Source of the DNA: Acidobacteriota bacterium
GTDB lineage: Bacteria > Acidobacteriota > Vicinamibacteria > Marinacidobacterales > Marinacidobacteraceae
Assembly: GCA_022826195.1 (NCBI GenBank)
Contig: JAJDVI010000012.1
Coordinates: 71,583-135,582, forward strand
Length of the DNA: 64,000 bases
Reading direction: 5' to 3'
Shown: piece by piece, positions 1 to 64,000 of the stretch
How the letters are laid out: each line of letters opens with the position of its first letter
Position numbering within the stretch: the first letter of the stretch is position 1
Program-made: the position numbers and the translations under genes
The notes under the pieces: model-generated
What the model was told of the DNA's origin: nothing
Databases searched by the model: none
The model's input: the letters and a program-made list of their open reading frames with translations, nothing else

Positions 1-596
1 CCGACATGCTCATCGTCACCGGCTCCAACATGTCGGGGAAGAGCACCCTGCTGCGGGCGATCGGCGTCAACTTCGTCCTCGCCCGGATGGGTGCGCCGAC
101 CGCCGCGACGACGTTCCGTCTCGGGCCGCTCGCCCTGGGAGCCTCGATCGCCGTCCACGACTCGCTCCAGGACGGCGTTTCCCGCTTCCTCGCGGAACTG
201 CTGGCGCTCAAGGCGGTGCTGAACACCGGCTCGAAGGAGGAGCCGCTGCTCTTCCTGCTGGACGAGGTCCTCCAGGGGACGAACTCGGATGACCGCCGCG
301 CCGCGGTCGCCGCGCTCCTCCGCGAGCTGGGACGGCGGTCCGCCGTCGGCGTGATGACGACGCACGACCTGTCGCTCACGGAACTGGCTCACGAACTGCC
401 GGGCCGCGTCCGTAACATGCACTTCACGGAGCGGGTGGTGGACGGCGCCATGGAGTTCGACTATCAGCTTCGGGAAGGAGTCCTCGCCCGCGGCAACGCG
501 CTCGATCTCATGCGGATCCTCGACCTGCCGGCGCCCCGGGGGGAGGTGGCCGACTTCACCTCGCTGCCGGCCCCCGGACCGGGACGGGAGAACTGA
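1..596 (+). CDS. MutS-family DNA mismatch-repair ATPase, C-terminal domain (5'-partial, continues upstream of window)
   Basis: Walker A GSNMSGKST, LLDEV..GT Walker B-like, TTHD signature of MutS domain V; no Smr domain before stop. Confidence 0.7.
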   Translation, partial: DMLIVTGSNMSGKSTLLRAIGVNFVLARMGAPTAATTFRLGPLALGASIAVHDSLQDGVSRFLAELLALKAVLNTGSKEEPLLFLLDEVLQGTNSDDRRAAVAALLRELGRRSAVGVMTTHDLSLTELAHELPGRVRNMHFTERVVDGAMEFDYQLREGVLARGNALDLMRILDLPAPRGEVADFTSLPAPGPGREN

Positions 597-607
597 CGGA
601 GCGCCGC

Positions 608-1633
608 GTGGGTGCGCGAGAACCTCCGCCCGGCCGCCGGGACGAGGAGTTCCATCAGACCCTCCGCCCGCGGGACTTCGGGGAGTACGTCGGCCAGACC
701 GCGGTCCTCGAACAGCTCGAGATCAGCGTCGGCGCGGCGCGAGGCCGGGGAGAGGCCCTCGATCATGTGCTCCTCCACGGCCCTCCGGGCCTCGGCAAGA
801 CCTCGCTCGCCGCGGTGCTCGCGCGGGAACTCGAAGTTCCCATGCACACCTCCGCGGGCCCGCTCGTGCCGCGCACCGGCGACATGGTGGCGCTGCTGAA
901 CGCGCTGTCGCGCAACGAGATCCTGTTCATCGACGAGATCCACCGCCTCGCTCCCGCCGTCGCGGAGGTCCTCTATCCCGCCATGGAGGACCACTACGTG
1001 GACATCATGGTCGGTGAGAAGCTGGGCGCCCACAGCCTCCGCATCGACCTGCCGCCCTTCACGCTGGTGGGGGCGACCACCCGCGCCGACCTGCTGACCG
1101 GCCCGCTGCGGGACCGGTTCCCGCTCGTCCACCAGCTCGAGTTCTATTCGGTCGAGGAGGTCGAACGGGTGCTTTCGCGCGCCGCGCGGGTGCTCGGGGT
1201 GCACCTCGAGCCGGACGCCGGACAGGAGATCGCCGCGCGGGCCCGGGGGACGCCGCGGGTCGCCAACAACCTGCTGCGGCGGGTGCGGGACTACGCCGAG
1301 GTGCGCAGCGACGGGGTCATTCGCCGGGACACGGCGCTCGCGCTGCTCGAGATCGCCCAGGTCGACGAACAGGGGCTCGACCGTTTCGACCGCAAGATCC
1401 TCGAGAGCCTGCTGGACAACTTTGCCGGCGGGCCGGTGGGGGTGGCCAACCTGGCCGCCACCCTGGGGATGGACAACCGCACTCTGGAAGAGGTCCACGA
1501 GCCGTATCTCATCTACCGCGGCTTCCTGCGGCGGACGGCGAAGGGACGCATGATCACCGACCGGGGCGCGAGGCACCTGGGGCGCGCCGCCTCGGGGACG
1601 CTGTTTCCGGAGACGCCGAACGCCAAGGCGTGA
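608..1633 (+). CDS. ruvB: Holliday junction branch migration helicase RuvB
   Basis: LRPRDFGEYVGQ N-terminus, Walker A LLHGPPGLGKTSLA, RuvB C-terminal winged helix; GTG start. Confidence 0.9.
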   Translation: MGAREPPPGRRDEEFHQTLRPRDFGEYVGQTAVLEQLEISVGAARGRGEALDHVLLHGPPGLGKTSLAAVLARELEVPMHTSAGPLVPRTGDMVALLNALSRNEILFIDEIHRLAPAVAEVLYPAMEDHYVDIMVGEKLGAHSLRIDLPPFTLVGATTRADLLTGPLRDRFPLVHQLEFYSVEEVERVLSRAARVLGVHLEPDAGQEIAARARGTPRVANNLLRRVRDYAEVRSDGVIRRDTALALLEIAQVDEQGLDRFDRKILESLLDNFAGGPVGVANLAATLGMDNRTLEEVHEPYLIYRGFLRRTAKGRMITDRGARHLGRAASGTLFPETPNAKA

Positions 1634-1663
1634 TCCCGGCGCCGGCGACGGTCGATTCGAAGG

Positions 1664-2731
1664 TTGCGGACTTCCGACTTCGCCTACGAACTGCCCGCGG
1701 AACTCATTGCGCAGGCGCCGCCCGCGGCGCGGAGCGACGCCCGGTTGCTCCACCTCGGTGCTGACGGCCGGACGGCGCACCTGGAGTTTGCCGATCTCCC
1801 GTCGCTGCTCCGGCCGGACGATCTGCTGGTGCGGAACGTCACCCGGGTGATCCCCGCCCGCGTGCCGGCCAGGAAGGAGGTGGGCGGCGGGCGCGTCGAG
1901 GTGTTCCTCCTCCCGGGGGACGAGGGGCCCGGAGGGCTCTTCCGGGCCCTCACCCGGCCGGCGCTGCGGCCGGGCGTCCGCCTGCTCGCCGGCGAGGGAG
2001 ACCGGGTCCGCCTCGAGGTGGGAACGGATCTCGGCGGCGGGCAGCGCCAGATCCGGATCCTCTCCGGCGCGGCGGGGGTTCTCGACCTCGCAGAGCAGGT
2101 GGGCCGGACGCCCCTGCCGCCCTACATTCGCCGTGACCTCGAGGCGTCGGAAGGTCCGGACGGCACGGACCGGGAGCGCTATCAGACCGTGTACGCGCGG
2201 TTTCCGGGCTCGGTGGCCGCTCCGACCGCCGGTCTCCACTTCGAATCCGGGATGTTCGCCCGGTTGCGCGAAAGAGGCATCCGGGTCGTGGACCTGGTCC
2301 TGCACGTCGGCTACGGGACGTTCGCCCCGGTGCGGGTCGAGGACCCGCGCGACCACGAACTGGCGGCCGAGCGGTTCTTCCTTCCCGATGCGACCCGGAG
2401 GGCGGTCCTCGCCCAGTTGGCCGAGGGCCGCCGGGTGGTGGCGGTCGGGACGACCACCGTCCGGGTGCTCGAGACCCCCGGTGTTCTGGAAAGCGACGGC
2501 ATCGCCGGCTCGACCTCGCTGCTGATCCTCCCGGGCCACCGCTTCCGGGTGGTCTCCGCGATGCTGACCAACTTCCATCTGCCCGGGAGTTCGCTCCTCA
2601 TGCTGGTCGCGGCCCTCGGCGGAACGGACGCGGTGCTCGCCGCCTACCGCGAGGCGGTACGGCGCCAGTACCGCTTCTACTCCTACGGCGACGCCATGTT
2701 CGTGGAGAAGGGCGCCCCGGCGGCGCCGTGA
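1664..2731 (+). CDS. queA: S-adenosylmethionine:tRNA ribosyltransferase-isomerase QueA
   Basis: hallmark N-terminus DFAYELPAELIAQAP, length 355 aa; TTG start. Confidence 0.85.
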   Translation: MRTSDFAYELPAELIAQAPPAARSDARLLHLGADGRTAHLEFADLPSLLRPDDLLVRNVTRVIPARVPARKEVGGGRVEVFLLPGDEGPGGLFRALTRPALRPGVRLLAGEGDRVRLEVGTDLGGGQRQIRILSGAAGVLDLAEQVGRTPLPPYIRRDLEASEGPDGTDRERYQTVYARFPGSVAAPTAGLHFESGMFARLRERGIRVVDLVLHVGYGTFAPVRVEDPRDHELAAERFFLPDATRRAVLAQLAEGRRVVAVGTTTVRVLETPGVLESDGIAGSTSLLILPGHRFRVVSAMLTNFHLPGSSLLMLVAALGGTDAVLAAYREAVRRQYRFYSYGDAMFVEKGAPAAP

Positions 2732-2737
2732 TGGCAC

Positions 2738-2795
2738 TGCCGGCCTGGAACGCCGGTCTCCAGACCGACACCGCGGCGCCCCCCCACCGGGAGAA
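2738..2795. repeat. REP-like GC-rich palindromic repeat (reverse-complement orientation of the 32.5 kb copy)
   Basis: GCCGGCCTGGAACGCCGGTCTCCAGACCG...CGCGGCGCCC matches RC of 32540-32600 element. Confidence 0.6.
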
Positions 2796-2874
2796 CTGGC
2801 GCGCCGCGCACGTCGTAAAGCCCACCCGGCAAAGGCGGCTCCTACCTCGGCGTTGCGCTCGAGAGTGGAGGTGA

Positions 2875-2915
2875 CGCAACGGCTTGGAACGCCGGCTTCA
2901 GCCGGCACAGCAGCG
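2875..2915. repeat. REP-like repeat, core CGGCTTGGAACGCCGGCTTCAGCCGGCAC
   Basis: near-identical core at 6640-6670 and reverse-complemented at 17120-17150. Confidence 0.65.
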
Positions 2916-3003
2916 CGCAGCGCTGCGGGCGGTTCATCGCCACGGATGCTCAGGCGGCAGGGAGACGGGACCCGGCGGCCAGGGCTCCTACAATCCGCCA
3001 CCC

Positions 3004-3405
3004 ATGAAACGCCGAAGCGTCGGAAGCGGAGTCTCCTGGGAAACCGAATTCGGCTACTCCCGCGCCACCCGGATCGGCGACCGCATCCTGGTCTCCGGCA
3101 CCACCGCAACCGGGCCGGACGGGCCGGTGGCGATCGGCGACCCGGCCGAACAGACGCGATACGCCATCGGGAAGGTCCGCACCGCGATCGAGTCCCTCGG
3201 CGGCACCCTCGACGACGTCGTCCGCACCCGGATCCACGTGAAGCCGGGGACCGACTGGGAGCCGGTGGCCAGGGTCCACGGCGAGTTCTTCGGGTCCGTC
3301 CGGCCCGCCTGCACGCTGACCTACGCGGATCTCATCGGGGAGGAGTACCTCGTCGAAATCGAGGTCGAGGCGGTCGTCGGCGCCGCCGCTCCGGAGGGCG
3401 CGTGA
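3004..3405 (+). CDS. ridA: RidA/YjgF family reactive-intermediate deaminase
   Basis: YjgF signature region RIGDRILVSGTTA...IHV..TDWE.V..V...FF, ~133 aa from ATG 3004; the longer ORF start at 2884 is unlikely. Confidence 0.7.
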   Translation: MKRRSVGSGVSWETEFGYSRATRIGDRILVSGTTATGPDGPVAIGDPAEQTRYAIGKVRTAIESLGGTLDDVVRTRIHVKPGTDWEPVARVHGEFFGSVRPACTLTYADLIGEEYLVEIEVEAVVGAAAPEGA

Positions 3406-6400
3406 AGGTCGCCGGGCCGTTCGCGGGCGTCCTGCTCCTGCTCGGGGCGCTGGCCGCGCCCGCCGCGGCGCAGGGACCGGTCCGGCGCGCCGCGGTTCCC
3501 GACGGATTCGAGGTGCCCGCGCAGGTACTCGGGGACATCGACTTCCGGATGGTGGGACCGTCGCGCGGCGGGCGGGTGACCACGGTGACGGGCATTCCCG
3601 ACCAGCCGTACGTCTTCTACATGGGTTCGACCGGGGGCGGCGTCTGGAAGACCGAGAACGCCGGGGTTTCGTGGACGAACCTGTCGGACAAGGAGTTCGC
3701 CGTTGGCTCCATCGGGGCGGTGGCGGTCGCGCCCTCGGATCCGAACGTGGTCTACGTGGGCACCGGCTCCGCCTGCCCGCGCGGCAACATCTCCGTCGGC
3801 AACGGCGTCTACCGCAGCACCGACGCCGGGCGCTCCTGGACCCACGTGGGTCTGGAGGCTGCCGGCCTCATCGGCCGGATCGTGGTGGACCCGGACGATC
3901 CCGACCGCGCCTTCGTCGCGGTGCTCGGTCAGATCTTCGGCCGCTCACCCGAACGGGGCGTCTACCTGACGGAGGACGGAGGGAAGACCTGGACGGCGTC
4001 GCTCCAGATCTCCGACGCGACCGGCGCCGTGGAGCTCGCGATGAACCCGGCGAACCCGCGGGAGGTCTTCGCCGCGATGTGGCCGGCGGAGCGGAAGCCG
4101 TGGACCCTCATCGACGGCGGCGCCGAGGGGGGCCTCTACCGCACCCGGGACGGGGGCGGGTCGTGGGAACGGCTCGGAGGCGGATTGCCGGAAGCCTCCG
4201 AGGAAAACCCGGTCGGCCGCATCGGCGTGTCCATCGCCGCATCGGACCCGCGCCGGGTCTACGCGCTGGTCACCGCCGCCGAGGAGCGGGGCGGTCTTTA
4301 CCGGAGCGAAGACGGCGGAGACACCTGGACGCGGGTGAACGGCGACCGCCGCCTGCGGGGCCGCGGCTGGTACTACAGCCACGTGGTCGCCGACCCGACC
4401 GACCCGGACACCGTCTACGTCCTGAACGCCCCCTTCCTGAAGTCGGTGGACGCCGGCAAGTCCTTCCGGACGGCGCGCGTGCCCCACGGAGACAACCACG
4501 ACCTGTGGATCAACCCGAACGACTCCCGGATCATGGTGGAGGCGAACGACGGGGGAGCCACCGTGACCCTCGATGGGGGCGAGAACTGGTCGTCCATCCA
4601 CAACCAGCCCACCGCCGAGTTCTACCGGCTCACCGTGGACGACGAGTTCCCGCGGCGGCTCTACGGGGCGCAGCAGGACAACTCGACGATCAGCGTGCCG
4701 TCCTGGACCGACAGCGGCCTCTCACCCGAAGCCCACTGGTGGGACGTCGCCGGCGGCGAGAGCGGGCACATCGCGGTGACCCCCGGCCGGCCCGAACTGA
4801 CCTACGCGGGCAACTACATCGGCCAGATCGACCGGTACGACCGCGACGAGGCCGGCGCGCGCAACGTGATCGTCTATCCCGAACTCGCCGACGGGACGGC
4901 CCCGCGCGACCTCCAGTACCGCTTTCAGTGGAATGCCCCCATCGTCGTTTCCCGGCACGACCCGGAGGTCGTCTTCCACACCTCCAACTACGTCCATCGC
5001 ACCACCGACGGCGGCCTCTCGTGGACGACCATCTCGCCCGACCTGACAGTGGGGGATCCCGAGAAGGGCGCGCTACCGGGCAATCCGGTGCAGCACGACC
5101 ACACCGGCGTCGAGGTCTACGGAACGATCTTCGCCCTCGGGGAGTCTCCCCGCGCGTCCGGCGTCCTCTGGGCCGGCACCGATGACGGCCTGGTCCACCT
5201 GACGCGGGACGGCGGCGGGTCCTGGACCGAGGTGACCCCGCCGGGAATGCCGGCCGGCGGCACCGTGAACAGCCTCGACGTCTCCGCGCGTCACGACGGC
5301 GGGGTTCTCCTCGCCGTGCAGCGGTACCGCGAGAACGACTTCGAGCCCTACGTCTTTCGCACCACGGACTTCGGAGCGACGTGGACGCGTCTCGGCAGCG
5401 ACGGGGGAATACCGCCGGGTCACCCCGCGCGGGTGGTCCGGGGGGACCCCCGGGCCGAGAACGTCCTCTATCTGGGGACCGAGTTCGGGCTCTTCCTGAG
5501 TCTGGACGGCGGCGAGCGCTTCGTTCCCTTCGGGGACCTTCCGGCCACCCCGATCACCGATCTGCAGGTGGCGGGGGACGAGCTGCTGGTGGCCACCCAG
5601 GGCCGGTCGTTCTGGGTGCTCGACGACCTCACGCCGGTGCGGGCGCTGGCGGGCCGTGCGTGGGACGCGCCGGCGCTCCTGCCGGCGGGAACGGCGGTGC
5701 GGCTGGCCACCGGCGGCAGCCGGCCGTTCCGCGGTCCGGGCGCGCCGGAGAACCGTCCGGCGGGGGCTCTCCTCCACTACTTCCTGCCCGGGGATCTTGA
5801 AGAGGGTGACGAACTCCGCCTCACGGTCACGGACGCGAACGGTGAGGTGATCCGGGAGTTCGAGCGGAAGCCGGCGTCCGGCGCCGAGCGCGAGGAGTCC
5901 GGGGAGGAGCAGCCGAATCCCGACGCCGTGCTGGAAACGGAAGCCGGACTCCAGCGGATCGCGTGGGACCTGAAGTACAAGCGTCCCGAACTCCTGAAGG
6001 GCGCGGTGATGTCCATCTCCTATACCGGGGGCGCGTTCGTGATGCCGGGGTCCTACGCCGCCTCGCTGTCCTTCCGCAAGGAGGGTGGGGAGGAAGTCCG
6101 GGGCGATCCCGTCCGGTTCGAGGTGCTGAAGGACCCGCGGACGGCCGTCACCGAGGACGATCTCCGCCAGCAGCACGACCTGGTGCGGCAGTCGCAGGCG
6201 CTGCTCGAGCGCGTGCACGAGCGGATCGGCGCGCTCCGGGAAGCCCGCGACCAGTTGGAGGCGGTCGAAGAGCGGGCGCGGCAGGCGGAGCGCTGGACCG
6301 ACGAACTCGAGGAGGCGTCGGAGACCCTGCGGAAGGGTCTGACCGAGGTCGAGGACGAACTCATCCAGACGAAGAACGAGGCCGGTCAGGATCCCGTCAA

Positions 6401-6629
6401 CTTCACGCCGCGGCTGGACAACCAGATCGCCTATCTCTACGGGCACATCGCGCAGAACTACGGCCGCCCCACTGGAGGCTCCTTCGAGCGTTTCCGGGAC
6501 CTCGACGCGGAGGCGAAACCGATCCTCGAACGGCTCGCCACCCTCCTCGGCGACGGCGTCGCCGACCTGAACCGCGCGCTTCAGGAGGCCGGCGTCACCG
6601 GGGCCGTGCTGGTCGCTCCGACCCGCTGA
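3402..6629 (+). CDS. Secreted BNR/Asp-box repeat protein (sortilin/Vps10-like glycosyl hydrolase-like) with C-terminal coiled coil
   Basis: signal peptide after GTG 3402 (VKVAGPFAGVLLLLGALAAPAAAQG); many S-x-D-x-G-x-T-W Asp-box repeats (STDAGRSWT, TEDGGKTWT, TRDGGGSWE, SEDGGDTWT, TTDGGLSWT, TRDGGGSWT); coiled-coil tail 6150-6400. Confidence 0.6.
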   Translation: MKVAGPFAGVLLLLGALAAPAAAQGPVRRAAVPDGFEVPAQVLGDIDFRMVGPSRGGRVTTVTGIPDQPYVFYMGSTGGGVWKTENAGVSWTNLSDKEFAVGSIGAVAVAPSDPNVVYVGTGSACPRGNISVGNGVYRSTDAGRSWTHVGLEAAGLIGRIVVDPDDPDRAFVAVLGQIFGRSPERGVYLTEDGGKTWTASLQISDATGAVELAMNPANPREVFAAMWPAERKPWTLIDGGAEGGLYRTRDGGGSWERLGGGLPEASEENPVGRIGVSIAASDPRRVYALVTAAEERGGLYRSEDGGDTWTRVNGDRRLRGRGWYYSHVVADPTDPDTVYVLNAPFLKSVDAGKSFRTARVPHGDNHDLWINPNDSRIMVEANDGGATVTLDGGENWSSIHNQPTAEFYRLTVDDEFPRRLYGAQQDNSTISVPSWTDSGLSPEAHWWDVAGGESGHIAVTPGRPELTYAGNYIGQIDRYDRDEAGARNVIVYPELADGTAPRDLQYRFQWNAPIVVSRHDPEVVFHTSNYVHRTTDGGLSWTTISPDLTVGDPEKGALPGNPVQHDHTGVEVYGTIFALGESPRASGVLWAGTDDGLVHLTRDGGGSWTEVTPPGMPAGGTVNSLDVSARHDGGVLLAVQRYRENDFEPYVFRTTDFGATWTRLGSDGGIPPGHPARVVRGDPRAENVLYLGTEFGLFLSLDGGERFVPFGDLPATPITDLQVAGDELLVATQGRSFWVLDDLTPVRALAGRAWDAPALLPAGTAVRLATGGSRPFRGPGAPENRPAGALLHYFLPGDLEEGDELRLTVTDANGEVIREFERKPASGAEREESGEEQPNPDAVLETEAGLQRIAWDLKYKRPELLKGAVMSISYTGGAFVMPGSYAASLSFRKEGGEEVRGDPVRFEVLKDPRTAVTEDDLRQQHDLVRQSQALLERVHERIGALREARDQLEAVEERARQAERWTDELEEASETLRKGLTEVEDELIQTKNEAGQDPVNFTPRLDNQIAYLYGHIAQNYGRPTGGSFERFRDLDAEAKPILERLATLLGDGVADLNRALQEAGVTGAVLVAPTR

Positions 6630-6639
6630 AGCACGCTAC

Positions 6640-6775
6640 GGCTTGGACCGCCGGCTTCAGCCGGCACCGCGCATCGGTTCCTGAGCAGGGGCGTCGGCTC
6701 GGAGCGCCGGCCTCCGGCCGGCATCGCGCGGGAGCGCGAAACCCGCGTCGATGGCGCTCTCCGCGAATCCATGCC
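6640..6775. repeat. Composite REP-like mosaic element (two modules)
   Basis: module 1 CGGCTTGGACCGCCGGCTTCAGCCGGCAC; module 2 GGAGCGCCGGCCTCCGGCCGGCATCGCGCGGGAGCGCGAAACCCGCGTCGATGGCGC matches 58715-58775 with 2 mismatches. Confidence 0.7.
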
Positions 6776-6845
6776 GGTGCGCGAGCGTTTCCTGGGTGTT
6801 ACACTGGCCTGCACATGCACACTTTGAATGTGCAACACAACGACA

Positions 6846-7132
6846 TGTCCAGAATCCACCTCATCGTTACCGAGGCCCAGAAGGTCCGCTACCAGGGCCA
6901 GGCGGCCCGCGAGGGAAAGTCGCTCGGCGCCTGGCTGCGCGAAGCCGCGGAGGAGAGAATCAGCCGCCCGGCCGCAAGACGCTTCGGCACGCCGGAGGAG
7001 GTGCGCACGTATCTCGAGGGATGCTGGGAACGGGCGGCCGCTGGCGGTGGTCCGGACCGCGAACCCGATTGGGAAGAGACGAAGAAGCTCATCCTCGATT
7101 CGAAGATTCGCGGGCCCGAAGAGTTCGCGTGA
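6846..7132 (+). CDS. vapB: Ribbon-helix-helix antitoxin (VapB/CopG-like)
   Basis: MSRIHLIVTEAQKVRYQGQAAREGKSLGAWLREAAEE RHH fold; directly upstream of and overlapping the PIN gene; alternative ATG at 6817. Confidence 0.6.
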
Positions 7133-7530
7133 CCTTCATCGAGACGAACGTCTTCCTGTTCGCGGTCGGACGACCGCATCCCTTGAGGGAGGAAGCCCTT
7201 CGCGTGCTCGACCGGGGGATGCGGAGCAGTACGGAGTTCGTTACCTCGGCGGAGGTCCTTCAGGAGGTGCTCCACGTGTTTTCGCGGCGCCGACTCCTGG
7301 AGCGTTGCGACGACGCGTTCGGACTGGTCGAACGGGTGGTCTCGGATGTGTGGTCGCTGGAGCCGGAGGATGTCGCGCTTGCCCGGACATTGGCCGACCG
7401 CCACCCCGAGCTCGAAGCGCGCGATCTCGTCCATATGGCCTGTTGCCTGCGGCGGCAGGCGACCGATCTCGTCACCTTCGACCGCGGTCTCGCCGCCGCC
7501 TGGGCGCGGCGGTCGCGATCCCGGCCGTAG
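7129..7530 (+). CDS. vapC: PIN-domain ribonuclease toxin VapC
   Basis: GTG start overlapping vapB stop; PIN acidic residues (IETN, EVLQEV, ARDLV, TFD); ~133 aa. Confidence 0.7.
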   Translation: MTFIETNVFLFAVGRPHPLREEALRVLDRGMRSSTEFVTSAEVLQEVLHVFSRRRLLERCDDAFGLVERVVSDVWSLEPEDVALARTLADRHPELEARDLVHMACCLRRQATDLVTFDRGLAAAWARRSRSRP

Positions 7531-7637
7531 CGCCGGGCTACGCGGGAACCGGCTCGGCGGCCGGCGACTCCGGCCAGAGAGGACCCAAGCTGCGGGATTC
7601 CCGCCGCCCCTTCGGCGCCGAGGTCTGGTGCGGCGAG

Positions 7638-7952
7638 CTACCCCGAGACCCGCTCGGAGTCCCCGGCCTTCGGCCAGAGCCGCTCGAGGTGCAGGTCCTT
7701 CGCCGCCGCAACCGCCTGCGCAAGGTCGTAGTTCGCCTGCAACCGGTACCAGGCCCCGGCGCCGCCGCCGAACACCTTTTCGAGCCGAATGGCCATCGTC
7801 GGGGAGATCCCCACGCGGCAGTTCACTAACGCCGACAACTGTTTCCGGCTGACTCCGAGCTTCTTTGCGGCTTCAGCGACCGTCAACCCCAGCGGCTCGA
7901 TGCAGTCATGCAGCACTGACAGGCCGGGGTGTGGCGGGTTCTCCCTGGTCAT
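7638..7952 (-). CDS. higA: HigA-family HTH (XRE) antitoxin-like protein, no cognate HigB adjacent
   Basis: HPGLSVLHDCIEPLGLTVAEAAKKLGVSRKQLSALVNCRVGISPTMAIRLEKVFGGGAGAWYRLQANYDL is the canonical HigA fold. Confidence 0.65.
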   Translation of the reverse strand: MTRENPPHPGLSVLHDCIEPLGLTVAEAAKKLGVSRKQLSALVNCRVGISPTMAIRLEKVFGGGAGAWYRLQANYDLAQAVAAAKDLHLERLWPKAGDSERVSG

Positions 7953-7956
7953 TGGG

Positions 7957-9177
7957 TCACTCGTCCGTCGGTCCCGGCAAGTCCTCCAGCAAGCCCTCCC
8001 GGTACGGGAACAGCGCTGGGGTGCCGCCGGTGTGGAGGAAGACCACCACGTCGGTGTCGCTGAATTGGCCGTTGCGCGCCATGTCGAACAGACCCGTCAT
8101 GGCCTTCCCGGTATAGACCGGATCGAGGAGGATTCCCTCGGTCCGGGCGGTCAACGCGATCGTCTCCACGACGTCCTCGTTCAGGATGCCGTAGCCCTCG
8201 CCGACGTATTCGTCGTGGACCACCACGTCAGAGGGGCCGACTTCCAGGTCGAGCCCCATCGCCTCAACCGTCTCCTGCGCGATGGCGAGCACGTTCGCTT
8301 CGCTCGGGGCCTTGCTGCCGCCGGTGCTGATCCCGATGATCCGCACGTCGGGCGCGAGCATCTTCGCCCCGACCACGAGCCCGGCCTGGGTGCTGCCGGA
8401 GCCCGAGGCGTGGACCACGTGGGTGATCGTCACGCCGGCGTCGCGCGCCTGGGCGACGAGCTCCCGGAAGCAGTTCGCGTAGGCGACCGAGCCGAGCGGC
8501 AGCACCATGTCGCCACCCGTGCGCGAGCCGCCCACGGACACCACGTAGGGATTCCGTCCCGCCTCGCGTTCCGTCGCGGCGATCTCGTCCACCATCGCCT
8601 CCCGGTCCTCGCCCGGCTCGATGATGCGCACGTCGGCGCCCAGAATCCGGTCGAGCAGCAGGTTGCCGTCCGCGGGCGCTACCGACTGGTCCTCCCGGCG
8701 CGCCAGGACGAGGATCGGGTCCATGCCCAGCCGCCGCGAACCGGCGGCCGTCATCCGCGCCCAGTTGGACTGCACGCCGGCCCAGGTGATCACGCTGTCG
8801 CTGCCTTTCGCGACCGCGTCGGCGAGGATGAAGTCGAGCTTTCGCGCCTTGTTGCCGCCGAAGGCGAGCCCGGTCTGGTCGTCACGCTTGACGAACAGGC
8901 GGGGGCCGCCGAGTTCCGCGGCGAGTGTGGGCATCTCCTCGAAGGGGGTCGGGAGGTGAGCGAGCGGGGCCTGTTCGAAACGGCCGACGGCCTCGTCGAA
9001 GATGGTCATGGGGTCGGTGGTGTCTCCTTCCAGGTCGCCGGCGCCGGCGCCGCCGCAGGCGGAAAGACTGGCGGCGAGGAGGCCCCCACCGGCGACCATC
9101 GAGATTGAGCGGAGTGCGTTCACGGGCAGTCCTCCAGGGCGGGCGAGTTTACGCAGGCAGATCCGGAAGGGTGTCAT
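7957..9177 (-). CDS. PLP-dependent ACC deaminase / D-cysteine desulfhydrase family protein, probable lipoprotein
   Basis: GGNKARKLDFILADA (PLP-lysine motif), family-typical glycine-rich stretch; LSAC lipobox; true start may be internal (MVAGGG at ~9099). Confidence 0.7.
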   Translation of the reverse strand: MTPFRICLRKLARPGGLPVNALRSISMVAGGGLLAASLSACGGAGAGDLEGDTTDPMTIFDEAVGRFEQAPLAHLPTPFEEMPTLAAELGGPRLFVKRDDQTGLAFGGNKARKLDFILADAVAKGSDSVITWAGVQSNWARMTAAGSRRLGMDPILVLARREDQSVAPADGNLLLDRILGADVRIIEPGEDREAMVDEIAATEREAGRNPYVVSVGGSRTGGDMVLPLGSVAYANCFRELVAQARDAGVTITHVVHASGSGSTQAGLVVGAKMLAPDVRIIGISTGGSKAPSEANVLAIAQETVEAMGLDLEVGPSDVVVHDEYVGEGYGILNEDVVETIALTARTEGILLDPVYTGKAMTGLFDMARNGQFSDTDVVVFLHTGGTPALFPYREGLLEDLPGPTDE

Positions 9178-9204
9178 TCGACGACTCCGGAGCCGTCCGC
9201 CGGG

Positions 9205-9362
9205 TCAGGCATGTGTCTAATCCGGGTTCGGAGGGCGAGGCATGTGTCCTATTGGGAGTCGGCTGAATCCGGGCATGCGTCAATTCCGGGTTCGGGAAGC
9301 GAGGCATGTGTCCATTTCGGAGCCGGCTGAATCCGGGCACGTGTCCATTGGGAGCCCTGCCG
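9205..9362. repeat. Tandem repeat, ~63-bp unit (two alternating ~32-bp subunits) x ~2.5, lower GC than surroundings
   Basis: subunits GCATGTGTC(T/C)AAT..CCGGGTTCGG.A.GCGAG and GCATGTGTCC.ATT.GGAG.CGGCTGAATCCGG repeated at 9207, 9238, 9270, 9302, 9334. Confidence 0.7.
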
Positions 9363-9394
9363 GTTCAAGCGGCGCGCCGTGAGGTGGTTGGGGT

Positions 9395-9475
9395 TGCGAC
9401 GTGCGCGGCGCGGCGCGCCGCGCGTGCCGGTCTGAAGACCGGCGGTCCCGGCCGGCGCGCCATGGGGAGGCGGTT
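9395..9475. repeat. REP-like repeat (GTGCCGGTCTGAAGACCGGCG variant)
   Basis: GTGCGCGGCGCGGCGCGCCGCGCGTGCCGGTCTGAAGACCGGCGG aligns with 32540-32590. Confidence 0.65.
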
Positions 9476-9517
9476 CCGGGCCCCTCACTAGAATCACGCC
9501 GCGTCAGGAAGCACTGT

Positions 9518-11125
9518 TTGGCCCGGCTCAAGTCCCACATCTCGACGGACTCCGACGAGTTCCGGGCGAATGAGGCGCATAACCGCGCACTCTGCGAGAC
9601 GCTCCAGGAGCGGCTGGCCGAGGCCCGCCAGGGGGGCGGCGGCCGGGCGCGGACCCGGCACGCCGAGCAGGGGAAGCTCTTCGTGCGGGAGCGGATCGAA
9701 CGGCTCGCCGATCCGGGTTCGCCGTTTCTGGAGATCGGACCGCTCGCCGCCCACGACTGCTACGACGCTCCCACTCCGGCCGCCGGCCTGGTCACCGGGG
9801 TGGCCTCGGTTTCGGGACGACTCGTCATGGTGGTCGCGAACGACGCCACCGTGAAGGGCGGGACCTACTACCCGCTGACCGTCAAGAAGCACCTCCGCGC
9901 CCAGGAGATCGCGGACCGCTGCGAACTGCCCTGCGTGTACCTCGTGGACAGCGGAGGGGCGTTCCTGCCGCTCCAGGCCGAGGTTTTCCCCGACCGCGAC
10001 CACTTCGGCCGGATCTTCCGCAACCAGGCGGTCATGAGCGCCCGCGGCATCCCGCAACTCGCGGCGGTGATGGGCATGTGCACGGCGGGGGGCGCCTACG
10101 TCCCCGCCATGAGCGACGAGGCCGTCATCGTCGAGGGCACGGGGACCATCTACCTCGGCGGCCCGCCGCTCGTGAAGGCCGCCACCGGCGAGGAGGTGAG
10201 TCCCGAGGAACTCGGAGGGGCCCGGGTCCACACCGAGCGTTCCGGGGTGGCGGACCACCTCGCGGAGGACGACGCCGCGGCCATCCGGATCCTCCGGGAA
10301 GCCGTCGGACGGCTGCCCGCCGGCAACCGAGACCCCATCCGCGACGCCGACCCCGAGCCGCCCGACTACCCGGAGGAGGAGATCCTCGGCATCTGGCCGC
10401 GAGACCGCCGGGTCCGGGTGGACATCCGCGAGACGCTCGCCCGGCTCCTCGACGGAAGCCGCCTCGACGAGTTCAAGGCGCGCTACGGGACGACGCTCGT
10501 GACCGGCTTCGGCCGTATCGAGGGGATCACGGTCGGGATCGTGGCCAGCAACGGCGTCCTCTTCAGCAAGAGCGGGCTGAAGGGCGCGCACTTCGTCCAG
10601 CTCTGCGCCCGCGAGGGTCTGCCGCTGCTCTTCGTCCAGGACATCACCGGGTTCATGGTCGGGGCCCGCTACGAGCAGGGCGGGATCGCCAAGGACGGGG
10701 CCAAGATGGTGAACGCGGTGGCGACCGCGGAGGTGCCCAAGCTCACCCTGATCGCGGGCGGCAGCTTCGGCGCCGGCAACTACGCCATGTGCGGGCGGGC
10801 CTACGATCCGGCCTTCGCCTGGTCCTGGCCGGCGAGCCGCATTTCGGTGATGGGAGGGGAACAGGCCGCCTCCGTCCTGGTCCAGGTCAAGCGCGATCAG
10901 CGCGAGCGCGCCGGCGAGGAGCTGAGCGGTGCCGAAGCCGACGAGATCGCGACACCCGTGCGGGAGAAGTACGAACGCGAGGGGAGCCCCTACTACGCGA
11001 CCGCGCGTCTTTGGGACGACGGCATCGTGGACATGCGGCACACGCGCCGGACGCTCGCCCTGAGCCTGGCGGCCGCCGCGAACGCGCCCGTTCGGAGCTC
11101 CGGGCACGGCATCTTCCGGATGTAG
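9518..11125 (+). CDS. Biotin-dependent acyl-CoA carboxylase, carboxyltransferase (beta) subunit (methylcrotonyl-/geranyl-CoA carboxylase type)
   Basis: strong family similarity across ~530 aa ([50 protein letters not shown]); start is uncertain (no ATG; TTG/CTG near 9518); upstream part of the ORF is REP sequence. Confidence 0.8.
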
Positions 11126-11145
11126 GGATCCGGGAGCGCCGCATC

Positions 11146-13035
11146 GTGAAGCGAACCGTCCGGGTCGGAAACGCCGGCGGCTACTGGGGAGACGATCCGC
11201 GGGCGCTCCGGTCCCAGGTGCTGGGGCCGGAGCCTCCCGAGTTCGTGACCGCGGACTTCCTGGCCGAGATCACGATGAGCATCCTGCAAAAGCAGCGCGC
11301 CCGGGATCCCGAGGCCGGCTACGCCCGCGACTTCGTGAGCCAGGTCGCTCCGCTCCTCGGCGCCATCCGGGAACGCGGGATCACCGTCATCACGAACGCG
11401 GGTGGGGTGAATCCGGGAGGCTGCGCCCGCGCGGTGCTCCGCGCGGCGACGGAAGCCGGAGTCGAACTGACGGTGGCGGTGGTGGACGGCGATGACCTGT
11501 TGGGCCGGCTCGACGCGTTCCTCGACGACGGGATCCGGTTCGACAACCTGGAAACCGGCGAACCGTTCGGGCCCCGGCGGGCCGACGTCCTGTCGGCGAA
11601 CGCCTACTTCGGCGCCGAGCCGATCGTCCGGGCGCTCGCCCATCAGCCGGACGTGGTCGTCACCGGGCGCGTCACGGACACCGGCATCACCCTCGCCCCT
11701 ATCCGGCACGCCCACGGCTGGGACCCCGACGACTGGCAGCGGATCGCGGGCGGCATCGTGGCGGGACACCTGATCGAGTGCGGGGTGCAGGCCACCGGCG
11801 GGAACTTCACCGACTGGGAGCGGGTTCCCGGACTCGGCAACGAGGGCTTCCCGGTCGTCGAGGTCGAGGAGGACGGCGCCTTCGTGCTGACGAAGCAGCC
11901 CGGAACGGGCGGCCTGGTGTCCCCTGCGGTCGTCCGGGAACAACTGCTCTACGAGATGGGCGACCCGGAGCGCTACCTGTGCCCGGACGCGACCGTGGAC
12001 TTCTCCGGTCTCACCGTGACGGCTGCGGGAGAGGGTCGGGTGCGGGTCCGGGGGGCGCGGGGAGGGCCGCCTCCCGGCGACCTCAAGGTGAGCGCGTCGG
12101 TCCGGGGCGGCTTCAGCACCCGCGGCAGCCTGGTGGTCGGGGGGCCGGATGTCCGGGCGAAGACGGCGGCCCTCGAAGCCGCTTTCCGGGATCGGCTGCG
12201 GACCGACTGCGAGGCCGCGGGTGTTCCTTTCCCCGCCGAGTTCCGCGTGGACCTCGCGGGCGCGGACGCCGCCCAGCGCGGGCTCGCCGACGCCGCGCGC
12301 CTCGATCCGTCCGAGGGACTCGTCCGCTTCGCCGCCTGGAGCCCGACCCGGGAGCCGCTGCACGTCTTCCGCAAGCTGCTCCCCAGTTTCATCCTCAGCG
12401 GTCCCGCCGGACTCGCGGTCACGGGAGGCGCCCCGGCGATCTCCGAGGTGGTCGGCTACTGGCCGGCGCTCGTCCCCCGGGACCGGGTCCCGGCGTCCGT
12501 CCGGGTGATCCGGGTTTCCGCGGGCGGAACCGAAACCGTGGTCGGCGAGGAAAAGGTGCGTTTCGAGGGGCCGACCGCTCCGGCGAACGCGCCGTCGGCG
12601 GCCGGCAAGCGCTCGCAGACCGGCGTCGCGGCATCGGGCCCCCTGATCGAGACACCCCTCGGCTCGGTGGCGCACGCCCGCAGCGGAGACAAGGGGGACG
12701 CGGCCAACATCGGGATCGTCGGCCGGAGCGCCGCCTGCTACGAGTGGCTCCGCGAGCAGTTGACCACGGAGCTCGTCGGGGAGTGGGTGAGGGACGTGGC
12801 CCGGGGTCCGATCGTCCGCTACGAGGTGCCCGGGCTCTGGGCTCTCAACTTCATCCTGGAGCGGGCGCTCGGGGGCGGCGGCACCCGGAGCCTGCTCCTC
12901 GACCCGCAGGGCAAGACCTTGGCGCAGGGAATCCTCCGCCGGCGCGTCCGGATCCCGGCCGCTCTCCTAGCCACGATCCCTCCCGAAAACCGCCCGCGCT
13001 CCCCGGGGTTCGCCGCTCCTTTCTCTGCCTCATGA
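11146..13035 (+). CDS. atuA: AtuA-like protein (acyclic terpene utilization; DUF1446 N-terminal + DUF4387-like C-terminal)
   Basis: N-terminus VRVGNAGGYWGDDP...TADFLAEITMSILQKQRARDPEAGYARDFV is characteristic of DUF1446/AtuA; GTG start 11146; 629 aa. Confidence 0.65.
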   Translation: MKRTVRVGNAGGYWGDDPRALRSQVLGPEPPEFVTADFLAEITMSILQKQRARDPEAGYARDFVSQVAPLLGAIRERGITVITNAGGVNPGGCARAVLRAATEAGVELTVAVVDGDDLLGRLDAFLDDGIRFDNLETGEPFGPRRADVLSANAYFGAEPIVRALAHQPDVVVTGRVTDTGITLAPIRHAHGWDPDDWQRIAGGIVAGHLIECGVQATGGNFTDWERVPGLGNEGFPVVEVEEDGAFVLTKQPGTGGLVSPAVVREQLLYEMGDPERYLCPDATVDFSGLTVTAAGEGRVRVRGARGGPPPGDLKVSASVRGGFSTRGSLVVGGPDVRAKTAALEAAFRDRLRTDCEAAGVPFPAEFRVDLAGADAAQRGLADAARLDPSEGLVRFAAWSPTREPLHVFRKLLPSFILSGPAGLAVTGGAPAISEVVGYWPALVPRDRVPASVRVIRVSAGGTETVVGEEKVRFEGPTAPANAPSAAGKRSQTGVAASGPLIETPLGSVAHARSGDKGDAANIGIVGRSAACYEWLREQLTTELVGEWVRDVARGPIVRYEVPGLWALNFILERALGGGGTRSLLLDPQGKTLAQGILRRRVRIPAALLATIPPENRPRSPGFAAPFSAS

Positions 13036-13835
13036 GTTCTCCGCATCTTCATCTCGATTTCGCCGCGGACGGCGTCGTCCGCCTGAGCCTCCGGCGTCCG
13101 GAGGCGAGGAACGCGCTGACCCCGGAAATGGTGATCGGGATCCCCCAACTCCTCGAGGAGCTTCGAGCGCTGCCTGCGGAAGAGTGCCGGCTCGTGGTGT
13201 TGCGAGGGGAGGGAAAGGTCTTCTGCGCCGGGGCCGACCTGAAGGCAATGCGCGAGTCCGGGCAGGCGAGCGAGGAGGCGAACCGCGAGGACGCCCGGCG
13301 CTTTGCGACCCTCTTCCGGTCGGTCGCCGCCTTTCCGGCCCCGGTGGTTGCCGCGGTTCAGGGGGCGGCGCTCGGCGGCGGCTTCGGGCTGGCCGTCTGC
13401 GCCGACCACGTCATCGCGGAGGACACCGCTCGCTTCGGTACGCCCGAAGCGCGGCTCGGCCTCGTCCCGGCGGTCATCTCTCCCTACGTGGTACGGCGCC
13501 TGGGGCCGGGCCGCGCCGGCCCGTTCCTGCTGGGCGGCGCCGTGGCCCGGGGGCTTCCCGCCCTCGCCGCCGGCATCGCGCACGAGCTCACCCCGGTGGG
13601 AGGTCTGGAGGACGTGCTCGGGCAGACGGTGGAACGTTTTCTCGGAAGCGCCCCCCGCGCCGTCCGTCGGGCCAAGGCGCTCATGTTGCGGGAGGCTCCG
13701 CTCCCGCCTCGGGATCTGGAGGAGTTGACCATCCGCACCATCGCCGAGGCGCGGGCCTCCGAGGAGGGGCAGGCGGGAACCGCGGCGTTCTTCGCCAAGG
13801 TCCCGCCGCCCTGGGCACCGTCAGGTTCCAGGTAG
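13032..13835 (+). CDS. Enoyl-CoA hydratase/isomerase (crotonase family; methylglutaconyl-/isohexenylglutaconyl-CoA hydratase-like)
   Basis: crotonase motifs VFCAGADLK, AAVQGAALGGGFGLAVCAD, GTPEARLGLVP; ATG overlaps atuA-like stop (ATGA). Confidence 0.8.
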   Translation: MSSPHLHLDFAADGVVRLSLRRPEARNALTPEMVIGIPQLLEELRALPAEECRLVVLRGEGKVFCAGADLKAMRESGQASEEANREDARRFATLFRSVAAFPAPVVAAVQGAALGGGFGLAVCADHVIAEDTARFGTPEARLGLVPAVISPYVVRRLGPGRAGPFLLGGAVARGLPALAAGIAHELTPVGGLEDVLGQTVERFLGSAPRAVRRAKALMLREAPLPPRDLEELTIRTIAEARASEEGQAGTAAFFAKVPPPWAPSGSR

Positions 13836-13844
13836 CGGCTCACG

Positions 13845-15773
13845 GTGTCCACCGCCCCGCGGCTGCTGATCGCGAACCGCGGCGAGATCGCGCGCCGGAT
13901 TCTTCGCACCGCCCGCGCGCGCGGCTGCCCGGTGGCCGTCGTCTCGACCGCCGCCGATCGCGGGGCCCCGGTGCGCGGCGAGGCCGATCGGGTGTTCGAA
14001 GTCCCGGGTTTTCTGGACAGTGAAGCCATCATCGCAGCGGCCACCGGCTGGGACGCCGGACTGCTGCATCCCGGATACGGGTTCTTGTCCGAGAACTCGT
14101 CGTTCGCGGCCGCGGTCGAAGCCGCCGAGATCGCCTTCGTCGGCCCCACCGCAGAGAGCATGCGCCTGCTCGGCGACAAGGAAGCGGCGCGGCGGACCGC
14201 CGTGGCCGCCGGAGTCCCTGTATTGCCCTCGCTCGGGGTGGACGAACTCGCCTCCGAACCGAACCCGGCGGCGGCCGTGGAACAAACCGGGGTGGGTTTC
14301 CCCTGCGCCGTGAAGGCGGCGGCCGGGGGTGGCGGCATCGGCATCCGCGTGGTCCGCCGTCCGGAAGCGCTGGAGGAGGCGCTCTCGACAGCCGCCTCCG
14401 AGGCCCGGGCGGCGTTCGGGGACGGCCGCGTCTACGTGGAACGCTGGCTCGACCGCCCGCGACACGTCGAGATCCAGGTCCTCGGCGACGGACGGGGAGC
14501 CGGAATCCACCTCGGCGAGCGCGAGTGTTCCGTCCAGCGCCGCCGCCAGAAGCTCCTCGAATGGGCGCCGGGATTCGGAATTTCGGCCGACCTGCGGGCC
14601 CGGATGGGGGAAGCCGCGCTGCGGCTCGTGATCGCGACCCGTTACCGGGGTGCCGGGACGGTCGAGTTCCTGCTCGAACCGGACGGGAGCTTCCACTTTC
14701 TGGAGGTGAACACCCGGCTCCAGGTGGAGCACCCGATCACCGAGGAGATCTACGGCGTGGATCTCGTGGACGCGCAACTGGAGATCGCCGCCGGCGGATG
14801 GGCTGCGGCGCTGCCGGATCCGGTTGTCCGAGCGGGGGCGTTCGAACCTCTATCGCCCCGCGGGGCGGCCTTCGAAGCCCGCATCGTCGCCGAGTCGCCG
14901 CGGAACGGATTCGCTCCCAGCCCCGGACGGCTGCGCCGCTACCGCGAGCCGGCGGGAGACGGTGTGCGGGTCGATTCCGGGGTCGTCGAGGGAAGTCCGG
15001 TGCCCCCCGGCTTCGACTCCCTGCTGGCGAAGGTCATCGCCTCCGGGGATTCCCACCCCGCCGCGGCGGCGCGGCTCGCGTCCGCGCTCGAGTGGACGGT
15101 GATTCACGGGGTGGAGACCAACGCTTCGCTCATGGTTTCCGTGCTGCGGCATCCGGATCTGCTCGGCGAACGCGTTCACGCCGGCTGGCTCGAGGGGCGC
15201 ATCGAGGAGGTCGCCGCTTCCCGGCTGGCGCCGGACGTGATGGCGCTGCTGGGGCGTGATGGGGTGGCCGACGCGGTGGCGGCGGCCGCCTCGCGCCGCC
15301 GGACGACCACGGGGGCGGACCTCTTCCGATCGCTCGGTCAGGCGGACGAGTTTCCCCGGGTGGAGCCGGGACGGCGCGCGGGCGAGGTGATGCTCTCGGG
15401 TGCTCCGGTCCGTGACGCGGGGGCCGGCGAGGCGCTGACCGTCACCGCCACCCCGCTCGCCGGCGGGCGCGAGCTGGCGGTCACCGTGGCGGGCGAGACC
15501 CTGGCGCTGCCGCTCTCCGCGGAAGGTGAAGGACTCCGTCGCGGGCATGACTCCGGGGAGATACGGGCGCCGCTCGCCGGCCAGGTCATCCGCATCCTCG
15601 AAGGCGGGAGCAGCGTCGAGGAAGGGGACGTGGTCGCCGTGATCGAGTCCATGAAGATGCACTGGGAGATCCGCGCCCCGGCGGGCGGAGCTCTCGAGGG
15701 CGTGGCTGTCGAACGCGGACAGGCGGTCGCTGCCGGAGCGCTGTTGCTCCGGGTTGCCTCTCCGAGCGAGTGA
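13845..15773 (+). CDS. Biotin-dependent acyl-CoA carboxylase alpha subunit (biotin carboxylase + BCCP)
   Basis: ATP-grasp biotin carboxylase signatures (RLLIANRGEIA, EVNTRLQVEHPITE), C-terminal biotinyl domain with ESMKM; GTG start. Confidence 0.85.
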   Translation: MSTAPRLLIANRGEIARRILRTARARGCPVAVVSTAADRGAPVRGEADRVFEVPGFLDSEAIIAAATGWDAGLLHPGYGFLSENSSFAAAVEAAEIAFVGPTAESMRLLGDKEAARRTAVAAGVPVLPSLGVDELASEPNPAAAVEQTGVGFPCAVKAAAGGGGIGIRVVRRPEALEEALSTAASEARAAFGDGRVYVERWLDRPRHVEIQVLGDGRGAGIHLGERECSVQRRRQKLLEWAPGFGISADLRARMGEAALRLVIATRYRGAGTVEFLLEPDGSFHFLEVNTRLQVEHPITEEIYGVDLVDAQLEIAAGGWAAALPDPVVRAGAFEPLSPRGAAFEARIVAESPRNGFAPSPGRLRRYREPAGDGVRVDSGVVEGSPVPPGFDSLLAKVIASGDSHPAAAARLASALEWTVIHGVETNASLMVSVLRHPDLLGERVHAGWLEGRIEEVAASRLAPDVMALLGRDGVADAVAAAASRRRTTTGADLFRSLGQADEFPRVEPGRRAGEVMLSGAPVRDAGAGEALTVTATPLAGGRELAVTVAGETLALPLSAEGEGLRRGHDSGEIRAPLAGQVIRILEGGSSVEEGDVVAVIESMKMHWEIRAPAGGALEGVAVERGQAVAAGALLLRVASPSE

Positions 15774-15839
15774 TGGTGTTGCCCGTTTGGGCATGCAAAT
15801 CCTAGTGCTGCTAGTATCCGCTCGAACACGAGAGCTGCC

Positions 15840-16421
15840 ATGACACCGGTCGAACGCTACCTGACCTCCCGGGGCCTCAAGGAAACGGACCCGCAGGTCC
15901 TGAACAGCGCTCTCGCGGCGGTCCTGGACGGCATCGAACCGTTGGCGTACGGTGATGCTCCGGGTGGTCTGCCGGCGGCCGAACAGGCGGTCCTCCGTGC
16001 GGGTGGCTTGCAATTGGAGCCACAGCCCGGCCTCGATCCCTTGGCGATGACTGCCGTCAAGTACGCCGCCATCGTCGAGGGGAGCCTCACCGCGCGGGAG
16101 GTTGGCGAACGGTTGAACCTCACCGGGGGCCGAGTGCGTCAGTTGATCGCGGATCGGTCGCTCTACAGCTTCCTGATGGGTAGCCGGCGCCTGATCCCCA
16201 GATTCCAGTTTCGGCCCGATGGCGGGCTGGTACCGAACATTGCTGTTGTCAACCGGGTGTTGAGCCCCGGACTGCATCCCGTGGAGGTCTTCAACTGGCT
16301 TCACGCCAGAAACGCCGATCTCTTCCGGGACGAAGACCTGGATGCCACCGTATCGCCGCTTGACTGGCTCAAGGCGGGATACGAGGCCGCCCGGGTTGCC
16401 CTGCTGGCCCGTCGCCTGTAG
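15840..16421 (+). CDS. Xre-like/DUF2384 antitoxin (ParS/MbcA-like) of a RES-Xre TA pair
   Basis: C-terminal SPLDWLKAGYEAARVALLARRL resembles the DUF2384 C-terminal motif; immediately upstream of a RES-domain gene. Confidence 0.55.
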   Translation: MTPVERYLTSRGLKETDPQVLNSALAAVLDGIEPLAYGDAPGGLPAAEQAVLRAGGLQLEPQPGLDPLAMTAVKYAAIVEGSLTAREVGERLNLTGGRVRQLIADRSLYSFLMGSRRLIPRFQFRPDGGLVPNIAVVNRVLSPGLHPVEVFNWLHARNADLFRDEDLDATVSPLDWLKAGYEAARVALLARRL

Positions 16422-16427
16422 GGCGCG

Positions 16428-17066
16428 GTGCCCAAACTACCGAACCGGCCGGATCCCGCCCGACTGCGGGATCGCGAGCCCCACCTGATCTCGCTGCCTG
16501 CCGGCTCGACGCTCCACCGGGTGTATCGCCGGGGCGGCCCGTACCCCACGCTCTGGAACGCGTTTCGTTTCTTCGGTCCTACTTCGGCGCGGTTCGATCA
16601 CCACCTGCCGGATGGTTCCGGTGAGCCGCGTGAACAGGAGCGGGGCGTGTTGTACGCGGCGGCGGACATCGTCACGGCGTTGGCCGAGGCCTTTCAGCAG
16701 CGACGCACCGTGAACCGGCGGGCGGATCGCCCGTGGCTCGTTTCGTTTGCGCTGTCCCGCGAACTGACATTGCTCGACCTGACGGGTACCTTCCCGGTGA
16801 GCGTGGGCGGCTCCATGACACTCGTGACCGGTCCGGCGCTCCACGCGCAGAACTGGTCCCGCGGCTTCCACGATGCGTACCCGACGATCGAGGGGCTCTA
16901 CTACCCCGGTTCCCTGACAAATCGGCCCGTCGTGGCGCTCTACGAACGGGCGCTGGACCTGGGTCCGTTTCCCGCGACCCCGACGGTTCACCGAGCGCTG
17001 GATGACCCGTTGTTGATCGAACCGCTCCGGAACGCCTGCCGTACCCTCGGCTACGACCTGCTGTGA
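16428..17066 (+). CDS. RES-domain toxin (putative NAD+ glycohydrolase)
   Basis: R-E-S triad context: SARFDHH (Arg), YAAADIVTALAE (Glu), GLYYPGS (Ser); ~212 aa. Confidence 0.65.
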   Translation: MPKLPNRPDPARLRDREPHLISLPAGSTLHRVYRRGGPYPTLWNAFRFFGPTSARFDHHLPDGSGEPREQERGVLYAAADIVTALAEAFQQRRTVNRRADRPWLVSFALSRELTLLDLTGTFPVSVGGSMTLVTGPALHAQNWSRGFHDAYPTIEGLYYPGSLTNRPVVALYERALDLGPFPATPTVHRALDDPLLIEPLRNACRTLGYDLL

Positions 17067-17094
17067 TCGCGGTGCGCCTTCTCGGCGGATTGGA

Positions 17095-17160
17095 TTTGTC
17101 CCGCCGCCCGCCTGCGGCGGGCTGTGCCGGCTGAAGCCGGCGTTCCAAGCCGTTACTGCG
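17095..17160. repeat. REP-like repeat plus GC hairpin
   Basis: GTGCCGGCTGAAGCCGGCGTTCCAAGCCG is the exact reverse complement of the 2880 core; preceded by hairpin GCCCGCCTGCGGCGGGC. Confidence 0.7.
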
Positions 17161-17223
17161 ATTCTCGTGACGAGCGGGGTGCGCAGGAGAATCCGTGTGA
17201 GTGGCAGGCCGTACGCTTTCCGA

Positions 17224-18630
17224 ATGGACGCGTCGCCGACTCATCGTCCTGACGAAGGCAGTCGCGGGCTCGATATCTACATCGTCCTCTCCGCGCTGAT
17301 CGCGGTCGCGGCGCTCCTCACCTGGATCATCCCGGCGGGCCGCTACGAGCGCACGGTCCTTCCTGACGGCCGGGAGGCGGTGGTCCCGGGGTCGTACGAG
17401 GTCATCGAGCGGTCGCCGGCGGGCTTTTGGGAGGTGGTGACCGCGATCCCGGACGGGCTGACCGACGCGGCGAGCGTGGTCTTCCTCGTGTTCCTGTGCG
17501 CGGGCTCGGTGGGGGTGATGCGCCGGGCGGGAATCCTGGATCTCGGGGTGAACCGGCTGACCGCGGCTACCGGGCGGCGGGTCGAACTGCTGATCCCGGC
17601 GCTCATGTTCGGCTTCGCCGCGGTTTCGGGCGTGGTGGGGATGCCGGAGCTTTCCATCGCCTACCTGCCGATCGTGACGCCGATGCTCGGACGCCTGGGC
17701 TGCAGACGAACGACGGCGACCGCGGTCGCCCTCCTCCCCACCACGCTCGGTGCGGCGTTCGGCGTGACGGTGCCGGCGACGGTGGGCATCGGGCACATGC
17801 TGGCGGGGCTGCCGATGTTCTCGGGGGCCTCCTACCGGTTCGTGTTCTTCCTGATCGTGCAGGCGGCGGCGGCCATCTTCGTGGTACGGCGGGCCCGGCG
17901 GGAGATCGCCCGGCGCCACGAGCCCTCGGACCCCCGGGAGACCATCGCCGCTTCCGGCGAAGAAGCCGCGCCGGCCGCTTTCCGCGGGCGCCAGAAGGCG
18001 GCGGGCGTTGTGGCGCTCGTGCTGTTCGTGGTGTTCGTTGTTGCGGTTCTGGTGCTGCGCCTCGGGTTCGAGGAGATCGGGGGCGCGTTCGTCGCGATGG
18101 CGGTGGTGGTGTCGCTGGTGGCAGGACGGGGGCTGAACCAGATCTGCACGGACTTCAACGACGCGTTCCGCGAGATCCTGGTGGGCGCCTTGGTGTGCGG
18201 GGTGGCGCGCGGCGTCTCGGTGGTGATGACCAAGGGGATGGTCATGGACACCGTCGTCTACGGCGCCGCGCTGCTCGTCTCGTCGCTCCCGCCGGCGCTG
18301 ACCGCCGTCGGGGTGCTGTTCGGGCAGACGATCTTCAACTTCCTCGTCCCCTCCGGGAGCGGGCAGGCCCTCATCACCCTGCCGATCCTGGTGCCGGTGG
18401 CCGACCTCGCGGGGGTCACCCGGCAGGTGGTGGTGCTCGCCACCCAGTGGGGCGACGGCATCACGAACGTGATCTTCCCGACGTCCGGGTACTTCATGGC
18501 GACGCTCGTGATGGCGCGCGTCGGCCTCCTGCAGTGGATCCGCTACTACCTGCCGCTCTTCGGGATCATTCTCCTGGTCGCGACCGGCGGACTCGTGGTC
18601 GCCCAGCACATACAGCTCGGCCCGTTCTGA
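17224..18630 (+). CDS. YfcC/C4-dicarboxylate anaerobic carrier family membrane transporter
   Basis: ~470 aa polytopic membrane protein with YfcC-family organisation; ATG 17224 in frame with ORF 17167. Confidence 0.65.
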   Translation: MDASPTHRPDEGSRGLDIYIVLSALIAVAALLTWIIPAGRYERTVLPDGREAVVPGSYEVIERSPAGFWEVVTAIPDGLTDAASVVFLVFLCAGSVGVMRRAGILDLGVNRLTAATGRRVELLIPALMFGFAAVSGVVGMPELSIAYLPIVTPMLGRLGCRRTTATAVALLPTTLGAAFGVTVPATVGIGHMLAGLPMFSGASYRFVFFLIVQAAAAIFVVRRARREIARRHEPSDPRETIAASGEEAAPAAFRGRQKAAGVVALVLFVVFVVAVLVLRLGFEEIGGAFVAMAVVVSLVAGRGLNQICTDFNDAFREILVGALVCGVARGVSVVMTKGMVMDTVVYGAALLVSSLPPALTAVGVLFGQTIFNFLVPSGSGQALITLPILVPVADLAGVTRQVVVLATQWGDGITNVIFPTSGYFMATLVMARVGLLQWIRYYLPLFGIILLVATGGLVVAQHIQLGPF

Positions 18631-18637
18631 GGTCACC

Positions 18638-19129
18638 ATGCGAATCGTCAAACTTCCGGTCGAGCCCATGACCGCCGAGTCCTTCGCCCCCTACGGCGAG
18701 GTCATCGAGGCGCGGGAACGGCCGGCCGACGGCCGCCGGTTCTTTCCGGTCGACTTCCGGATCGATGGCCGGACCACGATGGACGTCATCTGGCAACCGG
18801 CCGGGGGAAAGCGGTTCCGGATGCTGGAGCGCCACTTCGCGGTCACCCAGGCGTTCATCCCGCTCGAGGGTGCGCCCGCGGTGGTGGCGGTGGCCCCGCC
18901 CACCGATCTCGACGACGCCGAGGCCGTTCCGAAGCCCGAGGAGGTGCGCGCCTTCCTCATCGATCCGGGGAAGGGGTACGCCTACAGGACCGGGACCTGG
19001 CATTCCCTCGACCGCTACCTGCTCGAGCCGCCGGGCGCCAGCTTCGTGATCCTGAACGTGGATCCCAACCCGACGCAGTTCGTGGACTACGGCGAGCGGT
19101 TCGGGGTGGAGTTCGAGGTGGACGCGTAG
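18638..19129 (+). CDS. Ureidoglycolate lyase (AllA)-like cupin protein
   Basis: AllA-like N-terminus LPVEPMTAESFAPYGEVIE, ~160 aa cupin. Confidence 0.5.
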   Translation: MRIVKLPVEPMTAESFAPYGEVIEARERPADGRRFFPVDFRIDGRTTMDVIWQPAGGKRFRMLERHFAVTQAFIPLEGAPAVVAVAPPTDLDDAEAVPKPEEVRAFLIDPGKGYAYRTGTWHSLDRYLLEPPGASFVILNVDPNPTQFVDYGERFGVEFEVDA

Positions 19130-19145
19130 GGGGGCGGTGCGTCCC

Positions 19146-19802
19146 CTACCGCAGGATCCGGCGTTCCGCGGCGAGGGCGTCCAGTTCCCGGTCCAGCTCT
19201 TCCGCTTCCGCCCGGAGGCGGTTCGTGTCGAGGGGACTCAGGAACCGATTGGGGTTGCGCGGCGCGGTGGGAAGGCCGCTTGACCCGATGGCGGTCAGCG
19301 AGGCCTCGATGTCGAGCAGGCGCTCCCGGATCTCGGCTTCCCGTTCCGCGATCTCGCGGAGCCGGGCTTCGATGGCTTCCTGAACGTCATCCGCGCTGGG
19401 TTCGGCCGTGTCCTCGCCGGGGTCGCCGGGCGGAAGGTCTTCGCCGGTGACGGGAGGGTCGCGGAGTGGGTCCGTCTCGAGCGGAGCCGGCGGTTGATCC
19501 GGACTCGTCGAGCGCGTACCGGAGAGATCGGCGTCGGTGAAGCGCGGCGCCGGGCCGTGTCGCTCCCGGCTGGCCGCGATGCGGGCGCGGTTCCGCCGCG
19601 CGGCCTCGGCAAGCGACGGCTGGCTCTCCTGAACGGACGGTGAGGGAGCGGCGCTCCCGGCCGTCGCGATCAGCAGCCCGAGGGCGAAAACCGCGGCGGG
19701 CAGTTCAAGCGTTGACAGGATTGCCGAAGCGGTCGCGCAGGACGTACGGCGGCAGGCGATATTCCTCGCGGAACATCTGGGTACGGACAGAACCCGTGAC
19801 AT
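19146..19802 (-). CDS. Hypothetical secreted Pro/Glu/Arg-rich coiled-coil protein
   Basis: internal signal-like LELPAAVFALGLLIATAGSAAP; true start probably internal (~19715), since the 5' end of the ORF overlaps the upstream gene; no recognised domain. Confidence 0.35.
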   Translation of the reverse strand: MSRVLSVPRCSARNIACRRTSCATASAILSTLELPAAVFALGLLIATAGSAAPSPSVQESQPSLAEAARRNRARIAASRERHGPAPRFTDADLSGTRSTSPDQPPAPLETDPLRDPPVTGEDLPPGDPGEDTAEPSADDVQEAIEARLREIAEREAEIRERLLDIEASLTAIGSSGLPTAPRNPNRFLSPLDTNRLRAEAEELDRELDALAAERRILR

Positions 19803-20928
19803 GGGACGCGATGTCTCTCCCGGTGAGCAGATAGACGACAGTGGGGCAAAGGTCGCGCCGCATCACCTGCTCGGGGAACACCGCGCCCGCCCGGAAGTCG
19901 GGGCCGACCCCGAGCGTCCAGACGTTGTGGGCGTAGTAGTTCCCCTGCGAGTGATGGAGCTGTCCGTACACGTTGACCTCGTCGTCGCGGCCGCATTCGG
20001 GCCGCAGCAGGATCGAGGTGGTGTCACGCAGGTACGGATCGTTCTGGATGAAATCGTGGAGGTTGCCGATGAGCTCGTCGGTGGCCGCGATATGCCGCCG
20101 GTACTGCTCGTAGTCGGTGTCGTAGTCCCAGAAACCGGCGTCGGCGTGGGCATCGTCGAGCGCCAGCATCTGGATGGTGATCAGTTTCGGCCGGAAGTCC
20201 CGGAGCAGGTGTTTCGCGATCTCGAAGCACTGCCCGTCGCCGAGCGGGACCTCCCGGTCCACCAGCGAGGTCTTGGTGGACGCCGGCACGTCGGTCCGCC
20301 GGGAGACGGCGTCGGCGAGCCAGTCCTCGAGGTCCTTCCGGGTCTGCCGGGTGTGGCCGAGTCCCGGTTCGATGTTGGCCTTCACGAGAGCCGCGGCCGA
20401 CTGCTCCTGATCGTCGTGGAACAGCTTGTTCATGGTCAGCGAATTCGCGCCGAACTGGAGCCCGCCGTCCGGGTGGGCGCTCCAGTGCTTCCGGTCGAAG
20501 ACCCACGACCGGTAGTAGCTGACTCCCTGGAGCATCCAGTAGTCGTTCACCGAACCCCCGAGTTCCTTGCGGACCGTCTCGGTCCACGTCGGATAGAGCG
20601 GATGCTCCGAGACCGTTTCCCGGCCGGTCAGCATCTCGGTGTACATGTAGCCGTGGAGGTTCGCGGTCTCGCCGAAGTCCTCGGTGAACACGCTCCCGGC
20701 GTCCATCATCCGGGCCATGTGCGGCGCGTGCGCCCGGTCCTCGACGGTGTCCTTCTTCCGGCAGCCGTTGCCGTAGAGGATGACCACCAGGTGCTTCGTC
20801 TTCAGGCTCGCGTCGGGAACGACGCCCGCGCGCTCGGGCGCGGCGGCCAGCAGCCGGTTCGCGCTTCCACCCAGGCCGAGGGCCGCCGCGCCGGCGGCGC
20901 CGAGAAAGCGACGGCGGTTCATGCTCAT
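19705..20928 (-). CDS. Tat-exported hypothetical protein
   Basis: twin-arginine signal MSMNRRRFLGAAGAAALGLGGSA; 407 aa; ATG overlaps upstream gene stop (ATGA). Confidence 0.55.
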   Translation of the reverse strand: MSMNRRRFLGAAGAAALGLGGSANRLLAAAPERAGVVPDASLKTKHLVVILYGNGCRKKDTVEDRAHAPHMARMMDAGSVFTEDFGETANLHGYMYTEMLTGRETVSEHPLYPTWTETVRKELGGSVNDYWMLQGVSYYRSWVFDRKHWSAHPDGGLQFGANSLTMNKLFHDDQEQSAAALVKANIEPGLGHTRQTRKDLEDWLADAVSRRTDVPASTKTSLVDREVPLGDGQCFEIAKHLLRDFRPKLITIQMLALDDAHADAGFWDYDTDYEQYRRHIAATDELIGNLHDFIQNDPYLRDTTSILLRPECGRDDEVNVYGQLHHSQGNYYAHNVWTLGVGPDFRAGAVFPEQVMRRDLCPTVVYLLTGRDIASHVTGSVRTQMFREEYRLPPYVLRDRFGNPVNA

Positions 20929-22349
20929 TGCGGTTTCGGGGCGGCGGCCGGTTCCGTCTTCGCTTCGGGCAGGAACTCCACCTCCAGGCCGCGGACCTCG
21001 TCGTCGCGGACCGGATTCAGGTTCAGGTAGTTCTGCGCCCGGTCGGAAATGTTCACCCGCGACACCGAGTAGGTGCCGCGCTCCTGCCACGTCTCGATCT
21101 TCAGGACGCCGCGGAAGACGTTGGGCTGCGGGACCAGCGAGGGCCGGTTCAGCGGCGGGTTCCGGCTCTCGAGCTCCACCCGGACCAGGTCGGCGCCGGA
21201 CGGGCTCTGGAAAGAGACGTAGACCTTGTCCACGCCGCTCAGGTTGTCCTCCACGAGGGCGGCCACCGGGATGGACTCGCTGGCGAGCGCCTCGCGCTGC
21301 GGCAACTCGACGGCGAGCAGCACCGGCGGCTCGTCGTCGCGCTTGTCCGGGTTCTCCGTGATCAGCACGGTCCGGTTCGCGAGCACCGGCGACGTCGCGG
21401 CGAAAACGAGGGCGCTGTTCCGCGCCGCGTCATAGAGCTCGACCTTCTGGACCGTCCAGCGGCCGCCCTCGTACCACTCGGGAATGGAGAAAGCCCCGAG
21501 AAAGCGGCCCGGGTTCCGGGCGTCGCCGATCAGGTCCGCCCGCACCGCGCGTCTTCCCGAGGGACTCGCGAACACCGCCCGCGCCTGGGTCGGGCCCGCC
21601 AGGTTGTCCTCGGCGAAGGCCTCCACCCGGATGGTCTCGCCGACGCTCGCCTCGGGGGTGAGGATCTCGAGCGAGCGGAGCGTGGGCGGGGTCACGTCCG
21701 CCTCCGGATTCTCCGAGACCACGAAATAGGCCGGGCTGCCGTCCGGCGCCCGCATCACCGGGTTGAACTCGGTGGAGTACGCCTTCTTGTGCCCGTGCTC
21801 GTCGGTGATCATCGTCGAGCCCACGTTGTAGCGGCCGCCCGGGTGGTAGCGGTCCACCTTGCCGCGGCCGAGATAGAGGCGCTTGTCCTTCTCGTGGGGC
21901 TTGAAGTTCACGTAGATGACCGACGCCCGGCCGTACTCCTGGCTCCAGAACTCCGCGACGAACCGCCGGCCTTTCTCGAAGGCCGGCTCCACCCTGGCGA
22001 TCGCCCGCACGGTGTCGCCGGGGTCCACTGCCAGATCGATGACCCGGAACTCGGTCAGCGCGGTCGAACGGTGTTCCCCGCTCAGCTCGCGCTGGGCCGG
22101 CTGGGCGCCGCGCCGGCGGTACTGGAAGACCTCGGGGATGTAGTCCTCGTCGGCGACCCCGAGCTGGCCGGTCACGTCGGCGCTCGCCGGTTCGGTCCCC
22201 TGGGTTACGTCGTCGACGATCGCGAAGGGGTACGCGGCGGCCTTCGCATCCTCATCCTTCTCGCGCGCGCGCCGGGTTTCGGGCGGCTGGGCGAGCGCGG
22301 CCGACGCGCCGAACAGCGCGGCGAGCACCACAAAACGCACTGACATCAA
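20925..22349 (-). CDS. Secreted hypothetical protein with two tandem ~110-aa repeated domains
   Basis: Sec signal MSVRFVVLAALFGASAALA; internal duplication (PPTLRSLEILTPEASVGETIRVEAFAEDNLAGP... / PPVLLAVELPQREALASESIPVAALVEDNLSGV...). Confidence 0.55.
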   Translation of the reverse strand: MMSVRFVVLAALFGASAALAQPPETRRAREKDEDAKAAAYPFAIVDDVTQGTEPASADVTGQLGVADEDYIPEVFQYRRRGAQPAQRELSGEHRSTALTEFRVIDLAVDPGDTVRAIARVEPAFEKGRRFVAEFWSQEYGRASVIYVNFKPHEKDKRLYLGRGKVDRYHPGGRYNVGSTMITDEHGHKKAYSTEFNPVMRAPDGSPAYFVVSENPEADVTPPTLRSLEILTPEASVGETIRVEAFAEDNLAGPTQARAVFASPSGRRAVRADLIGDARNPGRFLGAFSIPEWYEGGRWTVQKVELYDAARNSALVFAATSPVLANRTVLITENPDKRDDEPPVLLAVELPQREALASESIPVAALVEDNLSGVDKVYVSFQSPSGADLVRVELESRNPPLNRPSLVPQPNVFRGVLKIETWQERGTYSVSRVNISDRAQNYLNLNPVRDDEVRGLEVEFLPEAKTEPAAAPKPQ

Positions 22350-22445
22350 AGGGAAACCGAGCCGATCAGCCAATATATCATCCGCCCCCCGGCGCCCGGC
22401 CCGCCACCGCGGCGGGCTGATTTCCCCGGCGCCCGGTTGAACGAC

Positions 22446-23753
22446 ATGCCTCTTTTCGCCCGGCGTTTCGGCCACATGGGGACCGAGAACGCCTTCAAGA
22501 TCGGAGAAGACATGGCCCGCGCCCGGGCGCGCGGCGTGGATGTCATTCCCTTCACCATCGGCGAGCCCGACTTCGACAGCGCGCCGCACATCAACGAGGC
22601 GGGGATCGCGGCGATCCGCGCCGGAGACACCCACTACACCGATCCCGCCGGGATCGCGCCGCTCCGGGAAGCGCTCGCCGCCTACGTGTCCCGGACGCGC
22701 GGCATCGAGGTGGCCGCGGACCGGATCATCATCCTTCCGGGGGCGAAGCCCGCGATCGGCTACACGATGATGGCCTACGTGGATCCCGGCGACGAGGTGA
22801 TCTACCCGAGTCCCGGGTTCCCGATCTACGAGTCGTGGGTCACCTATCTCGGGGGCGTGCCGAAACCGCTCGTGCTGCGGGAGGAGCGGGGCTTCTCCTT
22901 CACGGTGGAGGACCTGGACCGGCTGCTCACCGAGCGGACGAAGGTCCTGATGCTCTGTTCGCCGTCGAACCCGACCGGCGGGGTGCTCCCGAAGAGCCTG
23001 CTCGAGGAGGTCGCCGCGCTCGTGAAGGAGCGGGGCCGCCCGGACATCCGCGTCTACTCCGACGAGATTTACGAACACATCACCTTCGACGGTTTCGAGC
23101 ACACCTCGATGGCTTCCCTGCCGGGCATGGACCGGCACACGATCATCGCGAGCGGACACTCCAAGGGGTACGCGATGACCGGCTGGAGGCTCGGCTGGTG
23201 CGTGCTTCCCACGGCGGAAGAAGCCCTGCGGTTCAAGCAGATCAACATCAACACGGTGAGCTGCGTTCCCCCCTTCATCCAGCAGGCCGCCCGCGAGGCG
23301 CTGGAGAACCCGAAGACCTGGGAGGTGGTGGGTTCGATGGTGGCCGAGTTCAAGCGGCGGCGTGACTACGTGGTGCCGGCGCTGAACGCCATTCCCGGAG
23401 TCAGTTGCGCGAATCCGCTGGGCGCCTTCTACGTCTTCCCGAACATCACGGGCGTCTGCGAATCCCTCGGCGCCACCGCGCACTTCGAGTCGCTGCCGGA
23501 TTCCCTGAAGGCGAGCACCAGCCCGGCGACCCTGGTTTCCCGGTTCCTCCTCTACTACCACGGGGTCGCCCTGGTGGACCGCCGCAGCTTCGGCGTGATC
23601 GGCAGCGAGGGACAGAACTTCCTGCGACTCTCCTATGCGGCGGACATGGACTCGATCCGCGAGGGGATCCGGCGGATCGCCGCCGGGGTCGCCGACCACG
23701 ACGGGTTCGCCCGCTTCCTGCAGGACCAGACTGCGTTAGGACTCGCCGCATGA
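22446..23753 (+). CDS. PLP-dependent aminotransferase, class I/II (aspartate aminotransferase-like)
   Basis: fold-type I signatures incl. SGHSKGYAMTGWRLGW (PLP-lysine), NPTG. Confidence 0.8.
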   Translation: MPLFARRFGHMGTENAFKIGEDMARARARGVDVIPFTIGEPDFDSAPHINEAGIAAIRAGDTHYTDPAGIAPLREALAAYVSRTRGIEVAADRIIILPGAKPAIGYTMMAYVDPGDEVIYPSPGFPIYESWVTYLGGVPKPLVLREERGFSFTVEDLDRLLTERTKVLMLCSPSNPTGGVLPKSLLEEVAALVKERGRPDIRVYSDEIYEHITFDGFEHTSMASLPGMDRHTIIASGHSKGYAMTGWRLGWCVLPTAEEALRFKQININTVSCVPPFIQQAAREALENPKTWEVVGSMVAEFKRRRDYVVPALNAIPGVSCANPLGAFYVFPNITGVCESLGATAHFESLPDSLKASTSPATLVSRFLLYYHGVALVDRRSFGVIGSEGQNFLRLSYAADMDSIREGIRRIAAGVADHDGFARFLQDQTALGLAA

Positions 23754-24772
23754 GCCGCATCTTCGTTACCCGCCCTATTCCAGCCGCCGGCCTCGCCATC
23801 CTGCGCACCGCGGCCGAGGTGGAGGTGGCGCCCACCGCCGACGGCGACTCGACTCCCCGGGAGCAGGTGCTTGCCGGCGCCCGGAGCGCCGACGTGCACG
23901 TCTCGCTGCTGACCGAGGCGGTGGACCGGGAGCTCATGGAGTCCGCTCCGCGGTTGCTCGGGGTGGCCAACTACGCGGTCGGCTTCAACAACGTGGACGT
24001 GGCGACCGCGACGGAGCTCGGCTTGCCGATCACCAACACCCCCGGCGTCCTGACCGACACGACCGCGGATCTGGCGTGGACGCTGCTGATGTCCGTCGCG
24101 CGCCGGGTGGTTCCGGCGGACGCCTACATGCGGGGCGGCCGGTACCGGATCTGGGGGCCGTCGCTGATGCTGGGCGCCGACGTCAGCCCGGGCGGTGACG
24201 AGCGCCGGAAGGTGCTGGGAGTCGTCGGCTTCGGGCGGATCGGGCAGGCGATGCACAGGCGCGCCCAGGGGTTCGACATGGACGTGCTGGCCTTCGATCC
24301 CCCCATGAAGGACATCATCGAAGCCCGCTCCGACGTGGAATACGCCGAGTTCGACGACCTGCTCGCCCGCAGCGATTTCGTGACGATCCACACCGACCTC
24401 AATCCCTCGACGCATCATCTCTTCGACGCGGCGGTCTTCGCGCGAATGAAGGAGACGGCGATCCTGATCAACACCGCGCGCGGGCCGGTCGTGGACGAGG
24501 CGGCGCTAGTGGACGCGCTCAAGTCGGGTCAGATCGGCGGCGCGGGGCTCGACGTGTTCGAGCACGAGCCGGCGTTCCACCCGGGGCTGGCCGACTGCGA
24601 CAACGTGGTGATGCTTCCCCACATCGCGAGCGGCAGCGTGGCCACCCGGGACCGCATGGCCACCATGTGCGCCGAGAACGCGGTGGCCCACCTGAACCGG
24701 CAGCGCGCGCCGAACTGCGTAAACCCGGAGGTCTACGACACGGAGGCGTACCGGCGGCGAACATCCCGGTAG
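23750..24772 (+). CDS. D-isomer-specific 2-hydroxyacid dehydrogenase (glyoxylate/hydroxypyruvate reductase-like)
   Basis: NAD-binding GVVGFGRIGQA, catalytic region ILINTARGPVVDE...MLPHIAS; ATG overlaps aminotransferase stop. Confidence 0.8.
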   Translation: MSRIFVTRPIPAAGLAILRTAAEVEVAPTADGDSTPREQVLAGARSADVHVSLLTEAVDRELMESAPRLLGVANYAVGFNNVDVATATELGLPITNTPGVLTDTTADLAWTLLMSVARRVVPADAYMRGGRYRIWGPSLMLGADVSPGGDERRKVLGVVGFGRIGQAMHRRAQGFDMDVLAFDPPMKDIIEARSDVEYAEFDDLLARSDFVTIHTDLNPSTHHLFDAAVFARMKETAILINTARGPVVDEAALVDALKSGQIGGAGLDVFEHEPAFHPGLADCDNVVMLPHIASGSVATRDRMATMCAENAVAHLNRQRAPNCVNPEVYDTEAYRRRTSR

Positions 24773-24842
24773 GCGAGTGTGTGAACCCGATTGACGCCCG
24801 GCATCCGGGATCGATCGGCGCGGCTCCGGCCGTCGGGCCGCG

Positions 24843-27005
24843 ATGAGCCAGACCTTCGTCATCGTCGCCGTCTGCGTCTATCTGGCGGGACTCCTGTTTC
24901 TGGGGGCGGTTGCCTCCACGCGGATCCGCAACGCCACCGACTTCGTGGTCGCCGGCCGCCGGCTCGGGCTGGGGCTCTGCACGTTCACGCTCTTTGCGAC
25001 CTGGTTCGGGGGCGGCACGCTGATCGGGGCGGCGGGAGCTTCCTACGCCGGCGGGCTGAACGCGGTGGTGGCCGATCCCTTCGGCGCCGCGCTCTGCCTG
25101 CTGCTCGCCGGCGCGTTCTACGTGCGGCTGCTCCGCCGGCTGCGGCTCCTGACGGTGCCGGACTTCTTCCGGCGCCGGTTCGGCCGGTCGGCCGAGATCC
25201 TCTCCGCGCTCTCGATCCTTCCGGCCTACATCGGCTGGGTGGGATCGCAGTTGCTCGCGGTGGGAACGGTGCTCTCCGCGATGGCCGGTCTCCCGTTCGT
25301 CGCCAGCATTCTCATCGCCGCCGCCATCGTCCTCGTCTACACGGTTCTCGGTGGCATGTGGGGCGTGACCCTCACCGATTTCTTCCAGGCGCTGGTCCTC
25401 ATCGCGGCGATCTGCGTGCTGCTGCCGATCGTCCTCGGAGCGGCGGGCGGGGTTTCCGCCGTGCTCGACGCCCTGCCGGAGGGCCGGACCCGGTTCCTGC
25501 CGACCGGCGGCCTCCTCGAATGGCTCTTCTTCGTGCAGGCCTGGCTGTTGATCGGCCTCGGGAACCTGCCCGGTCAGGACCTCATGCAACGGGCCCTCAG
25601 TTCCAAGAGCGAACGGGTCGCGCAGTGGTCCGCCTACTTCGGCGGTTCGCTCTACCTGGTGGTCGGCCTGATCCCGGTGGCGCTCGGGATGATCGGTTCG
25701 GTGCTGATGCCCGGCCTTCAGAACCCGGAAGAGATCGTGCCCCGTCTGGCCATGGAGTACCTGCCGCCGGCCGGGCTGGCCCTCTTCCTGGGAGCGCTCT
25801 TCTCGGCGCTCATGAGTTCCGCGGACAGCGGGCTGCTGGCCCCGGCGAGCGTCTTCGGGCAGAACATCGTCCGCAACCTGGCTCCCGACCTGAAGCCGAA
25901 GGAGGTGCTGGCTGCGGTCCGGGTCGGCGTCGTCATCTTCTGCGGACTGGCGCTCGCGGTGGCGCTGTGGTTCCAGAGCGTGTACACGCTGATGGTCGAA
26001 TCGTGGACCGTGATGATGGTCGGCCTCTTCGGCCCGCTCACGCTCGGTATGTACTGGAAGCGGACGAACACGCCGGGCTGCGTGAGCGGCATCGCGGCCG
26101 GGCTGGCGGTGTGGCTGGGGCTCGTCGGGTTGGAACTCGTCTCCGGCGCGGCCTCCCCCGAAGAGGTCCGGCAACTGCCGAACGCGCTCATCGCCACCCC
26201 GGTGTCCCTGCTGGTGACGGTTGCCGTTTCCCTGCTGACCGCGAAGAGCCACCCGCCGCGGGCGCTCACCGATCCCTCGGGAGCGCCGATCGAGGCGAAG
26301 GGCCGGCTCGGGACGCTGGGACTCCGCCCTCCGGCGTCCGCCTACGGACCCCCGGTTCCGATGGGGTCCGCGTCTCGCTGGCGGATCGTGCCGACGGCGG
26401 CGCATCACGCGGAGGCGCTCGCCGAACTCACGCGGATCGTCTTCCCCACGCTCGATCCTTCGGAGTGTTTCGTGGCGGACCACTACCGGAAACACGTCGA
26501 GATCTTTCCCGAGGGTCAGTTCGTCGCCCTGACGGGCGCGGACAGGCCGGTCGCGTCGACCACCACCCTGCGGCTGAACCTCGATCTCAGCCATCCGCAA
26601 CACCGCTTCCCCGAGTTCCTGGGAGGGCTCTACCTCGCCGCGCACAACCCCGCAGGCGAGTGGCTCTACGGCGCCGATCTCGGAGTCCACCCGGACTGGA
26701 GGCGGCAGGGAATCGCCCGGGCGCTCTACGCCGCCCGGCAGGCGACCGTCCGACGCCTGGGCCTGCGCGGCCAGCTCACCGTCGGCATGCTGAACGGCTA
26801 CGGGGCGGTCGCGGGCCGGATGACCGCCGAGGACTACTACGAGCGGCTGGTGGCGGGGGAGATCAGGGATCCGACGGTCTCCGCGCAGATGCGGATCGGA
26901 TTCCGCCCGGGGGGGCTCATTCCCAATTACGTCCAGGACCCCCGCTGCGGCGGCTACGGCGTCCTGCTGACCCTTCCCGCGGACCAGCAGGTTTCTCCCC
27001 GGTAA
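24843..27005 (+). CDS. Fusion protein: sodium:solute symporter (SSS family) N-terminal domain + C-terminal GNAT N-acetyltransferase domain
   Basis: ~480 aa of 12-13 TM helices typical of SSS family, then soluble ~230 aa with GNAT motif HPDWRRQGIARALYAARQ. Confidence 0.7.
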   Translation: MSQTFVIVAVCVYLAGLLFLGAVASTRIRNATDFVVAGRRLGLGLCTFTLFATWFGGGTLIGAAGASYAGGLNAVVADPFGAALCLLLAGAFYVRLLRRLRLLTVPDFFRRRFGRSAEILSALSILPAYIGWVGSQLLAVGTVLSAMAGLPFVASILIAAAIVLVYTVLGGMWGVTLTDFFQALVLIAAICVLLPIVLGAAGGVSAVLDALPEGRTRFLPTGGLLEWLFFVQAWLLIGLGNLPGQDLMQRALSSKSERVAQWSAYFGGSLYLVVGLIPVALGMIGSVLMPGLQNPEEIVPRLAMEYLPPAGLALFLGALFSALMSSADSGLLAPASVFGQNIVRNLAPDLKPKEVLAAVRVGVVIFCGLALAVALWFQSVYTLMVESWTVMMVGLFGPLTLGMYWKRTNTPGCVSGIAAGLAVWLGLVGLELVSGAASPEEVRQLPNALIATPVSLLVTVAVSLLTAKSHPPRALTDPSGAPIEAKGRLGTLGLRPPASAYGPPVPMGSASRWRIVPTAAHHAEALAELTRIVFPTLDPSECFVADHYRKHVEIFPEGQFVALTGADRPVASTTTLRLNLDLSHPQHRFPEFLGGLYLAAHNPAGEWLYGADLGVHPDWRRQGIARALYAARQATVRRLGLRGQLTVGMLNGYGAVAGRMTAEDYYERLVAGEIRDPTVSAQMRIGFRPGGLIPNYVQDPRCGGYGVLLTLPADQQVSPR

Positions 27006-27029
27006 CGGACCGCCCGCGCGAGCTCCCGT

Positions 27030-27071
27030 TTGACATCGGGATCAGAGTAATCTATAAAACAGACTACTCTG
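27030..27071 (+). promoter_or_regulatory. Sigma70-like promoter (TTGACA-17-TATAAA) with overlapping 7-bp inverted repeat CAGAGTA..TACTCTG
   Basis: TTGACA 27030-35, 17-nt spacer, TATAAA 27053-58; IR arms 27044-50 and 27065-71; RBS GGGAGAGG before ATG 27088; AT-rich island in GC-rich DNA. Confidence 0.45.
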
Positions 27072-27087
27072 AAGGGAGAGGTCAATC

Positions 27088-27657
27088 ATGGACACATCCA
27101 CCGCACGCAGCGACTTGGCGCTGGTCGACCGGATTCTCCGGTCGGCGGACCGCTCGCTCAACGTCGCGCCGCTCATCTTTCTCACCTGGGGGCTGTTCGC
27201 CGCGATCGTCAACGGAGTAGCGCAGGCTCGGGCCGTCGGCCTTCCGGTACCGTCCGACGGGTCCTTCCAGCTGCCGCTGATGCTGCTCGCGATCGGCATC
27301 AGCGCGTGGGCCGCGCACCGCCATGACACCGGACGCGAAACACAGATCGACAGCCAGGCGGGAATCACGTTCGGGGTGGCGTTCGGAGTTCTGTTGCTGC
27401 TGAACCTCACGGCCCAGCACCGGGTAATTCCCGGCGACGGGATGTCGCTGTTCTGGGCCGGGGGGATGAGCATCGCGCTACTGGTCGTCGGTCTGCAGGC
27501 GAGCCGGCCGCTGCTCATTGGCGGCATCGCGCTGCTCGCCGCCGCGGTGGTCGCCAGTTTCGTTCCGGCCTGGTTCCATGGCACGCTGGTCCTCGGCTGG
27601 GTGGCGGGGCTTGTGGTTCCCGCCATCGTGATCTGGGCGCGACGCGGCCGTGGATGA
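27088..27657 (+). CDS. Hypothetical integral membrane protein (4-5 TM)
   Basis: hydrophobic segments; co-oriented and overlapping with downstream wHTH gene. Confidence 0.45.
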   Translation: MDTSTARSDLALVDRILRSADRSLNVAPLIFLTWGLFAAIVNGVAQARAVGLPVPSDGSFQLPLMLLAIGISAWAAHRHDTGRETQIDSQAGITFGVAFGVLLLLNLTAQHRVIPGDGMSLFWAGGMSIALLVVGLQASRPLLIGGIALLAAAVVASFVPAWFHGTLVLGWVAGLVVPAIVIWARRGRG

Positions 27658-27928
27658 ACTCCTGCTGTCCCGGATCCGCCTGGCGGTCATCGCGGAGCTG
27701 GTTGCGGTGGAGTGGGCCACCTTCACCGACCTCCAGAAGTCGGTTCAGGCCACCAACGGCAACCTGAGCGCTCACCTCGGCAAGCTGATCGCCGGCGGCT
27801 ACGTCGTCGAACGCAAACGCTTCGTGCGCCGCCGCCCGCAGACCCGCTATCGCCTGACGGATGCCGGCCGCGCCGCCCTGCTGCAACACGTCGAGCAACT
27901 GCAGGCGCTGGTCGCTCCGGAGCGGTGA
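27650..27928 (+). CDS. Small winged-helix transcriptional regulator (MarR/PadR-like)
   Basis: LSRIRLAVIAELV...FTDLQKSVQATNGNLSAHLGKLIAGGYVVERKRF pattern of wHTH; GTG start overlapping upstream stop. Confidence 0.5.
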   Translation: MDELLLSRIRLAVIAELVAVEWATFTDLQKSVQATNGNLSAHLGKLIAGGYVVERKRFVRRRPQTRYRLTDAGRAALLQHVEQLQALVAPER

Positions 27929-28074
27929 GGCGGCGCCGTGCCGTCTGTAAGATTCGCGCCCCGCGAACGTAGCGAAGACAGGTCCTCTTCCGGCCTTCCG
28001 CGTGGAGTCCCGGGCTGTCGCACCGTGCCCGGAACCTTTCCCTCCCAAGCCTCGTAGGCTCCTGATTCAAGAAC

Positions 28075-29310
28075 ATGAATCCCTCAAACCCCGCTGACCG
28101 GCTCGCCGAACTCAAGATCGGCGAGGAGCAGCGCGGCTCGCGTCCGTTCGCGCTCGTCACCGCGATCATCGGTGGACTGCTGGTGATCGGGGGCGGAGTC
28201 TCGGCAGTCTTCCTGCTGGGTTCGGAGCCGGAGGTCTTCGCGGTCCGGACGGCGCGGGTGCGCTCGATCTCGGTGGACGCCGGGACCACGGTGCTGAACG
28301 CGAGCGGTTACGTCACGGCGCGGCGCCAGGCCACCGTTTCGTCCAAGACCGCGGGGCAGATCACCGAGATCGCCATCGAAGAGGGCATGGAGGTGACCGC
28401 GGGCCAGGTGCTCGCCCGTCTCGACTCCTCCAACCTGGGGCGGACCCTCCGCCTCGCGGAGGCGCAGACCGCGGCGGCCGGAAAAGCGGTCCTCGAGGTG
28501 GAGGCCCAGCTCGCCGAAGCCCGCCTGCGCCAGGAGCGGACCCGGCGCCTCGTGGAGCAGCAGGTCGCCGGACAGGCCGACCTCGACCAGGTGAACGGCG
28601 AGGTCGCCACCCTCGAGGCGCGCATCGAGCGCCAGCGCGAGGACATTCGCGTCTCGGAGCGGCAGGTGGAGGTCATCCGCCAGCAGATCGAGGACATGGT
28701 GATCCGGGCGCCGTTCGACGGCGTCATCACCGCCAAGAACGCCCAGCCCGGCGAAATGATGTCCCCCATCGCCGGCGGCGCCGGGTTCACCCGGACCGGA
28801 ATCGGGACGATCGTGGACATGACCTCGCTGGAGATCGAAGTGGACGTCAACGAGGCATACATCAACCGGGTCTCTCCGGAGCAGCCGGTGGACGCCGTCC
28901 TCGACTCCTACGACGACTGGACGATCCCGGCCCGGGTGATCGCGATCATCCCGACCGCCGACCGGGACCGCGCCACGGTGCGGGTGCGGATCGGTTTCGA
29001 ACAGCTCGACCCCCGGATCCTGCCGGACATGGGCGTCAAGGTGAGTTTCCGGTCCGCGGAGGCGGAGCCCGAAGCGGCTCCCGAGGGTCTGCTCGTGGAC
29101 GCCGCGGCGGTGTTCCCGGACACCGGCCGGGACCTCGTCTATCTGGTCCGCGACGGCCGGGTCCAGCGCCGGGCGGTACGGCTCGGGGACCGGCGCGGGT
29201 CCGATGTGTTCGTCCTCTCCGGACTGGTGGAGGGTGACCGGGTAGTCGTGGAGGGCCTCGAGGGACTCGAGGACGGCGCCGAAGTCGAGGAAGCGACCGC
29301 GGCGCCCTAG
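28075..29310 (+). CDS. HlyD-family periplasmic adaptor (membrane fusion protein) of ABC/efflux transporter
   Basis: N-terminal TM anchor, long coiled-coil, beta-barrel/lipoyl regions typical of MacA-like MFPs. Confidence 0.8.
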   Translation: MNPSNPADRLAELKIGEEQRGSRPFALVTAIIGGLLVIGGGVSAVFLLGSEPEVFAVRTARVRSISVDAGTTVLNASGYVTARRQATVSSKTAGQITEIAIEEGMEVTAGQVLARLDSSNLGRTLRLAEAQTAAAGKAVLEVEAQLAEARLRQERTRRLVEQQVAGQADLDQVNGEVATLEARIERQREDIRVSERQVEVIRQQIEDMVIRAPFDGVITAKNAQPGEMMSPIAGGAGFTRTGIGTIVDMTSLEIEVDVNEAYINRVSPEQPVDAVLDSYDDWTIPARVIAIIPTADRDRATVRVRIGFEQLDPRILPDMGVKVSFRSAEAEPEAAPEGLLVDAAAVFPDTGRDLVYLVRDGRVQRRAVRLGDRRGSDVFVLSGLVEGDRVVVEGLEGLEDGAEVEEATAAP

Positions 29311-29342
29311 CAGCCGGTGAACGGAGTCACCTGGAGAGTCGA

Positions 29343-30122
29343 ATGAGCGAGACGAGTTTTTCCGACGCGGCGGCCGGCAACGGCGCCGCTACTGAGGCCA
29401 TGGTGGACGTGCGAAGCGTCCGCCGGACCTTCCAGCGGGGCCGCACGCCGGTTCCGGTGCTGAAGGACCTCACGCTCCGCATGGAGAAGGGGGAGTTCCT
29501 GGCGCTGATGGGACCTTCGGGCTCCGGGAAGTCGACGCTGCTCAACCTGATCGCCGGGCTCGACCGGCCGACCGGCGGCGAGGTGATCGTGGGCGGCTCG
29601 GAGATCCACCGCCTTTCCGAGCGGAAGCTCGCCGGCTGGCGGGCCCGCAACATCGGCTTCGTCTTCCAGTTCTCGAACCTGCTCGGAGCGTTGAGCGCCG
29701 AGCGGAACGTGGCGGTGCCGCTGCTGCTGACCTCGTTCTCGGCCCGCGAGCGCCGGCGCCGGGTGGACATCGCGCTCGAGATCGTGGGGCTGTCGGATCG
29801 TGGAAAACACCGCCCCCGGGAGCTCTCGGGCGGCGAACAGCAGCGGGTCGGCATCGCCCGCGCGCTGGTGAACGATCCGATGCTCCTCGTCTGCGACGAG
29901 CCGACCGGCGACCTCGACCGGGCGACGAGCGGCGAGATCCTGGATCTGCTGGTCGCTCTCAACCGGGACCACGGGAAGACCATCCTGATGGTCACCCACG
30001 ACCCGGTGGCGGCCGAACGGGCATCGCGCACCCTGCACCTCGAGGACGGCCGGCTCGCGGACTGCGGGCACGACGGAACGGTCGTGGTGCCGGTCCACGA
30101 ACCGGCGGGAGCGGCGGTGTGA
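29343..30122 (+). CDS. ABC transporter ATP-binding protein (MacB/LolD-like)
   Basis: Walker A GPSGSGKST, signature LSGGEQQRV, Walker B LLVCDEPTGDLD. Confidence 0.85.
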   Translation: MSETSFSDAAAGNGAATEAMVDVRSVRRTFQRGRTPVPVLKDLTLRMEKGEFLALMGPSGSGKSTLLNLIAGLDRPTGGEVIVGGSEIHRLSERKLAGWRARNIGFVFQFSNLLGALSAERNVAVPLLLTSFSARERRRRVDIALEIVGLSDRGKHRPRELSGGEQQRVGIARALVNDPMLLVCDEPTGDLDRATSGEILDLLVALNRDHGKTILMVTHDPVAAERASRTLHLEDGRLADCGHDGTVVVPVHEPAGAAV

Positions 30123-31279
30123 GTTCCTTCACCCTGATCAGCGCGGCGCTCCGCCGCAAGAAGACGCGGACCTTCCTGACCTTCTCGTCGGTGGTGTTCG
30201 CGTTCCTGATCTTCGGGGTCCTCTCGATGCTCCAGACCGCGTTCTCCATGGGCGCGGAGATCGCCAACGAGGACCGCCTGGTGGTGCGCCACCGGGTTTC
30301 CCTCTTCCAGCTCCTGCCGCAGTCCTACGAGGCCGACATGGAGGAGATCCCCGGCGTCGTGGACGCGATGCACATGACGTGGTTCGGCGGCGTCTACCAG
30401 GACCCGTCCAACTTCTTCATGCAGTCCCCGGTGGAACCGGCGGAGTACCTCGACATGTATCCGGAGGTTTCCGTTCCGGAGGAGGCGAAGCTGCGCTGGA
30501 TCGAGACCCGGAACGGAGCGATCGCGGGCCGGGCGCTCGTCGAACGCCTGGGTTGGGAGGTCGGCGACCGGATCCCCATCCAGCCGACGATCTGGCGACA
30601 GGACGGCCGTGGCGACGACGCCTGGGAGTTCGAGCTGGTCGGCGTCTACGACGCGGACGTGGAGGGCTTCGACCAGACCCAGTTCCTCTTCCGCTACGAC
30701 TTCTTCGACGAGGCCCGTTCCTTCGGGCGCGGACAGGTGGGCTGGTTCATGGTGCGGATCGCCGACCCGGACCGGGCTCCCGAGATCGCCGCCGCGATCG
30801 ACGACACCTTCCGGAACTCCGCCGCCGAGACCAAGAGTGAATCCGAAGGGGCGTTCGCGGCCGGGTTCGCCAACCAGGTCGGGAACCTGGGACTGATCGT
30901 GACCTCGATCCTGGCGGCGGTCTTCTTCACCATCCTGCTGGTCGCGGGCAACACCATGGCGCAGTCAGTGCGCGAACGGATCGGCGAGATCGGGTTGCTC
31001 AAGGCGCTCGGCTTCACCTCCAGCCGGGTGCAGCGGCTGGTGCTCATGGAGTCGGTGACCCTGGTGACGACCGCGGGATTCCTGGGTATGGTCCTGGCCG
31101 TGGGCTTGGAGCGCGTGCTCCGCCCGGCCCTGGCCGCCTACTTCCCGGGCCTCTTCCTGCGGCCCGAGGATCTGCTGCTGGGGCTCGGCCTGGCGGTCGT
31201 GACCGGCCTGGTGGTCGGCATCTTTCCCGCGCGGCGGGCGATGCGCCTCGAGACGGCGCTCGCCCTGCGGCGGCTGTAG
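30119..31279 (+). CDS. ABC transporter permease, FtsX/MacB-type (1 of 2)
   Basis: N-terminal TM, large periplasmic domain, C-terminal 3 TM FtsX domain. Confidence 0.75.
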   Translation: MSSFTLISAALRRKKTRTFLTFSSVVFAFLIFGVLSMLQTAFSMGAEIANEDRLVVRHRVSLFQLLPQSYEADMEEIPGVVDAMHMTWFGGVYQDPSNFFMQSPVEPAEYLDMYPEVSVPEEAKLRWIETRNGAIAGRALVERLGWEVGDRIPIQPTIWRQDGRGDDAWEFELVGVYDADVEGFDQTQFLFRYDFFDEARSFGRGQVGWFMVRIADPDRAPEIAAAIDDTFRNSAAETKSESEGAFAAGFANQVGNLGLIVTSILAAVFFTILLVAGNTMAQSVRERIGEIGLLKALGFTSSRVQRLVLMESVTLVTTAGFLGMVLAVGLERVLRPALAAYFPGLFLRPEDLLLGLGLAVVTGLVVGIFPARRAMRLETALALRRL

Positions 31280-31292
31280 GGGAGTCGGCACG

Positions 31293-32489
31293 ATGCGGCT
31301 TGGTTCCTTCCTTCGCCAGTGCCAGGCGGTGACCCGCTACAATCTGGAGACGATCTGGGAGCGGCGCGCCGTTTCGGTGGTCGCGATCTTCGGCATTGCC
31401 GGAGTCGTCGGCGTGATGGTGGCCGTCCTGTCGATGGCGGCCGGTTTCCGTTCGGTGGTCACCGGGCAGGCCCGCGACGACGTGGCGGTGGTGCTCCGGA
31501 GCGGCTCCACCGGCGAGTCGGACAGCATCCTGAACCATCAGGACATCCAGGTCCTCTGGGAGGCGCCGGGAGTGGCGCGCGGCCCCGACGGCCCGCTCGT
31601 CTCGCCGGAGCTGTTCGTGATCATCGACCGCAAGAAGATCGGCGCCGGCACCGACGCCAACGTCCCGCTCCGGGGCGTCGAGACGGCCGGTTTCGCGCTC
31701 AGGGAGCAGTTCGAGATCGTCGAGGGCCGGAACTTCGAACCGGGCCGGAACGAGGTGATCGTGGGCGACGGGGCGGCCGGCGCCTTCGAGGGCCTGTTGG
31801 TCGGAGACCGGATCGACGTGGGCCGCACCTCCTGGGAGGTGGTCGGGCGCTTCACTGCGGGCGGCGGGGTTGCCGAATCGGAGATCTGGACCGACACCCG
31901 CGTGCTCCAGGCGATGTACCAGCGGGGGAACTCCTGGAACGTGGCCCTGGTGCGGCTCCGGGACGCCGAGGCGTTCGAGGGCTTCGAGGCGGCGCTCACC
32001 GACGATCCGCGGGTCAGCCTCGGCGCCCGCCGGCAGACGGCCTACATGGCGGCGCAGTCGGAGCCCATCGAGGTGTTCATCTCGGTGGTCGGCTGGATCA
32101 TCGTGGTCATGATGTCGGCGGGCGCGGTGTTCGCGGCGCTCAACACCATGTACGCGGCGGTGTCCTCCCGCTCGCGCGAGATCGCGACCCTGCGCGCGCT
32201 GGGTTTCTCGCGGTTGCCGGTGGTCGTCTCGGTGATGATCGAGTCGCTCGTCTTCGGGCTCATCGGCGCGGCGGCGGGCGGCGCGGCGTCGTGGTTCCTG
32301 TTCGACGGGTTCCGGGCCGCGACGATCAACTGGGCCTCCTTCAGCCAGGTGGCCTTCGCCTTCGAGGTGACGCCGGAACTGCTCGTCCAGGGGACCACCC
32401 TGGCCCTCGTGATCGGGACGATCGGCGGTTTCCTGCCCGCGGTGGGCGCCGCCCGCCGCAGCGTCGTGGGGGCACTGAGGGAGCAGTAG
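31293..32489 (+). CDS. ABC transporter permease, FtsX/MacB-type (2 of 2)
   Basis: same architecture as preceding gene; ends ...GGFLPAVGAARRSVVGALREQ. Confidence 0.75.
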   Translation: MRLGSFLRQCQAVTRYNLETIWERRAVSVVAIFGIAGVVGVMVAVLSMAAGFRSVVTGQARDDVAVVLRSGSTGESDSILNHQDIQVLWEAPGVARGPDGPLVSPELFVIIDRKKIGAGTDANVPLRGVETAGFALREQFEIVEGRNFEPGRNEVIVGDGAAGAFEGLLVGDRIDVGRTSWEVVGRFTAGGGVAESEIWTDTRVLQAMYQRGNSWNVALVRLRDAEAFEGFEAALTDDPRVSLGARRQTAYMAAQSEPIEVFISVVGWIIVVMMSAGAVFAALNTMYAAVSSRSREIATLRALGFSRLPVVVSVMIESLVFGLIGAAAGGAASWFLFDGFRAATINWASFSQVAFAFEVTPELLVQGTTLALVIGTIGGFLPAVGAARRSVVGALREQ

Positions 32490-32499
32490 GGGCCCCCCT

Positions 32500-32595
32500 T
32501 TCGCTGACCCCGGGCACCCCCGGCACGGCCTCCCAGCGCGGTGCGCGGCGCGGAGCGCCGCGCGTGCCGGTCTGGAGACCGGCGTTCCAAGCCGG
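32500..32595. repeat. REP-like repeat (GTGCCGGTCTGGAGACCGGCGTTCCAAGCCGGC variant)
   Basis: GGTGCGCGGCGCGGAGCGCCGCGCGTGCCGGTCTGGAGACCGGCGTTCCAAGCC; related copies at 9400, 2745 (rc), 58790 (rc). Confidence 0.7.
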
Positions 32596-32659
32596 CGGCT
32601 TCCTCCCGGCGGTGGGTGCCGCCCGCCGCAGCGTGGTGGGCGCCCTCCGCGAGCAGTAG
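32594..32659 (+). pseudogene. Relic duplicate of the 3' end of the preceding ftsX-like gene (encodes identical 21 aa, out of frame with the gene)
   Basis: GGCGGCTTCCTCCCGGCGGTGGGTGCCGCCCGCCGCAGCGTGGTGGGCGCCCTCCGCGAGCAGTAG vs 32433-32489: 9 nt differences, all synonymous. Confidence 0.6.
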
Positions 32660-32787
32660 CAGCGGCCGTAGCCGCCTTCTCGCCGCTACCTCGACGCGCC
32701 TCCTCCCGTGGCGGCAGGGCCGCGGTCCATTGTGGACACGCTGTGACTACATCGTTAGAATGGAGTCCTCCGAGGAGGCGCCGAACC

Positions 32788-33066
32788 GTGGAATTCGCCC
32801 TGCGCGACGCAAAGGCGCGACTCTCTGAACTCGTCGGCGCGGCGGTGGCTGGAGAGCGGGTCGTGATCACGCGGTATGGCGAGCCCGTCGTGGAACTCGT
32901 GCGGTGGCGCCGGCGTGGCGCTCTCGATCTCGAGCGGCTCGCGAAGGTGTGCGCGGAGCACGGCATCGAAGAGGCGCCGCCGGACGAAGCCGAGGCGATG
33001 ATCGCCGCGTTTCACGATCCGGCACTCAGCCGTCAGGTGCTGGGGTTCGAGACGGAAAGCGACTGA
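32788..33066 (+). CDS. Phd/YefM-family antitoxin
   Basis: VEFALRDAKARLSELV...GERVVITRYGEPVVELV; GTG start; directly upstream of a PIN gene. Confidence 0.6.
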   Translation: MEFALRDAKARLSELVGAAVAGERVVITRYGEPVVELVRWRRRGALDLERLAKVCAEHGIEEAPPDEAEAMIAAFHDPALSRQVLGFETESD

Positions 33067-33080
33067 GCGCGAGCCGGTCC

Positions 33081-33476
33081 GTGGGCGTTCTTCTCGACAC
33101 GTCCTACCTCTACCGGTTGATGAGGGCCCGGGCGAGTCTGTCCGGGAGCGAGCGGCAGTTTCTTGAGCGCCAGGACACCCCGATCCACGTCAGCGCGGTT
33201 TCCATTTGGGAAATGCGGCTGAAGTACCAGGCGCGCGACCGGCTGGGCCGGCGCAAGAGCCCTTTCGATCCACGAGAGGTGGTTGCCGCGCTGACCAGGC
33301 TGAACGTGGTGCTGCTGCCGCTCACCATGCGCCATGCGGCCGAGCGGCTTCGCGTTCCCATCACGCACCGCGATCCCTTCGACGAGCTGCTCCTGGTTCA
33401 GGCCCAGGTGGAGGGGCTGCGTCTGCTGACCGCGGACGAGCACCTGGTCGGCCATCCCTTGGCCATCACCCCGTAG
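33081..33476 (+). CDS. vapC: PIN-domain toxin VapC
   Basis: LLDTSYL, IWEM, HRDPFDELL, TADEHL acidic PIN residues; ~131 aa. Confidence 0.7.
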   Translation: MGVLLDTSYLYRLMRARASLSGSERQFLERQDTPIHVSAVSIWEMRLKYQARDRLGRRKSPFDPREVVAALTRLNVVLLPLTMRHAAERLRVPITHRDPFDELLLVQAQVEGLRLLTADEHLVGHPLAITP

Positions 33477-33537
33477 CGGCTTCCCGGACGCGCCCCTGAA
33501 CGGAGGGAGTGACCGGGATCTCCTGACGCGGGCGGTT

Positions 33538-35661
33538 TCAGTTCAGGCCGCGCCGCCGGAGCAGGGGCTCCACCTCCGGGTCCCGCCCGCGGAAGGTGCG
33601 GAAGAGGTCCATGGCCTCGATGCTGCCCCCCTTCGAGAGCAGGGTCTCCCGGAAATGGTCGCCGTTCTCGCGCAGGAGGCCGTCGTTCTCCCGGAACCAC
33701 TCCACGGAGTCGGCGTCGAGCACCTCGCTCCAGATGTAGGAGTAGTAGCCGGCCGAGTAGCCGCTGCTCCAGATGTGGGAGAAGTAGGTGGTGCGGTAGC
33801 GCGGGGGCACCGGCGCGAACGCGATGCCGGCCTTCTCGAGCGCCGCTTCCTCGAACGCGAGCACCCCGTCCGCATCGGGGGTCTCCCCGACCCCGAGCTG
33901 ATGCCACGCGAGGTCGAGCAGGGTGGCGGCCAGGTACTCGGTGGTGGCGAAGCCCTGGTTGAAGGTGCGCGCCGAGAGCACCCGGTCGAGGAGGTCGCCC
34001 GGGATCGGCTCGCCGGTCTCGTGGTGGACGGCGTAGTTCCGGAGCACCTCCGGCCAGGTCGCCCACATCTCGTTCACCTGCGAGGGGTACTCGACGAAGT
34101 CGCGGGGAACGGAGGTCCCGGCGAAGTAGGGATAGCGGACGTTCGAGAAGAGGCCGTGCAGGGCGTGCCCGAACTCGTGGAACAGGGTGATGACCTCGTC
34201 GAAGGTCAGCAGCGTAGGTTCGCCCTCCGGGGGCTTGGGGACGTTCAGGTGGTTGGCGACCACCGGCTGCGTGCCGAGCAGGCCGGACTGGGAGACGTAC
34301 GCGTTCATCCAGGCGCCGCCCCGCTTCGACGGCCGGGCGTAGAAGTCGCCGATGAAGAGCCCGAGCGGGCTGCCGTCCTCCTCGAACACCTCCCAGATGC
34401 GGACGTCGGGGTGATAGACGGGCAGTTCAGGCCGCTCCTCGAAGGTCAGGCCGAAGAGCTGGTTGGCCGCGAAGAAGACCCCGTTCACGAGCACCCCGTC
34501 CATCTCGAAATAGGGCCGGAGCTCGGAGGCGTCGAAGGAGAACCGCTGGGCTCGCAGCTTCTCGGAGTAGTAGGACCAGTCCCAGGCCGCGATCTCGATG
34601 TCGGCGCCCTCCGAACGGGCCAGTTCCGCCAGGTCGTCCGCCTCGCGGCGGGCGTTCGCCACCGCCCGGGGGGTGAGGCCGGACAGCCGCCCGTTCACCG
34701 CCTCGATGGTCTGCGCCGTCTGTTCCTCGAGGATGAAGGCGGCGTGGTGCGGGTAGCCGAGGAGCGCGGCGCGCTCGGCGCGGAGGGCGGCGATCCGCAC
34801 CACCGCTTCCCGGTTGTCGTGCTCGCCGCCACGGCTGCCGCGCGCGAGCGAGGTCTTCATGATCCGCTCGCGGAGCGCGCGGTCCTCGAGGGAGGAAAGG
34901 GCGGGCTGGCCGCTGGTGTTGAGGAGCGCAATGACGTACTTGCCTTCGAGGTCGCGGGCCTTCGCGGCCTCGGCCGCCGCGGCGATTTCACCCTCGGAAA
35001 GTCCGGCGAGTTCCTCGGCGGAATCCACCACCACGGCCGAGGCGTTCACCTCGTCGAGGGTGTTCTCGCTGAAGGCCGCCGAGAGCGAAGCGAGTTCCGC
35101 GTTGATCTCCCGCATCCGGTCCTTTTCCGACTCGGAGAGCAACGCCCCGGCGCGGGTGAAGTCCCGCCGGTACTGCTCCACGAGGCGGACCTCTTCGGGC
35201 GAGAGGCCGAGGTCGTTCCGGGACTCGTAGAGCGTGTCCACCCGGGCGAAGAGATCGGCGTTCAGGAGGATCTGGTCCGAGTGGGCCGCCAGCTTCGGCG
35301 CCATCTCGGCGCGGATGGCGTTGATCTCGTCGTTCGTGTCGGCGGAGGACAGGCTGAAGAAGACCCGCGCCACCCGGTCGAGCAGCCGGCCCGACCGCTC
35401 GATGGGCACCAGGGTGTTCTCGAAGGTGGCCGGTTCGGAGGACGACGCGATGGCCTCGATCTCCTCGAGTTGCTCGGCCATGCCGCGCTCGAACGCCGCC
35501 CGGTAGTGCCCGTCCTCGATGAGGTCGAAATGGGGCAGTCCGTAGGGCAGCGTGCTCTCGGTGAAGAACGGGTTATCGCCCATCTCGGTCTCGGGGGTTC
35601 CGCCGCACCCGGCGGCGAACACGAGAGCCGCTGCTACAGCTCGCAGGGTCCTGCTGGTCAT
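33538..35661 (-). CDS. dcp: Peptidyl-dipeptidase Dcp / oligopeptidase A family (M3 metallopeptidase), lipoprotein
   Basis: HEFGHALH zinc motif, M3 family length (707 aa), lipobox LVFAAGC. Confidence 0.85.
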   Translation of the reverse strand: MTSRTLRAVAAALVFAAGCGGTPETEMGDNPFFTESTLPYGLPHFDLIEDGHYRAAFERGMAEQLEEIEAIASSSEPATFENTLVPIERSGRLLDRVARVFFSLSSADTNDEINAIRAEMAPKLAAHSDQILLNADLFARVDTLYESRNDLGLSPEEVRLVEQYRRDFTRAGALLSESEKDRMREINAELASLSAAFSENTLDEVNASAVVVDSAEELAGLSEGEIAAAAEAAKARDLEGKYVIALLNTSGQPALSSLEDRALRERIMKTSLARGSRGGEHDNREAVVRIAALRAERAALLGYPHHAAFILEEQTAQTIEAVNGRLSGLTPRAVANARREADDLAELARSEGADIEIAAWDWSYYSEKLRAQRFSFDASELRPYFEMDGVLVNGVFFAANQLFGLTFEERPELPVYHPDVRIWEVFEEDGSPLGLFIGDFYARPSKRGGAWMNAYVSQSGLLGTQPVVANHLNVPKPPEGEPTLLTFDEVITLFHEFGHALHGLFSNVRYPYFAGTSVPRDFVEYPSQVNEMWATWPEVLRNYAVHHETGEPIPGDLLDRVLSARTFNQGFATTEYLAATLLDLAWHQLGVGETPDADGVLAFEEAALEKAGIAFAPVPPRYRTTYFSHIWSSGYSAGYYSYIWSEVLDADSVEWFRENDGLLRENGDHFRETLLSKGGSIEAMDLFRTFRGRDPEVEPLLRRRGLN

Positions 35662-35753
35662 CGTTCTTGCTCCTGTCTGGGGGAAACTGTTCGCCCGTGG
35701 CGGTCACGAGCGACACTACCGGGGCCGACACTTCCTGCGGGCCGTACGGGTCG

Positions 35754-36176
35754 CTAGACGGTCTTCCACGGATCGATGACCGACACGCCGCACTCCCGAA
35801 AGTCCTCGGTGTCGCGTGTCGCGAGGGCCGCGCCGTGGGTCTTGGCGATTGCGGCGATCTGACAATCCAGAGAACCAATGGGGTTTCCGGCTTCGCGGCG
35901 CCGCGCACCGATCTCGCTGAATGCGGCGGCGGCAGCGCGGTCGAACGCCAGGATGCGCCCCGTGAAGGTTGCGCGGAAGAACTCATCGGCCATTGAGGCC
36001 AAGTGGCGTCGTCGTCTCCCGGCCGGCAGGATGGCGATGCCGTAGCGGAGTTCGCCTTCGCTGACGGAAGTGGTGAAGAGTTCGCCGTACGGTTGGAGCC
36101 GCGTCCACGTGGCAACCCGAAGATCCGGCTCAGGGCGCATCAACTCCGAAATCACGTTCGTGTCAACGATGGTCAC
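35754..36176 (-). CDS. PIN-domain toxin (VapC/FitB-like)
   Basis: VTIVDTNVISEL N-terminus, TRDTEDF C-terminus; GTG overlaps antitoxin stop. Confidence 0.7.
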   Translation of the reverse strand: MTIVDTNVISELMRPEPDLRVATWTRLQPYGELFTTSVSEGELRYGIAILPAGRRRRHLASMADEFFRATFTGRILAFDRAAAAAFSEIGARRREAGNPIGSLDCQIAAIAKTHGAALATRDTEDFRECGVSVIDPWKTV

Positions 36177-36433
36177 GAGAAGTCCTCGGAGCTGAAGTCC
36201 GGCGGGTCGCGCATCGGTTCGCGCGGTGGCAGTTCGAGTTCCACTCCGCCGATGGGGTCGACGATCCGCCGGATCGCGTCGTAGAGGTTCTCTGGCGGGC
36301 CGGGATCCGTCTCCACGGCACTCTTCAGAATGGTTCGCGCCTCGGCCTCCATGGATCGCCCGTTCTCCGCCGCGCGCACACGTAGCCGCTTCTTGGTGGT
36401 CTCGTCGAGGTTGCGGATCGAAAGGCTGGCCAC
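36173..36433 (-). CDS. Ribbon-helix-helix antitoxin (FitA/VapB/StbC-like)
   Basis: MASLSIRNLDETTKKRLRVRAAENGRSMEAEARTIL. Confidence 0.7.
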   Translation of the reverse strand: MASLSIRNLDETTKKRLRVRAAENGRSMEAEARTILKSAVETDPGPPENLYDAIRRIVDPIGGVELELPPREPMRDPPDFSSEDFS

Positions 36434-36456
36434 GGGGTTTCTCTTGGGAACTCCGG

Positions 36457-36482
36457 AATTCTAACGCATGCAATGCCTGCAT
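36457..36482. promoter_or_regulatory. Perfect 10-bp inverted repeat CATGCAATGC-ct-GCATTGCATG upstream of the fitA-like gene (putative operator)
   Basis: palindrome ~25-50 bp upstream of antitoxin start on minus strand, AT-richer than flanks. Confidence 0.4.
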
Positions 36483-36531
36483 TGCATGGAACGAGAGCGT
36501 ACAGGGAAGCCGGGGGGGGTGGCGGCTGGAC

Positions 36532-37344
36532 TTAGTAGCCGGGACCCTCGACGTCCACCGCGATCGTCCGGTTCCGCCGCGGGTTGTGGCGTTCGTGGCC
36601 GTAGCCGCGCGGATTGGCGACGAACCAGATGTCCCGGCCGAGCGACCGGTCCCGGAAGAACGCCGGGTGGTGGGTGTGCCCGAAGCACCAGACCCGCACC
36701 TTGTCGAGGAGTTCGCCGCCCGCGTCCTTGGCCTCGTCGAAGAGCCCGTTGTAGAAGGCGCCGCTGGACGCCGGCTCGTACCCGTCGACGAGCCCGCCGG
36801 GGTGGGGCACCGAGTGGGTCAGCACGACGACGTGCTCGACGGCGGGATCGTCGCGGGCGGTTTCGAGCTGGCGGAAGAGCGTCCGCTTCGACTCCTCCCA
36901 GCGGTCCAGCGCCTGCCGGGGGTCGCCTCCGGGAAACACGAGCCGCGCGTCGTTCGAACGGCCGCTCCACCACCCGGACTGCGCCCCGAACGACCCGCCG
37001 CGCGGCGCCTGGAAGTGGTACCAGCCGTTCGCGCCGGCGAACGCGGTGTCGCCCACCCGGAACAGGCCTCCGCGGTCGAGATAGTGGACGTTGACCGGGA
37101 AGGCGTCGGCGAGCAGGTCGCGGGTGCGGTCGAGCGCTCCGGACGAGGAGTAGAACTCGTGGTTGCCGTCCACGAACACCACGTCGCGGTACTTCCCGGC
37201 GAGGGCGGCCACCACGCCCGCCGTCACCCCGACCCGGTTCCCCACGTCCCCGGGGAGCACCAGCGTGTCGCATTCCCCGGTCCCCAGCGGGCGGCCGCGC
37301 CACCCGATGTCCTGGTGAACGTCGGACACCAGGTCGAAGCGCAT
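36532..37344 (-). CDS. Calcineurin-like metallophosphoesterase
   Basis: MRFDLVSDVHQD, GDVGNR, DGNHE, VVLTHS, GHTH metal-binding motifs; the longer ORF start is unlikely. Confidence 0.7.
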   Translation of the reverse strand: MRFDLVSDVHQDIGWRGRPLGTGECDTLVLPGDVGNRVGVTAGVVAALAGKYRDVVFVDGNHEFYSSSGALDRTRDLLADAFPVNVHYLDRGGLFRVGDTAFAGANGWYHFQAPRGGSFGAQSGWWSGRSNDARLVFPGGDPRQALDRWEESKRTLFRQLETARDDPAVEHVVVLTHSVPHPGGLVDGYEPASSGAFYNGLFDEAKDAGGELLDKVRVWCFGHTHHPAFFRDRSLGRDIWFVANPRGYGHERHNPRRNRTIAVDVEGPGY

Positions 37345-37366
37345 GGCTCTCGCGGTCGGGATGCAG

Positions 37367-39670
37367 CTACCGCCGGTAGGACCGCGCGCGGCGGACCTCG
37401 CGTTCCGCCTCGGCGGTGCGGCCCTGCCGGTTGTAGACGTCGGCGAGCACGAAGTGCCCGAGGGGCGCCATCTCCGCCTCCGGTTCGAGGGCGAGGCCGC
37501 GAAGCGCGGTTTCCTCGGCTTCTCCCAGTTCGCCCCGGTCGAGCAGCGCCTTGGACAGATAGAGATATCCGACCGCGAACGCGTCGTTGTGCTCGAGGGC
37601 GGCACGGAACGACGCCTCCATGCGCTCCGGATCTCCCATCGCCCCGTAGAGCTTCGCGACGTTGAAGTGCGACCGGAAGTCCTTCGGCGCCATCTCGAGC
37701 CGGGTTTCGTAGGCCTGGATGGCGCCCGAGCCGTCTCCTCGTTCCTCGAAAAGCAGGGCCAGGTTGTACCAGGCGTCCGAGAGCTGGTCGTCCATCTCCA
37801 GCGCGAGGCGCAGCTCGGCCTCGGCCTCGTCGAGTCGGCCGAGGCTGAGGAGGCACTCGCCCTTCAGGTTCCGGGCCGGCGCCCGCTCCTCGCCGGTGGC
37901 CTCGAGACCGGCGAGCACCTCGAGCGCCGCTTCGTACTCTCCCTCGGCCGCGTGGATTTCGGCCAGGTGGTAGTGGGCCTTGTTGTCGTTGGGGTCCAGC
38001 TCCAGCAGCCGCCGGTAGCCGGCCGCGGCTTCGCCATAGCGCTCGGCGAGCCGGTACGCGTCCGCGAGTCCCAGGATCGCGGACTTGTATTCGGGATCGA
38101 GCGCCAGCGCTTCCCGGTAGGCGCCGATGGCCCCGCTCCAGTCTTCGAGCTTGACGTGGAGGTTGCCGAGGATCAGGTGCGCTTCCAGGATGCCGGGGTC
38201 CTCGGCGAGCACGCGCTCCACCTTGGCCATCGCGTCCTCGATCCGGTCCTCGGTGGAGTCGGTACCGGCTTCCTTCAGCAGGTTGTAGAGGACGATCTTG
38301 TCCTTGGGGTCGGCGAGTTCCTCCCCTTCTGCCACCCGGACGCGCGAAGAGCCGCCCAGGTAGCCGAGCGCGGCGAGCTGGGCGCGCGTCTCCTCGTCCA
38401 GGGTCTCGGGGGCCGCTTCGTCGGCTCCTTCCTTCTCGTACTCGGCCACCAGTCGGTCGAGCCGCGCCTGGAGCTGGCGCACCTGTCCCGGCCGTTCGGG
38501 GGCGAGATTCCGCGTTTGGCCCGGATCCTCGAGCACCTCGAAGAGTTCCGGCCGCGGCGCCGAGATGAAGTGGAGCAGGCCGTTGCGGAGGGCGCGGAGC
38601 GGAGCCCAGCCGTAGTGGTTCCGGGGGTAGAAGCTCTCCGAATACGCCCAGAGTCCCAGGTCGGTCTCCGTTCCGTCGGCGAGCGGCACGAGGCTCGCGC
38701 CCTGCACGTCGCCCGGGACCCCAACCCCCACCAGGTCGAGGACCGTCGGCATCAGGTCGATCCCGCGCACCTGGGCGGGGACGCGCAGTCCGCGGCCGAT
38801 CTGGCGGTAGGGCGCCCGGAGGAGGAAGGGCACCTGCATCGCGGCGTCGTAGATGAAGAACCCGTGCGCCCCCTCCCGGTGCCGGCCGAGGCTCTCGCCG
38901 TGGTCCCCCATCAGGACGAGCAACGTGTCGTCCGCGAGTTCGTTCTCGTCCAGCCAGTCGAGCAACCGCCCGACAAGGGAATCGGTGAACAGCACCTCCG
39001 CGTCGTAGGGCGCTTCCGAATAGCCGCTGACCCGGGACGCCCAGGGCTCCGGCGCCTCGTAGGGCCAGTGCGGGTCGTAGAGGTGGATCCAGGAGAAGAA
39101 CCGTTCCTCCTTCACCCCGTCCATCCAGTCGAGCGCCGCATCGACGACCTCGTCCCCGGGGCGCTGCACGCTGTCGAGGCTGATCCGCTCGAACTCGCGG
39201 AAGTTGAAGTCGTCGAAGTAGCGGTCGAATCCCTGGTCGAGACCCCAGCGGGAATCGACGACGAAGGCGGCGACGAACGCGCCGGTGCGGTACCCCGCCG
39301 CGTTCAACACCTCGGCGAGGGTTTCGGAGTCCTCTCGGACGTAGTAACCGCCGTTGTCCCGCACTCCGTTGAACATCGGGTAGGTCCCGGTGAACATGGA
39401 GGTGTGGGAGGGCAGGGTGAGCGGCACGGTGGCGGTCGCCTGCTCGAAGAGCACGCCCTCCGCCGCGATCCGTCCGAAGGCGGACGTCTGGATCCGGTCG
39501 TTGCCGTACTGGGTCAGGTGACGCGCCGAAAGGGTGTCGAGGGTGACCACCACGACGTTCAGGGGCCGGACCTCGTCGGTTCCCCCCGGTAGTCCCGCGC
39601 ATCCCGCGCCGAGGAGCGCGGCCAGGCCCGCGGCGGCCAGGTCGAACCGAACGTGCGTGCGCGGGAACAT
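37367..39670 (-). CDS. Alkaline-phosphatase-superfamily hydrolase (sulfatase/NPP-like, Thr-x-Pro-Ser-His active-site variant) fused to C-terminal TPR repeats; lipoprotein
   Basis: lipobox LLGAGCAG; TLPSHTSMFTGTYPMFNGV and LMGDHGESLG motifs; >=7 TPR repeats in C-terminal 330 aa. Confidence 0.65.
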   Translation of the reverse strand: MFPRTHVRFDLAAAGLAALLGAGCAGLPGGTDEVRPLNVVVVTLDTLSARHLTQYGNDRIQTSAFGRIAAEGVLFEQATATVPLTLPSHTSMFTGTYPMFNGVRDNGGYYVREDSETLAEVLNAAGYRTGAFVAAFVVDSRWGLDQGFDRYFDDFNFREFERISLDSVQRPGDEVVDAALDWMDGVKEERFFSWIHLYDPHWPYEAPEPWASRVSGYSEAPYDAEVLFTDSLVGRLLDWLDENELADDTLLVLMGDHGESLGRHREGAHGFFIYDAAMQVPFLLRAPYRQIGRGLRVPAQVRGIDLMPTVLDLVGVGVPGDVQGASLVPLADGTETDLGLWAYSESFYPRNHYGWAPLRALRNGLLHFISAPRPELFEVLEDPGQTRNLAPERPGQVRQLQARLDRLVAEYEKEGADEAAPETLDEETRAQLAALGYLGGSSRVRVAEGEELADPKDKIVLYNLLKEAGTDSTEDRIEDAMAKVERVLAEDPGILEAHLILGNLHVKLEDWSGAIGAYREALALDPEYKSAILGLADAYRLAERYGEAAAGYRRLLELDPNDNKAHYHLAEIHAAEGEYEAALEVLAGLEATGEERAPARNLKGECLLSLGRLDEAEAELRLALEMDDQLSDAWYNLALLFEERGDGSGAIQAYETRLEMAPKDFRSHFNVAKLYGAMGDPERMEASFRAALEHNDAFAVGYLYLSKALLDRGELGEAEETALRGLALEPEAEMAPLGHFVLADVYNRQGRTAEAEREVRRARSYRR

Positions 39671-39711
39671 GCTGGGCGGATTATCGCCTCACGCTCGGAC
39701 GCAGACCTGTT

Positions 39712-39768
39712 CCGGTGGCGCCAGGAGTATGGAGCATCATCCACATAATCATGTGGTAATATGCCACC
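39712..39768. promoter_or_regulatory. AT-rich promoter/operator region with palindrome CCACATaatcATGTGG upstream of the mazEF-like operon
   Basis: GGAGCATCATCCACATAATCATGTGGTAATATGCCACCATG; TAATAT -10-like. Confidence 0.4.
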
Positions 39769-40008
39769 ATGAAGGCGGTGCAGATCAACTTCTCCGAGGA
39801 CTTGCTGGCGCGTCTCGATGCCGACGAGATCGTCCGCGAGCTCGGTCGTTCCGAGGTCGTCCGGCGGATGGTGGAGGGCTATCTCCGCCGCCGGGAATCC
39901 CAGCGCATCGACGAATCACTGATCCGCGGCTATGGGCCGGAATTCCCGCCCATCGAGGAAGAACTGGAAGGCTGGACGGAGGCTGCCGCGGCGTGGCGCG
40001 AACCGTAA
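39769..40008 (+). CDS. Ribbon-helix-helix antitoxin (MazE/CopG-like)
   Basis: MKAVQINFSEDLLARLDADEIVRELGRSEVVRRMVEGYL; overlaps toxin start. Confidence 0.6.
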   Translation: MKAVQINFSEDLLARLDADEIVRELGRSEVVRRMVEGYLRRRESQRIDESLIRGYGPEFPPIEEELEGWTEAAAAWREP

Positions 40009-40352
40009 GGCGCGGAGACCTCTGGCTCTACGAATTCCGTTCCCCCGATCGGCGGCGTCCGGTTCTGGTGCTGACGCGGGAGGTCATCGTGAATCGGCTC
40101 CAGACCGTTACCGTGGCGCCGATCACCTCGACGATTCGCGGGAACGCGACCGAGGTGCGCGTGGGGACGTTCGAGGGCCTGAAACACGAATCCGTGGTGA
40201 ACCTCGACCACGTCCAGACGGTCCCGCGGACGGATCTCCGCCAGTGGATCGGGCGGCTCGGCCCCGGCCGGATGTTCGAGGTCTGTCAGGCGCTGAACGC
40301 GGCTTTCGGATGCGAGGCGACGATGGTTCGCGAGGAGCTCTGGGTGTTCTGA
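39993..40352 (+). CDS. mazF: MazF/PemK-family mRNA interferase toxin
   Basis: RGDLWLYEF...RRPVLVLT...VAPITS canonical MazF/Kid motifs; GTG start. Confidence 0.75.
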   Translation: MARTVRRGDLWLYEFRSPDRRRPVLVLTREVIVNRLQTVTVAPITSTIRGNATEVRVGTFEGLKHESVVNLDHVQTVPRTDLRQWIGRLGPGRMFEVCQALNAAFGCEATMVREELWVF

Positions 40353-40418
40353 CGGCGGACAGCCCCGACCCGAGGCGAGTCCGTGGCATCACTCGTTGGC
40401 TGCCAGAATCGCTCAGCC

Positions 40419-40658
40419 ATGAAACGACGGGCCACGCTCACCGTCGCCGCCGACGATCTTGAGACGATTCGCGCCGAAGCCGGGCGACGGGGAGTGTCGT
40501 TGAACGCTCTACTCAGCGAGATCGTCGCCGAGCGGGCGGCGGAACTCCGGTCCCGGCGGAAACCCCGCCTGGGACTCGGTGGTAGCGGAAGCGGCGATCT
40601 TTCGCGACAAAGCGTCGAGGACGAAGCCTCTCCGGCTCGCGCTCCCCGGCGCGGTTGA
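40419..40658 (+). CDS. Ribbon-helix-helix antitoxin (CopG/VapB-like)
   Basis: MKRRATLTVAADDLETIRAEAGRRGVSLNALLSEIVAERAAE. Confidence 0.55.
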   Translation: MKRRATLTVAADDLETIRAEAGRRGVSLNALLSEIVAERAAELRSRRKPRLGLGGSGSGDLSRQSVEDEASPARAPRRG

Positions 40659-40907
40659 TGGCCCTCGTCCCCGATACCGGGCCGATCGTCGAACGTGCTC
40701 GACTGCGACGATACCGAACCGCTGCGAGCCGTTGAGCTCGGGCGCCGGTACGTGGACCTCGATCTGGGGTTCGTGGATGCGGCCGTGATCGCCATCTGCG
40801 AATCGCTGGGGGAGACGAAAGTCGCGACCCTGGACCGCCGGCACTTCGGCGTCGTCCGCCCCGCGCACTGCGAACGGCTGCGGCTTCTGCCGGAGGGAAA
40901 TGCCTAG
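40658..40907 (+). pseudogene. Degraded PIN-domain (VapC-like) toxin gene: 13-aa N-terminal fragment in one frame, 70-aa C-terminal part in another
   Basis: ATG 40658 gives MALVPDTGPIVER (PIN N-motif) then stop; +1 frame from GTG 40695 gives ...YVDLDLGFVDAAVIAICESLGETKVATLDRRHF (PIN C-motif); total too short for intact PIN. Confidence 0.4.
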
Positions 40908-41085
40908 GGCGAGCCCGCGCCCTCTGTTTTGGTCCTTGCCGGTTCCCCAAGCCTCCGCGGGCTTCTCGTTGCCGGGGTTCCGGCCGGTTGACACGCCCCC
41001 TCCCGAGTCCATACGGTTCGGAATTGGACTGGAGGCGGTTTTGGTCGTCTTCCGGGTCCGCAACTTCCATCTCCAGGGGGTTTGG

Positions 41086-43917
41086 ATGACTCGATCTCGA
41101 AGAGCAATTGGAGGCCTGCTGGCGCTCGGACTCGTCCTTGGCGCCGGCCCGGCGTTCGGCCAGATCACGGGCACGATCCTGGGGAGCGTCTCCGACGACC
41201 AGGGGCTTGTGCTCCCCGGGGCGACGGTGAGCGTCGCCTCGGAACAGCTTCCCGGGGGTCCCCGGATGGCGGTAACGAACGCGTCCGGGCAATACCGCTT
41301 CCCCAACCTGCCTCCCGGCGACTACACGCTGACCATCGAACTCCCGGGCTTCGGGACGTACATCGAGGACGGGATGCAGGTGCTGGTGGGAGGCACGGTA
41401 GAACGGAACGTTTCCCTCACGCTCGCCACCGTCGCCGAGACCGTGACGGTGACCGGTGAGACCCCGGTGGTGGACACCCGCAAATCCGGCGTGTCCACGA
41501 ACTACTCGAGCGAGTACATGGAGAACACTCCGCTCCGCCGGTTCAGCTTCTTCGACTTCACGAAGTCCGCTCCCGGCATGTCGGCGACGAACCCGACGAG
41601 CGGCACCAGCAGTCGGGTCTCCGCCTTCGGCTCCGGGGTGGACGAGAACAAGTACCTGATGGACGGGGTGGACTTCACCGCGCCGGTGTCCGGAGCCGCT
41701 TGGCCGTGGCCGGCCACCGACCTGATCGAGGAAATGGAGATCGTCTCCCTCGGCGCTTCGGCGGAACACGGAAGCGCGGCGGGGGCCGTCTTCAACGTCG
41801 TGACGAAGCAGGGCACGAACGACCTCACGATCACGGCTTCCGGCTACAAGCAGCACAGCGCGCTCACCACCCAGCCCATCAAGCTCAACGCCGACGGCGA
41901 CGAGGATCCGAACGGCTGGGGGTACAACCGGGACCGCTACGACGACTACACGATCCATGGCGGAGGACCGATCATCCGGGACCGGGCGTGGCTCTACGCG
42001 AACTATCAGTACCTGCAGGACTGGGACACCCAGCCCGGGGCGGACCCGCAGTTCCCCCGGAAGTTCGGCGCCCACCGCATGTTCTGGAAGCTGACGGCGG
42101 ACCTCACCCCGAACGTCAAGTTCATGCACACCTACCACGACGACATCTGGGTGATCCCGTCCACGCCGTCGGTGACGCGCCCCTTTTCCACCATCGCCAC
42201 CTTCAGCGGGAAGAACCCCTCGGTGACCTTCGGGCGGATCACGCACGTCCTGAGTTCCGAGACCTTCTATGAGGTCGGGGTATCGGGTTTCTACTCTCCT
42301 CGCGATCTCAGCGAATCGAACAACCCGGGGGTCCCCAACACCCTCGACATCGACAACGGATTCCACTACGGCGGTTACGCGTGGTACGACATCTTCAAGC
42401 AAGCGCGCACCGACGTGAAGGCGAAGGTCAGTCACTTCGCGAGCGACTGGATAGGCGCGGACCACGACTTCAAGTTCGGCGTCGTGTATACGGACGGCTC
42501 CCACAGCGTGCACGGCGGCTATGTGCCCGGCCCCAACTACCCGGGCGGCGTCCGCTACTACATCAACGGCGACGGCAGCCCCTACGGGATTATCACCGGC
42601 ACGACCTACAACATTGGGGGACAGTTCAAGGAGACGTCGGCGTACGTAGAGGACGTCATCAATGTCGGGAACCGCATCACGGTGTCCGCCGGGGTGCGCA
42701 TCGAGTCGGTGCAGGGCCTCAGCCAGGATGTGCCCGACCTGCTGGTGAACGACCTGGTGGCGCTCACGTTCGACGAGCAGGGGACCGTTGCCGGCGCCGG
42801 GGAGCAGTTCAGTTGGACCAACGTGGGGCCGAGGTTCGGCTTCAACATGCGGCTCGACGACGACGGGAAGACCGTCCTGCGCGGCAACTGGGGCCGTTTC
42901 TACCGGACCGCCATCACCGGTGAGCTGAGCGGCATCCACCCCGGGCAGGGAAGCCAGCAGGAGTTCTATTGGAACGAGGAGACCGGGCTCTACGACATCG
43001 AGGGGCCCAAGTACACGGCGAGCACCGACTTCGGGTACGACTCCAATTCCCGGTCGCCGGTGACGGACCAAATGTCCATCGGTTTCGATCGGGAACTCGG
43101 AACCAGCCTCGCCTTCAACTTCACCTACGTCCGCAAGGACCAGAACGACCTGCTCGGCTGGAACGTGGACAACGCGACCTACACGACCGTCCCACACACG
43201 TTCGGCAATGGCCAGACCCTCGACGTCTATCCCATCACGTCGGACCCGAACGCCCGGTTCTACCGTCTCAGCAACGTGGACTGCCAGGGCGTGTCCTATC
43301 GCTGCGATCCGATGTACATGGACTACAACGGCCTCGTGTTCGGCCTTGAAAAGCGGATGTCCGACAACTGGCAGGCCCAGATCAACTACGTCTGGTCGAA
43401 GGCCTACGGGCTCCTGCCTTCAAGCGGGTTCGGGGCGGCGTCCAGCCAGACCACCCGGGTCTACGGCAGCTCGCTGGCCCGGGACCCGAACCAGTTCATC
43501 AACGCCGAGGGCCACCTGTTGAACGACCGGACCCACACGTTCCGGGTCACTGGGACGCTGATGCTGCCCTACGACATCCTGTTCGGCTGGAACTACGCCT
43601 ACTTCAACGGCAAGCCTTGGGCGACGCGCGACCGGGTCGAGCGTGACGTCCTGCCTCAGGGCGGCCGCAGCATCTATCTCGAGAGCCCGGGATCGCAGCG
43701 ACTCGAAGACCAGAACCTGTTGGACTTCCGGATTTCGACATCGGTGTTCCTCGCCGACACGACCCGGTTCGAAGTGTTCGTTGACGCGCTGAACCTCCTG
43801 AACTCGACGTCAACCGAGGACGTAGCGTCCCAGACCTGGGACTCCAGCGTGTTCGGCATCGGCGAGCGCTGGGTGGATCCTCGCCGGCTCATGGTGGGCG
43901 TCAAGATCACCTACTGA
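41086..43917 (+). CDS. Outer-membrane TonB-dependent-receptor-like protein with N-terminal carboxypeptidase-regulatory-like domain
   Basis: signal peptide; GTILGSVSDDQGLVLPGATVSV...NASGQYRFPNLPPGDYTL (CarboxypepD_reg); ~940 aa with a C-terminal Tyr as in outer-membrane beta-barrels. Confidence 0.65.
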   Translation: MTRSRRAIGGLLALGLVLGAGPAFGQITGTILGSVSDDQGLVLPGATVSVASEQLPGGPRMAVTNASGQYRFPNLPPGDYTLTIELPGFGTYIEDGMQVLVGGTVERNVSLTLATVAETVTVTGETPVVDTRKSGVSTNYSSEYMENTPLRRFSFFDFTKSAPGMSATNPTSGTSSRVSAFGSGVDENKYLMDGVDFTAPVSGAAWPWPATDLIEEMEIVSLGASAEHGSAAGAVFNVVTKQGTNDLTITASGYKQHSALTTQPIKLNADGDEDPNGWGYNRDRYDDYTIHGGGPIIRDRAWLYANYQYLQDWDTQPGADPQFPRKFGAHRMFWKLTADLTPNVKFMHTYHDDIWVIPSTPSVTRPFSTIATFSGKNPSVTFGRITHVLSSETFYEVGVSGFYSPRDLSESNNPGVPNTLDIDNGFHYGGYAWYDIFKQARTDVKAKVSHFASDWIGADHDFKFGVVYTDGSHSVHGGYVPGPNYPGGVRYYINGDGSPYGIITGTTYNIGGQFKETSAYVEDVINVGNRITVSAGVRIESVQGLSQDVPDLLVNDLVALTFDEQGTVAGAGEQFSWTNVGPRFGFNMRLDDDGKTVLRGNWGRFYRTAITGELSGIHPGQGSQQEFYWNEETGLYDIEGPKYTASTDFGYDSNSRSPVTDQMSIGFDRELGTSLAFNFTYVRKDQNDLLGWNVDNATYTTVPHTFGNGQTLDVYPITSDPNARFYRLSNVDCQGVSYRCDPMYMDYNGLVFGLEKRMSDNWQAQINYVWSKAYGLLPSSGFGAASSQTTRVYGSSLARDPNQFINAEGHLLNDRTHTFRVTGTLMLPYDILFGWNYAYFNGKPWATRDRVERDVLPQGGRSIYLESPGSQRLEDQNLLDFRISTSVFLADTTRFEVFVDALNLLNSTSTEDVASQTWDSSVFGIGERWVDPRRLMVGVKITY

Positions 43918-43936
43918 CCCTACGGGTAGCCCACTT

Positions 43937-43966
43937 CGGGGCGGGGGCCTCCGGGTCCCCGCCCCT
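43937..43966 (+). terminator. Putative intrinsic terminator
   Basis: GGGGCGGGGgcctccgggtCCCCGCCCC 9-bp GC stem, followed by TTCCCTTAT. Confidence 0.4.
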
Positions 43967-43972
43967 TCCCTT

Positions 43973-46135
43973 ATGGTCCCCGTCGTGAACCGGACGGGGC
44001 GGACCTACCTGGCGCTCGCGCTGGCGTTTGCGGCACTGCCATTCGCGACCGCCTCCGCGCAGGACGCCGCCGCCGACATCCGCAAGCAGGAGGCCGAGGC
44101 GCACTTCCAGCACGGCCTCCGCATGGTGGGCCTCCGCAACAACGACCGCGCCATCGAACTCTTCCAGTACGCGATCGCACTGGACCCCGACCATGCCGGA
44201 GCCCACTTCTACGTGGGCCTCGCCTACATCCAGCGCGGCTACACCAGCCTGCGGCGCGCCGACCACCACCTCTCCCGCGCCATCGCGGTCGACGGGTCGA
44301 ACCCGCGGCAGTACCACTGGCGGGGGATCGCCCGGCTGCGGCTCGGGGACTATCCGGCGGCCACCGCCGACTTCGAGGTGGTGCTCCGCGAGACCCCGGA
44401 CAGCGCCACCACCCTGCGGGCGCTCGGGGCCGCGCTGCTCCGGATGGGCGCTCCCGGTCCGGCGGCGGCGGCGCTGCGGCAAGCCGCGGACCTCGAGCCC
44501 GAGCTGCTCGAGACGCGCTGGAACCTGATGGTCGCGGCCGGGCGCGCCGGCGACGATCCGGACACGCTCCCGGAGCGCTACCGGCTCGACATCCCGGACC
44601 GCGGCGCGGCCTCTCCGTTCCGCTTCGAGGAAGTGTCCGCCGAGATCGGGATCGAACGCTGGTCCCGCGCCCGGGGAAGCGGCTGGGCCGACTTCGACGG
44701 CGACGGGGACCTCGATCTGGTCGCCCTCGGCATCCGGGATCCGCACGCGCTCTACCGGAACGGCCTGGTGGAAGACGGCGCCGCGACCTTCACTCCGGCG
44801 GCCCTTGACGCGGCCCTCTTCGACCCGCGCGGCGGCTGGTCGGCGCTCTTTTTCGACTACGACCGGGACGGCGATCCCGACCTCCACGTCACCAGGGACG
44901 GCTGGGACGGTGAGGACGCGAACAGTCTCTATCGAAACGACGGCGGCCGCTTCGTGGACGTGGCCGCCGCCGCCGGGGTTGCGAGTAAGGCGGACGGGTT
45001 CACGGCGGCGGTCGCCGACGTGAACCGGGACGGGCTGCTCGACCTCTACGTCGCCAACGGGGTGGCGACCCGGGGCGGCGCCCCGAACGAGCTCTTTCTG
45101 GGCGCGCCGGAGGGCCGCTTCGTCGAGCGCGGGGAAGCGATGGGGGTGGCCGACCACGGCCGCTCCGTCGGATCCGCATTCGGGGACTACGACGGCGACG
45201 GCTGGCCGGATCTCCTGGTCGTCAACTTCTTCGACGGCCCGGTGCTCTACCGGAACCTGGAGGGCGCTGGATTCGCGGACGTCTCGGCGCAGGCCGGCAT
45301 CGCCGCCCCTCACGAGGGGTTCGTCGGGTTCTTCTTCGACTACGACAACGACGGCTGGCTGGACGTCTTCATCGTGGGTTTCACCTCCGACATGGAGACG
45401 GCCCTGCAGAGCCAGTTGGAAGGGAAGGCGGTCCACGAGGGGAGCCGGCTGGCGCTCTACCGCAACGACCGCGACGGCACCTTCACCGACGTCACCATCG
45501 AAGCCGGCCTCTCGTGGAACCTGGGCGCCATGGCGGCCACCTCGGGCGACTACGACAACGACGGCTGGCAGGACATCTTCATCGGCGTCGGGGCGCCGCC
45601 CATGGAGCGGTTCGAGGCGAACCGGCTGTTCCGCAACCTGGGTGACGGCACCTTTGCCGACGTGAGCGCCTCGGCCGGGGTGGACGATCTGGGGAAGGGA
45701 CACGGCGCGACCTTCGCCGATCCCGATCACGACGGCGACCTCGACCTCTTCGTGCCTATCGGGGGCGCCTTCCCGGGCGACCGCCAGCGAAGCCGCTTCT
45801 ACCGGAATCCGGCGTCCCAGTTGCCGCATCCGAACGGCTGGCTCCACATCCTGCTCCGCGCCTCGGGCCTCCATCCGGACGCCGTGGGCGCCCGGGTCGC
45901 GCTCCGGGTCACCGATGCTCCGCAGGCGCCGGTACAACTCCAGGAGGTCGTGGTCGGCGGGGGCTTCGGGGTGACGCCGAGTCCGATCCTGGAATTCGGC
46001 CTCGGGCAGCACCAGACGGTGGCGGAGGTCACCATCCGCTGGCCGGGCGGTGGTCACCGGGTGCTGCGGAACGTTCCCGCCAACCAGCGGATCCTCGTGA
46101 TCGAGGACGAGCCCGGATACCAGGTCCTCAACTGA
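43973..46135 (+). CDS. CRTAC1/ASPIC-UnbV family protein: N-terminal TPR + FG-GAP/VCBS-like repeats + ASPIC/UnbV C-terminal domain
   Basis: signal peptide; repeated DxDGDGxxDL motifs (FDGDGDLDLV, DYDGDGWPDLLV, DYDNDGWLDVFI, DYDNDGWQDIFI, DPDHDGDLDLFV); C-terminal domain typical of UnbV_ASPIC. Confidence 0.7.
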   Translation: MVPVVNRTGRTYLALALAFAALPFATASAQDAAADIRKQEAEAHFQHGLRMVGLRNNDRAIELFQYAIALDPDHAGAHFYVGLAYIQRGYTSLRRADHHLSRAIAVDGSNPRQYHWRGIARLRLGDYPAATADFEVVLRETPDSATTLRALGAALLRMGAPGPAAAALRQAADLEPELLETRWNLMVAAGRAGDDPDTLPERYRLDIPDRGAASPFRFEEVSAEIGIERWSRARGSGWADFDGDGDLDLVALGIRDPHALYRNGLVEDGAATFTPAALDAALFDPRGGWSALFFDYDRDGDPDLHVTRDGWDGEDANSLYRNDGGRFVDVAAAAGVASKADGFTAAVADVNRDGLLDLYVANGVATRGGAPNELFLGAPEGRFVERGEAMGVADHGRSVGSAFGDYDGDGWPDLLVVNFFDGPVLYRNLEGAGFADVSAQAGIAAPHEGFVGFFFDYDNDGWLDVFIVGFTSDMETALQSQLEGKAVHEGSRLALYRNDRDGTFTDVTIEAGLSWNLGAMAATSGDYDNDGWQDIFIGVGAPPMERFEANRLFRNLGDGTFADVSASAGVDDLGKGHGATFADPDHDGDLDLFVPIGGAFPGDRQRSRFYRNPASQLPHPNGWLHILLRASGLHPDAVGARVALRVTDAPQAPVQLQEVVVGGGFGVTPSPILEFGLGQHQTVAEVTIRWPGGGHRVLRNVPANQRILVIEDEPGYQVLN

Positions 46136-46172
46136 GGCGCAGCCGGTTTCTCACCCTTACGATACGGGCGGC

Positions 46173-47711
46173 ATGCAAACCGTTCTCGATCGCCTGGGAC
46201 TCGGGGAGGGCGCTCCGGGCGCCTGCACCGGCCCGGAGGGCTGGATCCTCACCGGCGAGCGGCCGCTCGTCTCCCTGAACCCCTCGACCGGCGAGCCCAT
46301 CGCCGCGGTCATTCCCGCGGACGGCAGGGCGGCCGAGCGGGTCGTGACCGAAGCGGCGAGGGCCTTCCGCTCGTTCCGCGAGTTGCCGGCGCCGAAGCGC
46401 GGCGACCTCGTGCGCGATCTGGGGAGCGCGCTGCGCGACGACAAGGAGCCGCTCGGCGACCTGATCGCGCTCGAAGCCGGCAAGATCCGGGCCGAAGGCC
46501 ACGGCGAAGTCCAGGAGATGATCGACATCTGCGACTTCGCGGTGGGGCTCTCCCGCCAGCTCTACGGGCTGACGATGGCTTCGGAGCGGCCCGGCCACCG
46601 GATGTTCGAGCAGTGGCATCCGCTCGGTCCCATCGGCGTCATCACCGCGTTCAACTTCCCCATGGCGGTCTGGTCCTGGAACGCGGCGATCGCCACCGTC
46701 TGCGGCGATCCGGTGGTCTGGAAGCCGTCGGAGCACACCCCGCTCTGTTCCGTCGCGGTTCAGAACATCGCCAACCGGGTGATGGACGACCACGGCGTCT
46801 CCGGGGTCTTCAACCTGCTCGTGGGCGGCGGGGAGCTCGGGGCGGCGCTCGCCGCCGACCGGAGGCTGCCGCTGATTTCCTTTACCGGTTCCACGCGGGT
46901 CGGGCGGAAGGTGGCCACCGAGGTCGCCGGCCGGCTGGGCCGCTGCCTCCTCGAGCTCGGCGGCAACAACGCGGTGGTGGTCAGCCGGAACGCCGATCTG
47001 GAGCTCGCGGTCCGCGCCATCGTGTTCGGATCGGTGGGCACCACCGGCCAGCGGTGCACCACCACGCGCCGGGTGCTGGCCGACCGGGAGGTTGCCGGAC
47101 CCCTGGTGGAGCGGCTTCAGGACGCCTACCGGCAGGTCCCCATCGGGGACCCGCTCGATCCGGCCACGCTCATGGGGCCGCTGATCTCGGGCGACGCCGT
47201 CGAAGCGATGCAGGGTGCGCTGGAGCGGGTGGTCGCCGACGGGGGAACCGTCGTCTGCGGCGGAGGGCGGCGTCCCGACATCGGCCCGAACCACGTCGAG
47301 CCGGCCATCGTGCGAATGTCCGCCCAGACGCCGCTGGTGGCCGAGGAGACCTTCGCTCCGATCCTCTACGTCCTGGAAACGGAATCGCTCGAAGCGGCGA
47401 TCGCCCTCCACAACGACGTCCCGCAGGGCCTCTCTTCGGCGATCTTCACCGACAGCCTCCGCGAGGCGGAGACCTTCCTCTCGGCGCGCGGTTCGGACTG
47501 CGGGATCGCCAACGTGAACATCGGCACCTCGGGGGCCGAGATCGGGGGCGCTTTCGGTGGCGAGAAGGACACCGGCGGCGGCCGCGAATCCGGCTCGGAC
47601 GCCTGGAAGGCCTATATGCGCCGCCAGACGAACACCATCAACTGGTCGAAGGACCTGCCGCTTGCCCAGGGGATCGAATTCGGTCCCGCGGCCGGCGAAG
47701 GAGGCACGTAA
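46173..47711 (+). CDS. Aldehyde dehydrogenase, ALDH7/antiquitin type (alpha-aminoadipic semialdehyde dehydrogenase-like)
   Basis: ELGGNNAVVV, GQRCTTTRR catalytic Cys, EKDTGGGRESGSDAWKAYMRRQTNTIN tail typical of ALDH7. Confidence 0.8.
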   Translation: MQTVLDRLGLGEGAPGACTGPEGWILTGERPLVSLNPSTGEPIAAVIPADGRAAERVVTEAARAFRSFRELPAPKRGDLVRDLGSALRDDKEPLGDLIALEAGKIRAEGHGEVQEMIDICDFAVGLSRQLYGLTMASERPGHRMFEQWHPLGPIGVITAFNFPMAVWSWNAAIATVCGDPVVWKPSEHTPLCSVAVQNIANRVMDDHGVSGVFNLLVGGGELGAALAADRRLPLISFTGSTRVGRKVATEVAGRLGRCLLELGGNNAVVVSRNADLELAVRAIVFGSVGTTGQRCTTTRRVLADREVAGPLVERLQDAYRQVPIGDPLDPATLMGPLISGDAVEAMQGALERVVADGGTVVCGGGRRPDIGPNHVEPAIVRMSAQTPLVAEETFAPILYVLETESLEAAIALHNDVPQGLSSAIFTDSLREAETFLSARGSDCGIANVNIGTSGAEIGGAFGGEKDTGGGRESGSDAWKAYMRRQTNTINWSKDLPLAQGIEFGPAAGEGGT

Positions 47712-48472
47712 TGCCGAGAATCTGCCTGAGCCTGTTCTTGACGGGAGCTCTCGGAGCGTGCGGCGGCGAGCCGCCAGCTCCCGAACCCGAGCCGCCGGCG
47801 CCGGACGTTTCCGCCGCGGAGGCGCTGATCGCCAGGTCCATCGCCTACCACGATCCGGCCGGACTCTGGGACCGGGGCGAGATCGGGCTCCGAATCATGG
47901 AGTCCCGGCCGAACGGGGTCACCCGCACGGTCGAGGTGGGGATGGCGCCCGGGAGCGGCGCGATGGAGGTCCGCCGCGAGACCGACGCCGCGGTGGCGTC
48001 GTTCGCGGTGAGCGGCGAGGAAGTCCTCCGGCGAGCCGTGGACGGCAACGAGGAACTCGACGAGGCGGCGCTCGGTGAACACGGCCTCGACGCCGAGCGC
48101 GTGATGTGGCTCCGGAACTACTACCTGTTCGTCTGGGGGCTCCCGATGAAGCTGCGCGATCCGGGGACCATCGTGGACCCGGAGCCGGTGATGGACTCGT
48201 ACGACGGCCAGGACGCGCTCAAGGTCCGGGTCACCTACGACCCCGATGTCGGTGGCGATACCTGGTACTTCTACTTCCACCCGGAAACGGCGCGGATGAT
48301 CGGCTACCGCTTCTACCACGACGAGTCGGCGAACGACGGGGAGTACATCCACCTCGAAGGGGAGATCGAGAACGGCGGGCTGCGGCTGCCGGCGAAGCGG
48401 AGCTGGTTCTTCCACCAGGGCGAGGAGTTCCTCGGAGAGGACGAGGCGGTCTCCCTGACCGTGACGCCCTGA
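47711..48472 (+). CDS. Hypothetical lipoprotein
   Basis: lipobox LTGALGAC; no recognised domain. Confidence 0.45.
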   Translation: MPRICLSLFLTGALGACGGEPPAPEPEPPAPDVSAAEALIARSIAYHDPAGLWDRGEIGLRIMESRPNGVTRTVEVGMAPGSGAMEVRRETDAAVASFAVSGEEVLRRAVDGNEELDEAALGEHGLDAERVMWLRNYYLFVWGLPMKLRDPGTIVDPEPVMDSYDGQDALKVRVTYDPDVGGDTWYFYFHPETARMIGYRFYHDESANDGEYIHLEGEIENGGLRLPAKRSWFFHQGEEFLGEDEAVSLTVTP

Positions 48473-48497
48473 CGCTCGGAGTCGCCGGCCAGCGGCC

Positions 48498-50255
48498 ATG
48501 ACGGCGCTCGTACTCGGCCTGCTGCTGTGGACAGCGCCCGGGGCGGCGCAGCCGGACGCGCGGCTGCTGGCCGAGGTCGGCCAGCGGCTCGGCGACGAGG
48601 ACTTCGCCGGAGTTCTCGCGCTTCTGGATGCGGCCGGGCCGGACAGCTCGCACCCGGCGTTGCTGCGCCTCCGCGCCGAGGCCCACGTGGGGCTTCTCGA
48701 CTATCCGGCGGCGGCGGCCGCCCTCGCGGGAGCACCCGCCACCCCGGACAACCTGGCGCTCCGCGCTCGGTTGCTCGCCATCCTGAGCCGGGACGACGAG
48801 GCTCGGGCGGTGGTGGCCGCACTGTTGGAGCATGACGGGCCGTTTTCGGGCGGGTCCCGGGTGGAACTGGCGGCGCAGCTCCGTGAGTCCGGCCTGGTAC
48901 CGGAGTCGCGCCGCGTCCTTGGTCCTCCGGTCCCCGGGGAGTCGGCGGCGGCGGTCCTGGAACGCGCGCGGCTGCGCCTCGAAGAGGACGACTACGAGGG
49001 TGCTCTGCCGCTCCTCGAGGCCGCCCTCGAGGCGCCGCGCCCGCCGGCCGGGGCGGCCCGCGAGTTCGGCCGCGCGCTCGCGCTCCTCGGACGGCGCGAC
49101 GAAGCGATCCACTGGCTCCGCCGGGCCGTCGCGGAATCGCCGCCCGACGAGGCCGCGCGGTTCCGGCTCGGCCAGTTGCTCGCTCAGGACCCGGAGCCCG
49201 CGCTCGCCGCGGAGGGGCAGCGCCTCCTTTCGGGCTACGAGGAAAGCCGGCTCCGCGCGCGCCGCCGTGACCTGTTGCTCGCCACGCTCGGTGAAGGGGG
49301 CCGGGACGAATGGGCGGAACTGCTGGGACTCCTGCTCGACGGCGGGGACCTCCCGGAGGCGGCGCGGGTGGCGCAGGCGGCCTCGGTCCGGTATCCGGCG
49401 GATCCGGTGTTCGCCATCGGAAAGGCCCGCGTGCATCTCCTGTCCGGAGATCCGGGCGCGGCTGCCGGCGTGCTTGCCCCGCTCGTGCCGGGGCCCGGCG
49501 AGCCGCTGGCAGGAGCGTCGCTGAGCGCGGCTCGCTGGCTCGCGGACGCGCGGCTGCGGGGAGGCGATCCGGCCGCCGCGGCGGCTCTCTTCGACCGCGT
49601 GCTGGCGGCGGGCGGCGAGGGGATCTCTCCCCGGATTCGCGCCGCCGCCGCGACCGCCTTCGCGATGACCGGAGATGCGGAGCGCGCGCTCGCCCTCTTC
49701 GACCAGGTGCTCGGGCGCACCTCCGGCCCGGCGCGCGCGGGGCCGCTGGCGGACAGCGCGCTGGTGCTCGAGATGCTGGGGCGCCCGGCGGAAGCCGAAT
49801 CCCGCTATCGGGAATCCCTGGAGGCCGATCCGGCGAACACGGCGGCGTCGCTGGGCCTTGCCGAACTGCTGCTTCGTGCCGGGCGAAGTGCGGAGGCGGC
49901 CGAGGTGCTGCGTTCCGCCCTGGAGTACGCCCCCCGCGATGCCGCCCTCAGGGCGTTGCTGTCCCGGATCGGCGGCCCGGCTCAGGGTTCGTTCGAAGGT
50001 ACGCGGGCGGCGGCCAGCGACCCGGTGATCTCATCCCAGGCCTCCGTGCCGACCACCAGCGTCCGGCCGTCGTCCGCCCGGAGCGCCCGCACCTCGCCGT
50101 CCGCGGAGACGCTCAACCGGACCGTTTCCGGCGCGGTCTCACTCGTGTCGCCGCCCTCTTCGATCTCCTCGGTGACCGCGATGGTCCAGACGGCGCCGTC
50201 TCCGGGCAGGCTCGCTTCGCCCACGTCGACAGCCTCGGTGGAGTTCAGTTCGTAG
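48498..50255 (+). CDS. Secreted TPR-like repeat protein; C-terminal ~90 aa low-complexity and possibly not coding
   Basis: signal peptide, helical repeat region to ~49980; the tail overlaps a convergent gene. Confidence 0.45.
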   Translation: MTALVLGLLLWTAPGAAQPDARLLAEVGQRLGDEDFAGVLALLDAAGPDSSHPALLRLRAEAHVGLLDYPAAAAALAGAPATPDNLALRARLLAILSRDDEARAVVAALLEHDGPFSGGSRVELAAQLRESGLVPESRRVLGPPVPGESAAAVLERARLRLEEDDYEGALPLLEAALEAPRPPAGAAREFGRALALLGRRDEAIHWLRRAVAESPPDEAARFRLGQLLAQDPEPALAAEGQRLLSGYEESRLRARRRDLLLATLGEGGRDEWAELLGLLLDGGDLPEAARVAQAASVRYPADPVFAIGKARVHLLSGDPGAAAGVLAPLVPGPGEPLAGASLSAARWLADARLRGGDPAAAAALFDRVLAAGGEGISPRIRAAAATAFAMTGDAERALALFDQVLGRTSGPARAGPLADSALVLEMLGRPAEAESRYRESLEADPANTAASLGLAELLLRAGRSAEAAEVLRSALEYAPRDAALRALLSRIGGPAQGSFEGTRAAASDPVISSQASVPTTSVRPSSARSARTSPSAETLNRTVSGAVSLVSPPSSISSVTAMVQTAPSPGRLASPTSTASVEFSS

Positions 50256-51376
50256 AGCAGGTCCTCGACCGCCACCGTGTCCACGACGACCGGCGCGGCG
50301 CCGCCACGCTCCATCGTCCATTCCCGGCCTTCCTCACCCTCCCGGCGGTGAAACGCCGTTTCGCCGTCGGGGGTCGTGAACCGGAGCGCGATGGTCCGGA
50401 AGGCCGCGAACCGGAAGAGATCGAGGGACCGAAGGCTCGCCAGTTCGGTCTCGGCCGCTTCACGGAGCGCGTCGAAGAGCGGCTTCCGGGCCACGAACAC
50501 CAACGGGTCCGTTTCCAGCCGGGCGAAGACGCCGGGTGGGGTGCGGCTCTCGCCGCCGAAATGGACGGTCCGGGAGACGGCCTCCTCCCGTGGTCCGGCG
50601 ACGAGGTCCAGTTCCGCCGTGAGCCGGGGCGAAGCCAGACCGAAGGGATCCTCCTCCCCTTCGTCCGGCGCTGGCGCTACGCCGGCCATCTCCGCATCCA
50701 GCAGTCGGGACGCGAACCGGGAGGCCTCATAGGGGTCCGCGGCGAAGCGATAGGGACGGAGGATGTTCCAGACGCCCTCGTCCCGGGCGACCTCCACCGC
50801 GGTGTCTCCCCCGGCGGTGACCTGGAGGCGCCGCGCCGCCGCCATCTCCAGCCGGAACACCCGCTTGTCCCGGAGGTCCCAGGCGCTTCGGTCGAGGTTG
50901 TCCGGAGCGAAGGCGGACGTCACCAGCACCCGTTCGCCGAGCTGGAGGTAGCGGTTCCCGGCCGCCGGGGTCTCGTCCCCGAAACCGCTGGTCAGCGGTT
51001 CGCCATCCGTCGGGAACAACCGGATGGTGAGTCCGGGTGGTGCGAGGCCGAATTCGGCGAGACCCGCTCGGTCCACGCCTTCGACCTCCCGCTCGAAACG
51101 CAGCGAGACGACGTTTTGCAGGAAGAGGTCCACTTCGCCGGAGTCCGCCGCTGATTCGGGACCACCGGCCTCCGCGACGGTGAACCCTTCGCCCTCGCGG
51201 GCCAGGCGCACGGCCGGTTCGCCGGGCCGCTCGATCTCGATGGCCTGGATGGCCGCCTCATCCACGCCGAAGACCGGGTGTCCTTCGACTTCGGCGCTCT
51301 CTTCCCGCTCGAACAGCGCGATCCAGCCGGCGACCGCCAGCGCGGCGAGGAGCGCGAGGAGCGTCGTCCGGCGCAT
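49982..51376 (-). CDS. DUF4340-like secreted protein (accessory protein of GldG-type ABC system)
   Basis: signal peptide MRRTTLLALLAALAVAGWIA; located immediately downstream of gldG-like gene as is typical. Confidence 0.5.
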   Translation of the reverse strand: MRRTTLLALLAALAVAGWIALFEREESAEVEGHPVFGVDEAAIQAIEIERPGEPAVRLAREGEGFTVAEAGGPESAADSGEVDLFLQNVVSLRFEREVEGVDRAGLAEFGLAPPGLTIRLFPTDGEPLTSGFGDETPAAGNRYLQLGERVLVTSAFAPDNLDRSAWDLRDKRVFRLEMAAARRLQVTAGGDTAVEVARDEGVWNILRPYRFAADPYEASRFASRLLDAEMAGVAPAPDEGEEDPFGLASPRLTAELDLVAGPREEAVSRTVHFGGESRTPPGVFARLETDPLVFVARKPLFDALREAAETELASLRSLDLFRFAAFRTIALRFTTPDGETAFHRREGEEGREWTMERGGAAPVVVDTVAVEDLLYELNSTEAVDVGEASLPGDGAVWTIAVTEEIEEGGDTSETAPETVRLSVSADGEVRALRADDGRTLVVGTEAWDEITGSLAAARVPSNEP

Positions 51377-51404
51377 GGAGCCTCTCTGTCAGGGCGTCTG
51401 GGGG

Positions 51405-51470
51405 CAGGGGTCTTTCGCCGCCCGCGGCGGCGGTGCCGGCCTGAAGGCCGGCGCTCCCTCCCTCACCTTC
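51405..51470. repeat. REP-like repeat variant with GC hairpin
   Basis: CCGCCCGCGGCGGCGG hairpin + GTGCCGGCCTGAAGGCCGGCGC. Confidence 0.5.
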
Positions 51471-53016
51471 GCGACCACCAGACGGTGACGCCCCAGATGA
51501 GGAAGAACCCGGGCAGGAACACCAGGCTCAACAGCACCACGTTCCGTACCTGCGCGGACGTCATCGTGATCCGCCGGTCCTCGGCCGCGCGCGGACGGAT
51601 CGCGATCAGGTCCTCGTCCTCGGTGAGCCAGTTCACCATGTTGAGGAACAGATCGGCGTTCCCGAGCGGCGCGAGCGCCAGGTTGTTCCCGATGAAGTCG
51701 GAGTCCCCGACGATCACCACGCGGCCCTCGGGGGCTTCGGCGGGTTCCTCGGGCTCTCCGTCCGGATCGGCCTCCGCCTCCGGGTCCGCCGCGGCTTCCG
51801 GACCCGGCGCCGCCGCGCCCGCCTCCTCCGCCGGTTCTTCCTGATCGCCGGTCGGAACGTGGACCGCATAGGCGAGCCGCAGCGGTCCGGCCCGCTCGTC
51901 CTCTCCGGCGTTCACTTCGCCGGTCTCCAGCTCGTCGGGATCGACTTCCCCCCAGGCGACGTCGGAGCTGAGGACGAGTTCCGAGAGGCGCATCCCCCGG
52001 GGAAGCTCGTCGGGCGGGGTGGCGATGAGGCTCTGCGCGAGCGGAAAGACGGTGGCCGCGTTCACGAAGCCCCGGGTGATCGGGTGGAACCCGTAGGAGG
52101 CGGCGAGCGGCACCTCCACCCCGAAGCCGAAGAGCTGTCCGACCCCGCTGGCGTCGATCACCACGTCCCCGGCCGGAGTCGCCCCGAAGTCTCCGGCCAG
52201 TCCGGTGAGTTCCTTCCTTGCGTCGGGCGCTCCCGGCGGATCCGGCGGATCGAGGAGCAGCATGGCCTTCCCGCCCGCCTGGACGTGCGCGGCGAGGGCG
52301 GCGGCTTCCGCCTCCAGGAGATCGAGGCGGGGGCCGGCGACGATCACGGCGGCCGCATCCCCGGGAATCCGGACCTCGCCGTCCTCGACGTGCTCGAGCA
52401 GCGCCAGCGGCGCAACCTCGTAGTTGGACTCCTCGAGCCGCGACCCGATGGCGGAGAGGCCGCCGGCGCCCGTCTCTTCGAGCGACCGCTCCTGGTGCCC
52501 GGTCGTGAAATAGATCCTTTTGGTCTCGCCCTTCAGGATCTTCACGATGGCATTCGTGATGTCCTGCTCCTGGGGCGCGGAGACGCGCTCCTGCCGCCCG
52601 CCGCTCTCCACGACGACGGTGCCGAAGGGAATCCCGGCTTCGGCAGTCGCCTGATAGGCCCGGGCGCGGGCGGGTTCCGCCTCCTGGTCGATGACCTCCC
52701 AGGCGACCCGGCCGCTCCGGTCGGCGTAGCGCTCGAAGAGTTCGACGGTGCGTCCGGCGGCGCGCGGCTGGTCGAGGACAACGAGGCGGATGTCGCGGTC
52801 GAGTTCTTCGAGGATCCTGATCGTCTGCGGGGAGAGGCTGAACTGGCCGCCGGCGGTGAGGTCCCAGGAGACGCTGCGCCGGTTCGCCACGTAGTTGACC
52901 CCCACCAGGACGCCGAGGAGCAGGAGCGCCGTCGCTCCGAGGTTCGCCCCCTCGCGCGCGCTCCGCCTGCCGAACGCGGTCCGCAGCCGGTCGAGCGGGC
53001 GGCTCACCCACGCCAC
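51463..53016 (-). CDS. gldG: GldG-like ABC-transporter-associated protein (ABC-type uncharacterized transport system auxiliary component)
   Basis: N- and C-terminal TM anchors, acidic linker, family position after ABC-2 permease. Confidence 0.65.
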   Translation of the reverse strand: MAWVSRPLDRLRTAFGRRSAREGANLGATALLLLGVLVGVNYVANRRSVSWDLTAGGQFSLSPQTIRILEELDRDIRLVVLDQPRAAGRTVELFERYADRSGRVAWEVIDQEAEPARARAYQATAEAGIPFGTVVVESGGRQERVSAPQEQDITNAIVKILKGETKRIYFTTGHQERSLEETGAGGLSAIGSRLEESNYEVAPLALLEHVEDGEVRIPGDAAAVIVAGPRLDLLEAEAAALAAHVQAGGKAMLLLDPPDPPGAPDARKELTGLAGDFGATPAGDVVIDASGVGQLFGFGVEVPLAASYGFHPITRGFVNAATVFPLAQSLIATPPDELPRGMRLSELVLSSDVAWGEVDPDELETGEVNAGEDERAGPLRLAYAVHVPTGDQEEPAEEAGAAAPGPEAAADPEAEADPDGEPEEPAEAPEGRVVIVGDSDFIGNNLALAPLGNADLFLNMVNWLTEDEDLIAIRPRAAEDRRITMTSAQVRNVVLLSLVFLPGFFLIWGVTVWWSRR

Positions 53017-53776
53017 CTGCGGGAGCGCACCGACTCCCGGGCGAGGTAGAGCCAGAAAGCGGCGAAGGACAGGTAGAACGCCAGATCGCGCGTCGCGATC
53101 ACCCCGCGCGCGAATCCCTCCATGTGGCCGGTCACGGACAGATAGGCCAGGACGCGGCCGAACTCGCCGCCGCGGGCCCCGGCGAACTCCACCAGCCAGA
53201 GGACGAGCAGCGCCCCGAAGGTCAGCAGCCCCGCCACGATCTGGTTCCGGGTGAGGCTCGAGAAGAAGAGGCCGAGCGCCAGCAGGCCGGCCCCGAGCAG
53301 CAGCAGACCCAGATAGGCGGCGAGGACCGGCGCGATCTCGGGCCGGGAGAACCAGAACAGGACGCCCACGTGGAGTCCCGTCAGCGCCAGCATCCCGCAG
53401 TAGAGGGCCAGCGCGGCCAGGAACTTGCCGATCACGATCTGGCCGTCGGTGATCGGCGCCGTGAGCAGCAGCTCCATGGTGCCCGAGCGGATCTCCTCGG
53501 ACACCGTGCGCATGGAGAGCAGGGGCAGCAGGAAGAGCACCAGGATCGCGGTGCTCGCCATCAGCCAGCGGAGCAGGTCGGTGTTCACGTTCAGCGTGCC
53601 GCCGCTGAAGCCGCCCATCTGGCTCATCCGCATCCCGGCTTCCACGAAGCTCTGGAGGTAGTCGGCGAAGAAGTACCCGTAGAGGAACGCGAAGGCGCCG
53701 AAGAGGACGTAGGCCACCGGCGAGGCCAGCGCGGCGCCGATCTCGCGCCGGGCGATGGTCAGCGCGTTCCTCACGG
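53004..53776 (-). CDS. gldF: ABC-2 family transporter permease (GldF-like)
   Basis: six TM segments, ABC-2 pattern; start approximate (GTG near 53776; ORF extends to 53906). Confidence 0.65.
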
Positions 53777-54787
53777 GTGTTCCTCCGGAGCCCCGGTCGC
53801 GTCGGAGCTGTCGCCGGTCCCGTTCGTCTCCGTCTCTTCGGTGGTGAGCGCCAGGAAGACGTCCTCGAGGCTCGCGCCGCCCCGGCGCAGGCCGAAGAGC
53901 GGACATCCGGCTTCGAGGAGCGCCCGCGCCAGGTCGGTCGCGATCGCGCGGTCTCCGGCCGCCTCGACCTGGAGCACCAGCGTCCGCTCCGCCGTCTCGG
54001 GGCCCGCCTCCACCCGTGCGACGCCGGGGACGGCCCGCAGTGCGGCCTCCGCCGCGTCCGCCGGCGCCGCCGTTTCGATTTCCCAGGTTCCGCGTCCGCG
54101 CTCGGCGGCGCCGAGCCGCGCCACGAGGTTTTCGGGAGTGTCTTCGGCGCGCAGCCGGCCGCCGGCGATGATCACCACCCGGTCGCAGGTGACGGTGACC
54201 TCGGGAAGGATGTGCGTGGAGAGGACCACGGTCCGTTCACCCGCCAGGGTGCGGATCAGCTTGCGCGTCTCGTGGATCTGCTTGGGATCGAGACCGGCGG
54301 TCGGTTCGTCGAGGACCAGCACTTCGGGCTCGTGAACGAGCGCCTGCGCGAGGCCCACCCGCTGGCGGTAGCCGCGGCTCAGCTTCCCGATGATGCGCTC
54401 CCGGGCCTCCCCGAGCGCGCAGCGCTCGATCGCGCGCTCGACGGCCGGCCGGATCCCGCCCTTCGGGACTCCCCGGAGCCGCGCCGCGAACTCGAGAAAG
54501 GCGGTGACCTCCATTTCCGGGTAGAGCGGCGGGTTCTCGGGCAGATACCCGATCCGGCTCCGGACCTCGAGGGGGGACTCCGCGATGTCCAGGCCGCCGA
54601 CCAGCACCCGTCCTTCGCTCGGCGGCATGAAGCCGGTGATGACCCGCATGGTGGTCGTCTTCCCGGCGCCGTTCGGTCCCAGGAAGCCGAGGACCTCACC
54701 CTTCGCGACGCCGAAGCTGAGGTCTGCAACCGCGAGCGTCCTCCCGTAGCGCTTGGAGACGCGGTCCACCTGAACGAGGGGTTCCAC
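53771..54787 (-). CDS. gldA: ABC transporter ATP-binding protein (GldA-like)
   Basis: Walker A GPNGAGKTT, signature LSRGYRQRV, Walker B VLVLDEPTAGLD; start approximate (GTG ~54787 or ATG 54859). Confidence 0.8.
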   Translation of the reverse strand: MEPLVQVDRVSKRYGRTLAVADLSFGVAKGEVLGFLGPNGAGKTTTMRVITGFMPPSEGRVLVGGLDIAESPLEVRSRIGYLPENPPLYPEMEVTAFLEFAARLRGVPKGGIRPAVERAIERCALGEARERIIGKLSRGYRQRVGLAQALVHEPEVLVLDEPTAGLDPKQIHETRKLIRTLAGERTVVLSTHILPEVTVTCDRVVIIAGGRLRAEDTPENLVARLGAAERGRGTWEIETAAPADAAEAALRAVPGVARVEAGPETAERTLVLQVEAAGDRAIATDLARALLEAGCPLFGLRRGGASLEDVFLALTTEETETNGTGDSSDATGAPEEHP

Positions 54788-54912
54788 GGCTGTCTGGAGG
54801 AGGGGGCTCTCGATGAGGTTCGGTACTCGCGGGCTCTGGTTTCCGGGGCGGCGGAGCACGGCCGGCCCGGCAGTCTATACTGGCAGCGGGGCTGATCCTG
54901 CCCGAGATTGCC

Positions 54913-55563
54913 ATGCGTTTTCGCCGCTTGTTTCTCCCTTCCGGGATTGGCCTTGCCGTGCTGCTTGCCGGCCTGATCCCGATCACGATGGCGGCTCCCG
55001 GCTGCGTCAACCGGGAGGACAACGCGACCGCCTCGCGGATGAGGCTGACCGAGCTCGTCGCCTACTGGGCCGTGCGCGGCAGGGACTCCGAGGGCAACAA
55101 CTACATCCGGCCGGCGGTCCGTTTCCGGGTCACAAACACCAATCCGGCACCGGTCGAGTACGTTCAGGTGATGTCGGTGTTCCGCCGCGAATCCGCGCCG
55201 GACGAGGCCTGGGGCACCGGCTACGTCCACTCCGTCGCCGAGGAGGCGCTCGCTCCGGGCGAAGCAAGCGGGGAACACACCCTGCGCGCGGATTCCAACT
55301 ACCTCTCGCAGGGCGCGCCGGAGCGGATGTTCGAGAACGAGCTCTGGGAGGACGTGGAGGTCGAGATGTTCGTGCGGGTGGGCGCTTCCTCGTGGATTTC
55401 GCAGGGGAAGACCGTGGCGCTCCGCCGGCTCGGTCCGCCCGGCGTCGAGAAGTACCTCGAACCGATCGAGGACGAGCCGATCTACGGCATCGCGCCGGGG
55501 CCGGACGACGTGCCGGAGTCCGAACCGGAGCCGTCCCCCGAGAACCCTTCGGTAGAGCGGTAG
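54913..55563 (+). CDS. Hypothetical lipoprotein
   Basis: signal + lipobox (ITMAAPGC); acidic Pro-rich C-terminus. Confidence 0.45.
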   Translation: MRFRRLFLPSGIGLAVLLAGLIPITMAAPGCVNREDNATASRMRLTELVAYWAVRGRDSEGNNYIRPAVRFRVTNTNPAPVEYVQVMSVFRRESAPDEAWGTGYVHSVAEEALAPGEASGEHTLRADSNYLSQGAPERMFENELWEDVEVEMFVRVGASSWISQGKTVALRRLGPPGVEKYLEPIEDEPIYGIAPGPDDVPESEPEPSPENPSVER

Positions 55564-55574
55564 CGGCGCCGGCG

Positions 55575-56708
55575 TCAGCAGGCGCCCGATCCGGCGAAGC
55601 GCCGCTGGTGGTCCCAGGCGGCGAAGCGGTCGGTCATGCCGGCGATGTAGTCGCAGACCACCCGTTCCGGGGACGATCTCCCGATCCGCTGCCGGAAATG
55701 GGCCGGCAGGTCCTCCGGCCGGTCCAGGTAGTGGCGGAAGAGGTCGGGCAACCGCCGCGTTTCGGCTTCGGTCGTGTCGGCCACCCGCGGGTGGCGGTAG
55801 AGGCGCTCGTGGAGGATCGTCTTGAGTTCCCTGAGTTCTTCGCCGTGGCGTGCGGGAAGCTCGACGACCGGTGACCCGGACGCGGATGCTTCCGGGACGT
55901 TCCCGTCAGGCGCTTCGATTCCCGCTTCCCGGATGCGCCGTTCGGTCTCGCCGGCGAGCGCGATCACGAGGTCGGCGATGACCCGGCGCAGCAGGGTGCG
56001 GACCCTGACGCGCCCGTAGTGCTGCCGCTTTTCGAAGGACCCCGGCCAGTGTCTCCGGAAGAGCGCGGCCCCCTCCAGGTCCCCGACGCCGATCAGCCCC
56101 GAGGAGAGGCCGTCCTCCATGTCGTGGGCGCTGTAGGCGATCTCGTCGGCGAGGTCCGCGATCTGCGCCTCGAGGGGCGGCGGTCCGAGACCGCGGAGGT
56201 CCTCCGGAACGAATCCCGACCGGCTCGAGTGGGCGAAGATCCCGTGACGCGATTCGCGAGTGAGGTTGAGCCCCGGAAAGTCCGGGTAGGCGCGTTCGAG
56301 CTCGTCCACGATCCGGAACGACTGGATGTTGTGCTCGAACCCGCCGTGGTTTCGCATCAGTCGGTCCAGCACCTCTTCTCCCGCATGGCCGAAGGGGGTG
56401 TGGCCGAGGTCGTGGGCCAGCGCGACCGCCTCGGTGAGGTCCTCGTTGAGCCGGAGCGCCCGGGCGATCGTCCGGGCGATCTGCGCGACCTCGAGGGTGT
56501 GTGTGAGCCGGGTGCGGTAGTGGTCGCCTTCGTGGTTGATGAAGACCTGGGTCTTGTACTGGAGCCGGCGGAAGGCGCTCGAATGGACGATCCGATCCCG
56601 GTCGCGCTGGTACGCCGTCCGGAACGGATCGGGCTCCTCCGGCCACCGCCGTCCGGCGCTGCGGGTGCTGCGGCAGGCGGCGGGGCGGAGGCCCCTCTCT
56701 GCCTCCAC
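55575..56708 (-). CDS. dGTP triphosphohydrolase-like HD-domain protein
   Basis: RDRDRIVHSSAFRRLQYKTQVF, HTRLTHTLEVAQI, AHDLGHTPFGHAGE (HD motif). Confidence 0.75.
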   Translation of the reverse strand: MEAERGLRPAACRSTRSAGRRWPEEPDPFRTAYQRDRDRIVHSSAFRRLQYKTQVFINHEGDHYRTRLTHTLEVAQIARTIARALRLNEDLTEAVALAHDLGHTPFGHAGEEVLDRLMRNHGGFEHNIQSFRIVDELERAYPDFPGLNLTRESRHGIFAHSSRSGFVPEDLRGLGPPPLEAQIADLADEIAYSAHDMEDGLSSGLIGVGDLEGAALFRRHWPGSFEKRQHYGRVRVRTLLRRVIADLVIALAGETERRIREAGIEAPDGNVPEASASGSPVVELPARHGEELRELKTILHERLYRHPRVADTTEAETRRLPDLFRHYLDRPEDLPAHFRQRIGRSSPERVVCDYIAGMTDRFAAWDHQRRFAGSGAC

Positions 56709-56716
56709 CGGTCCCG

Positions 56717-57664
56717 CTAACCCGGCGCGTAGTAGCCGAGCTTCGTCCGGACGCGGAGGTCGGGACGGGTCGTCTGCACCACGATGCGCCGCCAGGCGCC
56801 GTCCTGCCGCGGGTTGTTGGAGATGTAACCGACGTTGTACTGGCTCTTGAGCTCTTCGGCGATCCGGGCGTACACGGAGTCCAGTTCAGCCAGTTCGGCG
56901 GGGAAGAACCACTGGCCGCCGGTCTCTTCGGCCAGGTTCTTGAGGACGTGTTCGGCTTCGGAGAAGCGCCTCCCCCGCCGGCGCGCGGTGTTCTGCAGCG
57001 AGATGGAGTAGATGACGACGTCGGTGTCCTTGGTCAGGTCGAGCACCTGTTCGAAGGTGACGAGAGAACTGGTGTCCCGGCCGTCGGACAGCAGGATGAT
57101 GGCCTGCCGGCGGGCTTCCATCCGCTGGCGTTCGAGCGAGCGGAGCGAGATGTACATGGCGTTGTGCAGCTTGGTGGTGCCGCCCGCCTGGGTCATCCGG
57201 ATGGCGTGCTCGAGCTCGCCGTGGTCGTTCGTGAACTTCTGCAGGATGTTGGCGTTGCTGCCGAACTCGACCACCTGCGCCACGTCCTCCAGCCGCAGGG
57301 TCCGGGTGAACCGGACCGCCGCCTCCTGGGCGAAGTTCATCTTGTCCACCATGCTCGCGGAGGTGTCGAGCAGCAGCACCATGCGGATCGGCAGGTCCTC
57401 GCGCGAAAAGGCCTCGATTTCCTGCAGGATGCCGTCCTCGTAGACCGAGAAGTCCTCCTCGATCAGGTCGGTGATGAACCGCTCGCGCGCGTCGGTGACG
57501 GTGACGTTGAGCGAGATCAGGTCCACCGTTACCCGGAACTGGTAGGCCTGCTGGACGAGAGGACCGGCCGCCGCGGCCAGGCCGCCGAGGACGAGGGTCA
57601 GGGCGCCGGCGGCGACGATCCCCCGCCATCCCCGAAAGGACCGGCGGCCCGCGCGGAATTCCAT
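56717..57664 (-). CDS. von Willebrand factor type A (VWA) domain protein
   Basis: MIDAS motif LLLDTSASM, ...LLSDGRDTSS; N-terminal TM/signal. Confidence 0.7.
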   Translation of the reverse strand: MEFRAGRRSFRGWRGIVAAGALTLVLGGLAAAAGPLVQQAYQFRVTVDLISLNVTVTDARERFITDLIEEDFSVYEDGILQEIEAFSREDLPIRMVLLLDTSASMVDKMNFAQEAAVRFTRTLRLEDVAQVVEFGSNANILQKFTNDHGELEHAIRMTQAGGTTKLHNAMYISLRSLERQRMEARRQAIILLSDGRDTSSLVTFEQVLDLTKDTDVVIYSISLQNTARRRGRRFSEAEHVLKNLAEETGGQWFFPAELAELDSVYARIAEELKSQYNVGYISNNPRQDGAWRRIVVQTTRPDLRVRTKLGYYAPG

Positions 57665-57752
57665 GAGCAACCCGCTATTCTGACGCAATTCCCGCGCTCT
57701 CTCCCGTGTTCCCCGTCCCTTTTCCGGGCTTGCCGGAAAGCCGCCAATCCGG

Positions 57753-58304
57753 GTGACGGTGTCCGATCACTCCGGACCGGGCGCCGGCGCCGCGGTCTCG
57801 GACCCGACCGCCGCGGTTCTGACCGCGAGCGACGGGTGCGCCGCCGGGGTGGTTCCCGACCGTTCGGGGGTCGTCGCCCGCCGGATCCTCCTGGAACTCG
57901 GGTTTCGCATCGCCGACTCGGCGATCGTGCCTGACGAGGTGGACGCCATCCGGGAAAAGGTGAGCGGCTGGGCCGCGTCCGGCATTCGCCTGGTGCTGAC
58001 GACCGGCGGCACCGGGCTCGGCCCCCGGGACCGTACGCCGGAGGCGGTTAAGCCCCTGCTGGACCGTGAACTCCCCGGCTACGGCGAATTGCTGCGGTCG
58101 GAGGGTCTCCGGGACACGCCCATGGCGGTCCTCTCCCGGAGCCTCGCGGGGAGCATCGGCGCCACCCTGGTGATCGTCCTTCCGGGGAGTCCGCGGGCCG
58201 TCGAAAGCGGGCTCCGGACGCTGGCTCCGACGGTGCCCCACGCTTTGCAACTCCTGGCCGGAGATACCGCGCATCCGCGTTCCGTAAACGCTCGTAACGA
58301 TTGA
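57753..58304 (+). CDS. mogA: MogA/MoaB-family molybdenum cofactor biosynthesis protein
   Basis: VLTTGGTGLGPRDRTPEA motif. Confidence 0.7.
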   Translation: MTVSDHSGPGAGAAVSDPTAAVLTASDGCAAGVVPDRSGVVARRILLELGFRIADSAIVPDEVDAIREKVSGWAASGIRLVLTTGGTGLGPRDRTPEAVKPLLDRELPGYGELLRSEGLRDTPMAVLSRSLAGSIGATLVIVLPGSPRAVESGLRTLAPTVPHALQLLAGDTAHPRSVNARND

Positions 58305-58363
58305 TATACTTGGCCAATTCCAGCGCGTCGCACCCGGCTTGAGCCGGTGCGCAGACTCCGAAA

Positions 58364-58696
58364 ATGACACCCGAAGAACTGCAACTGCACGAGGCGAACC
58401 TGCTTGCCAAGAAGGCCGCCATCGAGAAGCTCGTGCACACGCGCGCCTTCTCGCGGACCCCGCCGCACGGAGATGACGGGGACCGCTCGATGGTGGCGAA
58501 CGACGACGAGATCGTGATCCAGCTTCAGCAGAACGACGCGAAGCTGCTCCGCGCCATCGACAAGGCGCTCGCCCGTATCGAGGCCGGCGAGTTCGGCATC
58601 TGTTCCGACTGCGAAGAGGAGATCCCGCGCCTCCGGCTGGAGGCGGTTCCCTGGACGCGCGTCTGCGTCCCCTGCAAGGAACGGCAGTACTCCTGA
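58364..58696 (+). CDS. DksA/TraR-family C4 zinc-finger protein
   Basis: coiled-coil N-terminus, CSDC...CVPC zinc finger. Confidence 0.7.
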   Translation: MTPEELQLHEANLLAKKAAIEKLVHTRAFSRTPPHGDDGDRSMVANDDEIVIQLQQNDAKLLRAIDKALARIEAGEFGICSDCEEEIPRLRLEAVPWTRVCVPCKERQYS

Positions 58697-58699
58697 ACG

Positions 58700-58945
58700 C
58701 CCCGGTTCGGAGCTTCCGGAGCGCCGGCCTCCGGCCGGCATCGCGCGGTAGCGCGAAACCCGCGCCGATGGCGCCCCCGGCTTGGAACGCCGGTCACCAG
58801 ACCGGCACGCGCGGTGCTCCGCACCGCGCACGGCGCAGCCCCCTGCGGAAAGGTGGCTCTCGCCTCGGCATGAGGCTCAACCGCACTGATGGCGCCGCCG
58901 GCCTGGAACGCCGACGTCGGGTCGGCGCCCGCGAACCGTCATCGG
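58700..58945. repeat. Cluster of three or more REP-like modules (mosaic element)
   Basis: 58715-58775 near-identical to 6702-6760; 58776-58840 is the reverse complement of the 32540-32600 type; 58880-58925 is a third GCCGGCCTGGAACGCCG copy. Confidence 0.7.
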
Positions 58946-58964
58946 AACACATGAGGTAACCCCG

Positions 58965-59756
58965 ATGGATCTCGGAATCACCGGACGAACCGCTGTCGTG
59001 GCGGCGGGAAGCCAGGGGCTCGGCCGCGCGGTCGCCGAGGCGCTGGCTGCGGAGGGGACCCGGGTCGCCATCGGAGCGCGGGGCCGGGACGCCCTCGACC
59101 GCACCGCCGCCGAGATCCGGGACCGTCACGGGGTGGAAGTCCTCGCCCACCAAGTGGACGTCGGGGACCCGGATGCCGCCTTCGGGTTCGTCCGGGCCGC
59201 CGAGGAGCGTTTCGGGCGGGTGGACATCCTGGTGACGAACGCCGGGGGCCCGCCCCCGACCCGGCTCGAGGACACGACGCCCCAGCAGTGGCGCGACGCG
59301 CTCGAAGCGAACCTGCTCTCCTGCGTGAATCTCGTGCGCGCCGCCCTCCCCGGAATGATCGAGCGCCGCTGGGGCCGGATCCTCGCCATCGCCTCGGTCT
59401 CGGTGAAGCAGCCCGTTCCCGACATCATCCTCTCGAACACCGCCCGCTCCGGCATCGCCGGGTTCATGAAGTCGCTCGCCAACGAGGCCGCGCCCCACGG
59501 AGTGCTCGCCAACGTGCTCTGTCCCGGCTACACGCGCACCGCGCGGCTCGTCGAGCTGGCGGACCACATTGCGGAGAAGCGGGGCTGTGCGGTGGACGAG
59601 GTCTACGCCGACTGGTCGAAGGACATTCCGCTCGGACGGGTCGGAGAACCCGAGGAGTTCGCCGCCGCGGCCGCCTTCCTCGTCTCCGAGCGCGCCAGCT
59701 ACATCACCGGCACGGTGCTCGCCGTGGACGGCGGCCACATCAAGAGCGTCACCTGA
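58965..59756 (+). CDS. SDR-family oxidoreductase
   Basis: Rossmann glycine motif GSQGLGRA, NAGG motif, SDR Tyr/Lys region. Confidence 0.8.
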   Translation: MDLGITGRTAVVAAGSQGLGRAVAEALAAEGTRVAIGARGRDALDRTAAEIRDRHGVEVLAHQVDVGDPDAAFGFVRAAEERFGRVDILVTNAGGPPPTRLEDTTPQQWRDALEANLLSCVNLVRAALPGMIERRWGRILAIASVSVKQPVPDIILSNTARSGIAGFMKSLANEAAPHGVLANVLCPGYTRTARLVELADHIAEKRGCAVDEVYADWSKDIPLGRVGEPEEFAAAAAFLVSERASYITGTVLAVDGGHIKSVT

Positions 59757-59872
59757 TTTCGGCCGGCGAGCGGAACGCTCGATGGCGTCTCTCACGTTGA
59801 CCTAAAGCCGCCGATCCGGTACCTTCCGCGCGCCGTCCGTTCCCGTATTTCAGGAGTGCTGAGTACCCCGTT

Positions 59873-61897
59873 TTGAACTCCCTGCTCTGGCTCATCCCGG
59901 TCATTCCCGGGGTGGGTGCCGCGATCAACGGACTCTTCGGAAAGCGCCTCGGCAAGCGGCTCAGCGGCCTGCTCGCCTGCGGGTCGGTGGCCGCCTCCTT
60001 CCTGATCGCGCTGGGGTTCTTCTTCACGGTCTTCCTCGCCGAGGGCGGGGCGTCGGCCAGGGTCGAGCAGTCCCTCTTCTCCTGGATCCCCAGCATGGGG
60101 GTGGACTGGGCCTACCGCCTCGATTCGCTCTCGATGGTGATGACCCTGGTGGTCACCGGGATCGGCCTGCTGATCCACATCTACTCGCTCGGTTATATGA
60201 GCCACGACGCGGGTTTCAGCCGGTTCTTCAGCTACCTGAACCTGTTCACCTTCTTCATGCTGAACCTGGTGCTGGGCGCGAACATGCTGCTCCTGTTCAT
60301 CGGCTGGGAGGGAGTGGGGCTCTGCTCCTACCTGCTGATCGGGTTCTGGTTCGAGCGGCCGGCGGCGGCCGCCGCGGGGAAGAAGGCGTTCATCGTGAAC
60401 CGGATCGGGGACGCCGGCTTCATCATGGCCGTGTTCCTCACCTTCGTCACCTTCGGGACGCTCGACTTCTACGGGGTGATGGGGCAGATCTCCGCTTCGG
60501 AGATGCAGGGCGGAGTGCTGACCGCCATCGGGGTGCTGCTCTTCGTCGGCGCCGCCGGCAAGTCCGCGCAGATTCCCCTCTACGTCTGGTTGCCGGACGC
60601 GATGGAGGGCCCCACCCCGGTCTCCGCGCTGATCCACGCGGCGACCATGGTGACCGCGGGCGTCTACATGGTGGCCCGCAGCGGCGTCCTCTTCGCGCAC
60701 GCCCCGGCGGCGATGGCGCTGGTCGCCACGGTGGGAGCCGTGACCGCGATCTTCGCGGCGTCCATCGCGCTCTTCCAGAACGACATCAAGAAAGTCCTCG
60801 CCTACTCGACCGTCTCGCAGCTCGGCTACATGTTCCTGGGCGCGGGCGTCGGGGCCTTTGCGGCGGCGATCTTCCACCTGATGACCCACGCCTTCTTCAA
60901 GGCCTGCCTCTTCCTCGGTTCCGGCAGCGTGATCCACACCATGGAGCACGCCGAACACGCCTCCGGCGGGCATCGCCACTACACCGAGATGCAGGACATG
61001 CGGAACATGGGCGGCCTCGCCCGCTACATGCCCCGCACCGCGTACACCTTCATGATCGCGACGGTGGCGATCGCGGGGATTCCGCCGCTCGCCGGGTTCT
61101 TCAGCAAGGACGAGATCCTCTGGAAGACCTTCGAGGGCGGCCACTTCGCCCTCTGGGCGCTCGCCGCGGCGGCCGCCGCGATGACCGCGTTCTACATGAG
61201 CCGGCAGGTGATCATGACCTTCTGGGGCGACTTCCGGGGCGGCGCGGCGATGGAGAAGCACCTCCACGAGTCGGCGCCCTCGATGACCGTCCCGCTGATC
61301 ATCCTCGCGGCCGGCTCGGTGGTCGCGGGTTTCGTCGGCGTCCCCGCGGCGCTCGGCGGGGCCAACCGGATCGAGCACTTCCTCGAGCCCGCCATCTACG
61401 CCGGCGGTCACGGCCCGGCCCCGATCCCCCACGCTTCCTACGCCGTGGAGTACGCCCTGATGGGACTCTCCGTGGCGCTGGCCGCCGCCGGCATCCTCTA
61501 CGCCTACCGCCGCTACTGGACGGGACCGACGCGGGACTCGGCGCTCGCCGGCAGCCGCGCCTACCGGACGCTGCTCAACAAGTACTACGTGGACGAGATC
61601 TACGACGCGACTGCCGTCCAGGGCGCGGTGCGCGGCGGCGAGGGCCTCTTCCGGTTCGACCAGAAGGTGGTGGACGGCGCCGTGAACGGTTCCGCGTCGC
61701 TCACCCGCCTCAGCGGGGACCTTTCCGATCTGAGCGATCAGAACCTCGTGGACCGGGCCGTCAACCTGGTCGCCGAAATCCTGGCCGCCGCCTCCACGCG
61801 GTTCCGGCGGCTCCAGACCGGGCTGTTCCAGAACTACGCCCTTCTCATGTTGTTCGCAGTGGTCCTGCTCGCCGGGGCCCTCACCCTTTGGAGCTAG
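59873..61897 (+). CDS. nuoL: NADH-quinone oxidoreductase subunit L
   Basis: strong NuoL/ND5 similarity over 670 aa incl. HTH long horizontal helix region; TTG start. Confidence 0.9.
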   Translation: MNSLLWLIPVIPGVGAAINGLFGKRLGKRLSGLLACGSVAASFLIALGFFFTVFLAEGGASARVEQSLFSWIPSMGVDWAYRLDSLSMVMTLVVTGIGLLIHIYSLGYMSHDAGFSRFFSYLNLFTFFMLNLVLGANMLLLFIGWEGVGLCSYLLIGFWFERPAAAAAGKKAFIVNRIGDAGFIMAVFLTFVTFGTLDFYGVMGQISASEMQGGVLTAIGVLLFVGAAGKSAQIPLYVWLPDAMEGPTPVSALIHAATMVTAGVYMVARSGVLFAHAPAAMALVATVGAVTAIFAASIALFQNDIKKVLAYSTVSQLGYMFLGAGVGAFAAAIFHLMTHAFFKACLFLGSGSVIHTMEHAEHASGGHRHYTEMQDMRNMGGLARYMPRTAYTFMIATVAIAGIPPLAGFFSKDEILWKTFEGGHFALWALAAAAAAMTAFYMSRQVIMTFWGDFRGGAAMEKHLHESAPSMTVPLIILAAGSVVAGFVGVPAALGGANRIEHFLEPAIYAGGHGPAPIPHASYAVEYALMGLSVALAAAGILYAYRRYWTGPTRDSALAGSRAYRTLLNKYYVDEIYDATAVQGAVRGGEGLFRFDQKVVDGAVNGSASLTRLSGDLSDLSDQNLVDRAVNLVAEILAAASTRFRRLQTGLFQNYALLMLFAVVLLAGALTLWS

Positions 61898-61946
61898 CAG
61901 CCCGCATGGACACCACGACTAGCGCCGCCAGCTCCGGATAAGCCGA

Positions 61947-63536
61947 ATGTTCGAGAACAACCCCTTCAACTTCCCGATCCTCTCGCTGGTGGTCTTCTTT
62001 CCGGCGATCGCGGCGCTCTTCATCCTGTTCTTCGTCAAGAAGACCGACGAAGACCGGATCCGCTGGCTCGCGAACGGCGCGGCGCTCATCGGGTTCCTGA
62101 TCTCGCTGCCGCTGTGGTTCGCGTTCGACGCCGCCGGCCCGCAGTTCCAGTTCGGAGAGCGCTACGAGTGGATCCCGAGCATCGGCGTCGAATACAACCT
62201 CGGCCTCGACGGGATCAGCCTGCTGCTGGTCCTGATGACCACGCTGCTCGGCTTCATCGCCATCCTGTCGTCCTGGAAGGCGGTCACCGAGCGGGTCAAG
62301 CAGTACTACGTCTTCCTGCTGCTGCTGCAGACCGGAATGCTCGGCGTCTTCGTGGCGCTCGACTTCTTCCTGTTCTACGTGTTCTGGGAAGTGATGCTGG
62401 TCCCGATGTACTTCCTGATCGGGGTCTGGGGCGGCCCGAGGAAGCTCTACGCGGCCATCAAGTTCTTCCTCTACACGCTGGTGGGCAGCGTCCTGATGCT
62501 GCTCGGCATCCTGGCGCTCTACTTCGCCCACCACGGGGCGACCGGCGAATACACCTTCGACCTGCTCCGCCTCATGGAGACCTCCTACGCGTCGGGTCTC
62601 CAGTTCTGGGTGTTCCTCGCCTTCTTCATCGGGTTCGCGATCAAGGTTCCGATGTTCCCGTTCCACACCTGGCTTCCGGACGCCCACGTCGAGGCGCCCA
62701 CCGCCGGCTCGGTGATCCTGGCCGGGGTGCTGCTGAAGATGGGCACCTACGGCTTCGTGCGGTTCTCGATTCCGCTCCTGCCGGAGGCCAGCCGCGAAGC
62801 GGTGTGGTGGGTCGCCACCCTCGCGATCATCGGGATCGTCTACGGAGCGCTCGTCGCGCTCGTCCAGAAGGACTGGAAGAGCCTCGTCGCCTACAGCTCG
62901 GTGAGCCACCTCGGCTTCGTGATGCTCGGCGTCTTCGCGCTGAACACCCTGGGTCTCGAGGGCGGCATCCTCCAGATGATCAACCACGGGCTCTCCACCG
63001 GGGGACTCTTCCTGCTCGTCGGCATCATGTACGAGCAGCGCCACACCCGGGAGATCGCGGCCTACGGCGGGATCGCCAAGGTGGTGCCGAAGTACGCGGC
63101 GCTCTTCCTGATCATCGCGCTCGCTTCCATGGGCCTTCCCATGCTGAACGGGTTCATCGGCGAGTTCCTGATCCTGCAGGGCGTCTTCCAGGTGGACTGG
63201 GTGTACGCCGCGTTCGCGGTCTCCGGCATCGTGCTCGGCGCCGCGTACCTGCTGTGGCTCTATCAGCGGGTCATGTTCGGCAAGCTCGACAAGGAAGAGA
63301 ACAAGTCGCTCGCCGACCTGACCAGCCGCGAGAACGCCACCCTGGTGCCGATCGTCGCGCTCTGCATCTTCATCGGCGTCTATCCCAAGCCGTTCCTCGA
63401 GAAGCTCGCCGTTCCGGTGGCGGCCATCGTCGAGCGCGTCTCTCCCGAGAGCGCGCAGACCGCCGAGGCGCCGCCGCTGCCGGCCGAGCTGGAGGAGGAA
63501 CTCCGGGGCAACGCCGCCGTTCCGAGCGACGACTGA
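61947..63536 (+). CDS. nuoM: NADH-quinone oxidoreductase subunit M
   Basis: NuoM/ND4 family, 529 aa. Confidence 0.9.
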   Translation: MFENNPFNFPILSLVVFFPAIAALFILFFVKKTDEDRIRWLANGAALIGFLISLPLWFAFDAAGPQFQFGERYEWIPSIGVEYNLGLDGISLLLVLMTTLLGFIAILSSWKAVTERVKQYYVFLLLLQTGMLGVFVALDFFLFYVFWEVMLVPMYFLIGVWGGPRKLYAAIKFFLYTLVGSVLMLLGILALYFAHHGATGEYTFDLLRLMETSYASGLQFWVFLAFFIGFAIKVPMFPFHTWLPDAHVEAPTAGSVILAGVLLKMGTYGFVRFSIPLLPEASREAVWWVATLAIIGIVYGALVALVQKDWKSLVAYSSVSHLGFVMLGVFALNTLGLEGGILQMINHGLSTGGLFLLVGIMYEQRHTREIAAYGGIAKVVPKYAALFLIIALASMGLPMLNGFIGEFLILQGVFQVDWVYAAFAVSGIVLGAAYLLWLYQRVMFGKLDKEENKSLADLTSRENATLVPIVALCIFIGVYPKPFLEKLAVPVAAIVERVSPESAQTAEAPPLPAELEEELRGNAAVPSDD

Positions 63537-63569
63537 TCCCGCGGCTGTTCCCCTTGCCTCGGCGGGAGA

Positions 63570-63833
63570 ATGCCGCCGATGACCCCGGAACCGCCGGTGG
63601 CGCCGCGCGCCCGGCTGCTGACCCTGCTGAGCCTCGGCTTCTCGGTGCCGATGGCGATCGTAATCGGTGGCGGCGCCGGCTGGCTGCTCGACCGCTGGCT
63701 GGGGACGGAGCCCTGGCTCTTCCTGGTATTCCTCGGCTTCGGGATCGTTGCCGGGCTACGGAACGTGGTGCGCGCCGCCTCGGCGGTGGCGGAGAGCGAC
63801 CCGCCTGAAGACACTGGCGGAGAGGACTCATGA
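63570..63833 (+). CDS. AtpZ/AtpI-like small membrane protein (ATP synthase gene-1 family)
   Basis: two TM helices with LGFSVPMAIVIGGGAGWLLDRWLGTEPWLFLVFLGFGIVAGLRNV matching the PF09527-type pattern. Confidence 0.5.
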   Translation: MPPMTPEPPVAPRARLLTLLSLGFSVPMAIVIGGGAGWLLDRWLGTEPWLFLVFLGFGIVAGLRNVVRAASAVAESDPPEDTGGEDS

Positions 63834-64000
63834 CGGATTCGGCGAGGCCGGCGGAGGGTCGCGAAGAGCGACTCACCCGGCGGGCCATTGCCCTCGGAGC
63901 GGCCGCCGCGCTGATCGCACTCGCCTTCGGCCCCCGGATCGGCCTCTCCGTGCTTGGCGGGGCCACCATCTCGGTCCTCAACATCGTCGCGCTCCGCCGG
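63830..64000 (+). CDS. Hypothetical membrane protein, 3'-partial (possibly ATP synthase protein I)
   Basis: ATG overlapping previous stop; hydrophobic segment AIALGAAAALIALAF; truncated by window end. Confidence 0.3.
   Translation, partial: MTDSARPAEGREERLTRRAIALGAAAALIALAFGPRIGLSVLGGATISVLNIVALRR

Follow-up and report, generated by a model that had tools for sequence, protein, structure and literature searches.

The 394-bp spacer that separates a gene of the PALP/D-cysteine-desulfhydrase family from a divergently oriented, MCC-beta-like carboxyltransferase gene holds a short tandem repeat, and its position raises the question of whether this repeat is an operator for one of its two neighbours or DNA that belongs to neither of them. 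The locus was analysed within a 64-kb stretch of DNA, which is referred to here as the window. An array was confirmed at positions 9208-9362, consisting of four full units of 31, 33, 31 and 33 bp and a truncated fifth (Table 1), which follow one another head-to-tail at a spacing of 31, 33, 31 and 33 bp. They are direct repeats, with abutting units and all heads on one strand, and share the opening GGCAYGYGTC (GGCA[T/C]G[T/C]GTC); their heads read, in order, GGCATGTGTCT, GGCATGTGTCC, GGCATGCGTCA, GGCATGTGTCC and GGCACGTGTCC. Two types of unit alternate, type A of 31 bp (...TCCGGGTTCGGRRRGCGA) and type B of 33 bp (...GGAGYCGGCTGAATCCG), and the array is accordingly made of a 64-bp higher-order unit in which a 31-bp A monomer is joined to a 33-bp B monomer. 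An earlier note on this DNA had described a low-GC tandem array of five subunits of two alternating types, and this description was confirmed, the GC content being about 60% (0.59-0.61) in the array and 0.70-0.79 in both flanks. The same note had counted some 2.5 copies of a 63-bp unit; the tandem repetition stands and the period does not, as TRF reported a period of 64 with 2.1 copies, 85% matches and a score of 194 over positions 9208-9339. It was also right in setting CRISPR aside, since the units abut and every interval equals one 31-33-bp unit.

Table 1 Features of the locus by position in the window, followed by the orthologous spacers of the window and its relatives
Feature	Position in window or spacer length	Strand	Remarks
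PALP / D-cysteine-desulfhydrase-family gene	7957..9123	-	GTG start at 9123
TAAACT, -10-like box of PALP gene	9146..9151	-	TAAACT, TACACT or TATACT in orthologues
T1 unit A1, 31 bp	9208..9238	+	GGCATGTGTCTAATCCGGGTTCGGAGGGCGA
T1 unit B1, 33 bp	9239..9271	+	GGCATGTGTCCTATTGGGAGTCGGCTGAATCCG
T1 unit A2, 31 bp	9272..9302	+	GGCATGCGTCAATTCCGGGTTCGGGAAGCGA; top match to family HMM
T1 unit B2, 33 bp	9303..9335	+	GGCATGTGTCCATTTCGGAGCCGGCTGAATCCG
Fifth T1 unit, truncated	9336..9359	+	GGCACGTGTCCATTGGGAGCCCTG
Conserved end-piece	9360..9384	+	CCGGTTCAAGCGGCGCGCCGTGAGG; follows T2 arrays in relatives L001, L002 and L131
REP-like GC-rich hairpin	9424..9448	+	GTGCCGGTCTGAAGACCGGCGGTCC; separate dispersed family
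-10-like box of carboxylase operon	9484..9494	+	CTCACTAGAAT; 24-27 nt before carboxyltransferase start in all orthologues
Carboxyltransferase (MCC-beta-like) gene	9518..11125	+	TTG start after AGGAAG
Spacer, window	394 bp		5 T1 units; T2 end-piece remnant, 1 REP-like hairpin
Spacer, L001	857 bp		10 T1 units; T2 array
Spacer, L002	887 bp		11 T1 units; T2 array
Spacer, L004	1822 bp		1 + 4 T1 units; split by 1.4-kb insertion
Spacer, L006	1789 bp		8 T1 units; toxin-antitoxin genes separate PALP from array
Spacer, L032	2466 bp		4 T1 units; T2 array, ~2 kb of small genes
Spacer, L131	917 bp		0 T1 units; related T2 repeat only
Spacer, L007	676 bp		0 T1 units; T2 x2, remnant of IS end
Spacer, L133	649 bp		0 T1 units; REP hairpins only
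Spacer, L134	728 bp		0 T1 units; one small gene
Spacer, L132	112 bp		0 T1 units; no repeat, both -10-like boxes present

The units belong to a repeat family that we named T1. The fifth of them breaks off at about position 9359, where it is fused to the tail of another repeat, and the end-piece that follows is the remnant of an array of a related family, T2, which is itself absent from the window. An HMM of 192 family units matched positions 9208-9330 only, and no other T1 copy was found in the 64-kb window. When the 11-mer was searched in the rest of the window with up to two mismatches, 15 scattered two-mismatch matches were obtained against 18.9 expected, which is the chance rate. A sixth, degenerate unit at 9162-9195 was considered and rejected: L131 keeps the same stretch although it lacks T1 units, and the stretch was therefore treated as ancestral spacer. 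The hexamer GCATGC (the SphI palindrome) occurs 5 times in the window against 6.8 expected; it is not avoided outside the array, and a restriction-site reading was therefore rejected.

The carboxyltransferase gene is the first of an operon that continues with genes for AtuA, an enoyl-CoA hydratase and a biotin carboxylase. On the other side, the PALP gene is preceded by a GGAGGA Shine-Dalgarno sequence at 9130-9135 and codes for a product with a lipoprotein-type signal peptide (LSAC). CTCACTAGAAT is likely to be the core promoter of the carboxylase operon, and the TA[A/C/T]ACT box is likely to be the -10 element of the PALP gene; both -10-like boxes are kept in every orthologue examined. A scan of positions 8900-9700 for sigma-70 promoters and intrinsic terminators returned no candidates, and no MerR or TetR regulator gene was found among the open reading frames scanned from 464 to 21090. 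The REP element that the earlier note had placed beside the array is real, GTGCCGGTCTGAAGACCGGCGGTCC being present in five copies in the window (at 9424-9448 and four more) with none expected.

In order to see how the array behaves at this one locus, we compared the window with ten further copies of the spacer, retrieved via PALP homologues at 70-94% identity, and with L032, a spacer from the genome scan described below. The latter, from Ca. Marinacidobacterium sp. OZ244986, is an orthologue of the window locus, with PALP and carboxyltransferase proteins that are 88.6% and 93% identical, respectively, which assigns the window to this genus or to one closely related. T1 copy number at the orthologous spacer ranges from 0 to 11 and the length of the spacer from 112 to 2466 bp (Table 1). 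Three contigs encode the same PALP protein, and these carry 10 units in L001 and 11 in both L002 and L003. Depending on the orthologue, 131 to 515 nt separate the array's last unit from the carboxyltransferase start, and 85 to 2109 nt separate its first unit from the start of PALP. L007, L131, L132, L133 and L134 are without a T1 array and yet retain the operon and its -10-like box. As the array may be absent or present and is variable in position and copy number among orthologues, it is therefore dispensable, unpositioned and hypervariable. The possibility of a VNTR, which had been allowed for in the earlier note, is borne out by the range of copy number and by the difference of one unit next to an identical PALP protein.

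The wider distribution of the repeat was examined by a scan of one genome per species across 185,579 species, using as the pattern three heads spaced 18-28 nt apart. Among the 116 blocks returned, those from other phyla had units unrelated to T1 and were discarded as noise. The T1 unit, which consists of RGCATGCGTCYAT and a CGG-rich tail, was found in four Ca. Marinacidobacterium genomes, one Vicinamibacteria MAG and five other Acidobacteriota MAGs, in arrays of 3 to 49 units, the longest of 1.57 kb. A 32-bp or alternating 31/33-bp period is present in three of the four Marinacidobacterium genomes and in the other MAGs; in the fourth (OZ251549) the T1 head is found in shorter units of about 11-21 bp, and one related genome has 20-21-nt arrays with a T1 head (L013, L078 and L116). 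By sequence, then, the window array is one locus of a lineage-specific, non-coding, 32-bp tandem-repeat family, that is, a satellite or minisatellite, of marine Vicinamibacteria close to Ca. Marinacidobacterium. Related complete or near-complete genomes hold about 4 to 7 separate T1 regions each, scattered round the chromosome, and these relatives suggest a similar dispersal within the window's own genome, of which the 64 kb at hand contains this one locus. The coding-periodicity fraction was 0.00 in all 47 of the 47 family arrays. A blastn search of a plasmid collection with the spacer gave no match, and the five matches to the three-head pattern in viral contigs all had unrelated units. In the literature searched, nothing was found on Marinacidobacterium or on these repeats, and text matches to the exact head were to unrelated primers and constructs.

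Family arrays lie between divergent genes in 13 cases, between convergent genes in 8 and between co-oriented genes in 8; what adjoins them are metabolic and toxin-antitoxin genes as well as IS21. Several loci are shared between genomes. The PALP-carboxyltransferase spacer carries arrays in the window, in L001-L006 and in L032; a LarA/FAH locus, at the 3' end of LarA, has arrays in common between six genomes; a second further orthologous locus is shared by four genomes and a third by three. Arrays persist at orthologous loci where the flanking proteins are only 86% identical. The A-B dimer of the window is identical at 54 of 64 positions to a dimer in another MAG, where it separates a LarA-family gene from a convergent penicillin-amidase gene, in a spacer bounded by two 3' ends in which no promoter is expected. 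Clustering of the flanking proteins at non-orthologous loci revealed IS21 IstA and IstB as the only recurrent neighbours, and no candidate for a binding protein or a RAYT-like transposase was shared across these flanks. The orientation of arrays relative to replication had a two-armed look in one genome and not in the other three; GC skew over 8 kb was too noisy for replication polarity, and none is claimed.

The consensus of 192 distinct units, RGCATGCGTC(T/A)AT(T)(Y)CGG(R)(R)(Y)CGG(Y)(Y)G(R)CC(S)(R), divides into a nearly invariant head of 12-13 nt, GCATG[C/T]GTC-N-AT, and a tail with the skeleton C.G...CGG..G.CC. The arrays were found via the head motif, and conservation of the head between arrays is hence partly built in by the search. 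Nucleotide diversity was compared within arrays, which reduces this bias and does not remove it: for 329 units in 19 arrays with 10 units or more, head positions 2-13 gave a value of 0.039 and tail positions 14-32 one of 0.271. Inside an array the tail thus varies about 7 times as much as the head, and it was the more variable part in 19 of 19. An altered head was seen in 33 of 383 in-phase units, nearly always by a single base. In the tail, only positions C16, G18 and C22-G24 are kept, with G27 and C29 kept less strongly. Intervals between units (n = 431) were mostly 32 bp (350), followed by 31 bp (39) and 33 bp (36), and units of the latter two lengths come mainly from arrays in which A and B types alternate, the pairs summing to 64. 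Readings of the head as a sigma-54, ECF-type or other promoter were rejected on inspection by eye, as the spacings do not fit.

T1 is found side by side with three further repeats, T2, T3 and T4, that share its 32-bp period. T2 has the T1 tail with a different head and is identical to T1 at 24 of 32 positions; T3 is weakly similar to T1 and probably homologous to it, and T4 is unrelated. Since T1, T2 and probably T3 are detectably homologous, their common length may be inherited. The T1 head is not indispensable, because T2 keeps the tail with a different head.

Insertions were also recorded in and around the arrays. In genome CBDHFO01, six copies of an IS21-family element of about 2.5 kb adjoin T1 or T2 units. 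The element codes for an IstA with rve and Mu-transposase C-terminal domains and an IstB recognised at E = 3e-76; where both junctions are intact, it is flanked by 5-bp target duplications of unit sequence (TCTAT, CGGCT). Its end repeats, GAGACACCAACTTTTGCGCA, are unrelated to the T1 unit, and it is absent from most array-bearing genomes, the 64-kb window included. In L007 a solo IS end stands in place of an array. The insert of L004, of 1.4 kb and lower GC with two genes, lies on a unit boundary or a few nt away from one. On a rough estimate, six IS copies at most a few kb from array DNA are far above random expectation, in a set of blocks that were chosen for containing arrays and whose count does not give the share of all IS copies that lie inside arrays. 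Arrays and their surroundings are insertion-prone, as seen from the IS21 copies and from the cassette insertions in L004, L006 and L032; the arrays are landing pads for the IS21-family element, and small gene cassettes probably land there too.

The explanation that best covers these observations as a whole, and which we consider moderately probable, is that the array is a T1 satellite locus and not an operator, with a head that is possibly read by a factor acting in trans. One part of it, namely that the array belongs to the T1 family and is not an operator, we hold with high confidence. On this view the array is accessory DNA lying between two short divergent core promoters and serves as operator to neither gene. 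The pattern of variation suggests replication slippage or unequal recombination between units as the source of their gain and loss, and homogenisation within arrays would make sequence type and copy number shift fast between close relatives. The remaining part concerns a binding array, in which the head box GCATGYGTCNAT would be the recognition site. Every array would share one trans-acting reader, most likely a protein that binds DNA sequence-specifically; a spacing of 32 bp (or of 31 + 33 bp) amounts to about three helical turns and would align this protein on one face of the helix, and the role of the bound factor would be a generic chromosomal one rather than gene-specific. That the head may be read by something follows from the expectation that neutral divergence together with homogenisation of whole units should not spare half of the unit. 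The conservation pattern leads us to put forward recognition of the head by a family-wide factor tentatively, at rather less than even confidence. The general idea of iterated protein-binding sites accordingly survives for the T1 family as a whole and not for this operon. In a more speculative extension, which we regard as unlikely in this full form, T1, T2 and T3 would constitute a previously undescribed "satellite with a box", with recognition boxes of 12-13 nt phased at three turns on which a putative dedicated protein polymerises. Such a satellite would be held at the same few loci across an entire family within the Vicinamibacteria, for nucleoid organisation or the marking of domains, with IS21-family transposition and cassette insertion drawn in as a side effect.

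The proposal made in the earlier note was that the array is an iterated operator for a LiuR/AtuR-type regulator of the operon. In its wider form, as an operator or UAS for a MerR/TetR-type or any other local regulator of the operon or the PALP gene, this reading agrees with the location of the array within the divergent promoter region, with iteration at about three helical turns and with the conserved head. Comparative sequence data nevertheless largely refute it, and we find it barely credible. T1 units occur at unrelated loci, among them the promoter-less convergent spacer, and the five relatives in which T1 is missing keep the operon and the -10-like box, one of them (L132) within the shortest spacer in the set. 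Distances to both start codons are unfixed, copy number falls to zero, no regulator gene is present in the cluster, and the units are direct repeats and not palindromes; the half-site symmetry that had been read into them (GTCC...GGAC) is contradicted by the lack of an inverted GGAC partner in the units. The comparison of copy number across relatives, which the earlier note had itself proposed as a check, found it hypervariable, and the position of the array relative to the promoters is unconserved, the outcome that the note had named as speaking against an operator. A different origin for the units, as multiplied transposase-binding ends of an IS21-like or MITE-like element, could account for the six IS21-family copies that adjoin T1 or T2 units in a single genome and for the solo IS end of L007. 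The target duplications consist of unit sequence, however, which implies that the arrays pre-existed as targets; the ends of the element do not resemble the unit, most genomes with arrays are without the IS, and the arrays have no conserved terminal inverted repeats. We therefore give mobile-element debris next to no credence.

A transcribed repeat RNA, acting as a multi-module small RNA or as a sponge for a protein with one module per 32-nt unit, was weighed as well. For the window array, the + strand gave a better predicted fold than shuffled sequences did (z = -3.6), and the - strand did not (z = -1.2); a similar idea has been advanced for the constant-size repeats of Bacillus, for which transcription is reported in B. 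coagulans (PMC8161180). Against it, the predicted fold is mostly long-range pairing of the quasi-palindromic CAUGUG heads, orientation to neighbouring transcription units is mixed, and neither a sigma-70-like promoter nor an intrinsic terminator was found round the array. A search of Rfam 15 with the window spacer and a 1.6-kb array yielded no family, the matches being sub-threshold and attributable to chance (Rubella_3, 16 bits against a threshold of 35; MIR8757, 29 against 83). A hairpin in the tail was rejected in turn: its mutual information reflects mostly subfamilies, and some G-C/C-G exchange at pair 17-31 is set against anti-covariation at pair 21-28, with 40 C-A mismatches. Taken together, we consider a repeat RNA very improbable. 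The simplest alternative is a purely neutral or selfish VNTR, kept by a balance of slippage expansion and deletion, with no reader and no role. It is in keeping with T1 counts that run from 0 to 11 at the orthologous spacer and reach 49 at other loci, with the lack of the array in relatives that have the same genes, with the tolerance of IS21 and gene insertions inside arrays, with the inconsistent orientation and distance to genes, and with the different head of the related T2. Copy numbers from 0 to 49, loss in close relatives and tolerated IS insertions do indeed fit a neutral satellite as well as they fit the explanation that we favour. What tells against neutrality is that variability depends on the position within the unit, in every one of the arrays compared, and that arrays persist at orthologous loci between genomes whose flanking proteins share only 86% identity, despite the deletion bias of bacteria. 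On this balance we judge a neutral VNTR unlikely, while giving it serious weight.

The T1 satellite reading removes a tempting regulatory assignment: the promoters of the operon and of PALP are compact, with the repeat as accessory DNA between them. It also documents, for an uncultured marine lineage of Acidobacteria, a class of tandem repeats that are dispersed and 32 nt in length, and the arrays are potential VNTR markers for strain typing of these MAG lineages. T1 is a dispersed intergenic minisatellite, or VNTR, in that it is tandem, non-coding, variable in copy number and, in the relatives, present at multiple loci. Several known systems invite comparison. The centromere and iteron arrays of plasmids, such as the 43-bp repeats of F sopC or R1 parC, resemble T1 as direct repeats with a protein-binding box in each (a predicted one in T1) and a period of integral helical turns; T1 differs in being chromosomal and scattered, in numbering 0 to 49 units and in having no adjacent par or rep genes. 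REPs of enterobacteria and pseudomonads are palindromic, alternate in orientation and number hundreds of copies per genome. REP/BIME clusters have in common with T1 an extragenic location, a mosaic of alternating unit types and the role of IS targets (here for IS21), whereas T1 is made of direct repeats on one strand, without a supported hairpin and at few loci. The MIRU elements of mycobacteria measure 40-100 bp and often contain small open reading frames that overlap the stop and start codons of flanking genes within operons. As VNTRs they are, like T1, dispersed intergenic minisatellites with few to tens of loci and copy-number polymorphism; T1, by contrast, has units of 32 bp, no coding signal, and locations that extend to spacers between divergent or convergent genes.

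MIRU-type VNTRs and REP/BIME clusters are looser counterparts of T1 than the bacterial intergenic tandem repeats of constant size and variable sequence described by Subirana and Messeguer, with units of 20-21 and 52 nt in Bacillus (PMC8161180). Those repeats are found mainly in Firmicutes and have short characteristic motifs common to all repeats of a species; their function is unknown, and binding of nucleoid proteins or production of small RNAs has been proposed (PMC8161180). T1 is like them in being non-coding, restricted to a lineage, fixed in length and present at many loci per genome. T1, T2, T3 and T4 are here all of one length, 32 bp, but T4 alone is unrelated to T1, and the length common to the others may be an inherited one. 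T1 extends to a distant phylum the puzzle of why certain bacteria retain satellite families of constant length, and stands apart from the Bacillus repeats in its unit of 32 nt (about three helical turns), in its occurrence in Acidobacteriota and in its head-plus-tail architecture.

The T1 and T2 repeats, two related families of 32-bp intergenic tandem units, were found to be repeated insertion targets of an IS21-family element, with target duplications of 5 bp. This element is ∼2.5 kb long, encodes IstA (470 aa) and IstB (265 aa), and is bounded by the ends TGTCAAGAGACACCAACTTTTGCGCA... and TGTAGGAGACGGCCG... A solo remnant of one such end was also present at 5800-5830 of L007, in the spacer between the D-cysteine-desulfhydrase-family gene (PALP) and the carboxyltransferase gene. 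In L004, the orthologous array is split by a 1.4-kb insertion of lower GC content (4480-5885), positioned at a unit boundary or a few nucleotides off. The inserted DNA contains two small genes, with products of 87 and 192 aa that match nothing in Pfam, and no terminal repeats or integrase were seen for it.

A REP-like GC-rich hairpin, GTGCCGGTCTGRAGACCGGCGKTCC, occurs five times in the 64-kb window against zero copies expected, and one of these copies shows compensatory stem changes, with GGCC..GGCC replacing GGTC..GACC. The hairpin is shared by relatives, at times as tandem units of 83-85 bp (L006 4287-4660, L041).

Positions of the REP-like hairpin copies and of the IS21-family elements
Feature	Location	Strand
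REP-like hairpin	window 2747-2771	-
REP-like hairpin	window 9424-9448	+
REP-like hairpin	window 32564-32588	+
REP-like hairpin	window 51433-51457	+
REP-like hairpin	window 58784-58808	-
IS21-family element	L035 3541-6058	
IS21-family element	L035 6492-8000, running on into L087	
IS21-family element	L024, L089, L091, L047 (genome CBDHFO01)	
IS21-family element	L105	

PALP lies in an accessory or defence region of variable content. In the window this region includes an ORF with a PIN domain and a toxin with a RES domain (6751-7530 (+), 16428-17066 (+)). In relatives (L004-L009, L032, L131-L134), the corresponding place downstream of PALP is occupied by McrBC, HigB/HTH, PIN/RHH, AAA_15/21 ATPases and a DUF4011 helicase. 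The PLP enzyme encoded by PALP, of the D-cysteine-desulfhydrase/ACC-deaminase family, begins with a lipoprotein-type signal (…LLAASLSAC GG…; 9060-9123 (-)), which suggests an exported or membrane-anchored form. In some relatives (L008, L009) it is adjoined by a second paralogue devoid of this signal. On the other side of the spacer, gene calling divides the carboxyltransferase of the long-read contig L001 into a fragment of 218 aa and a second part fused to AtuA (4487-5143 / 1623-4490), which is probably due to an assembly frameshift error rather than to biology.

Non-coding satellites are unusually abundant in Ca. Marinacidobacterium genomes. Further large tandem arrays were located at L082 5283-6990, L078 6698-7694 and L079 1277-2017, with units that include a 19-bp repeat (88 copies), the unrelated 32-bp family T4 (31 copies) and a 121-bp repeat (6 copies). 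In one of these genomes, OZ251549 (L013, L078, L082, L116), the conserved start of the T1 unit, GCATGTGTCA, is found in units of 11, 13 and 19-21 bp instead of 32 bp, and these short-unit arrays are a two-helical-turn variant of the T1 family.

Follow-up and report, generated by a model that had tools for sequence, protein, structure and literature searches.

An AtuA-family protein as a candidate HMG-CoA lyase in a four-gene methylcrotonyl-CoA carboxylase operon of Acidobacteriota

Organization of the locus

The window analyzed here is a 64-kb stretch of DNA from a soil acidobacterium of the Vicinamibacteria (Acidobacteriota). Positions 9518-15773 of its forward strand hold a compact four-gene operon, in the order carboxyltransferase (CT) beta, AtuA-family protein, enoyl-CoA hydratase (ECH), and biotin carboxylase (BC) alpha/BCCP. 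Independent gene calling on the source contig returns the same four products, and the gene content and order given by a preliminary description of this DNA are borne out for all four.

9178..9517, no strand assigned: upstream intergenic region, common to the operon and a divergent PLP-enzyme gene, as read from the sequence
9506-9511: AGGAAG, likely ribosome-binding site, 7 nt upstream of the TTG start of CT-beta
9518..11125, + strand: CT-beta, MCC-type carboxyltransferase, 535 aa, TTG start, PF01039 E=3e-146
11146..13035, + strand: AtuA-family protein, 629 aa, GTG start; one chain that joins a CmlA-like large module to a CmlB/DUF4387-like small module
13032..13835, + strand: ECH of the LiuC/AtuE group, 267 aa, PF00378 E=5e-43; its start overlaps the AtuA stop
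13845..15773, + strand: BC-alpha with BCCP, 642 aa; Biotin_carb_N, CPSase_L_D2, Biotin_carb_C, and Biotin_lipoyl domains

From its position, the upstream region is presumed to be the operon promoter region; neither a sigma-70 consensus nor an Rfam family was found in 9178..9517. The same interval carries only GC-rich palindromes, which have no evident significance. The genes had been described as joined by overlapping start and stop codons, which is true of the AtuA/ECH junction (ATGA, 13032-13035, by direct reading) but not of the other two: CT and AtuA lie 20 nt apart, with GGGAG as ribosome-binding site in between, and 9 nt separate ECH from BC. The operon is flanked upstream by the PLP enzyme and an HTH protein, and downstream by an HTH-RES pair.

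The carboxylase and the hydratase

By sequence comparison, the carboxylase is of the 3-methylcrotonyl-CoA (MCC/Liu) type and not of the geranyl-CoA (GCC) type. CT-beta aligns without gaps over residues 1-535 to Pseudomonas aeruginosa MCC-beta (3u9r_B; 60% identity, 700 bits), with Mycobacterium tuberculosis AccD1 and human MCCB scoring 692 and 670 bits. GCC-beta (5ikl) reaches 437 bits, and identity to the AtuC-like CT is only 39%. Among solved structures, the best relative of BC-alpha is likewise a P. aeruginosa MCC subunit, MCC-alpha (3u9s_A, E=6e-113). Two residues of these subunits were placed on the sequence.

10004-10006, + strand: codon of Phe163, the selectivity residue of CT-beta, inside an 11-residue motif aligned with FPDREHFGRIF of P. 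aeruginosa MCC (PaMCC)
15654-15656, + strand: codon of the biotinyl Lys604 of BC-alpha, in SMKM

MCC-beta and GCC-beta can be told apart by an active-site residue, Phe in MCC and Gly in GCC, and by a 3-residue insertion that precedes the Phe in MCC; this Phe blocks geranyl-CoA (PMC4673880). Both the Phe and the insertion are present in CT-beta. The published numbering (Phe191) differs from that of the deposited chain, and Phe163 was picked by the insertion that the paper describes and by the contrast with Gly. At the same site the Acinetobacter baumannii AtuC-like CT reads F---TYGGMTF, with Gly and without the insertion, and the CTs of atu-like plasmid clusters have this form as well. The MCC signature recurs in all 47 scorable AtuA-adjacent CTs of related loci. 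MCC-beta further carries an N-terminal extension of ~30 residues that PCC-beta lacks (PMC4673880); CT-beta aligns from residue 1 with PaMCC-beta, whereas PCC-beta matches begin at about query residue 20-26. A grouping with propionyl-CoA carboxylases, named in the preliminary description as an outcome that would count against it, did not emerge: PCC-beta scores about 266 bits or less against the 700 of MCC-beta.

The hydratase is predicted to be a 3-methylglutaconyl-CoA hydratase, its subfamily being assigned at the level of the LiuC/AtuE group only. Among proteins of solved structure it comes closest to P. aeruginosa AtuE (4zu2, E=1.8e-39, 139 bits); the best NCBIfam models, PRK07468 and PRK05674 (gamma-carboxygeranoyl-CoA hydratase), both score under cut-off, and no equivalog cut-off is reached. 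The atu-like traits of the locus amount to the presence of AtuA and this affinity of the hydratase to AtuE.

The AtuA-family protein

The domains and family-invariant motifs of the protein are as follows.

11158..12504, + strand: AtuA (DUF1446) domain, residues 5-453, PF07287 E=2e-134
11170-11196, + strand: NAGGYWGDD, family-invariant AtuA motif
11395-11415, + strand: NAGGVNP, family-invariant AtuA motif
11665-11685, + strand: GRVTDTG, family-invariant AtuA motif
11764-11784, + strand: GHLIECG, family-invariant AtuA motif
11944-11967, + strand: LLYEMGDP, family-invariant AtuA motif
12655..12948, + strand: AtuA_ferredoxin (formerly DUF4387) domain, residues 504-601, PF23544 E=8e-26
12676-12699, + strand: ARSGDKGD, invariant AtuA_ferredoxin motif

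The profile matches confirm the DUF1446 plus C-terminal domain architecture that had been proposed for this gene, PF07287 scoring 449 bits against a gathering cut-off of 22.8 and covering profile positions 1-436 of 437. The protein has the fold of CmlA, the sole solved member of the family, and its fused AtuA_ferredoxin/DUF4387 module corresponds to what in CmlAB-type enzymes is a small subunit of its own. Residues N84, R175, D178, H208, E211, C212, Y269, and E270 are kept across MCC-linked, GCC-linked, and split archaeal and alphaproteobacterial members; CmlA also keeps R175, D178, E211, C212, Y269, and E270, together with C93. The retention of these invariant polar residues in the window protein argues for an active enzyme and not a scaffold.

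The AtuA/DUF1446 family is very large, comprising at least 7341 proteins at E<=1e-10 among 8000 scored candidates. An NCBIfam scan of the window protein returned no family, and the names in annotated records go no further than "acyclic terpene utilization AtuA family protein" and "DUF1446 domain-containing protein". HIHG-CoA:acetate lyase has been put forward as a tentative name for AtuA (PMC4847356), but LiuE, too, has been credited with the HIHG-CoA lyase step of P. aeruginosa (PMC4097962), so that the role of AtuA in that organism is contested. The view that the biochemical role of AtuA is still undefined, adopted in the preliminary description, is out of date: CmlAB is a citramalate lyase of the AtuA family, and a review citing unpublished data describes ThnQ/ThnS, from the anaerobic naphthalene degrader N47, as an AtuA-like C-C lyase (PMC12016498).

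Related loci and absent genes

AtuA lies beside carboxylase genes in 58 of 80 related loci, distributed over Acidobacteriota, Bdellovibrionota, Ignavibacteriales, Fibrobacteraceae, and others; 17 of the 58 also have an adjacent acyl-CoA dehydrogenase (ACAD) gene. The cassette is found again, between differing flanks, in relatives whose AtuA identity is as low as 43-55%, which is more than chance would produce. The position of AtuA differs among loci, falling between CT and ECH, ahead of CT, or behind BC. One locus, L066, has the order isovaleryl-CoA dehydrogenase (IVD)-CT-ECH-BC-AtuA, which matches liuABCDE except that AtuA stands where liuE would be. The ACAD of L066 is a true IVD (615 bits) and those of the L030 group are IVD-like; in Holophagae loci the ACAD is not clearly an IVD, and in Oligoflexia loci no hydratase lies between AtuA and BC. 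Thiolase genes occur near AtuA in 12 loci, which fits a 3-oxoacyl-CoA product. Where the carboxylase is missing, a BioY biotin transporter adjoins AtuA; split AtuA genes also occur next to transporters without a carboxylase, and on a haloarchaeal plasmid they overlap the gene of a degradative HMG-CoA reductase, an enzyme that produces HMG-CoA.

No ACAD or HMG-CoA lyase was found in the 64-kb window by phmmer and tblastn with validated seeds or when the remaining large genes were scanned against Pfam, in agreement with the preliminary description; the isovaleryl-CoA dehydrogenase LiuA is among the genes absent from the window. Nor does HMG-CoA lyase-like sequence appear in 92 related loci, or in 1.64 Mb of AtuA-flanking DNA when tblastn matches up to E<=1 are admitted. 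Pfam and 547 plasmid matches validated the seed, with the lyase gene directly after BC in Azospirillum as positive control; the canonical liu example, Azospirillum argentinense Az39 p2, has the order IVD-thiolase-ACAD-CT-ECH-BC-HMG-CoA lyase. No AtuB/AtuG dehydrogenases, AtuD acyl-CoA dehydrogenase, AtuH ligase, or TetR-type AtuR adjoin the operon.

Proposed pathway

On the basis of fold, family precedent, and gene context, we propose that the four genes make up a self-contained module for removing a beta-methyl branch in leucine/isovalerate catabolism, in which AtuA cleaves HMG-CoA, probably to acetoacetyl-CoA and acetate. We put the probability of this reading at roughly 0.6. In a first step, the alpha and beta subunits, whose family assignment is given above, would carboxylate the gamma-methyl of 3-methylcrotonyl-CoA to yield 3-methylglutaconyl-CoA. 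The LiuC/AtuE-like hydratase would then, judging from its family, add water to give HMG-CoA. Finally, the fused CmlAB-type AtuA protein would break the C-C bond beside the tertiary carbinol of HMG-CoA, thereby standing in for the DRE-TIM HMG-CoA lyase (LiuE) as a non-homologous enzyme.

The regiochemistry of this last step is predicted by analogy with three reactions, each either reported or proposed: citramalate to pyruvate and acetate, the ThnQS substrate to 3-oxoazeloyl-CoA, and, classically, HIHG-CoA to a 3-oxoacyl-CoA and acetate. By this analogy it is the free carboxymethyl arm that would leave, and the products of HMG-CoA would be acetoacetyl-CoA and acetate. The canonical HMG-CoA lyase cleaves between C2 and C3 to give acetyl-CoA and acetoacetate; for the AtuA-type enzyme the predicted cleavage site lies between C3 and C4. 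The complexes of CmlAB with AMPPNP and ADP hint that a nucleotide may take part.

It is about an even bet that the proposal extends to many lineages as an alternative way of ending leucine catabolism, in which a non-homologous AtuA-type lyase would replace the DRE-TIM HMG-CoA lyase in Acidobacteriota, Bdellovibrionota (Oligoflexia, Silvanigrellales), Ignavibacteriales, Fibrobacteraceae, and others, converting HMG-CoA to acetoacetyl-CoA and acetate, possibly with a nucleotide cofactor. Such an ending would by extension also settle the role of AtuA in terpene degradation; no description of it was found in the literature searched.

Alternative explanations

AtuA could be an HMG-CoA lyase with other chemistry, either nucleotide-dependent (yielding, for example, acetyl phosphate) or canonical, with acetyl-CoA and acetoacetate as products. 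CmlAB, the one family member of solved structure, is in the PDB as AMPPNP-citramalate and ADP-pyruvate complexes, so that nucleotide binds together with both substrate and product, and cleavage beside a free carboxylate would be chemically hard without activation. Yet a study employing CmlAB describes direct cleavage of citramalate to pyruvate and acetate (bioRxiv 10.64898/2026.01.16.699985), the ThnQS product keeps its CoA thioester on the 3-oxo acid (PMC12016498), and the nucleotide pocket could simply be where the ADP moiety of CoA sits when the substrate is a CoA ester. We regard such chemistry as unlikely.

Slightly less likely still is a true acyclic-terpene (Atu-like) module, with the carboxylase and hydratase acting on geranyl-CoA-like, long branched, or isoprenoid acyl-CoAs and AtuA cleaving a 3-hydroxy-3-alkylglutaryl-CoA. 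The preliminary description inclined this way, seeing a condensed atuC-atuA-atuE-atuF arrangement that is more atu/GCC-like than liu-like. AtuA is indeed the atu hallmark, annotated atu-like clusters have the same set of CT, ECH, BC, and AtuA, the nearest solved relative of the hydratase is an AtuE, and the AtuA protein is ~40% identical to that of the A. baumannii atuABCDEF-like cluster. The carboxylase argues against it, however: both subunits match P. aeruginosa MCC best, and CT-beta combines the geranyl-CoA-blocking Phe and the MCC insertion with its far closer identity to MCC-beta than to the AtuC-like CT, while atu-like plasmid clusters carry the Gly form. The lack of adjacent atu partner genes and the IVD of related loci likewise speak against it.

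A role for AtuA as a carboxylase accessory factor, in assembly, in substrate delivery or channeling, or in carboxylation itself, which was the mechanism preferred in the preliminary description, would suit a gene that lies between both carboxylase subunit genes, is translationally coupled to its downstream neighbor, keeps its linkage to CT and BC across most related loci, and adjoins a biotin transporter elsewhere, but is very improbable given that recombinant GCC and MCC holoenzymes are alpha6beta6 assemblies active without AtuA (PMC4673880), that CmlAB, ThnQS, and the split AtuA proteins beside transporters or HMG-CoA reductase function or occur without a carboxylase, that the variable position of AtuA does not suggest a stoichiometric subunit, and that AtuA occupies the lyase slot in L066.

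Significance

The lyase hypothesis can probably be tested most simply in this compact MCC-hydratase-AtuA cassette, which lacks an HMG-CoA lyase and whose substrate, HMG-CoA, is commercially available. If cleavage of HMG-CoA by AtuA is correct, it would give a functional annotation to thousands of AtuA/DUF1446 genes and correct metabolic reconstructions in which the leucine degradation of Acidobacteriota and other phyla would count as incomplete. The predicted products would change as well: acetate must be activated, and since acetoacetyl-CoA would be formed directly, no acetoacetate-activating enzyme would be needed. It would also back an old proposal for the acyclic terpene pathway, in which the dedicated lyase is AtuA and not LiuE.

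Comparison with known systems

The Liu operon of Pseudomonas (liuABCDE) shares with the window locus an MCC-type alpha and beta pair and a LiuC/AtuE-group hydratase on one strand, and its isovaleryl-CoA dehydrogenase has a counterpart at the liuA position in relatives of the locus. It differs in that the window has neither an IVD nor a LiuR-type regulator, and that instead of a PF00682 HMG-CoA lyase it has an AtuA-family gene between CT and ECH.

The Atu cluster of Pseudomonas (atuRABCDEFGH), for which the A. baumannii cluster (TetR / AtuA-SDR-CT-ACAD-ECH-BC) serves as proxy, likewise combines a fused ~600-aa AtuA with CT, ECH, and BC, and follows the same logic of carboxylation, hydration, and then cleavage. 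Its CT is of the Gly form without the insertion, whereas that of the window is MCC-type; the window also lacks AtuB, AtuD, AtuG, AtuH, and AtuR, and its predicted substrate is C5, not C10.

CmlAB of Raoultella planticola (PDB 9ERQ, 9EVF), used as a citramalate-cleaving enzyme that yields pyruvate and acetate (bioRxiv 10.64898/2026.01.16.699985), has a fold in common with the window AtuA but is not its orthologue. Identity is 19%, CmlAB consists of two separate subunits as opposed to one fused chain, and its substrate is a free dicarboxylic acid, (S)-citramalate, and not a CoA ester. Its context is that of glutamate/mesaconate, whereas the window protein stands in an acyl-CoA carboxylase context. 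DUF1446 genes of the CmlAB kind lie in enterobacterial glutamate/methylaspartate fermentation clusters without a carboxylase (PMC4682846).

ThnQ/ThnS, likened here by description, is an AtuA-family system that converts a CoA ester with a tertiary hydroxyl to a 3-oxoacyl-CoA ahead of a thiolase (PMC12016498), which is the chemistry proposed for the window protein. It differs in having two genes, a ring-opening substrate, and no biotin carboxylase partner.

HMG-CoA lyase itself (LiuE/MvaB/HMGCL; a DRE-TIM metallolyase, PF00682) would share with AtuA, as proposed, the substrate, the position in the pathway, and the operon slot seen in L066. The two are unrelated in fold and family, and the C2-C3 cleavage of the canonical enzyme stands against the C3-C4 cleavage predicted for AtuA.

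The operon and its genes

The window DNA belongs to a metagenome scaffold (ENA ERZ23491491, KELL22-1 scaffold_140) of high GC content (~70%), and the genome records nearest to it by AtuA protein are Acidobacteriota/Vicinamibacteria MAGs at 91–95% identity. The cassette comprises four genes at 9518–15773 on the forward strand, exactly where the preliminary description had placed them, and the same four proteins emerge when genes are called independently on the source contig.

Genes of the carboxylase–AtuA operon, in window coordinates
9518–11125, + strand: carboxyltransferase (CT, beta subunit), 535 aa; PF01039, E = 3e-146; TTG start, AGGAAG 7 nt upstream
11146–13035, + strand: AtuA-family protein, 629 aa; GTG start; PF07287, E = 2e-134; PF23544 (AtuA_ferredoxin), E = 8e-26
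13032–13835, + strand: enoyl-CoA hydratase (ECH), 267 aa; PF00378, E = 5e-43
13845–15773, + strand: biotin carboxylase (BC, alpha subunit) with C-terminal biotinyl domain, 642 aa; biotinyl Lys604 within SMKM

The DUF1446/AtuA homology anticipated for the second product is confirmed by the PF07287 profile match. The operon is tightly packed, yet its packing had been overstated: overlapping start and stop codons occur only between AtuA and ECH (ATGA, 13032–13035), and gaps of 20 nt, harboring a GGGAG ribosome-binding site, and 9 nt separate CT from AtuA and ECH from BC, respectively. Rfam searches of the whole window at gathering thresholds returned zero matches, promoter and terminator scans found nothing exceeding shuffles, and the inverted repeats upstream of the operon are GC-rich palindromes only.

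The flanking genes are unrelated to the cassette, and the 64-kb window encodes no acyl-CoA dehydrogenase (ACAD) or HMG-CoA lyase, as had been remarked from the sequence, and likewise no thiolase. Upstream and divergent from the operon lie an HTH_3 regulator (7638–7952, −) and a PLP-dependent enzyme resembling D-cysteine desulfhydrase/D-cysteate sulfo-lyase (CuyA; 7957–9177, −), which scores under the equivalog cut-offs, and a small ORF with a PIN-domain protein forms a VapBC-like pair at ~6815–7530 (+). Directly after the operon come an HTH protein (15840–16421, +) with weak excisionase- and sigma-70 r4-like matches and a RES-domain protein (16428/16647–17066, +), together probably an Xre/RES-type toxin–antitoxin. 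This spot looks like a variable insertion site, because a 70%-identical relative (locus L003) carries DDE transposase genes there (L003 14742–15439). A DcuC/YfcC-family transporter (17167–18630, +) and, 8 nt beyond it, a ureidoglycolate-lyase-like gene (18638–19129, +) may form a small operon of its own, unrelated to the cassette. Farther downstream, GC content falls to 0.637 at 42–44 kb, compared with ~0.70 elsewhere in the window, within a TonB-dependent receptor-like gene (CarboxypepD_reg/Plug/outer-membrane beta-barrel; 40900–43917, +).

A carboxylase of the leucine-pathway type

The CT aligns full-length and gap-free with the beta subunit of Pseudomonas aeruginosa 3-methylcrotonyl-CoA carboxylase (PaMCC; 3u9r_B) at 60% identity and 700 bits, and scores similarly against Mycobacterium tuberculosis AccD1 and human MCCB; against P. 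aeruginosa geranyl-CoA carboxylase (GCC)-beta (5ikl) it reaches 437 bits, and against propionyl-CoA carboxylases (PCCs), with which, as expected, it does not group, at most 266 bits. The three beta-subunit types are distinguished by structural rules (Jurado et al., PMC4673880): the N-terminal helix is missing from PCC-beta; in MCC-beta, geranyl-CoA is blocked by a Phe in the active site, just after a 3-residue insertion; and GCC-beta carries Gly in place of the Phe and is without the insertion. The window CT bears the MCC signature, with Phe163 (nt 10004–10006) and the 3-residue insertion within an 11-residue motif that corresponds to FPDREHFGRIF in PaMCC and to F---TYGGMTF in the AtuC-like CT of an Acinetobacter baumannii atuABCDEF-type cluster. 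Since no Phe occurs at position 191 of PaMCC-beta in either native or deposited numbering, the selectivity Phe was identified by the insertion preceding it and by the Gly that replaces it in GCC, not by the published "Phe191". PaMCC-alpha is the best solved relative of the BC subunit. Together, the scores, the Phe and insertion, and the alpha-subunit match make this by family a carboxylase of the leucine-pathway type, contradicting the preliminary description, which had likened the cluster more to atu (GCC) than to liu. The top-scoring solved relative of the CT (9tps_A; 714 bits, full length) is deposited as "Propionyl CoA carboxylase beta subunit", perhaps as a generic label, since its similarity places it with MCC-beta.

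The hydratase falls within the LiuC/AtuE group, with AtuE (4zu2, E = 1.8e-39) as its best solved relative; its top NCBIfam models, PRK07468 and gamma-carboxygeranoyl-CoA hydratase, both score under their cut-offs.

Fold and family of the AtuA protein

Family and fold were assigned directly from profile and structure searches. AlphaFold2, given 36 homologues, models the AtuA protein with confidence (pLDDT 86.3, pTM 0.88), and Foldseek returned a single significant match in the PDB, 9evf_A ("Citramalate lyase - ADP - pyruvate complex"; E = 1.5e-24, TM 0.76 on target, 19% identity). On the strength of this match, the protein is one chain that fuses the two subunits of CmlAB, the citramalate lyase that is the only structurally characterized member of the family. 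In agreement, split large and small genes from a haloarchaeon and from Roseomonas, when joined end to end, align over both AtuA domains at 37–39% identity. Sequence by itself ties the protein only weakly to CmlA (single-sequence E = 1e-4, profile E = 2e-5), and Pfam and structure carry most of the family assignment; scanned against NCBIfam, the AtuA protein matched no family. Polar residues invariant among MCC-linked, GCC-linked, and split members include N84, R175, D178, H208, E211, C212, Y269, E270, K314, R512, D515, and K516, several of which are also conserved in CmlA. All are retained in the window protein, which argues for a working catalyst.

Genomic context across phyla

A scan of GTDB species genomes yielded 80 AtuA loci (43–99% AtuA identity), 58 of which have a carboxylase subunit gene adjoining AtuA, and the MCC signature is present in all 47 scorable AtuA-adjacent CTs. 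The exact order CT–AtuA–ECH–BC recurs in Acidobacteriota (Vicinamibacteria, Holophagae, Thermoanaerobaculaceae, "Marinacidobacterales"), Silvanigrellales, and one betaproteobacterial MAG. Ignavibacteriales have AtuA–CT–ECH–BC, and most Oligoflexia loci (L047–L053, L057, L062, L063) have CT–AtuA–BC without an ECH between AtuA and BC, where the hydratase must either be encoded elsewhere or the hydration be done differently. An adjacent ACAD is found in 17 loci; that of the L030 group best matches isovaleryl-CoA dehydrogenase (IVD; 383 bits vs. 312 for the next class). The Holophagae ACAD upstream of CT was not assignable as IVD and lies slightly nearer to short-chain ACADs. A Fibrobacteraceae locus (L066) has a clear IVD (615 bits), a CT 71% identical to PaMCC-beta, and the order IVD–CT–ECH–BC–AtuA, matching liuABCDE except that AtuA occupies the place of liuE; the canonical Azospirillum cluster (IVD–thiolase–ACAD–CT–ECH–BC–HMG-CoA lyase) ends instead in the lyase. 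A tblastn search with a human HMGCL seed to E ≤ 1 found no HMG-CoA lyase in 1.64 Mb (the window plus 92 loci); Pfam (PF00682, E = 5e-80) and 547 plasmid matches confirmed the seed.

Annotated atu-like clusters on plasmids hold the triad in further arrangements: TetR | AtuA–SDR–CT–ACAD–ECH–BC (A. baumannii), ligase–CT–ACAD–ECH–BC–AtuA | thiolase–HADH (Achromobacter), CT–BC–ECH–x–AtuA–ACAD–ligase–TetR (Rhodococcus), and ECH–AtuA–BC–BCCP–CT (Sulfitobacter). On the Sulfitobacter alexandrii plasmid (L088), BC and BCCP are encoded by separate genes instead of one alpha-subunit gene, and the AtuA-linked CT (12785–14392) combines the MCC-type 3-residue insertion with Ala in place of the selectivity Phe (FPDKFAAGRIF), so that its carboxylase may represent an intermediate substrate class. 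Other loci (L054, L056, L064, L065, L072, L077, L078, L079, L086; AtuA ~10001–11800), from Eisenbacteria, Methylomirabilota, Udaeobacter, and similar MAGs, have no carboxylase within 10 kb. Upstream of AtuA in L054-type loci, on the opposite strand, lie genes for a thiolase, an aldehyde dehydrogenase, a 3-hydroxyacyl-CoA dehydrogenase, and a BioY biotin transporter, an unexplained link to biotin despite the absence of a carboxylase.

Split AtuA genes also occur without carboxylases, on Roseomonas and Halalkalicoccus plasmids. In Roseomonas mucosa (L092, 6556–9661), the large and small genes accompany a LysR regulator and a citrate:proton symporter, with no CoA-related genes, an arrangement suggestive of a CmlAB-like lyase acting on a free di- or tricarboxylic hydroxy acid. 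In Halalkalicoccus sp. FCH27 (L090, 7730–10669), a dicarboxylate symporter precedes a "degradative" HMG-CoA reductase, whose product is HMG-CoA and whose stop codon overlaps the start of the AtuA large-subunit gene; a 108-aa small-subunit gene comes next. The mvaAB operon of Pseudomonas mevalonii pairs degradative HMG-CoA reductase with HMG-CoA lyase; the haloarchaeal locus looks like such a mevalonate-catabolic pair with AtuA in place of the lyase.

A proposed pathway and its alternatives

We infer, with a probability of roughly 0.6, that the cassette is a self-contained module for removing a beta-methyl branch. The MCC would carboxylate 3-methylcrotonyl-CoA, the hydratase would form HMG-CoA, and the AtuA-type lyase would cleave it, substituting for the HMG-CoA lyase missing from these loci. 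In each of three reactions reported or proposed for the family, the C–C bond that breaks joins the carbon of a tertiary carbinol to the alpha carbon of a free carboxylate; by analogy, HMG-CoA would yield acetate and acetoacetyl-CoA. Weaknesses of this reading include the identity to CmlA of only 19% and its reliance on data for ThnQS, an AtuA-like lyase of the naphthalene degrader N47, which a review cites as unpublished (PMC12016498). As early as 2015, a DUF1446 gene of then unknown function was found downstream of methylaspartate ammonia-lyase in enterobacteria missing a citramalate-cleaving activity (PMC4682846). In the terpene pathway, cleavage of HIHG-CoA, the step proposed for AtuA, has been credited by other authors to LiuE (PMC4097962). 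In the searched literature, AtuA is nowhere connected to MCC or leucine clusters, and DUF4387 goes unmentioned.

CmlAB entries with AMPPNP and ADP ligands have nucleotide bound together with substrate and product; in members acting on CoA esters, this pocket may accommodate the ADP moiety of CoA, or nucleotide may join catalysis. A lyase of different chemistry, nucleotide-dependent or of canonical regiochemistry, is an unlikely reading. A true terpene (GCC-like) module is quite improbable given the Phe and insertion of the CT, the absence of AtuB/D/G/H/R, and the IVD neighbors. We are highly doubtful of the earlier idea that AtuA acts in, or as an accessory to, carboxylation: the GCC and MCC holoenzymes are alpha6beta6 and active without AtuA (PMC4673880), family members function or occur without carboxylases, and the position of AtuA varies among operons. 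A biosynthetic role in reverse, like the Myxococcus isovaleryl-CoA pathway, was rejected, as an MCC that depends on ATP and the IVD genes beside it would instead fit catabolism.

The cassette is a clean, directly testable system for the long-open AtuA question. The idea that AtuA is a lyase was already raised in the atu literature, so the cassette is no categorical novelty, and its single parts are of known kinds; what is unusual is their combination, conserved in several phyla: a Liu-type pathway in which an AtuA-type lyase would take the place of the last enzyme.

What the first reader, a model, noticed from the sequence alone, without database searches (positions are those of the whole stretch)
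24843..27005. Sodium:solute symporter fused to a GNAT acetyltransferase domain, downstream of an aminotransferase and 2-hydroxyacid dehydrogenase
A single 720-aa ORF joins a complete SSS-family permease (~480 aa, 12-13 TM) to a soluble cytoplasmic GNAT-fold domain carrying the acetyl-CoA-binding motif RRQGIARALY. Such fusions suggest vectorial coupling of uptake to N-acetylation of an amino-acid- or polyamine-like solute. The upstream co-oriented, overlapping aminotransferase and D-2-hydroxyacid dehydrogenase genes could form one pathway with it. The substrate cannot be predicted from sequence alone.
Basis: partly seen in the sequence, partly recalled or inferred. Interest (0 to 1): 0.5.

Follow-up and report, generated by a model that had tools for sequence, protein, structure and literature searches.

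The report
Stop-loss SNP joins transporter and GNAT
The 720-residue "transporter-acetyltransferase fusion" is really in the sequence, but it is two normally separate neighbouring genes joined in this one strain by a single base change that destroyed the first gene's stop codon, so it is not an evolved fusion protein.

Summary
ORF 24843-27005 (+) is intact.

In 22 orthologous loci the two parts are separate genes, with a 12-15 nt spacer or a 1-nt overlap. Four conspecific contigs (99.5-99.7% identical, no indels) read GCC TAG GGACCCCCGGTTCCG ATG at the junction. The window reads TAC. Two of those contigs differ from the window across the whole 2163-nt ORF only at base 26345. The fusion is therefore one private G-to-C change in a spacer that happens to be in frame. 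An independent re-assembly (Logan, SRR16351684) carries the same base, so a real allele is more likely than an error.

The functional link between the two genes is supported. Symporter-GNAT adjacency is conserved in the Vicinamibacteria clade. In Bacteroidota an unrelated NhaC-type transporter sits directly upstream of the homologous GNAT gene.

The symporter is closest to choline transporters (sfCHT, human CHT1) but keeps only 2 of 6 choline-cage aromatics. The GNAT is closest in fold to CurA/GphF/SxtA GNAT-like decarboxylases but appears to lack their His-Thr dyad. The substrate is unknown; an amine or basic amino-acid-like solute is my inference. Interest is modest.

The parts
22446..23753 (+). 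Class I/II (aspartate-aminotransferase-like) PLP aminotransferase, 435 aa. It is the first gene of the conserved four-gene block.
   Evidence: Pfam Aminotran_1_2 on the identical product in L089. NCBIfam best hits score 250-262 bits, all below the equivalog cut-offs. Synteny is shown.
23750..24772 (+). D-2-hydroxyacid dehydrogenase, glyoxylate-reductase-like, 340 aa. It overlaps the aminotransferase gene by 4 nt.
   Evidence: Pfam 2-Hacid_dh and 2-Hacid_dh_C. NCBIfam glyoxylate reductase scores 332 bits, below the 455 cut-off.
24843..27005 (+). The fused 720-codon ORF of the finding (symporter + former spacer + GNAT).
   Evidence: The exact 720-aa product is also on record on 3 contigs. The Logan re-assembly L089 is 100% identical to window 21843-30005.
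24843..26342 (+). Sodium:solute symporter part (residues 1-500): 13 TM helices, CHT-like branch of the SSS family. This is the complete gene product in all relatives.
   Evidence: Pfam SSF E 5e-47 and TIGR00813 191 bits. PDB phmmer gives sfCHT 9rws E 6e-55 and human CHT1 E 2e-39. AF2 pLDDT is 89.8 and the Foldseek top hit is CHT1 with TM 0.80. The identical 500-aa protein P0241 is encoded with a stop on 11 contigs.
26343..26345 (+). TAC (Tyr501), which is the former TAG stop codon of the symporter gene. Base 26345 (C) is the private stop-loss substitution.
   Evidence: L090, L091, L093 and L094 carry TAG here in an otherwise identical junction. It is the only difference from L091 and L093 in the whole ORF. 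TAG is also present in L001-L004, L009, L010 and L012.
26346..26360 (+). The 15-nt former intergenic spacer, now translated as Gly-Pro-Pro-Val-Pro (residues 502-506). It is in frame and has no stop, which is why loss of the TAG gives a fusion.
   Evidence: Spacer length varies among orthologues: 12, 13 or 14 nt, or a 1-nt overlap. Residues 500-506 have pLDDT below 50.
26361..27005 (+). GNAT-fold part (residues 507-720). It is a stand-alone 211-217-aa gene in relatives that starts at this same ATG. Motif A is R620-x-x-G623-x-A625 in ORF numbering.
   Evidence: All 120 top homologues are 157-261 aa. A gene is called from the homologous ATG in L090, L091 and L093. AF2 pLDDT is 92.1. Foldseek gives GphF, SxtA and CurA at TM 0.76-0.83.
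27088..27928 (+). Two small downstream genes: a 189-aa membrane protein without family (27088-27657) and a 92-aa HTH_34/ArsR-like regulator (27650-27928). They are variable neighbours and not part of the core pair.
   Evidence: They are present in L001 and L089-L093 but absent in L002-L004 and L007, where the MacA-like gene follows the GNAT directly.

Best explanation
Shown: the window carries a conserved two-gene cassette. The first gene is a CHT-like Na+/solute symporter (500 aa). The second is a 214-aa GNAT-fold, CoA-dependent enzyme. In the ancestral and general state they are separate genes, spaced closely enough (12-15 nt, or overlapping) for translational coupling. In this species the spacer is 15 nt and in frame. 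In this one strain a single G-to-C transversion at 26345 changed the symporter's TAG stop to TAC (Tyr). Translation therefore runs through the spacer (GPPVP) into the GNAT gene and gives a 720-residue chimera.

Inferred: the SNP is a real, very recent allele rather than an error. By homology with CHT1 and sfCHT, the symporter's C-terminal tail is cytoplasmic. About 40 coil residues separate TM13 from the GNAT core. The chimera would therefore tether a correctly located, probably still functional GNAT domain to the inner face of the permease.

Inferred for the cassette: the symporter imports a small amine or basic-amino-acid-like solute. The GNAT enzyme then acylates or otherwise processes it with a CoA thioester in the cytoplasm. 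The upstream aminotransferase and 2-hydroxyacid dehydrogenase may act in the same route. The fusion itself adds proximity but is not an evolved coupling device.
For: Junction evidence:
- TAG plus a 12-14 nt spacer occurs in L001-L004, L009, L010 and L012.
- An identical 15-nt spacer with TAG occurs in the conspecific contigs L090, L091, L093 and L094, which are 99.5-99.7% identical with no indels.
- Base 26345 is the only difference from L091 and L093 over 2163 nt.
- None of 22 orthologous loci is fused.
- All top-120 symporter homologues are at most 577 aa, and all top-120 GNAT homologues are at most 261 aa.

Evidence that the allele is real:
- The exact 720-aa product is on 3 contigs from NCBI, ENA and Logan.
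- The Logan re-assembly is 100% identical over 8163 nt.
- The window differs from its conspecifics by 14-37 substitutions in 4.5-7.5 kb, mostly synonymous. A further SNP is therefore unremarkable.

Topology:
- The model has 13 helices and a coil tail from 466 to 506.
- CHT1 has its N-terminus outside and its C-terminus inside (PMC11589582). The sfCHT C-terminus is cytoplasmic (PMC13220886).

Functional link:
- Symporter-GNAT adjacency is kept down to 53% symporter identity (L043).
- In 14 Bacteroidota loci an unrelated NhaC-family transporter lies directly upstream of the homologous GNAT. In L063 the two genes overlap by 8 nt.
- In most of the other genomes the GNAT is followed by, or fused to, a GABA-aminotransferase-like class III aminotransferase. 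An Amidohydro_3 and often an aldehyde dehydrogenase follow.
Against: - No reads were available, so the allele frequency at 26345 in the source sample is unknown.
- The three contigs carrying the fusion may all derive from one sequencing run. They would then show agreement between assemblers, not independent biological replication.
- Nothing shows that the chimera is expressed, stable or active.
- A GNAT enzyme that needs to oligomerise or needs a free N-terminus could be impaired by tethering.
- The substrate inference rests only on gene neighbourhood and weak similarities. The closest sequence hit to a small-molecule amine acetyltransferase is E 0.01-0.02.
- In this clade the GNAT lacks the class III aminotransferase and amidohydrolase partners seen elsewhere, so its role may have diverged.
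Confidence: 0.72

Rival explanations
1. Base 26345 is a sequencing or consensus error. The organism really has TAG and two separate genes, so the fusion does not exist in vivo.
For: The fusion depends on one base. Every conspecific and related contig has G there. Public assemblies of this clade do contain artefactual fusions and truncations. Examples are the 775-aa aminotransferase-dehydrogenase 'fusion' in the indel-rich contig L092, the 577-aa frameshifted symporter P0007, and the split genes in the 4x-coverage contig L008.
Against: Those artefacts are indel errors in long-read assemblies, whereas the window has no indels relative to four conspecific contigs. The same base appears in the Logan re-assembly and in NCBI and ENA records. 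Real substitutions between these strains occur at about 0.3-0.5% of sites. My own estimate is that this is far above the consensus error rate of a short-read assembly.
Confidence: 0.13
2. This is the first reader's view: the fusion is an evolved, selected architecture that couples uptake vectorially to N-acetylation of the imported solute.
For: The cytoplasmic placement of the GNAT domain is compatible with this view. The two genes are functionally linked by conserved adjacency. In other lineages the same GNAT family is genuinely fused to a partner enzyme: a class III aminotransferase in at least 12 loci and a CN_hydrolase in Kofleriaceae.
Against: None of 22 orthologous loci is fused. Spacer lengths of 12, 13, 14 and 15 nt show no conservation of reading-frame register. 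The allele differs from conspecifics by one base and has no linker adaptation. The linker is simply the translated spacer and is predicted to be disordered.
Confidence: 0.05
3. The allele is real but harmful or inactivating. Tethering disables the GNAT enzyme, or the bulky C-terminal addition impairs insertion or turnover of the permease. On this view it is a transient, mildly deleterious polymorphism on its way to loss or pseudogenisation.
For: It is a private variant seen in one sample series only. Stop codons are normally under purifying selection. With no evident Shine-Dalgarno sequence before the ATG at 26361, free GNAT would no longer be made by termination-reinitiation (inference).
Against: Neither half has accumulated any further change: both are 100% identical at the protein level to L091 and L093. 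This has little power at such low divergence. The roughly 40-residue coil between TM13 and the GNAT core and the correct cytoplasmic side make tolerance plausible.
Confidence: 0.2

Closest known systems
High-affinity Na+/choline transporters of the SLC5A7 type (human CHT1; bacterial sfCHT, PDB 9RWS/9RWT)
   Same: These are the best sequence matches among solved structures (E 6e-55 and 2e-39, far ahead of SiaT, NIS and vSGLT) and the best fold match (TM 0.80). The protein has 13 helices with the C-terminus inside. By alignment the Na+-site residues are kept: sfCHT A97/T98/Q226 correspond to A52/T53/Q182. The QR..S gate motif is also kept.
   Different: The choline cage is not kept. Human W62/Y67/Y91/W141/W254/W406 correspond to W54/T59/A82/W132/G244/M384. 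Each of these six residues is essential in CHT1 (PMC11589582). W54 and W132 are invariant, M384 nearly invariant and G244 the consensus residue in the 40-sequence alignment; A82 is not a conserved position. The substitutions therefore look like a family trait that implies a different, probably bulkier substrate.
GNAT-like decarboxylase domains of polyketide-synthase loading modules (CurA GNAT_L 2REE/2REF, GphF 6MFC, SxtA 7UCI)
   Same: These are the closest solved folds (TM 0.76-0.83, E 4e-12 to 9e-11). They are also the only profile hits that span nearly the whole domain, including the C-terminal extension with the D-P-x-x motif.
   Different: The window's GNAT is stand-alone or transporter-linked, not part of a PKS. 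In the HMMER alignments the catalytic His (CurA H389) aligns with an invariant Gln (Q176 in GNAT numbering). The Thr/Ser (CurA T355) aligns with invariant G142, with T140 two residues away (dyad per PMC3701320). These alignments are of low significance, so this is indicative only.
Acyl-protection catabolic routes for diamino compounds, such as the arginine succinyltransferase pathway or catabolism of acetylated diamines (from my own knowledge, not tested)
   Same: The wider GNAT family sits in clusters of GNAT + class III (GABA-AT-like) aminotransferase + amidohydrolase + aldehyde dehydrogenase, often with a transporter. This is the same enzyme logic: acylate, transaminate, oxidise, deacylate.
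   Different: There is no sequence membership in AstA, SpeG or EctA families (no NCBIfam hit). In the window's clade the partners are a class I aminotransferase and a 2-hydroxyacid dehydrogenase instead.
Membrane-domain/soluble-domain chimeras such as SSS-domain sensor kinases (CbrA-type) or MprF (flippase + GNAT-fold synthase) (from my own knowledge, not tested)
   Same: In each, a permease-like membrane domain is joined to a cytoplasmic catalytic or signalling domain at its C-terminus.
   Different: Those are conserved, ancient architectures. This one is a single-SNP allele in one strain.

Membership tests
Sodium:solute symporter family (Pfam PF00474 / TIGR00813) | Profile score above the curated cut-off | tested here: met
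   PF00474 scores 161 bits (cut-off 22.8) and TIGR00813 scores 191 bits (cut-off 184).
Sodium:solute symporter family (Pfam PF00474 / TIGR00813) | LeuT-fold permease with about 13 TM helices | tested here: met
   The AF2 model has pLDDT 89.8. Foldseek gives TM 0.72-0.82 to CHT1, SGLT1/2, SiaT and NIS.
CHT / SLC5A7-type choline transporter | Closest sequence and fold relative among characterised SSS proteins | tested here: met
   sfCHT E 6e-55 and hCHT1 E 2e-39 against 3e-21 or weaker for the others. The Foldseek top hits are 9bim and 8j74.
CHT / SLC5A7-type choline transporter | Aromatic cage for the quaternary ammonium group (hCHT1 W62, Y67, Y91, W141, W254, W406; sfCHT W99, Y126, W176, W298, W445) | tested here: not met
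   Only W54 and W132 are retained. T59, A82, G244 and M384 replace the rest (alignments; residue lists; family conservation).
CHT / SLC5A7-type choline transporter | Na+-dependent choline uptake | not testable with these tools
   This needs transport assays.
GNAT superfamily | Profile match, GNAT fold and motif A (Q/R-x-x-G-x-G/A) | tested here: met
   Acetyltransf_1 scores 24.1 bits (cut-off 20.7). AF2 pLDDT is 92.1. There are 429 PDB GNAT matches with E <= 0.001. R114-x-x-G117-x-A119 is invariant or nearly invariant.
GNAT superfamily | Acyl-CoA-dependent acyl transfer to an amine | not testable with these tools
   No biochemical data exist. No NCBIfam equivalog matches.
GNAT-like decarboxylases (CurA/GphF/SxtA, malonyl-CoA decarboxylase type) | His-Thr/Ser catalytic dyad (CurA H389/T355) | tested here: not met
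   In the HMMER alignments the His position is the invariant Q176 and the Thr/Ser position is G142 (dyad from PMC3701320). The alignment E-values are 0.002-0.8, so residue equivalence is provisional.
GNAT-like decarboxylases (CurA/GphF/SxtA, malonyl-CoA decarboxylase type) | Embedded in a PKS loading module next to a carrier protein | tested here: not met
   The gene is stand-alone in all 120 listed homologues. No PKS domain appears in any neighbourhood inspected.
Conserved multidomain (Rosetta-stone) fusion protein | The same domain fusion present in orthologues of other strains, species or lineages | tested here: not met
   None of 22 distinct orthologous loci is fused, including four conspecific contigs that carry TAG at the junction.
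Diamine/polyamine N-acetyltransferases (SpeG/SSAT/thialysine acetyltransferase) | Significant sequence membership | tested here: inconclusive
   The only hit is a marginal local one to thialysine N-epsilon-acetyltransferase 8yv7 (E 0.011-0.024) around motif A.

The most novel reading that the evidence does not exclude
The TAC allele is a genuine gene fusion caught at birth in a wild population. A single stop-loss SNP in an in-frame 15-nt spacer yields a functional permease-acyltransferase chimera. That chimera co-exists with the two-gene form in sister samples. It would offer a natural matched pair for testing whether tethering a cytoplasmic modifying enzyme to a secondary transporter changes flux (substrate channelling). 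Beneath it lies an uncharacterised, widely distributed GNAT family with a CurA-like fold. Two unrelated transporter families are translationally coupled to this family, which points to an unknown import-and-acylate route for an amine-type solute.
Probability: 0.3. Interest if true: 0.5.

Novelty: new variant of a known kind. Interest (0 to 1): 0.3.

Why it matters
As an architecture the fusion matters little, because it is one base away from the ordinary two-gene state and is confined to one strain. Three points are of some use.

First, it is a clean warning for genome scans. A single-genome 'fusion protein' can be a private stop-loss allele or an error, and a comparison with conspecific contigs settles the question quickly.

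Second, if the allele is real, it documents the minimal step by which adjacent, translationally coupled genes become one protein.

Third, the comparative work shows that this GNAT family is consistently wired to an importer. It has no characterised member, a fold nearest to PKS GNAT-like decarboxylases, and many invariant His/Cys/Asp residues. The importer is a CHT-like SSS in this clade and an NhaC-type transporter in Bacteroidota. In most other lineages the GNAT is also linked to a class III aminotransferase, amidohydrolase and aldehyde dehydrogenase. This marks an unassigned, widespread catabolic module that deserves biochemical attention.

Tried and rejected
1. My own error: searches used window:26360-.... 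That is one base out of frame, because the GNAT ATG is at 26361. Their 'no hit' results are void. The PDB search and the alignment were repeated in frame.
2. Two scans of JGI metagenome contigs looked for the junction, one with the exact spacer and TAS, one with the conserved upstream 25 nt and TAB. Both found nothing, so they gave no independent population evidence.
3. A combined alignment of the fused protein with separate symporter and GNAT homologues misplaced the GNAT rows. No full-length model with a usable alignment could be made. The orientation of the GNAT active site relative to the transporter exit was therefore not assessed. With about 40 coil residues between the domains it would not be predictable anyway.
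4. The afdb50 fold library was unavailable.
5. Choline import followed by O-acetylation (a bacterial 'CHT + acetyltransferase') was considered because CHT is the best hit. I rejected it because 4 of 6 cage aromatics are replaced.
6. A malonyl-CoA-type decarboxylase role was considered because of the fold. I down-weighted it because the His-Thr dyad is not aligned.
7. Programmed TAG read-through in the two-gene strains was considered because the spacer is in frame in this species and in L012. I rejected it because the register is not conserved: spacers of 13 and 14 nt and a 1-nt overlap occur elsewhere.
8. Literature searches for SSS-GNAT fusions or for the GNAT/aminotransferase/CN-hydrolase cluster returned nothing relevant. 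One search failed on syntax.
9. The promoter and terminator scan of 22200-28200 was uninformative.
10. The long antisense ORF 24519-26690 (723 aa, minus strand) has an Arg/Pro/Gly-rich translation and was not searched against any family; I take it to be a by-product of about 70% G+C.
Full report
**1. The observation**

Window 24843-27005 (+) is a single uninterrupted ORF of 720 codons. The region is about 70% G+C, so long spurious ORFs abound on both strands, including an antisense one at 24519-26690. The plus-strand ORF, however, has strong family support.

- Pfam SSF covers residues 34-420 (E 5e-47), and TIGR00813 scores 191 bits against a cut-off of 184.
- The C-terminal part passes Pfam Acetyltransf_1 only narrowly: 24.1 bits against 20.7, at residues 593-649.
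- Structure prediction removes the doubt. Residues 507-720, modelled with 42 homologues, give pLDDT 92.1 and pTM 0.88. Foldseek finds 429 PDB matches with E <= 0.001; all those listed are GNAT-fold proteins.
- The string RRQGIARALY is at ORF residues 620-629 and fits GNAT motif A. In the family alignment R114 and A119 are nearly invariant and G117 is invariant (GNAT numbering).
- The symporter part, modelled with 39 homologues, gives pLDDT 89.8. It has 13 membrane helices, the last at 447-465, then a coil tail. Residues 500-506 fall below pLDDT 50.
- The upstream aminotransferase (22446-23753) and D-2-hydroxyacid dehydrogenase (23750-24772) are co-oriented and overlap by 4 nt.

**2. The fusion is not shared by any relative**

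The closest symporter homologues (92-68% identity) are about 500 aa and cover only 69% of the query. None of the 120 listed carries a GNAT domain. All 120 listed GNAT homologues (92-57% identity) are 157-261 aa.

In the syntenic contigs L001-L004, the symporter ends with TAG. A separate GNAT gene starts 13-14 nt later in a different frame. In L007 the two genes overlap by 1 nt.

A scan of one genome per species with a GNAT profile returned 80 loci. In every locus where the symporter lies upstream, tblastn of both halves shows two genes.

The nearest species-level genome is L012 (OZ220713.1, a Vicinamibacteria MAG). It is about 95% identical in DNA, and tblastn reports 100% identity over the 500 symporter residues. 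It has TAG plus a 12-nt in-frame spacer.

**3. The decisive comparison**

The exact 500-aa symporter sequence, ending at a stop, is on record on 11 contigs. Four of these are conspecific with the window at 99.5-99.7% identity with no indels: L090, L091 and L094 from ENA KELL22-1 samples, and L093 from Logan SRR16351690.

| Sequence | Junction |
|---|---|
| L090, L091, L093, L094 | GCC TAG GGA CCC CCG GTT CCG ATG |
| Window | GCC TAC GGA CCC CCG GTT CCG ATG |

A site-by-site comparison shows that L091 and L093 differ from the window at one position only across the entire 2163-nt ORF. That position is 26345, G against C.

The fusion is therefore a private stop-loss transversion. It gives a fused ORF only because the 15-nt spacer of this species is a multiple of three and contains no stop. 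Spacer length varies between 12 and 15 nt among relatives, so the in-frame register is accidental.

**4. Real allele or error?**

The exact 720-aa protein is on record on three contigs from NCBI, ENA and Logan. The Logan contig is an independent re-assembly of run SRR16351684 and is 100% identical to the window over 8163 nt.

The window has no indels relative to its conspecifics. It differs from them by 14-37 mostly synonymous substitutions in clustered, mosaic patterns. It is therefore a distinct strain in which one more SNP is unremarkable.

The artefactual fusions and truncations I saw in this clade are all indel-type errors in long-read assemblies:
- L092, a 775-aa aminotransferase-dehydrogenase 'fusion' in a contig with 31 gap openings;
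- P0007, a 577-aa frameshifted symporter;
- L008, a 4x-coverage contig with split genes.

I put the probability that the allele is real at roughly 0.85. The three contigs may all stem from one run, and I could not inspect reads. The public protein collection clusters the fused protein under a 500-aa representative, so lists of cluster representatives can hide such fusions. For that reason I rely on the DNA-level survey of loci.

**5. What the two parts are**

*Symporter.* By sequence it is far closer to the bacterial Na+/choline transporter sfCHT (9RWS, E 6e-55) and human CHT1 (E 2e-39) than to SiaT, NIS, vSGLT or SMVT. CHT1 is also the top fold match, with TM 0.80.

CHT1 has 13 helices with its N-terminus outside and its C-terminus inside (PMC11589582). 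The sfCHT C-terminus is also cytoplasmic (PMC13220886). Positive-residue-rich loops in the window protein agree with this topology. The GNAT domain of the chimera would therefore be cytoplasmic.

The choline cage is not conserved:

| Reference | Cage residues | Window residues |
|---|---|---|
| Human CHT1 | W62/Y67/Y91/W141/W254/W406 | W54/T59/A82/W132/G244/M384 |
| sfCHT | W99/Y126/W176/W298/W445 | W54/A82/W132/G244/M384 |

The mapping comes and the residue lists. Each single alanine substitution of these residues abolishes CHT1 transport. W54 and W132 are invariant, M384 nearly invariant and G244 the consensus residue in the 40-sequence alignment. The Na+-site residues do align: A52, T53 and Q182.

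I conclude that this is a Na+-coupled member of the CHT-like branch with a different, probably larger, substrate. It is not a choline transporter.

*GNAT.* There is no NCBIfam match. The best solved folds are the GNAT-like decarboxylases GphF, SxtA and CurA (TM 0.76-0.83). They share the C-terminal extension with the D-P-x-x motif.

The decarboxylase His-Thr dyad is described in PMC3701320. In the HMMER alignments it falls on invariant Q176 and G142. These alignments are of low significance, so this is indicative only. The family has many invariant residues of its own: H41, Y42, H45, H81, H95, W101, D170, Q176, D193 and C196. It looks like an uncharacterised GNAT subfamily.

**6. Context and likely function**

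Within the Vicinamibacteria / 'Ca. Marinacidobacterium' clade, the order aminotransferase, dehydrogenase, symporter, GNAT is conserved. In L017 the first two genes lie inverted downstream. In L022 and L043 only the symporter-GNAT pair is seen. The pair is therefore the core.

Outside the clade the homologous GNAT has other partners.
- In about 60 of the 80 genome loci it is immediately followed by a GABA-aminotransferase-like class III aminotransferase. In at least 12 loci the two form a single GNAT-aminotransferase ORF.
- An Amidohydro_3 usually follows, and often an aldehyde dehydrogenase.
- In Kofleriaceae a GNAT-CN_hydrolase paralogue and an FAD oxidase are added.
- In 14 Bacteroidota loci an NhaC-family transporter sits directly upstream of the GNAT. 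In Flavihumibacter profundi L063 it overlaps the GNAT gene by 8 nt.

Two unrelated importer families are thus tightly coupled to the same enzyme family. This is good evidence that the enzyme acts on an imported solute.

The recurrent aminotransferase, aldehyde dehydrogenase and amidohydrolase partners suggest an acylate-transaminate-oxidise-deacylate route for a compound with more than one amino group. This is my inference from general knowledge of the arginine succinyltransferase pathway and acetyl-diamine pathways. It was not tested.

In the window's clade the partners are instead an aspartate-aminotransferase-like enzyme and a glyoxylate-reductase-like dehydrogenase. A YfcC-like 'basic amino acid antiporter' homologue and an ureidoglycolate-lyase-like gene lie further upstream. 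The substrate remains unknown.

**7. Mechanism to which I commit**

*Shown.* This is a two-gene cassette joined by one SNP. The C-terminal domain is a GNAT fold. The permease is CHT-like without the choline cage. Transporter-GNAT coupling is conserved.

*Inferred.*
- The allele is real.
- The chimera places the GNAT on the cytoplasmic face, about 40 coil residues after TM13, and is probably tolerated.
- The cassette imports an amine or basic-amino-acid-like solute that the GNAT then modifies with an acyl-CoA.
- In the fused strain, free GNAT would be scarce. The ribosome no longer terminates 15 nt upstream, and no Shine-Dalgarno sequence precedes the ATG at 26361.

**8. Novelty and verdict**

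The families are known, and gene fusion by stop loss is a known process. An SSS-GNAT chimera did not turn up in the literature I could search, but here it is a single-strain allele and not an architecture. The finding is real in the sequence, its evolutionary reading was over-interpreted, and its interest is modest (0.3). The more interesting by-product is the uncharacterised, transporter-coupled GNAT family.

Source names such as 'SB0661_bin_8', 'ROBB21' and 'KELL22' suggest sponge-microbiome studies. That rests on my memory and was not verified (one search was uninformative).

Noticed in passing
L038, L039, L041, L045, L056, L064-L066, L068, L072, L073, L023 (about 3900-6010 in each locus): In Terriglobia and other Acidobacteriota, Kofleriaceae and Sphingobacteriales, the homologous GNAT is fused in one ORF of about 680-760 codons to a GABA-aminotransferase-like class III aminotransferase. 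This looks like a genuine, recurrent fusion, unlike the one in the window. The stop-to-stop ORFs were found for all twelve loci, but Pfam domains were confirmed only for L038, L023, L056 and L073. No function is assigned.
   Followed up: partly
L063 2551-3915 and 13 other Bacteroidota loci (L067, L069, L071, L073, L074, L079, L081, L083-L085, L087): An NhaC-family (PF03553) transporter gene lies directly upstream of the homologous GNAT gene, overlapping it by 8 nt in Flavihumibacter profundi. The cluster there is aminotransferase / aldehyde dehydrogenase / transporter / GNAT / aminotransferase / Amidohydro_3.
   Followed up: partly
L005 4427-5992 (Kofleriaceae) and L021, L023, L026, L027, L029, L030, L032, L033, L042, L044, L052: A 521-aa protein directly upstream of the GNAT gene is itself a paralogous GNAT domain (about 32% identity) fused to a CN_hydrolase domain. 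Class III aminotransferase, aldehyde dehydrogenase and FAD oxidase (DAO) genes follow.
   Followed up: partly
L092 603-2930; P0007; L008 2149-5940: These are artefact-like gene fusions and splits in indel-rich long-read assemblies of the same clade. They comprise a 775-aa aminotransferase-dehydrogenase 'fusion', a 577-aa frameshifted symporter, and split aminotransferase and truncated symporter genes in a 4x-coverage contig.
   Followed up: partly
window 19705-20928 (-) and about 20925-22350 (-): Two divergently oriented genes have no Pfam family on record. One (about 407 aa) has a twin-arginine-like signal (MSMNRRRFLGAAGAAALGL). The other (about 473-489 aa) has a signal peptide. Both are conserved in synteny next to the aminotransferase gene in all close relatives.
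   Followed up: no
window 21870-28248 compared with L090, L091, L093 and L094: SNPs between conspecific strains are clustered in blocks: the aminotransferase 3' part (23453-23636), the GNAT 3' part (26840-26945, L090 only) and the MacA 5' part (28067-28248, L091 and L093). The block combinations differ between contigs, which suggests recombination among strains.
   Followed up: no
window 27088-27928: A 189-aa membrane protein without family and an overlapping 92-aa HTH_34/ArsR-like regulator sit between the GNAT gene and the MacA-like gene. They are present in the window, L001 and L089-L093 but absent in L002-L004 and L007, so this is a variable insertion.
   Followed up: partly
window 28075-32489: A MacAB-type efflux set lies downstream and is conserved in all close relatives. 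It comprises a periplasmic adaptor (411 aa), an ABC ATPase (259 aa) and two FtsX/MacB_PCD permeases (386 and 398 aa).
   Followed up: no
window 17167-19129: A YfcC/DcuC-family transporter ('putative basic amino acid antiporter', 215 bits, below cut-off) is followed by a weak ureidoglycolate-lyase-like gene. Both are conserved in L001.
   Followed up: no
L024 4001-5614: In this 'Ca. Marinacidobacterium' genome the GNAT reading frame stays open for about 330 further codons that have no Pfam domain. This could be a lost stop, or simply an open frame in high-GC DNA.
   Followed up: no
protein collection, cluster of P0001: The 90%-identity cluster represented by the 500-aa P0001 also contains stand-alone GNAT proteins (P0245, P0254). 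They appear to be bridged into it by the 720-aa fused sequence. Cluster representatives can therefore both hide fusions and merge unrelated families.
   Followed up: partly
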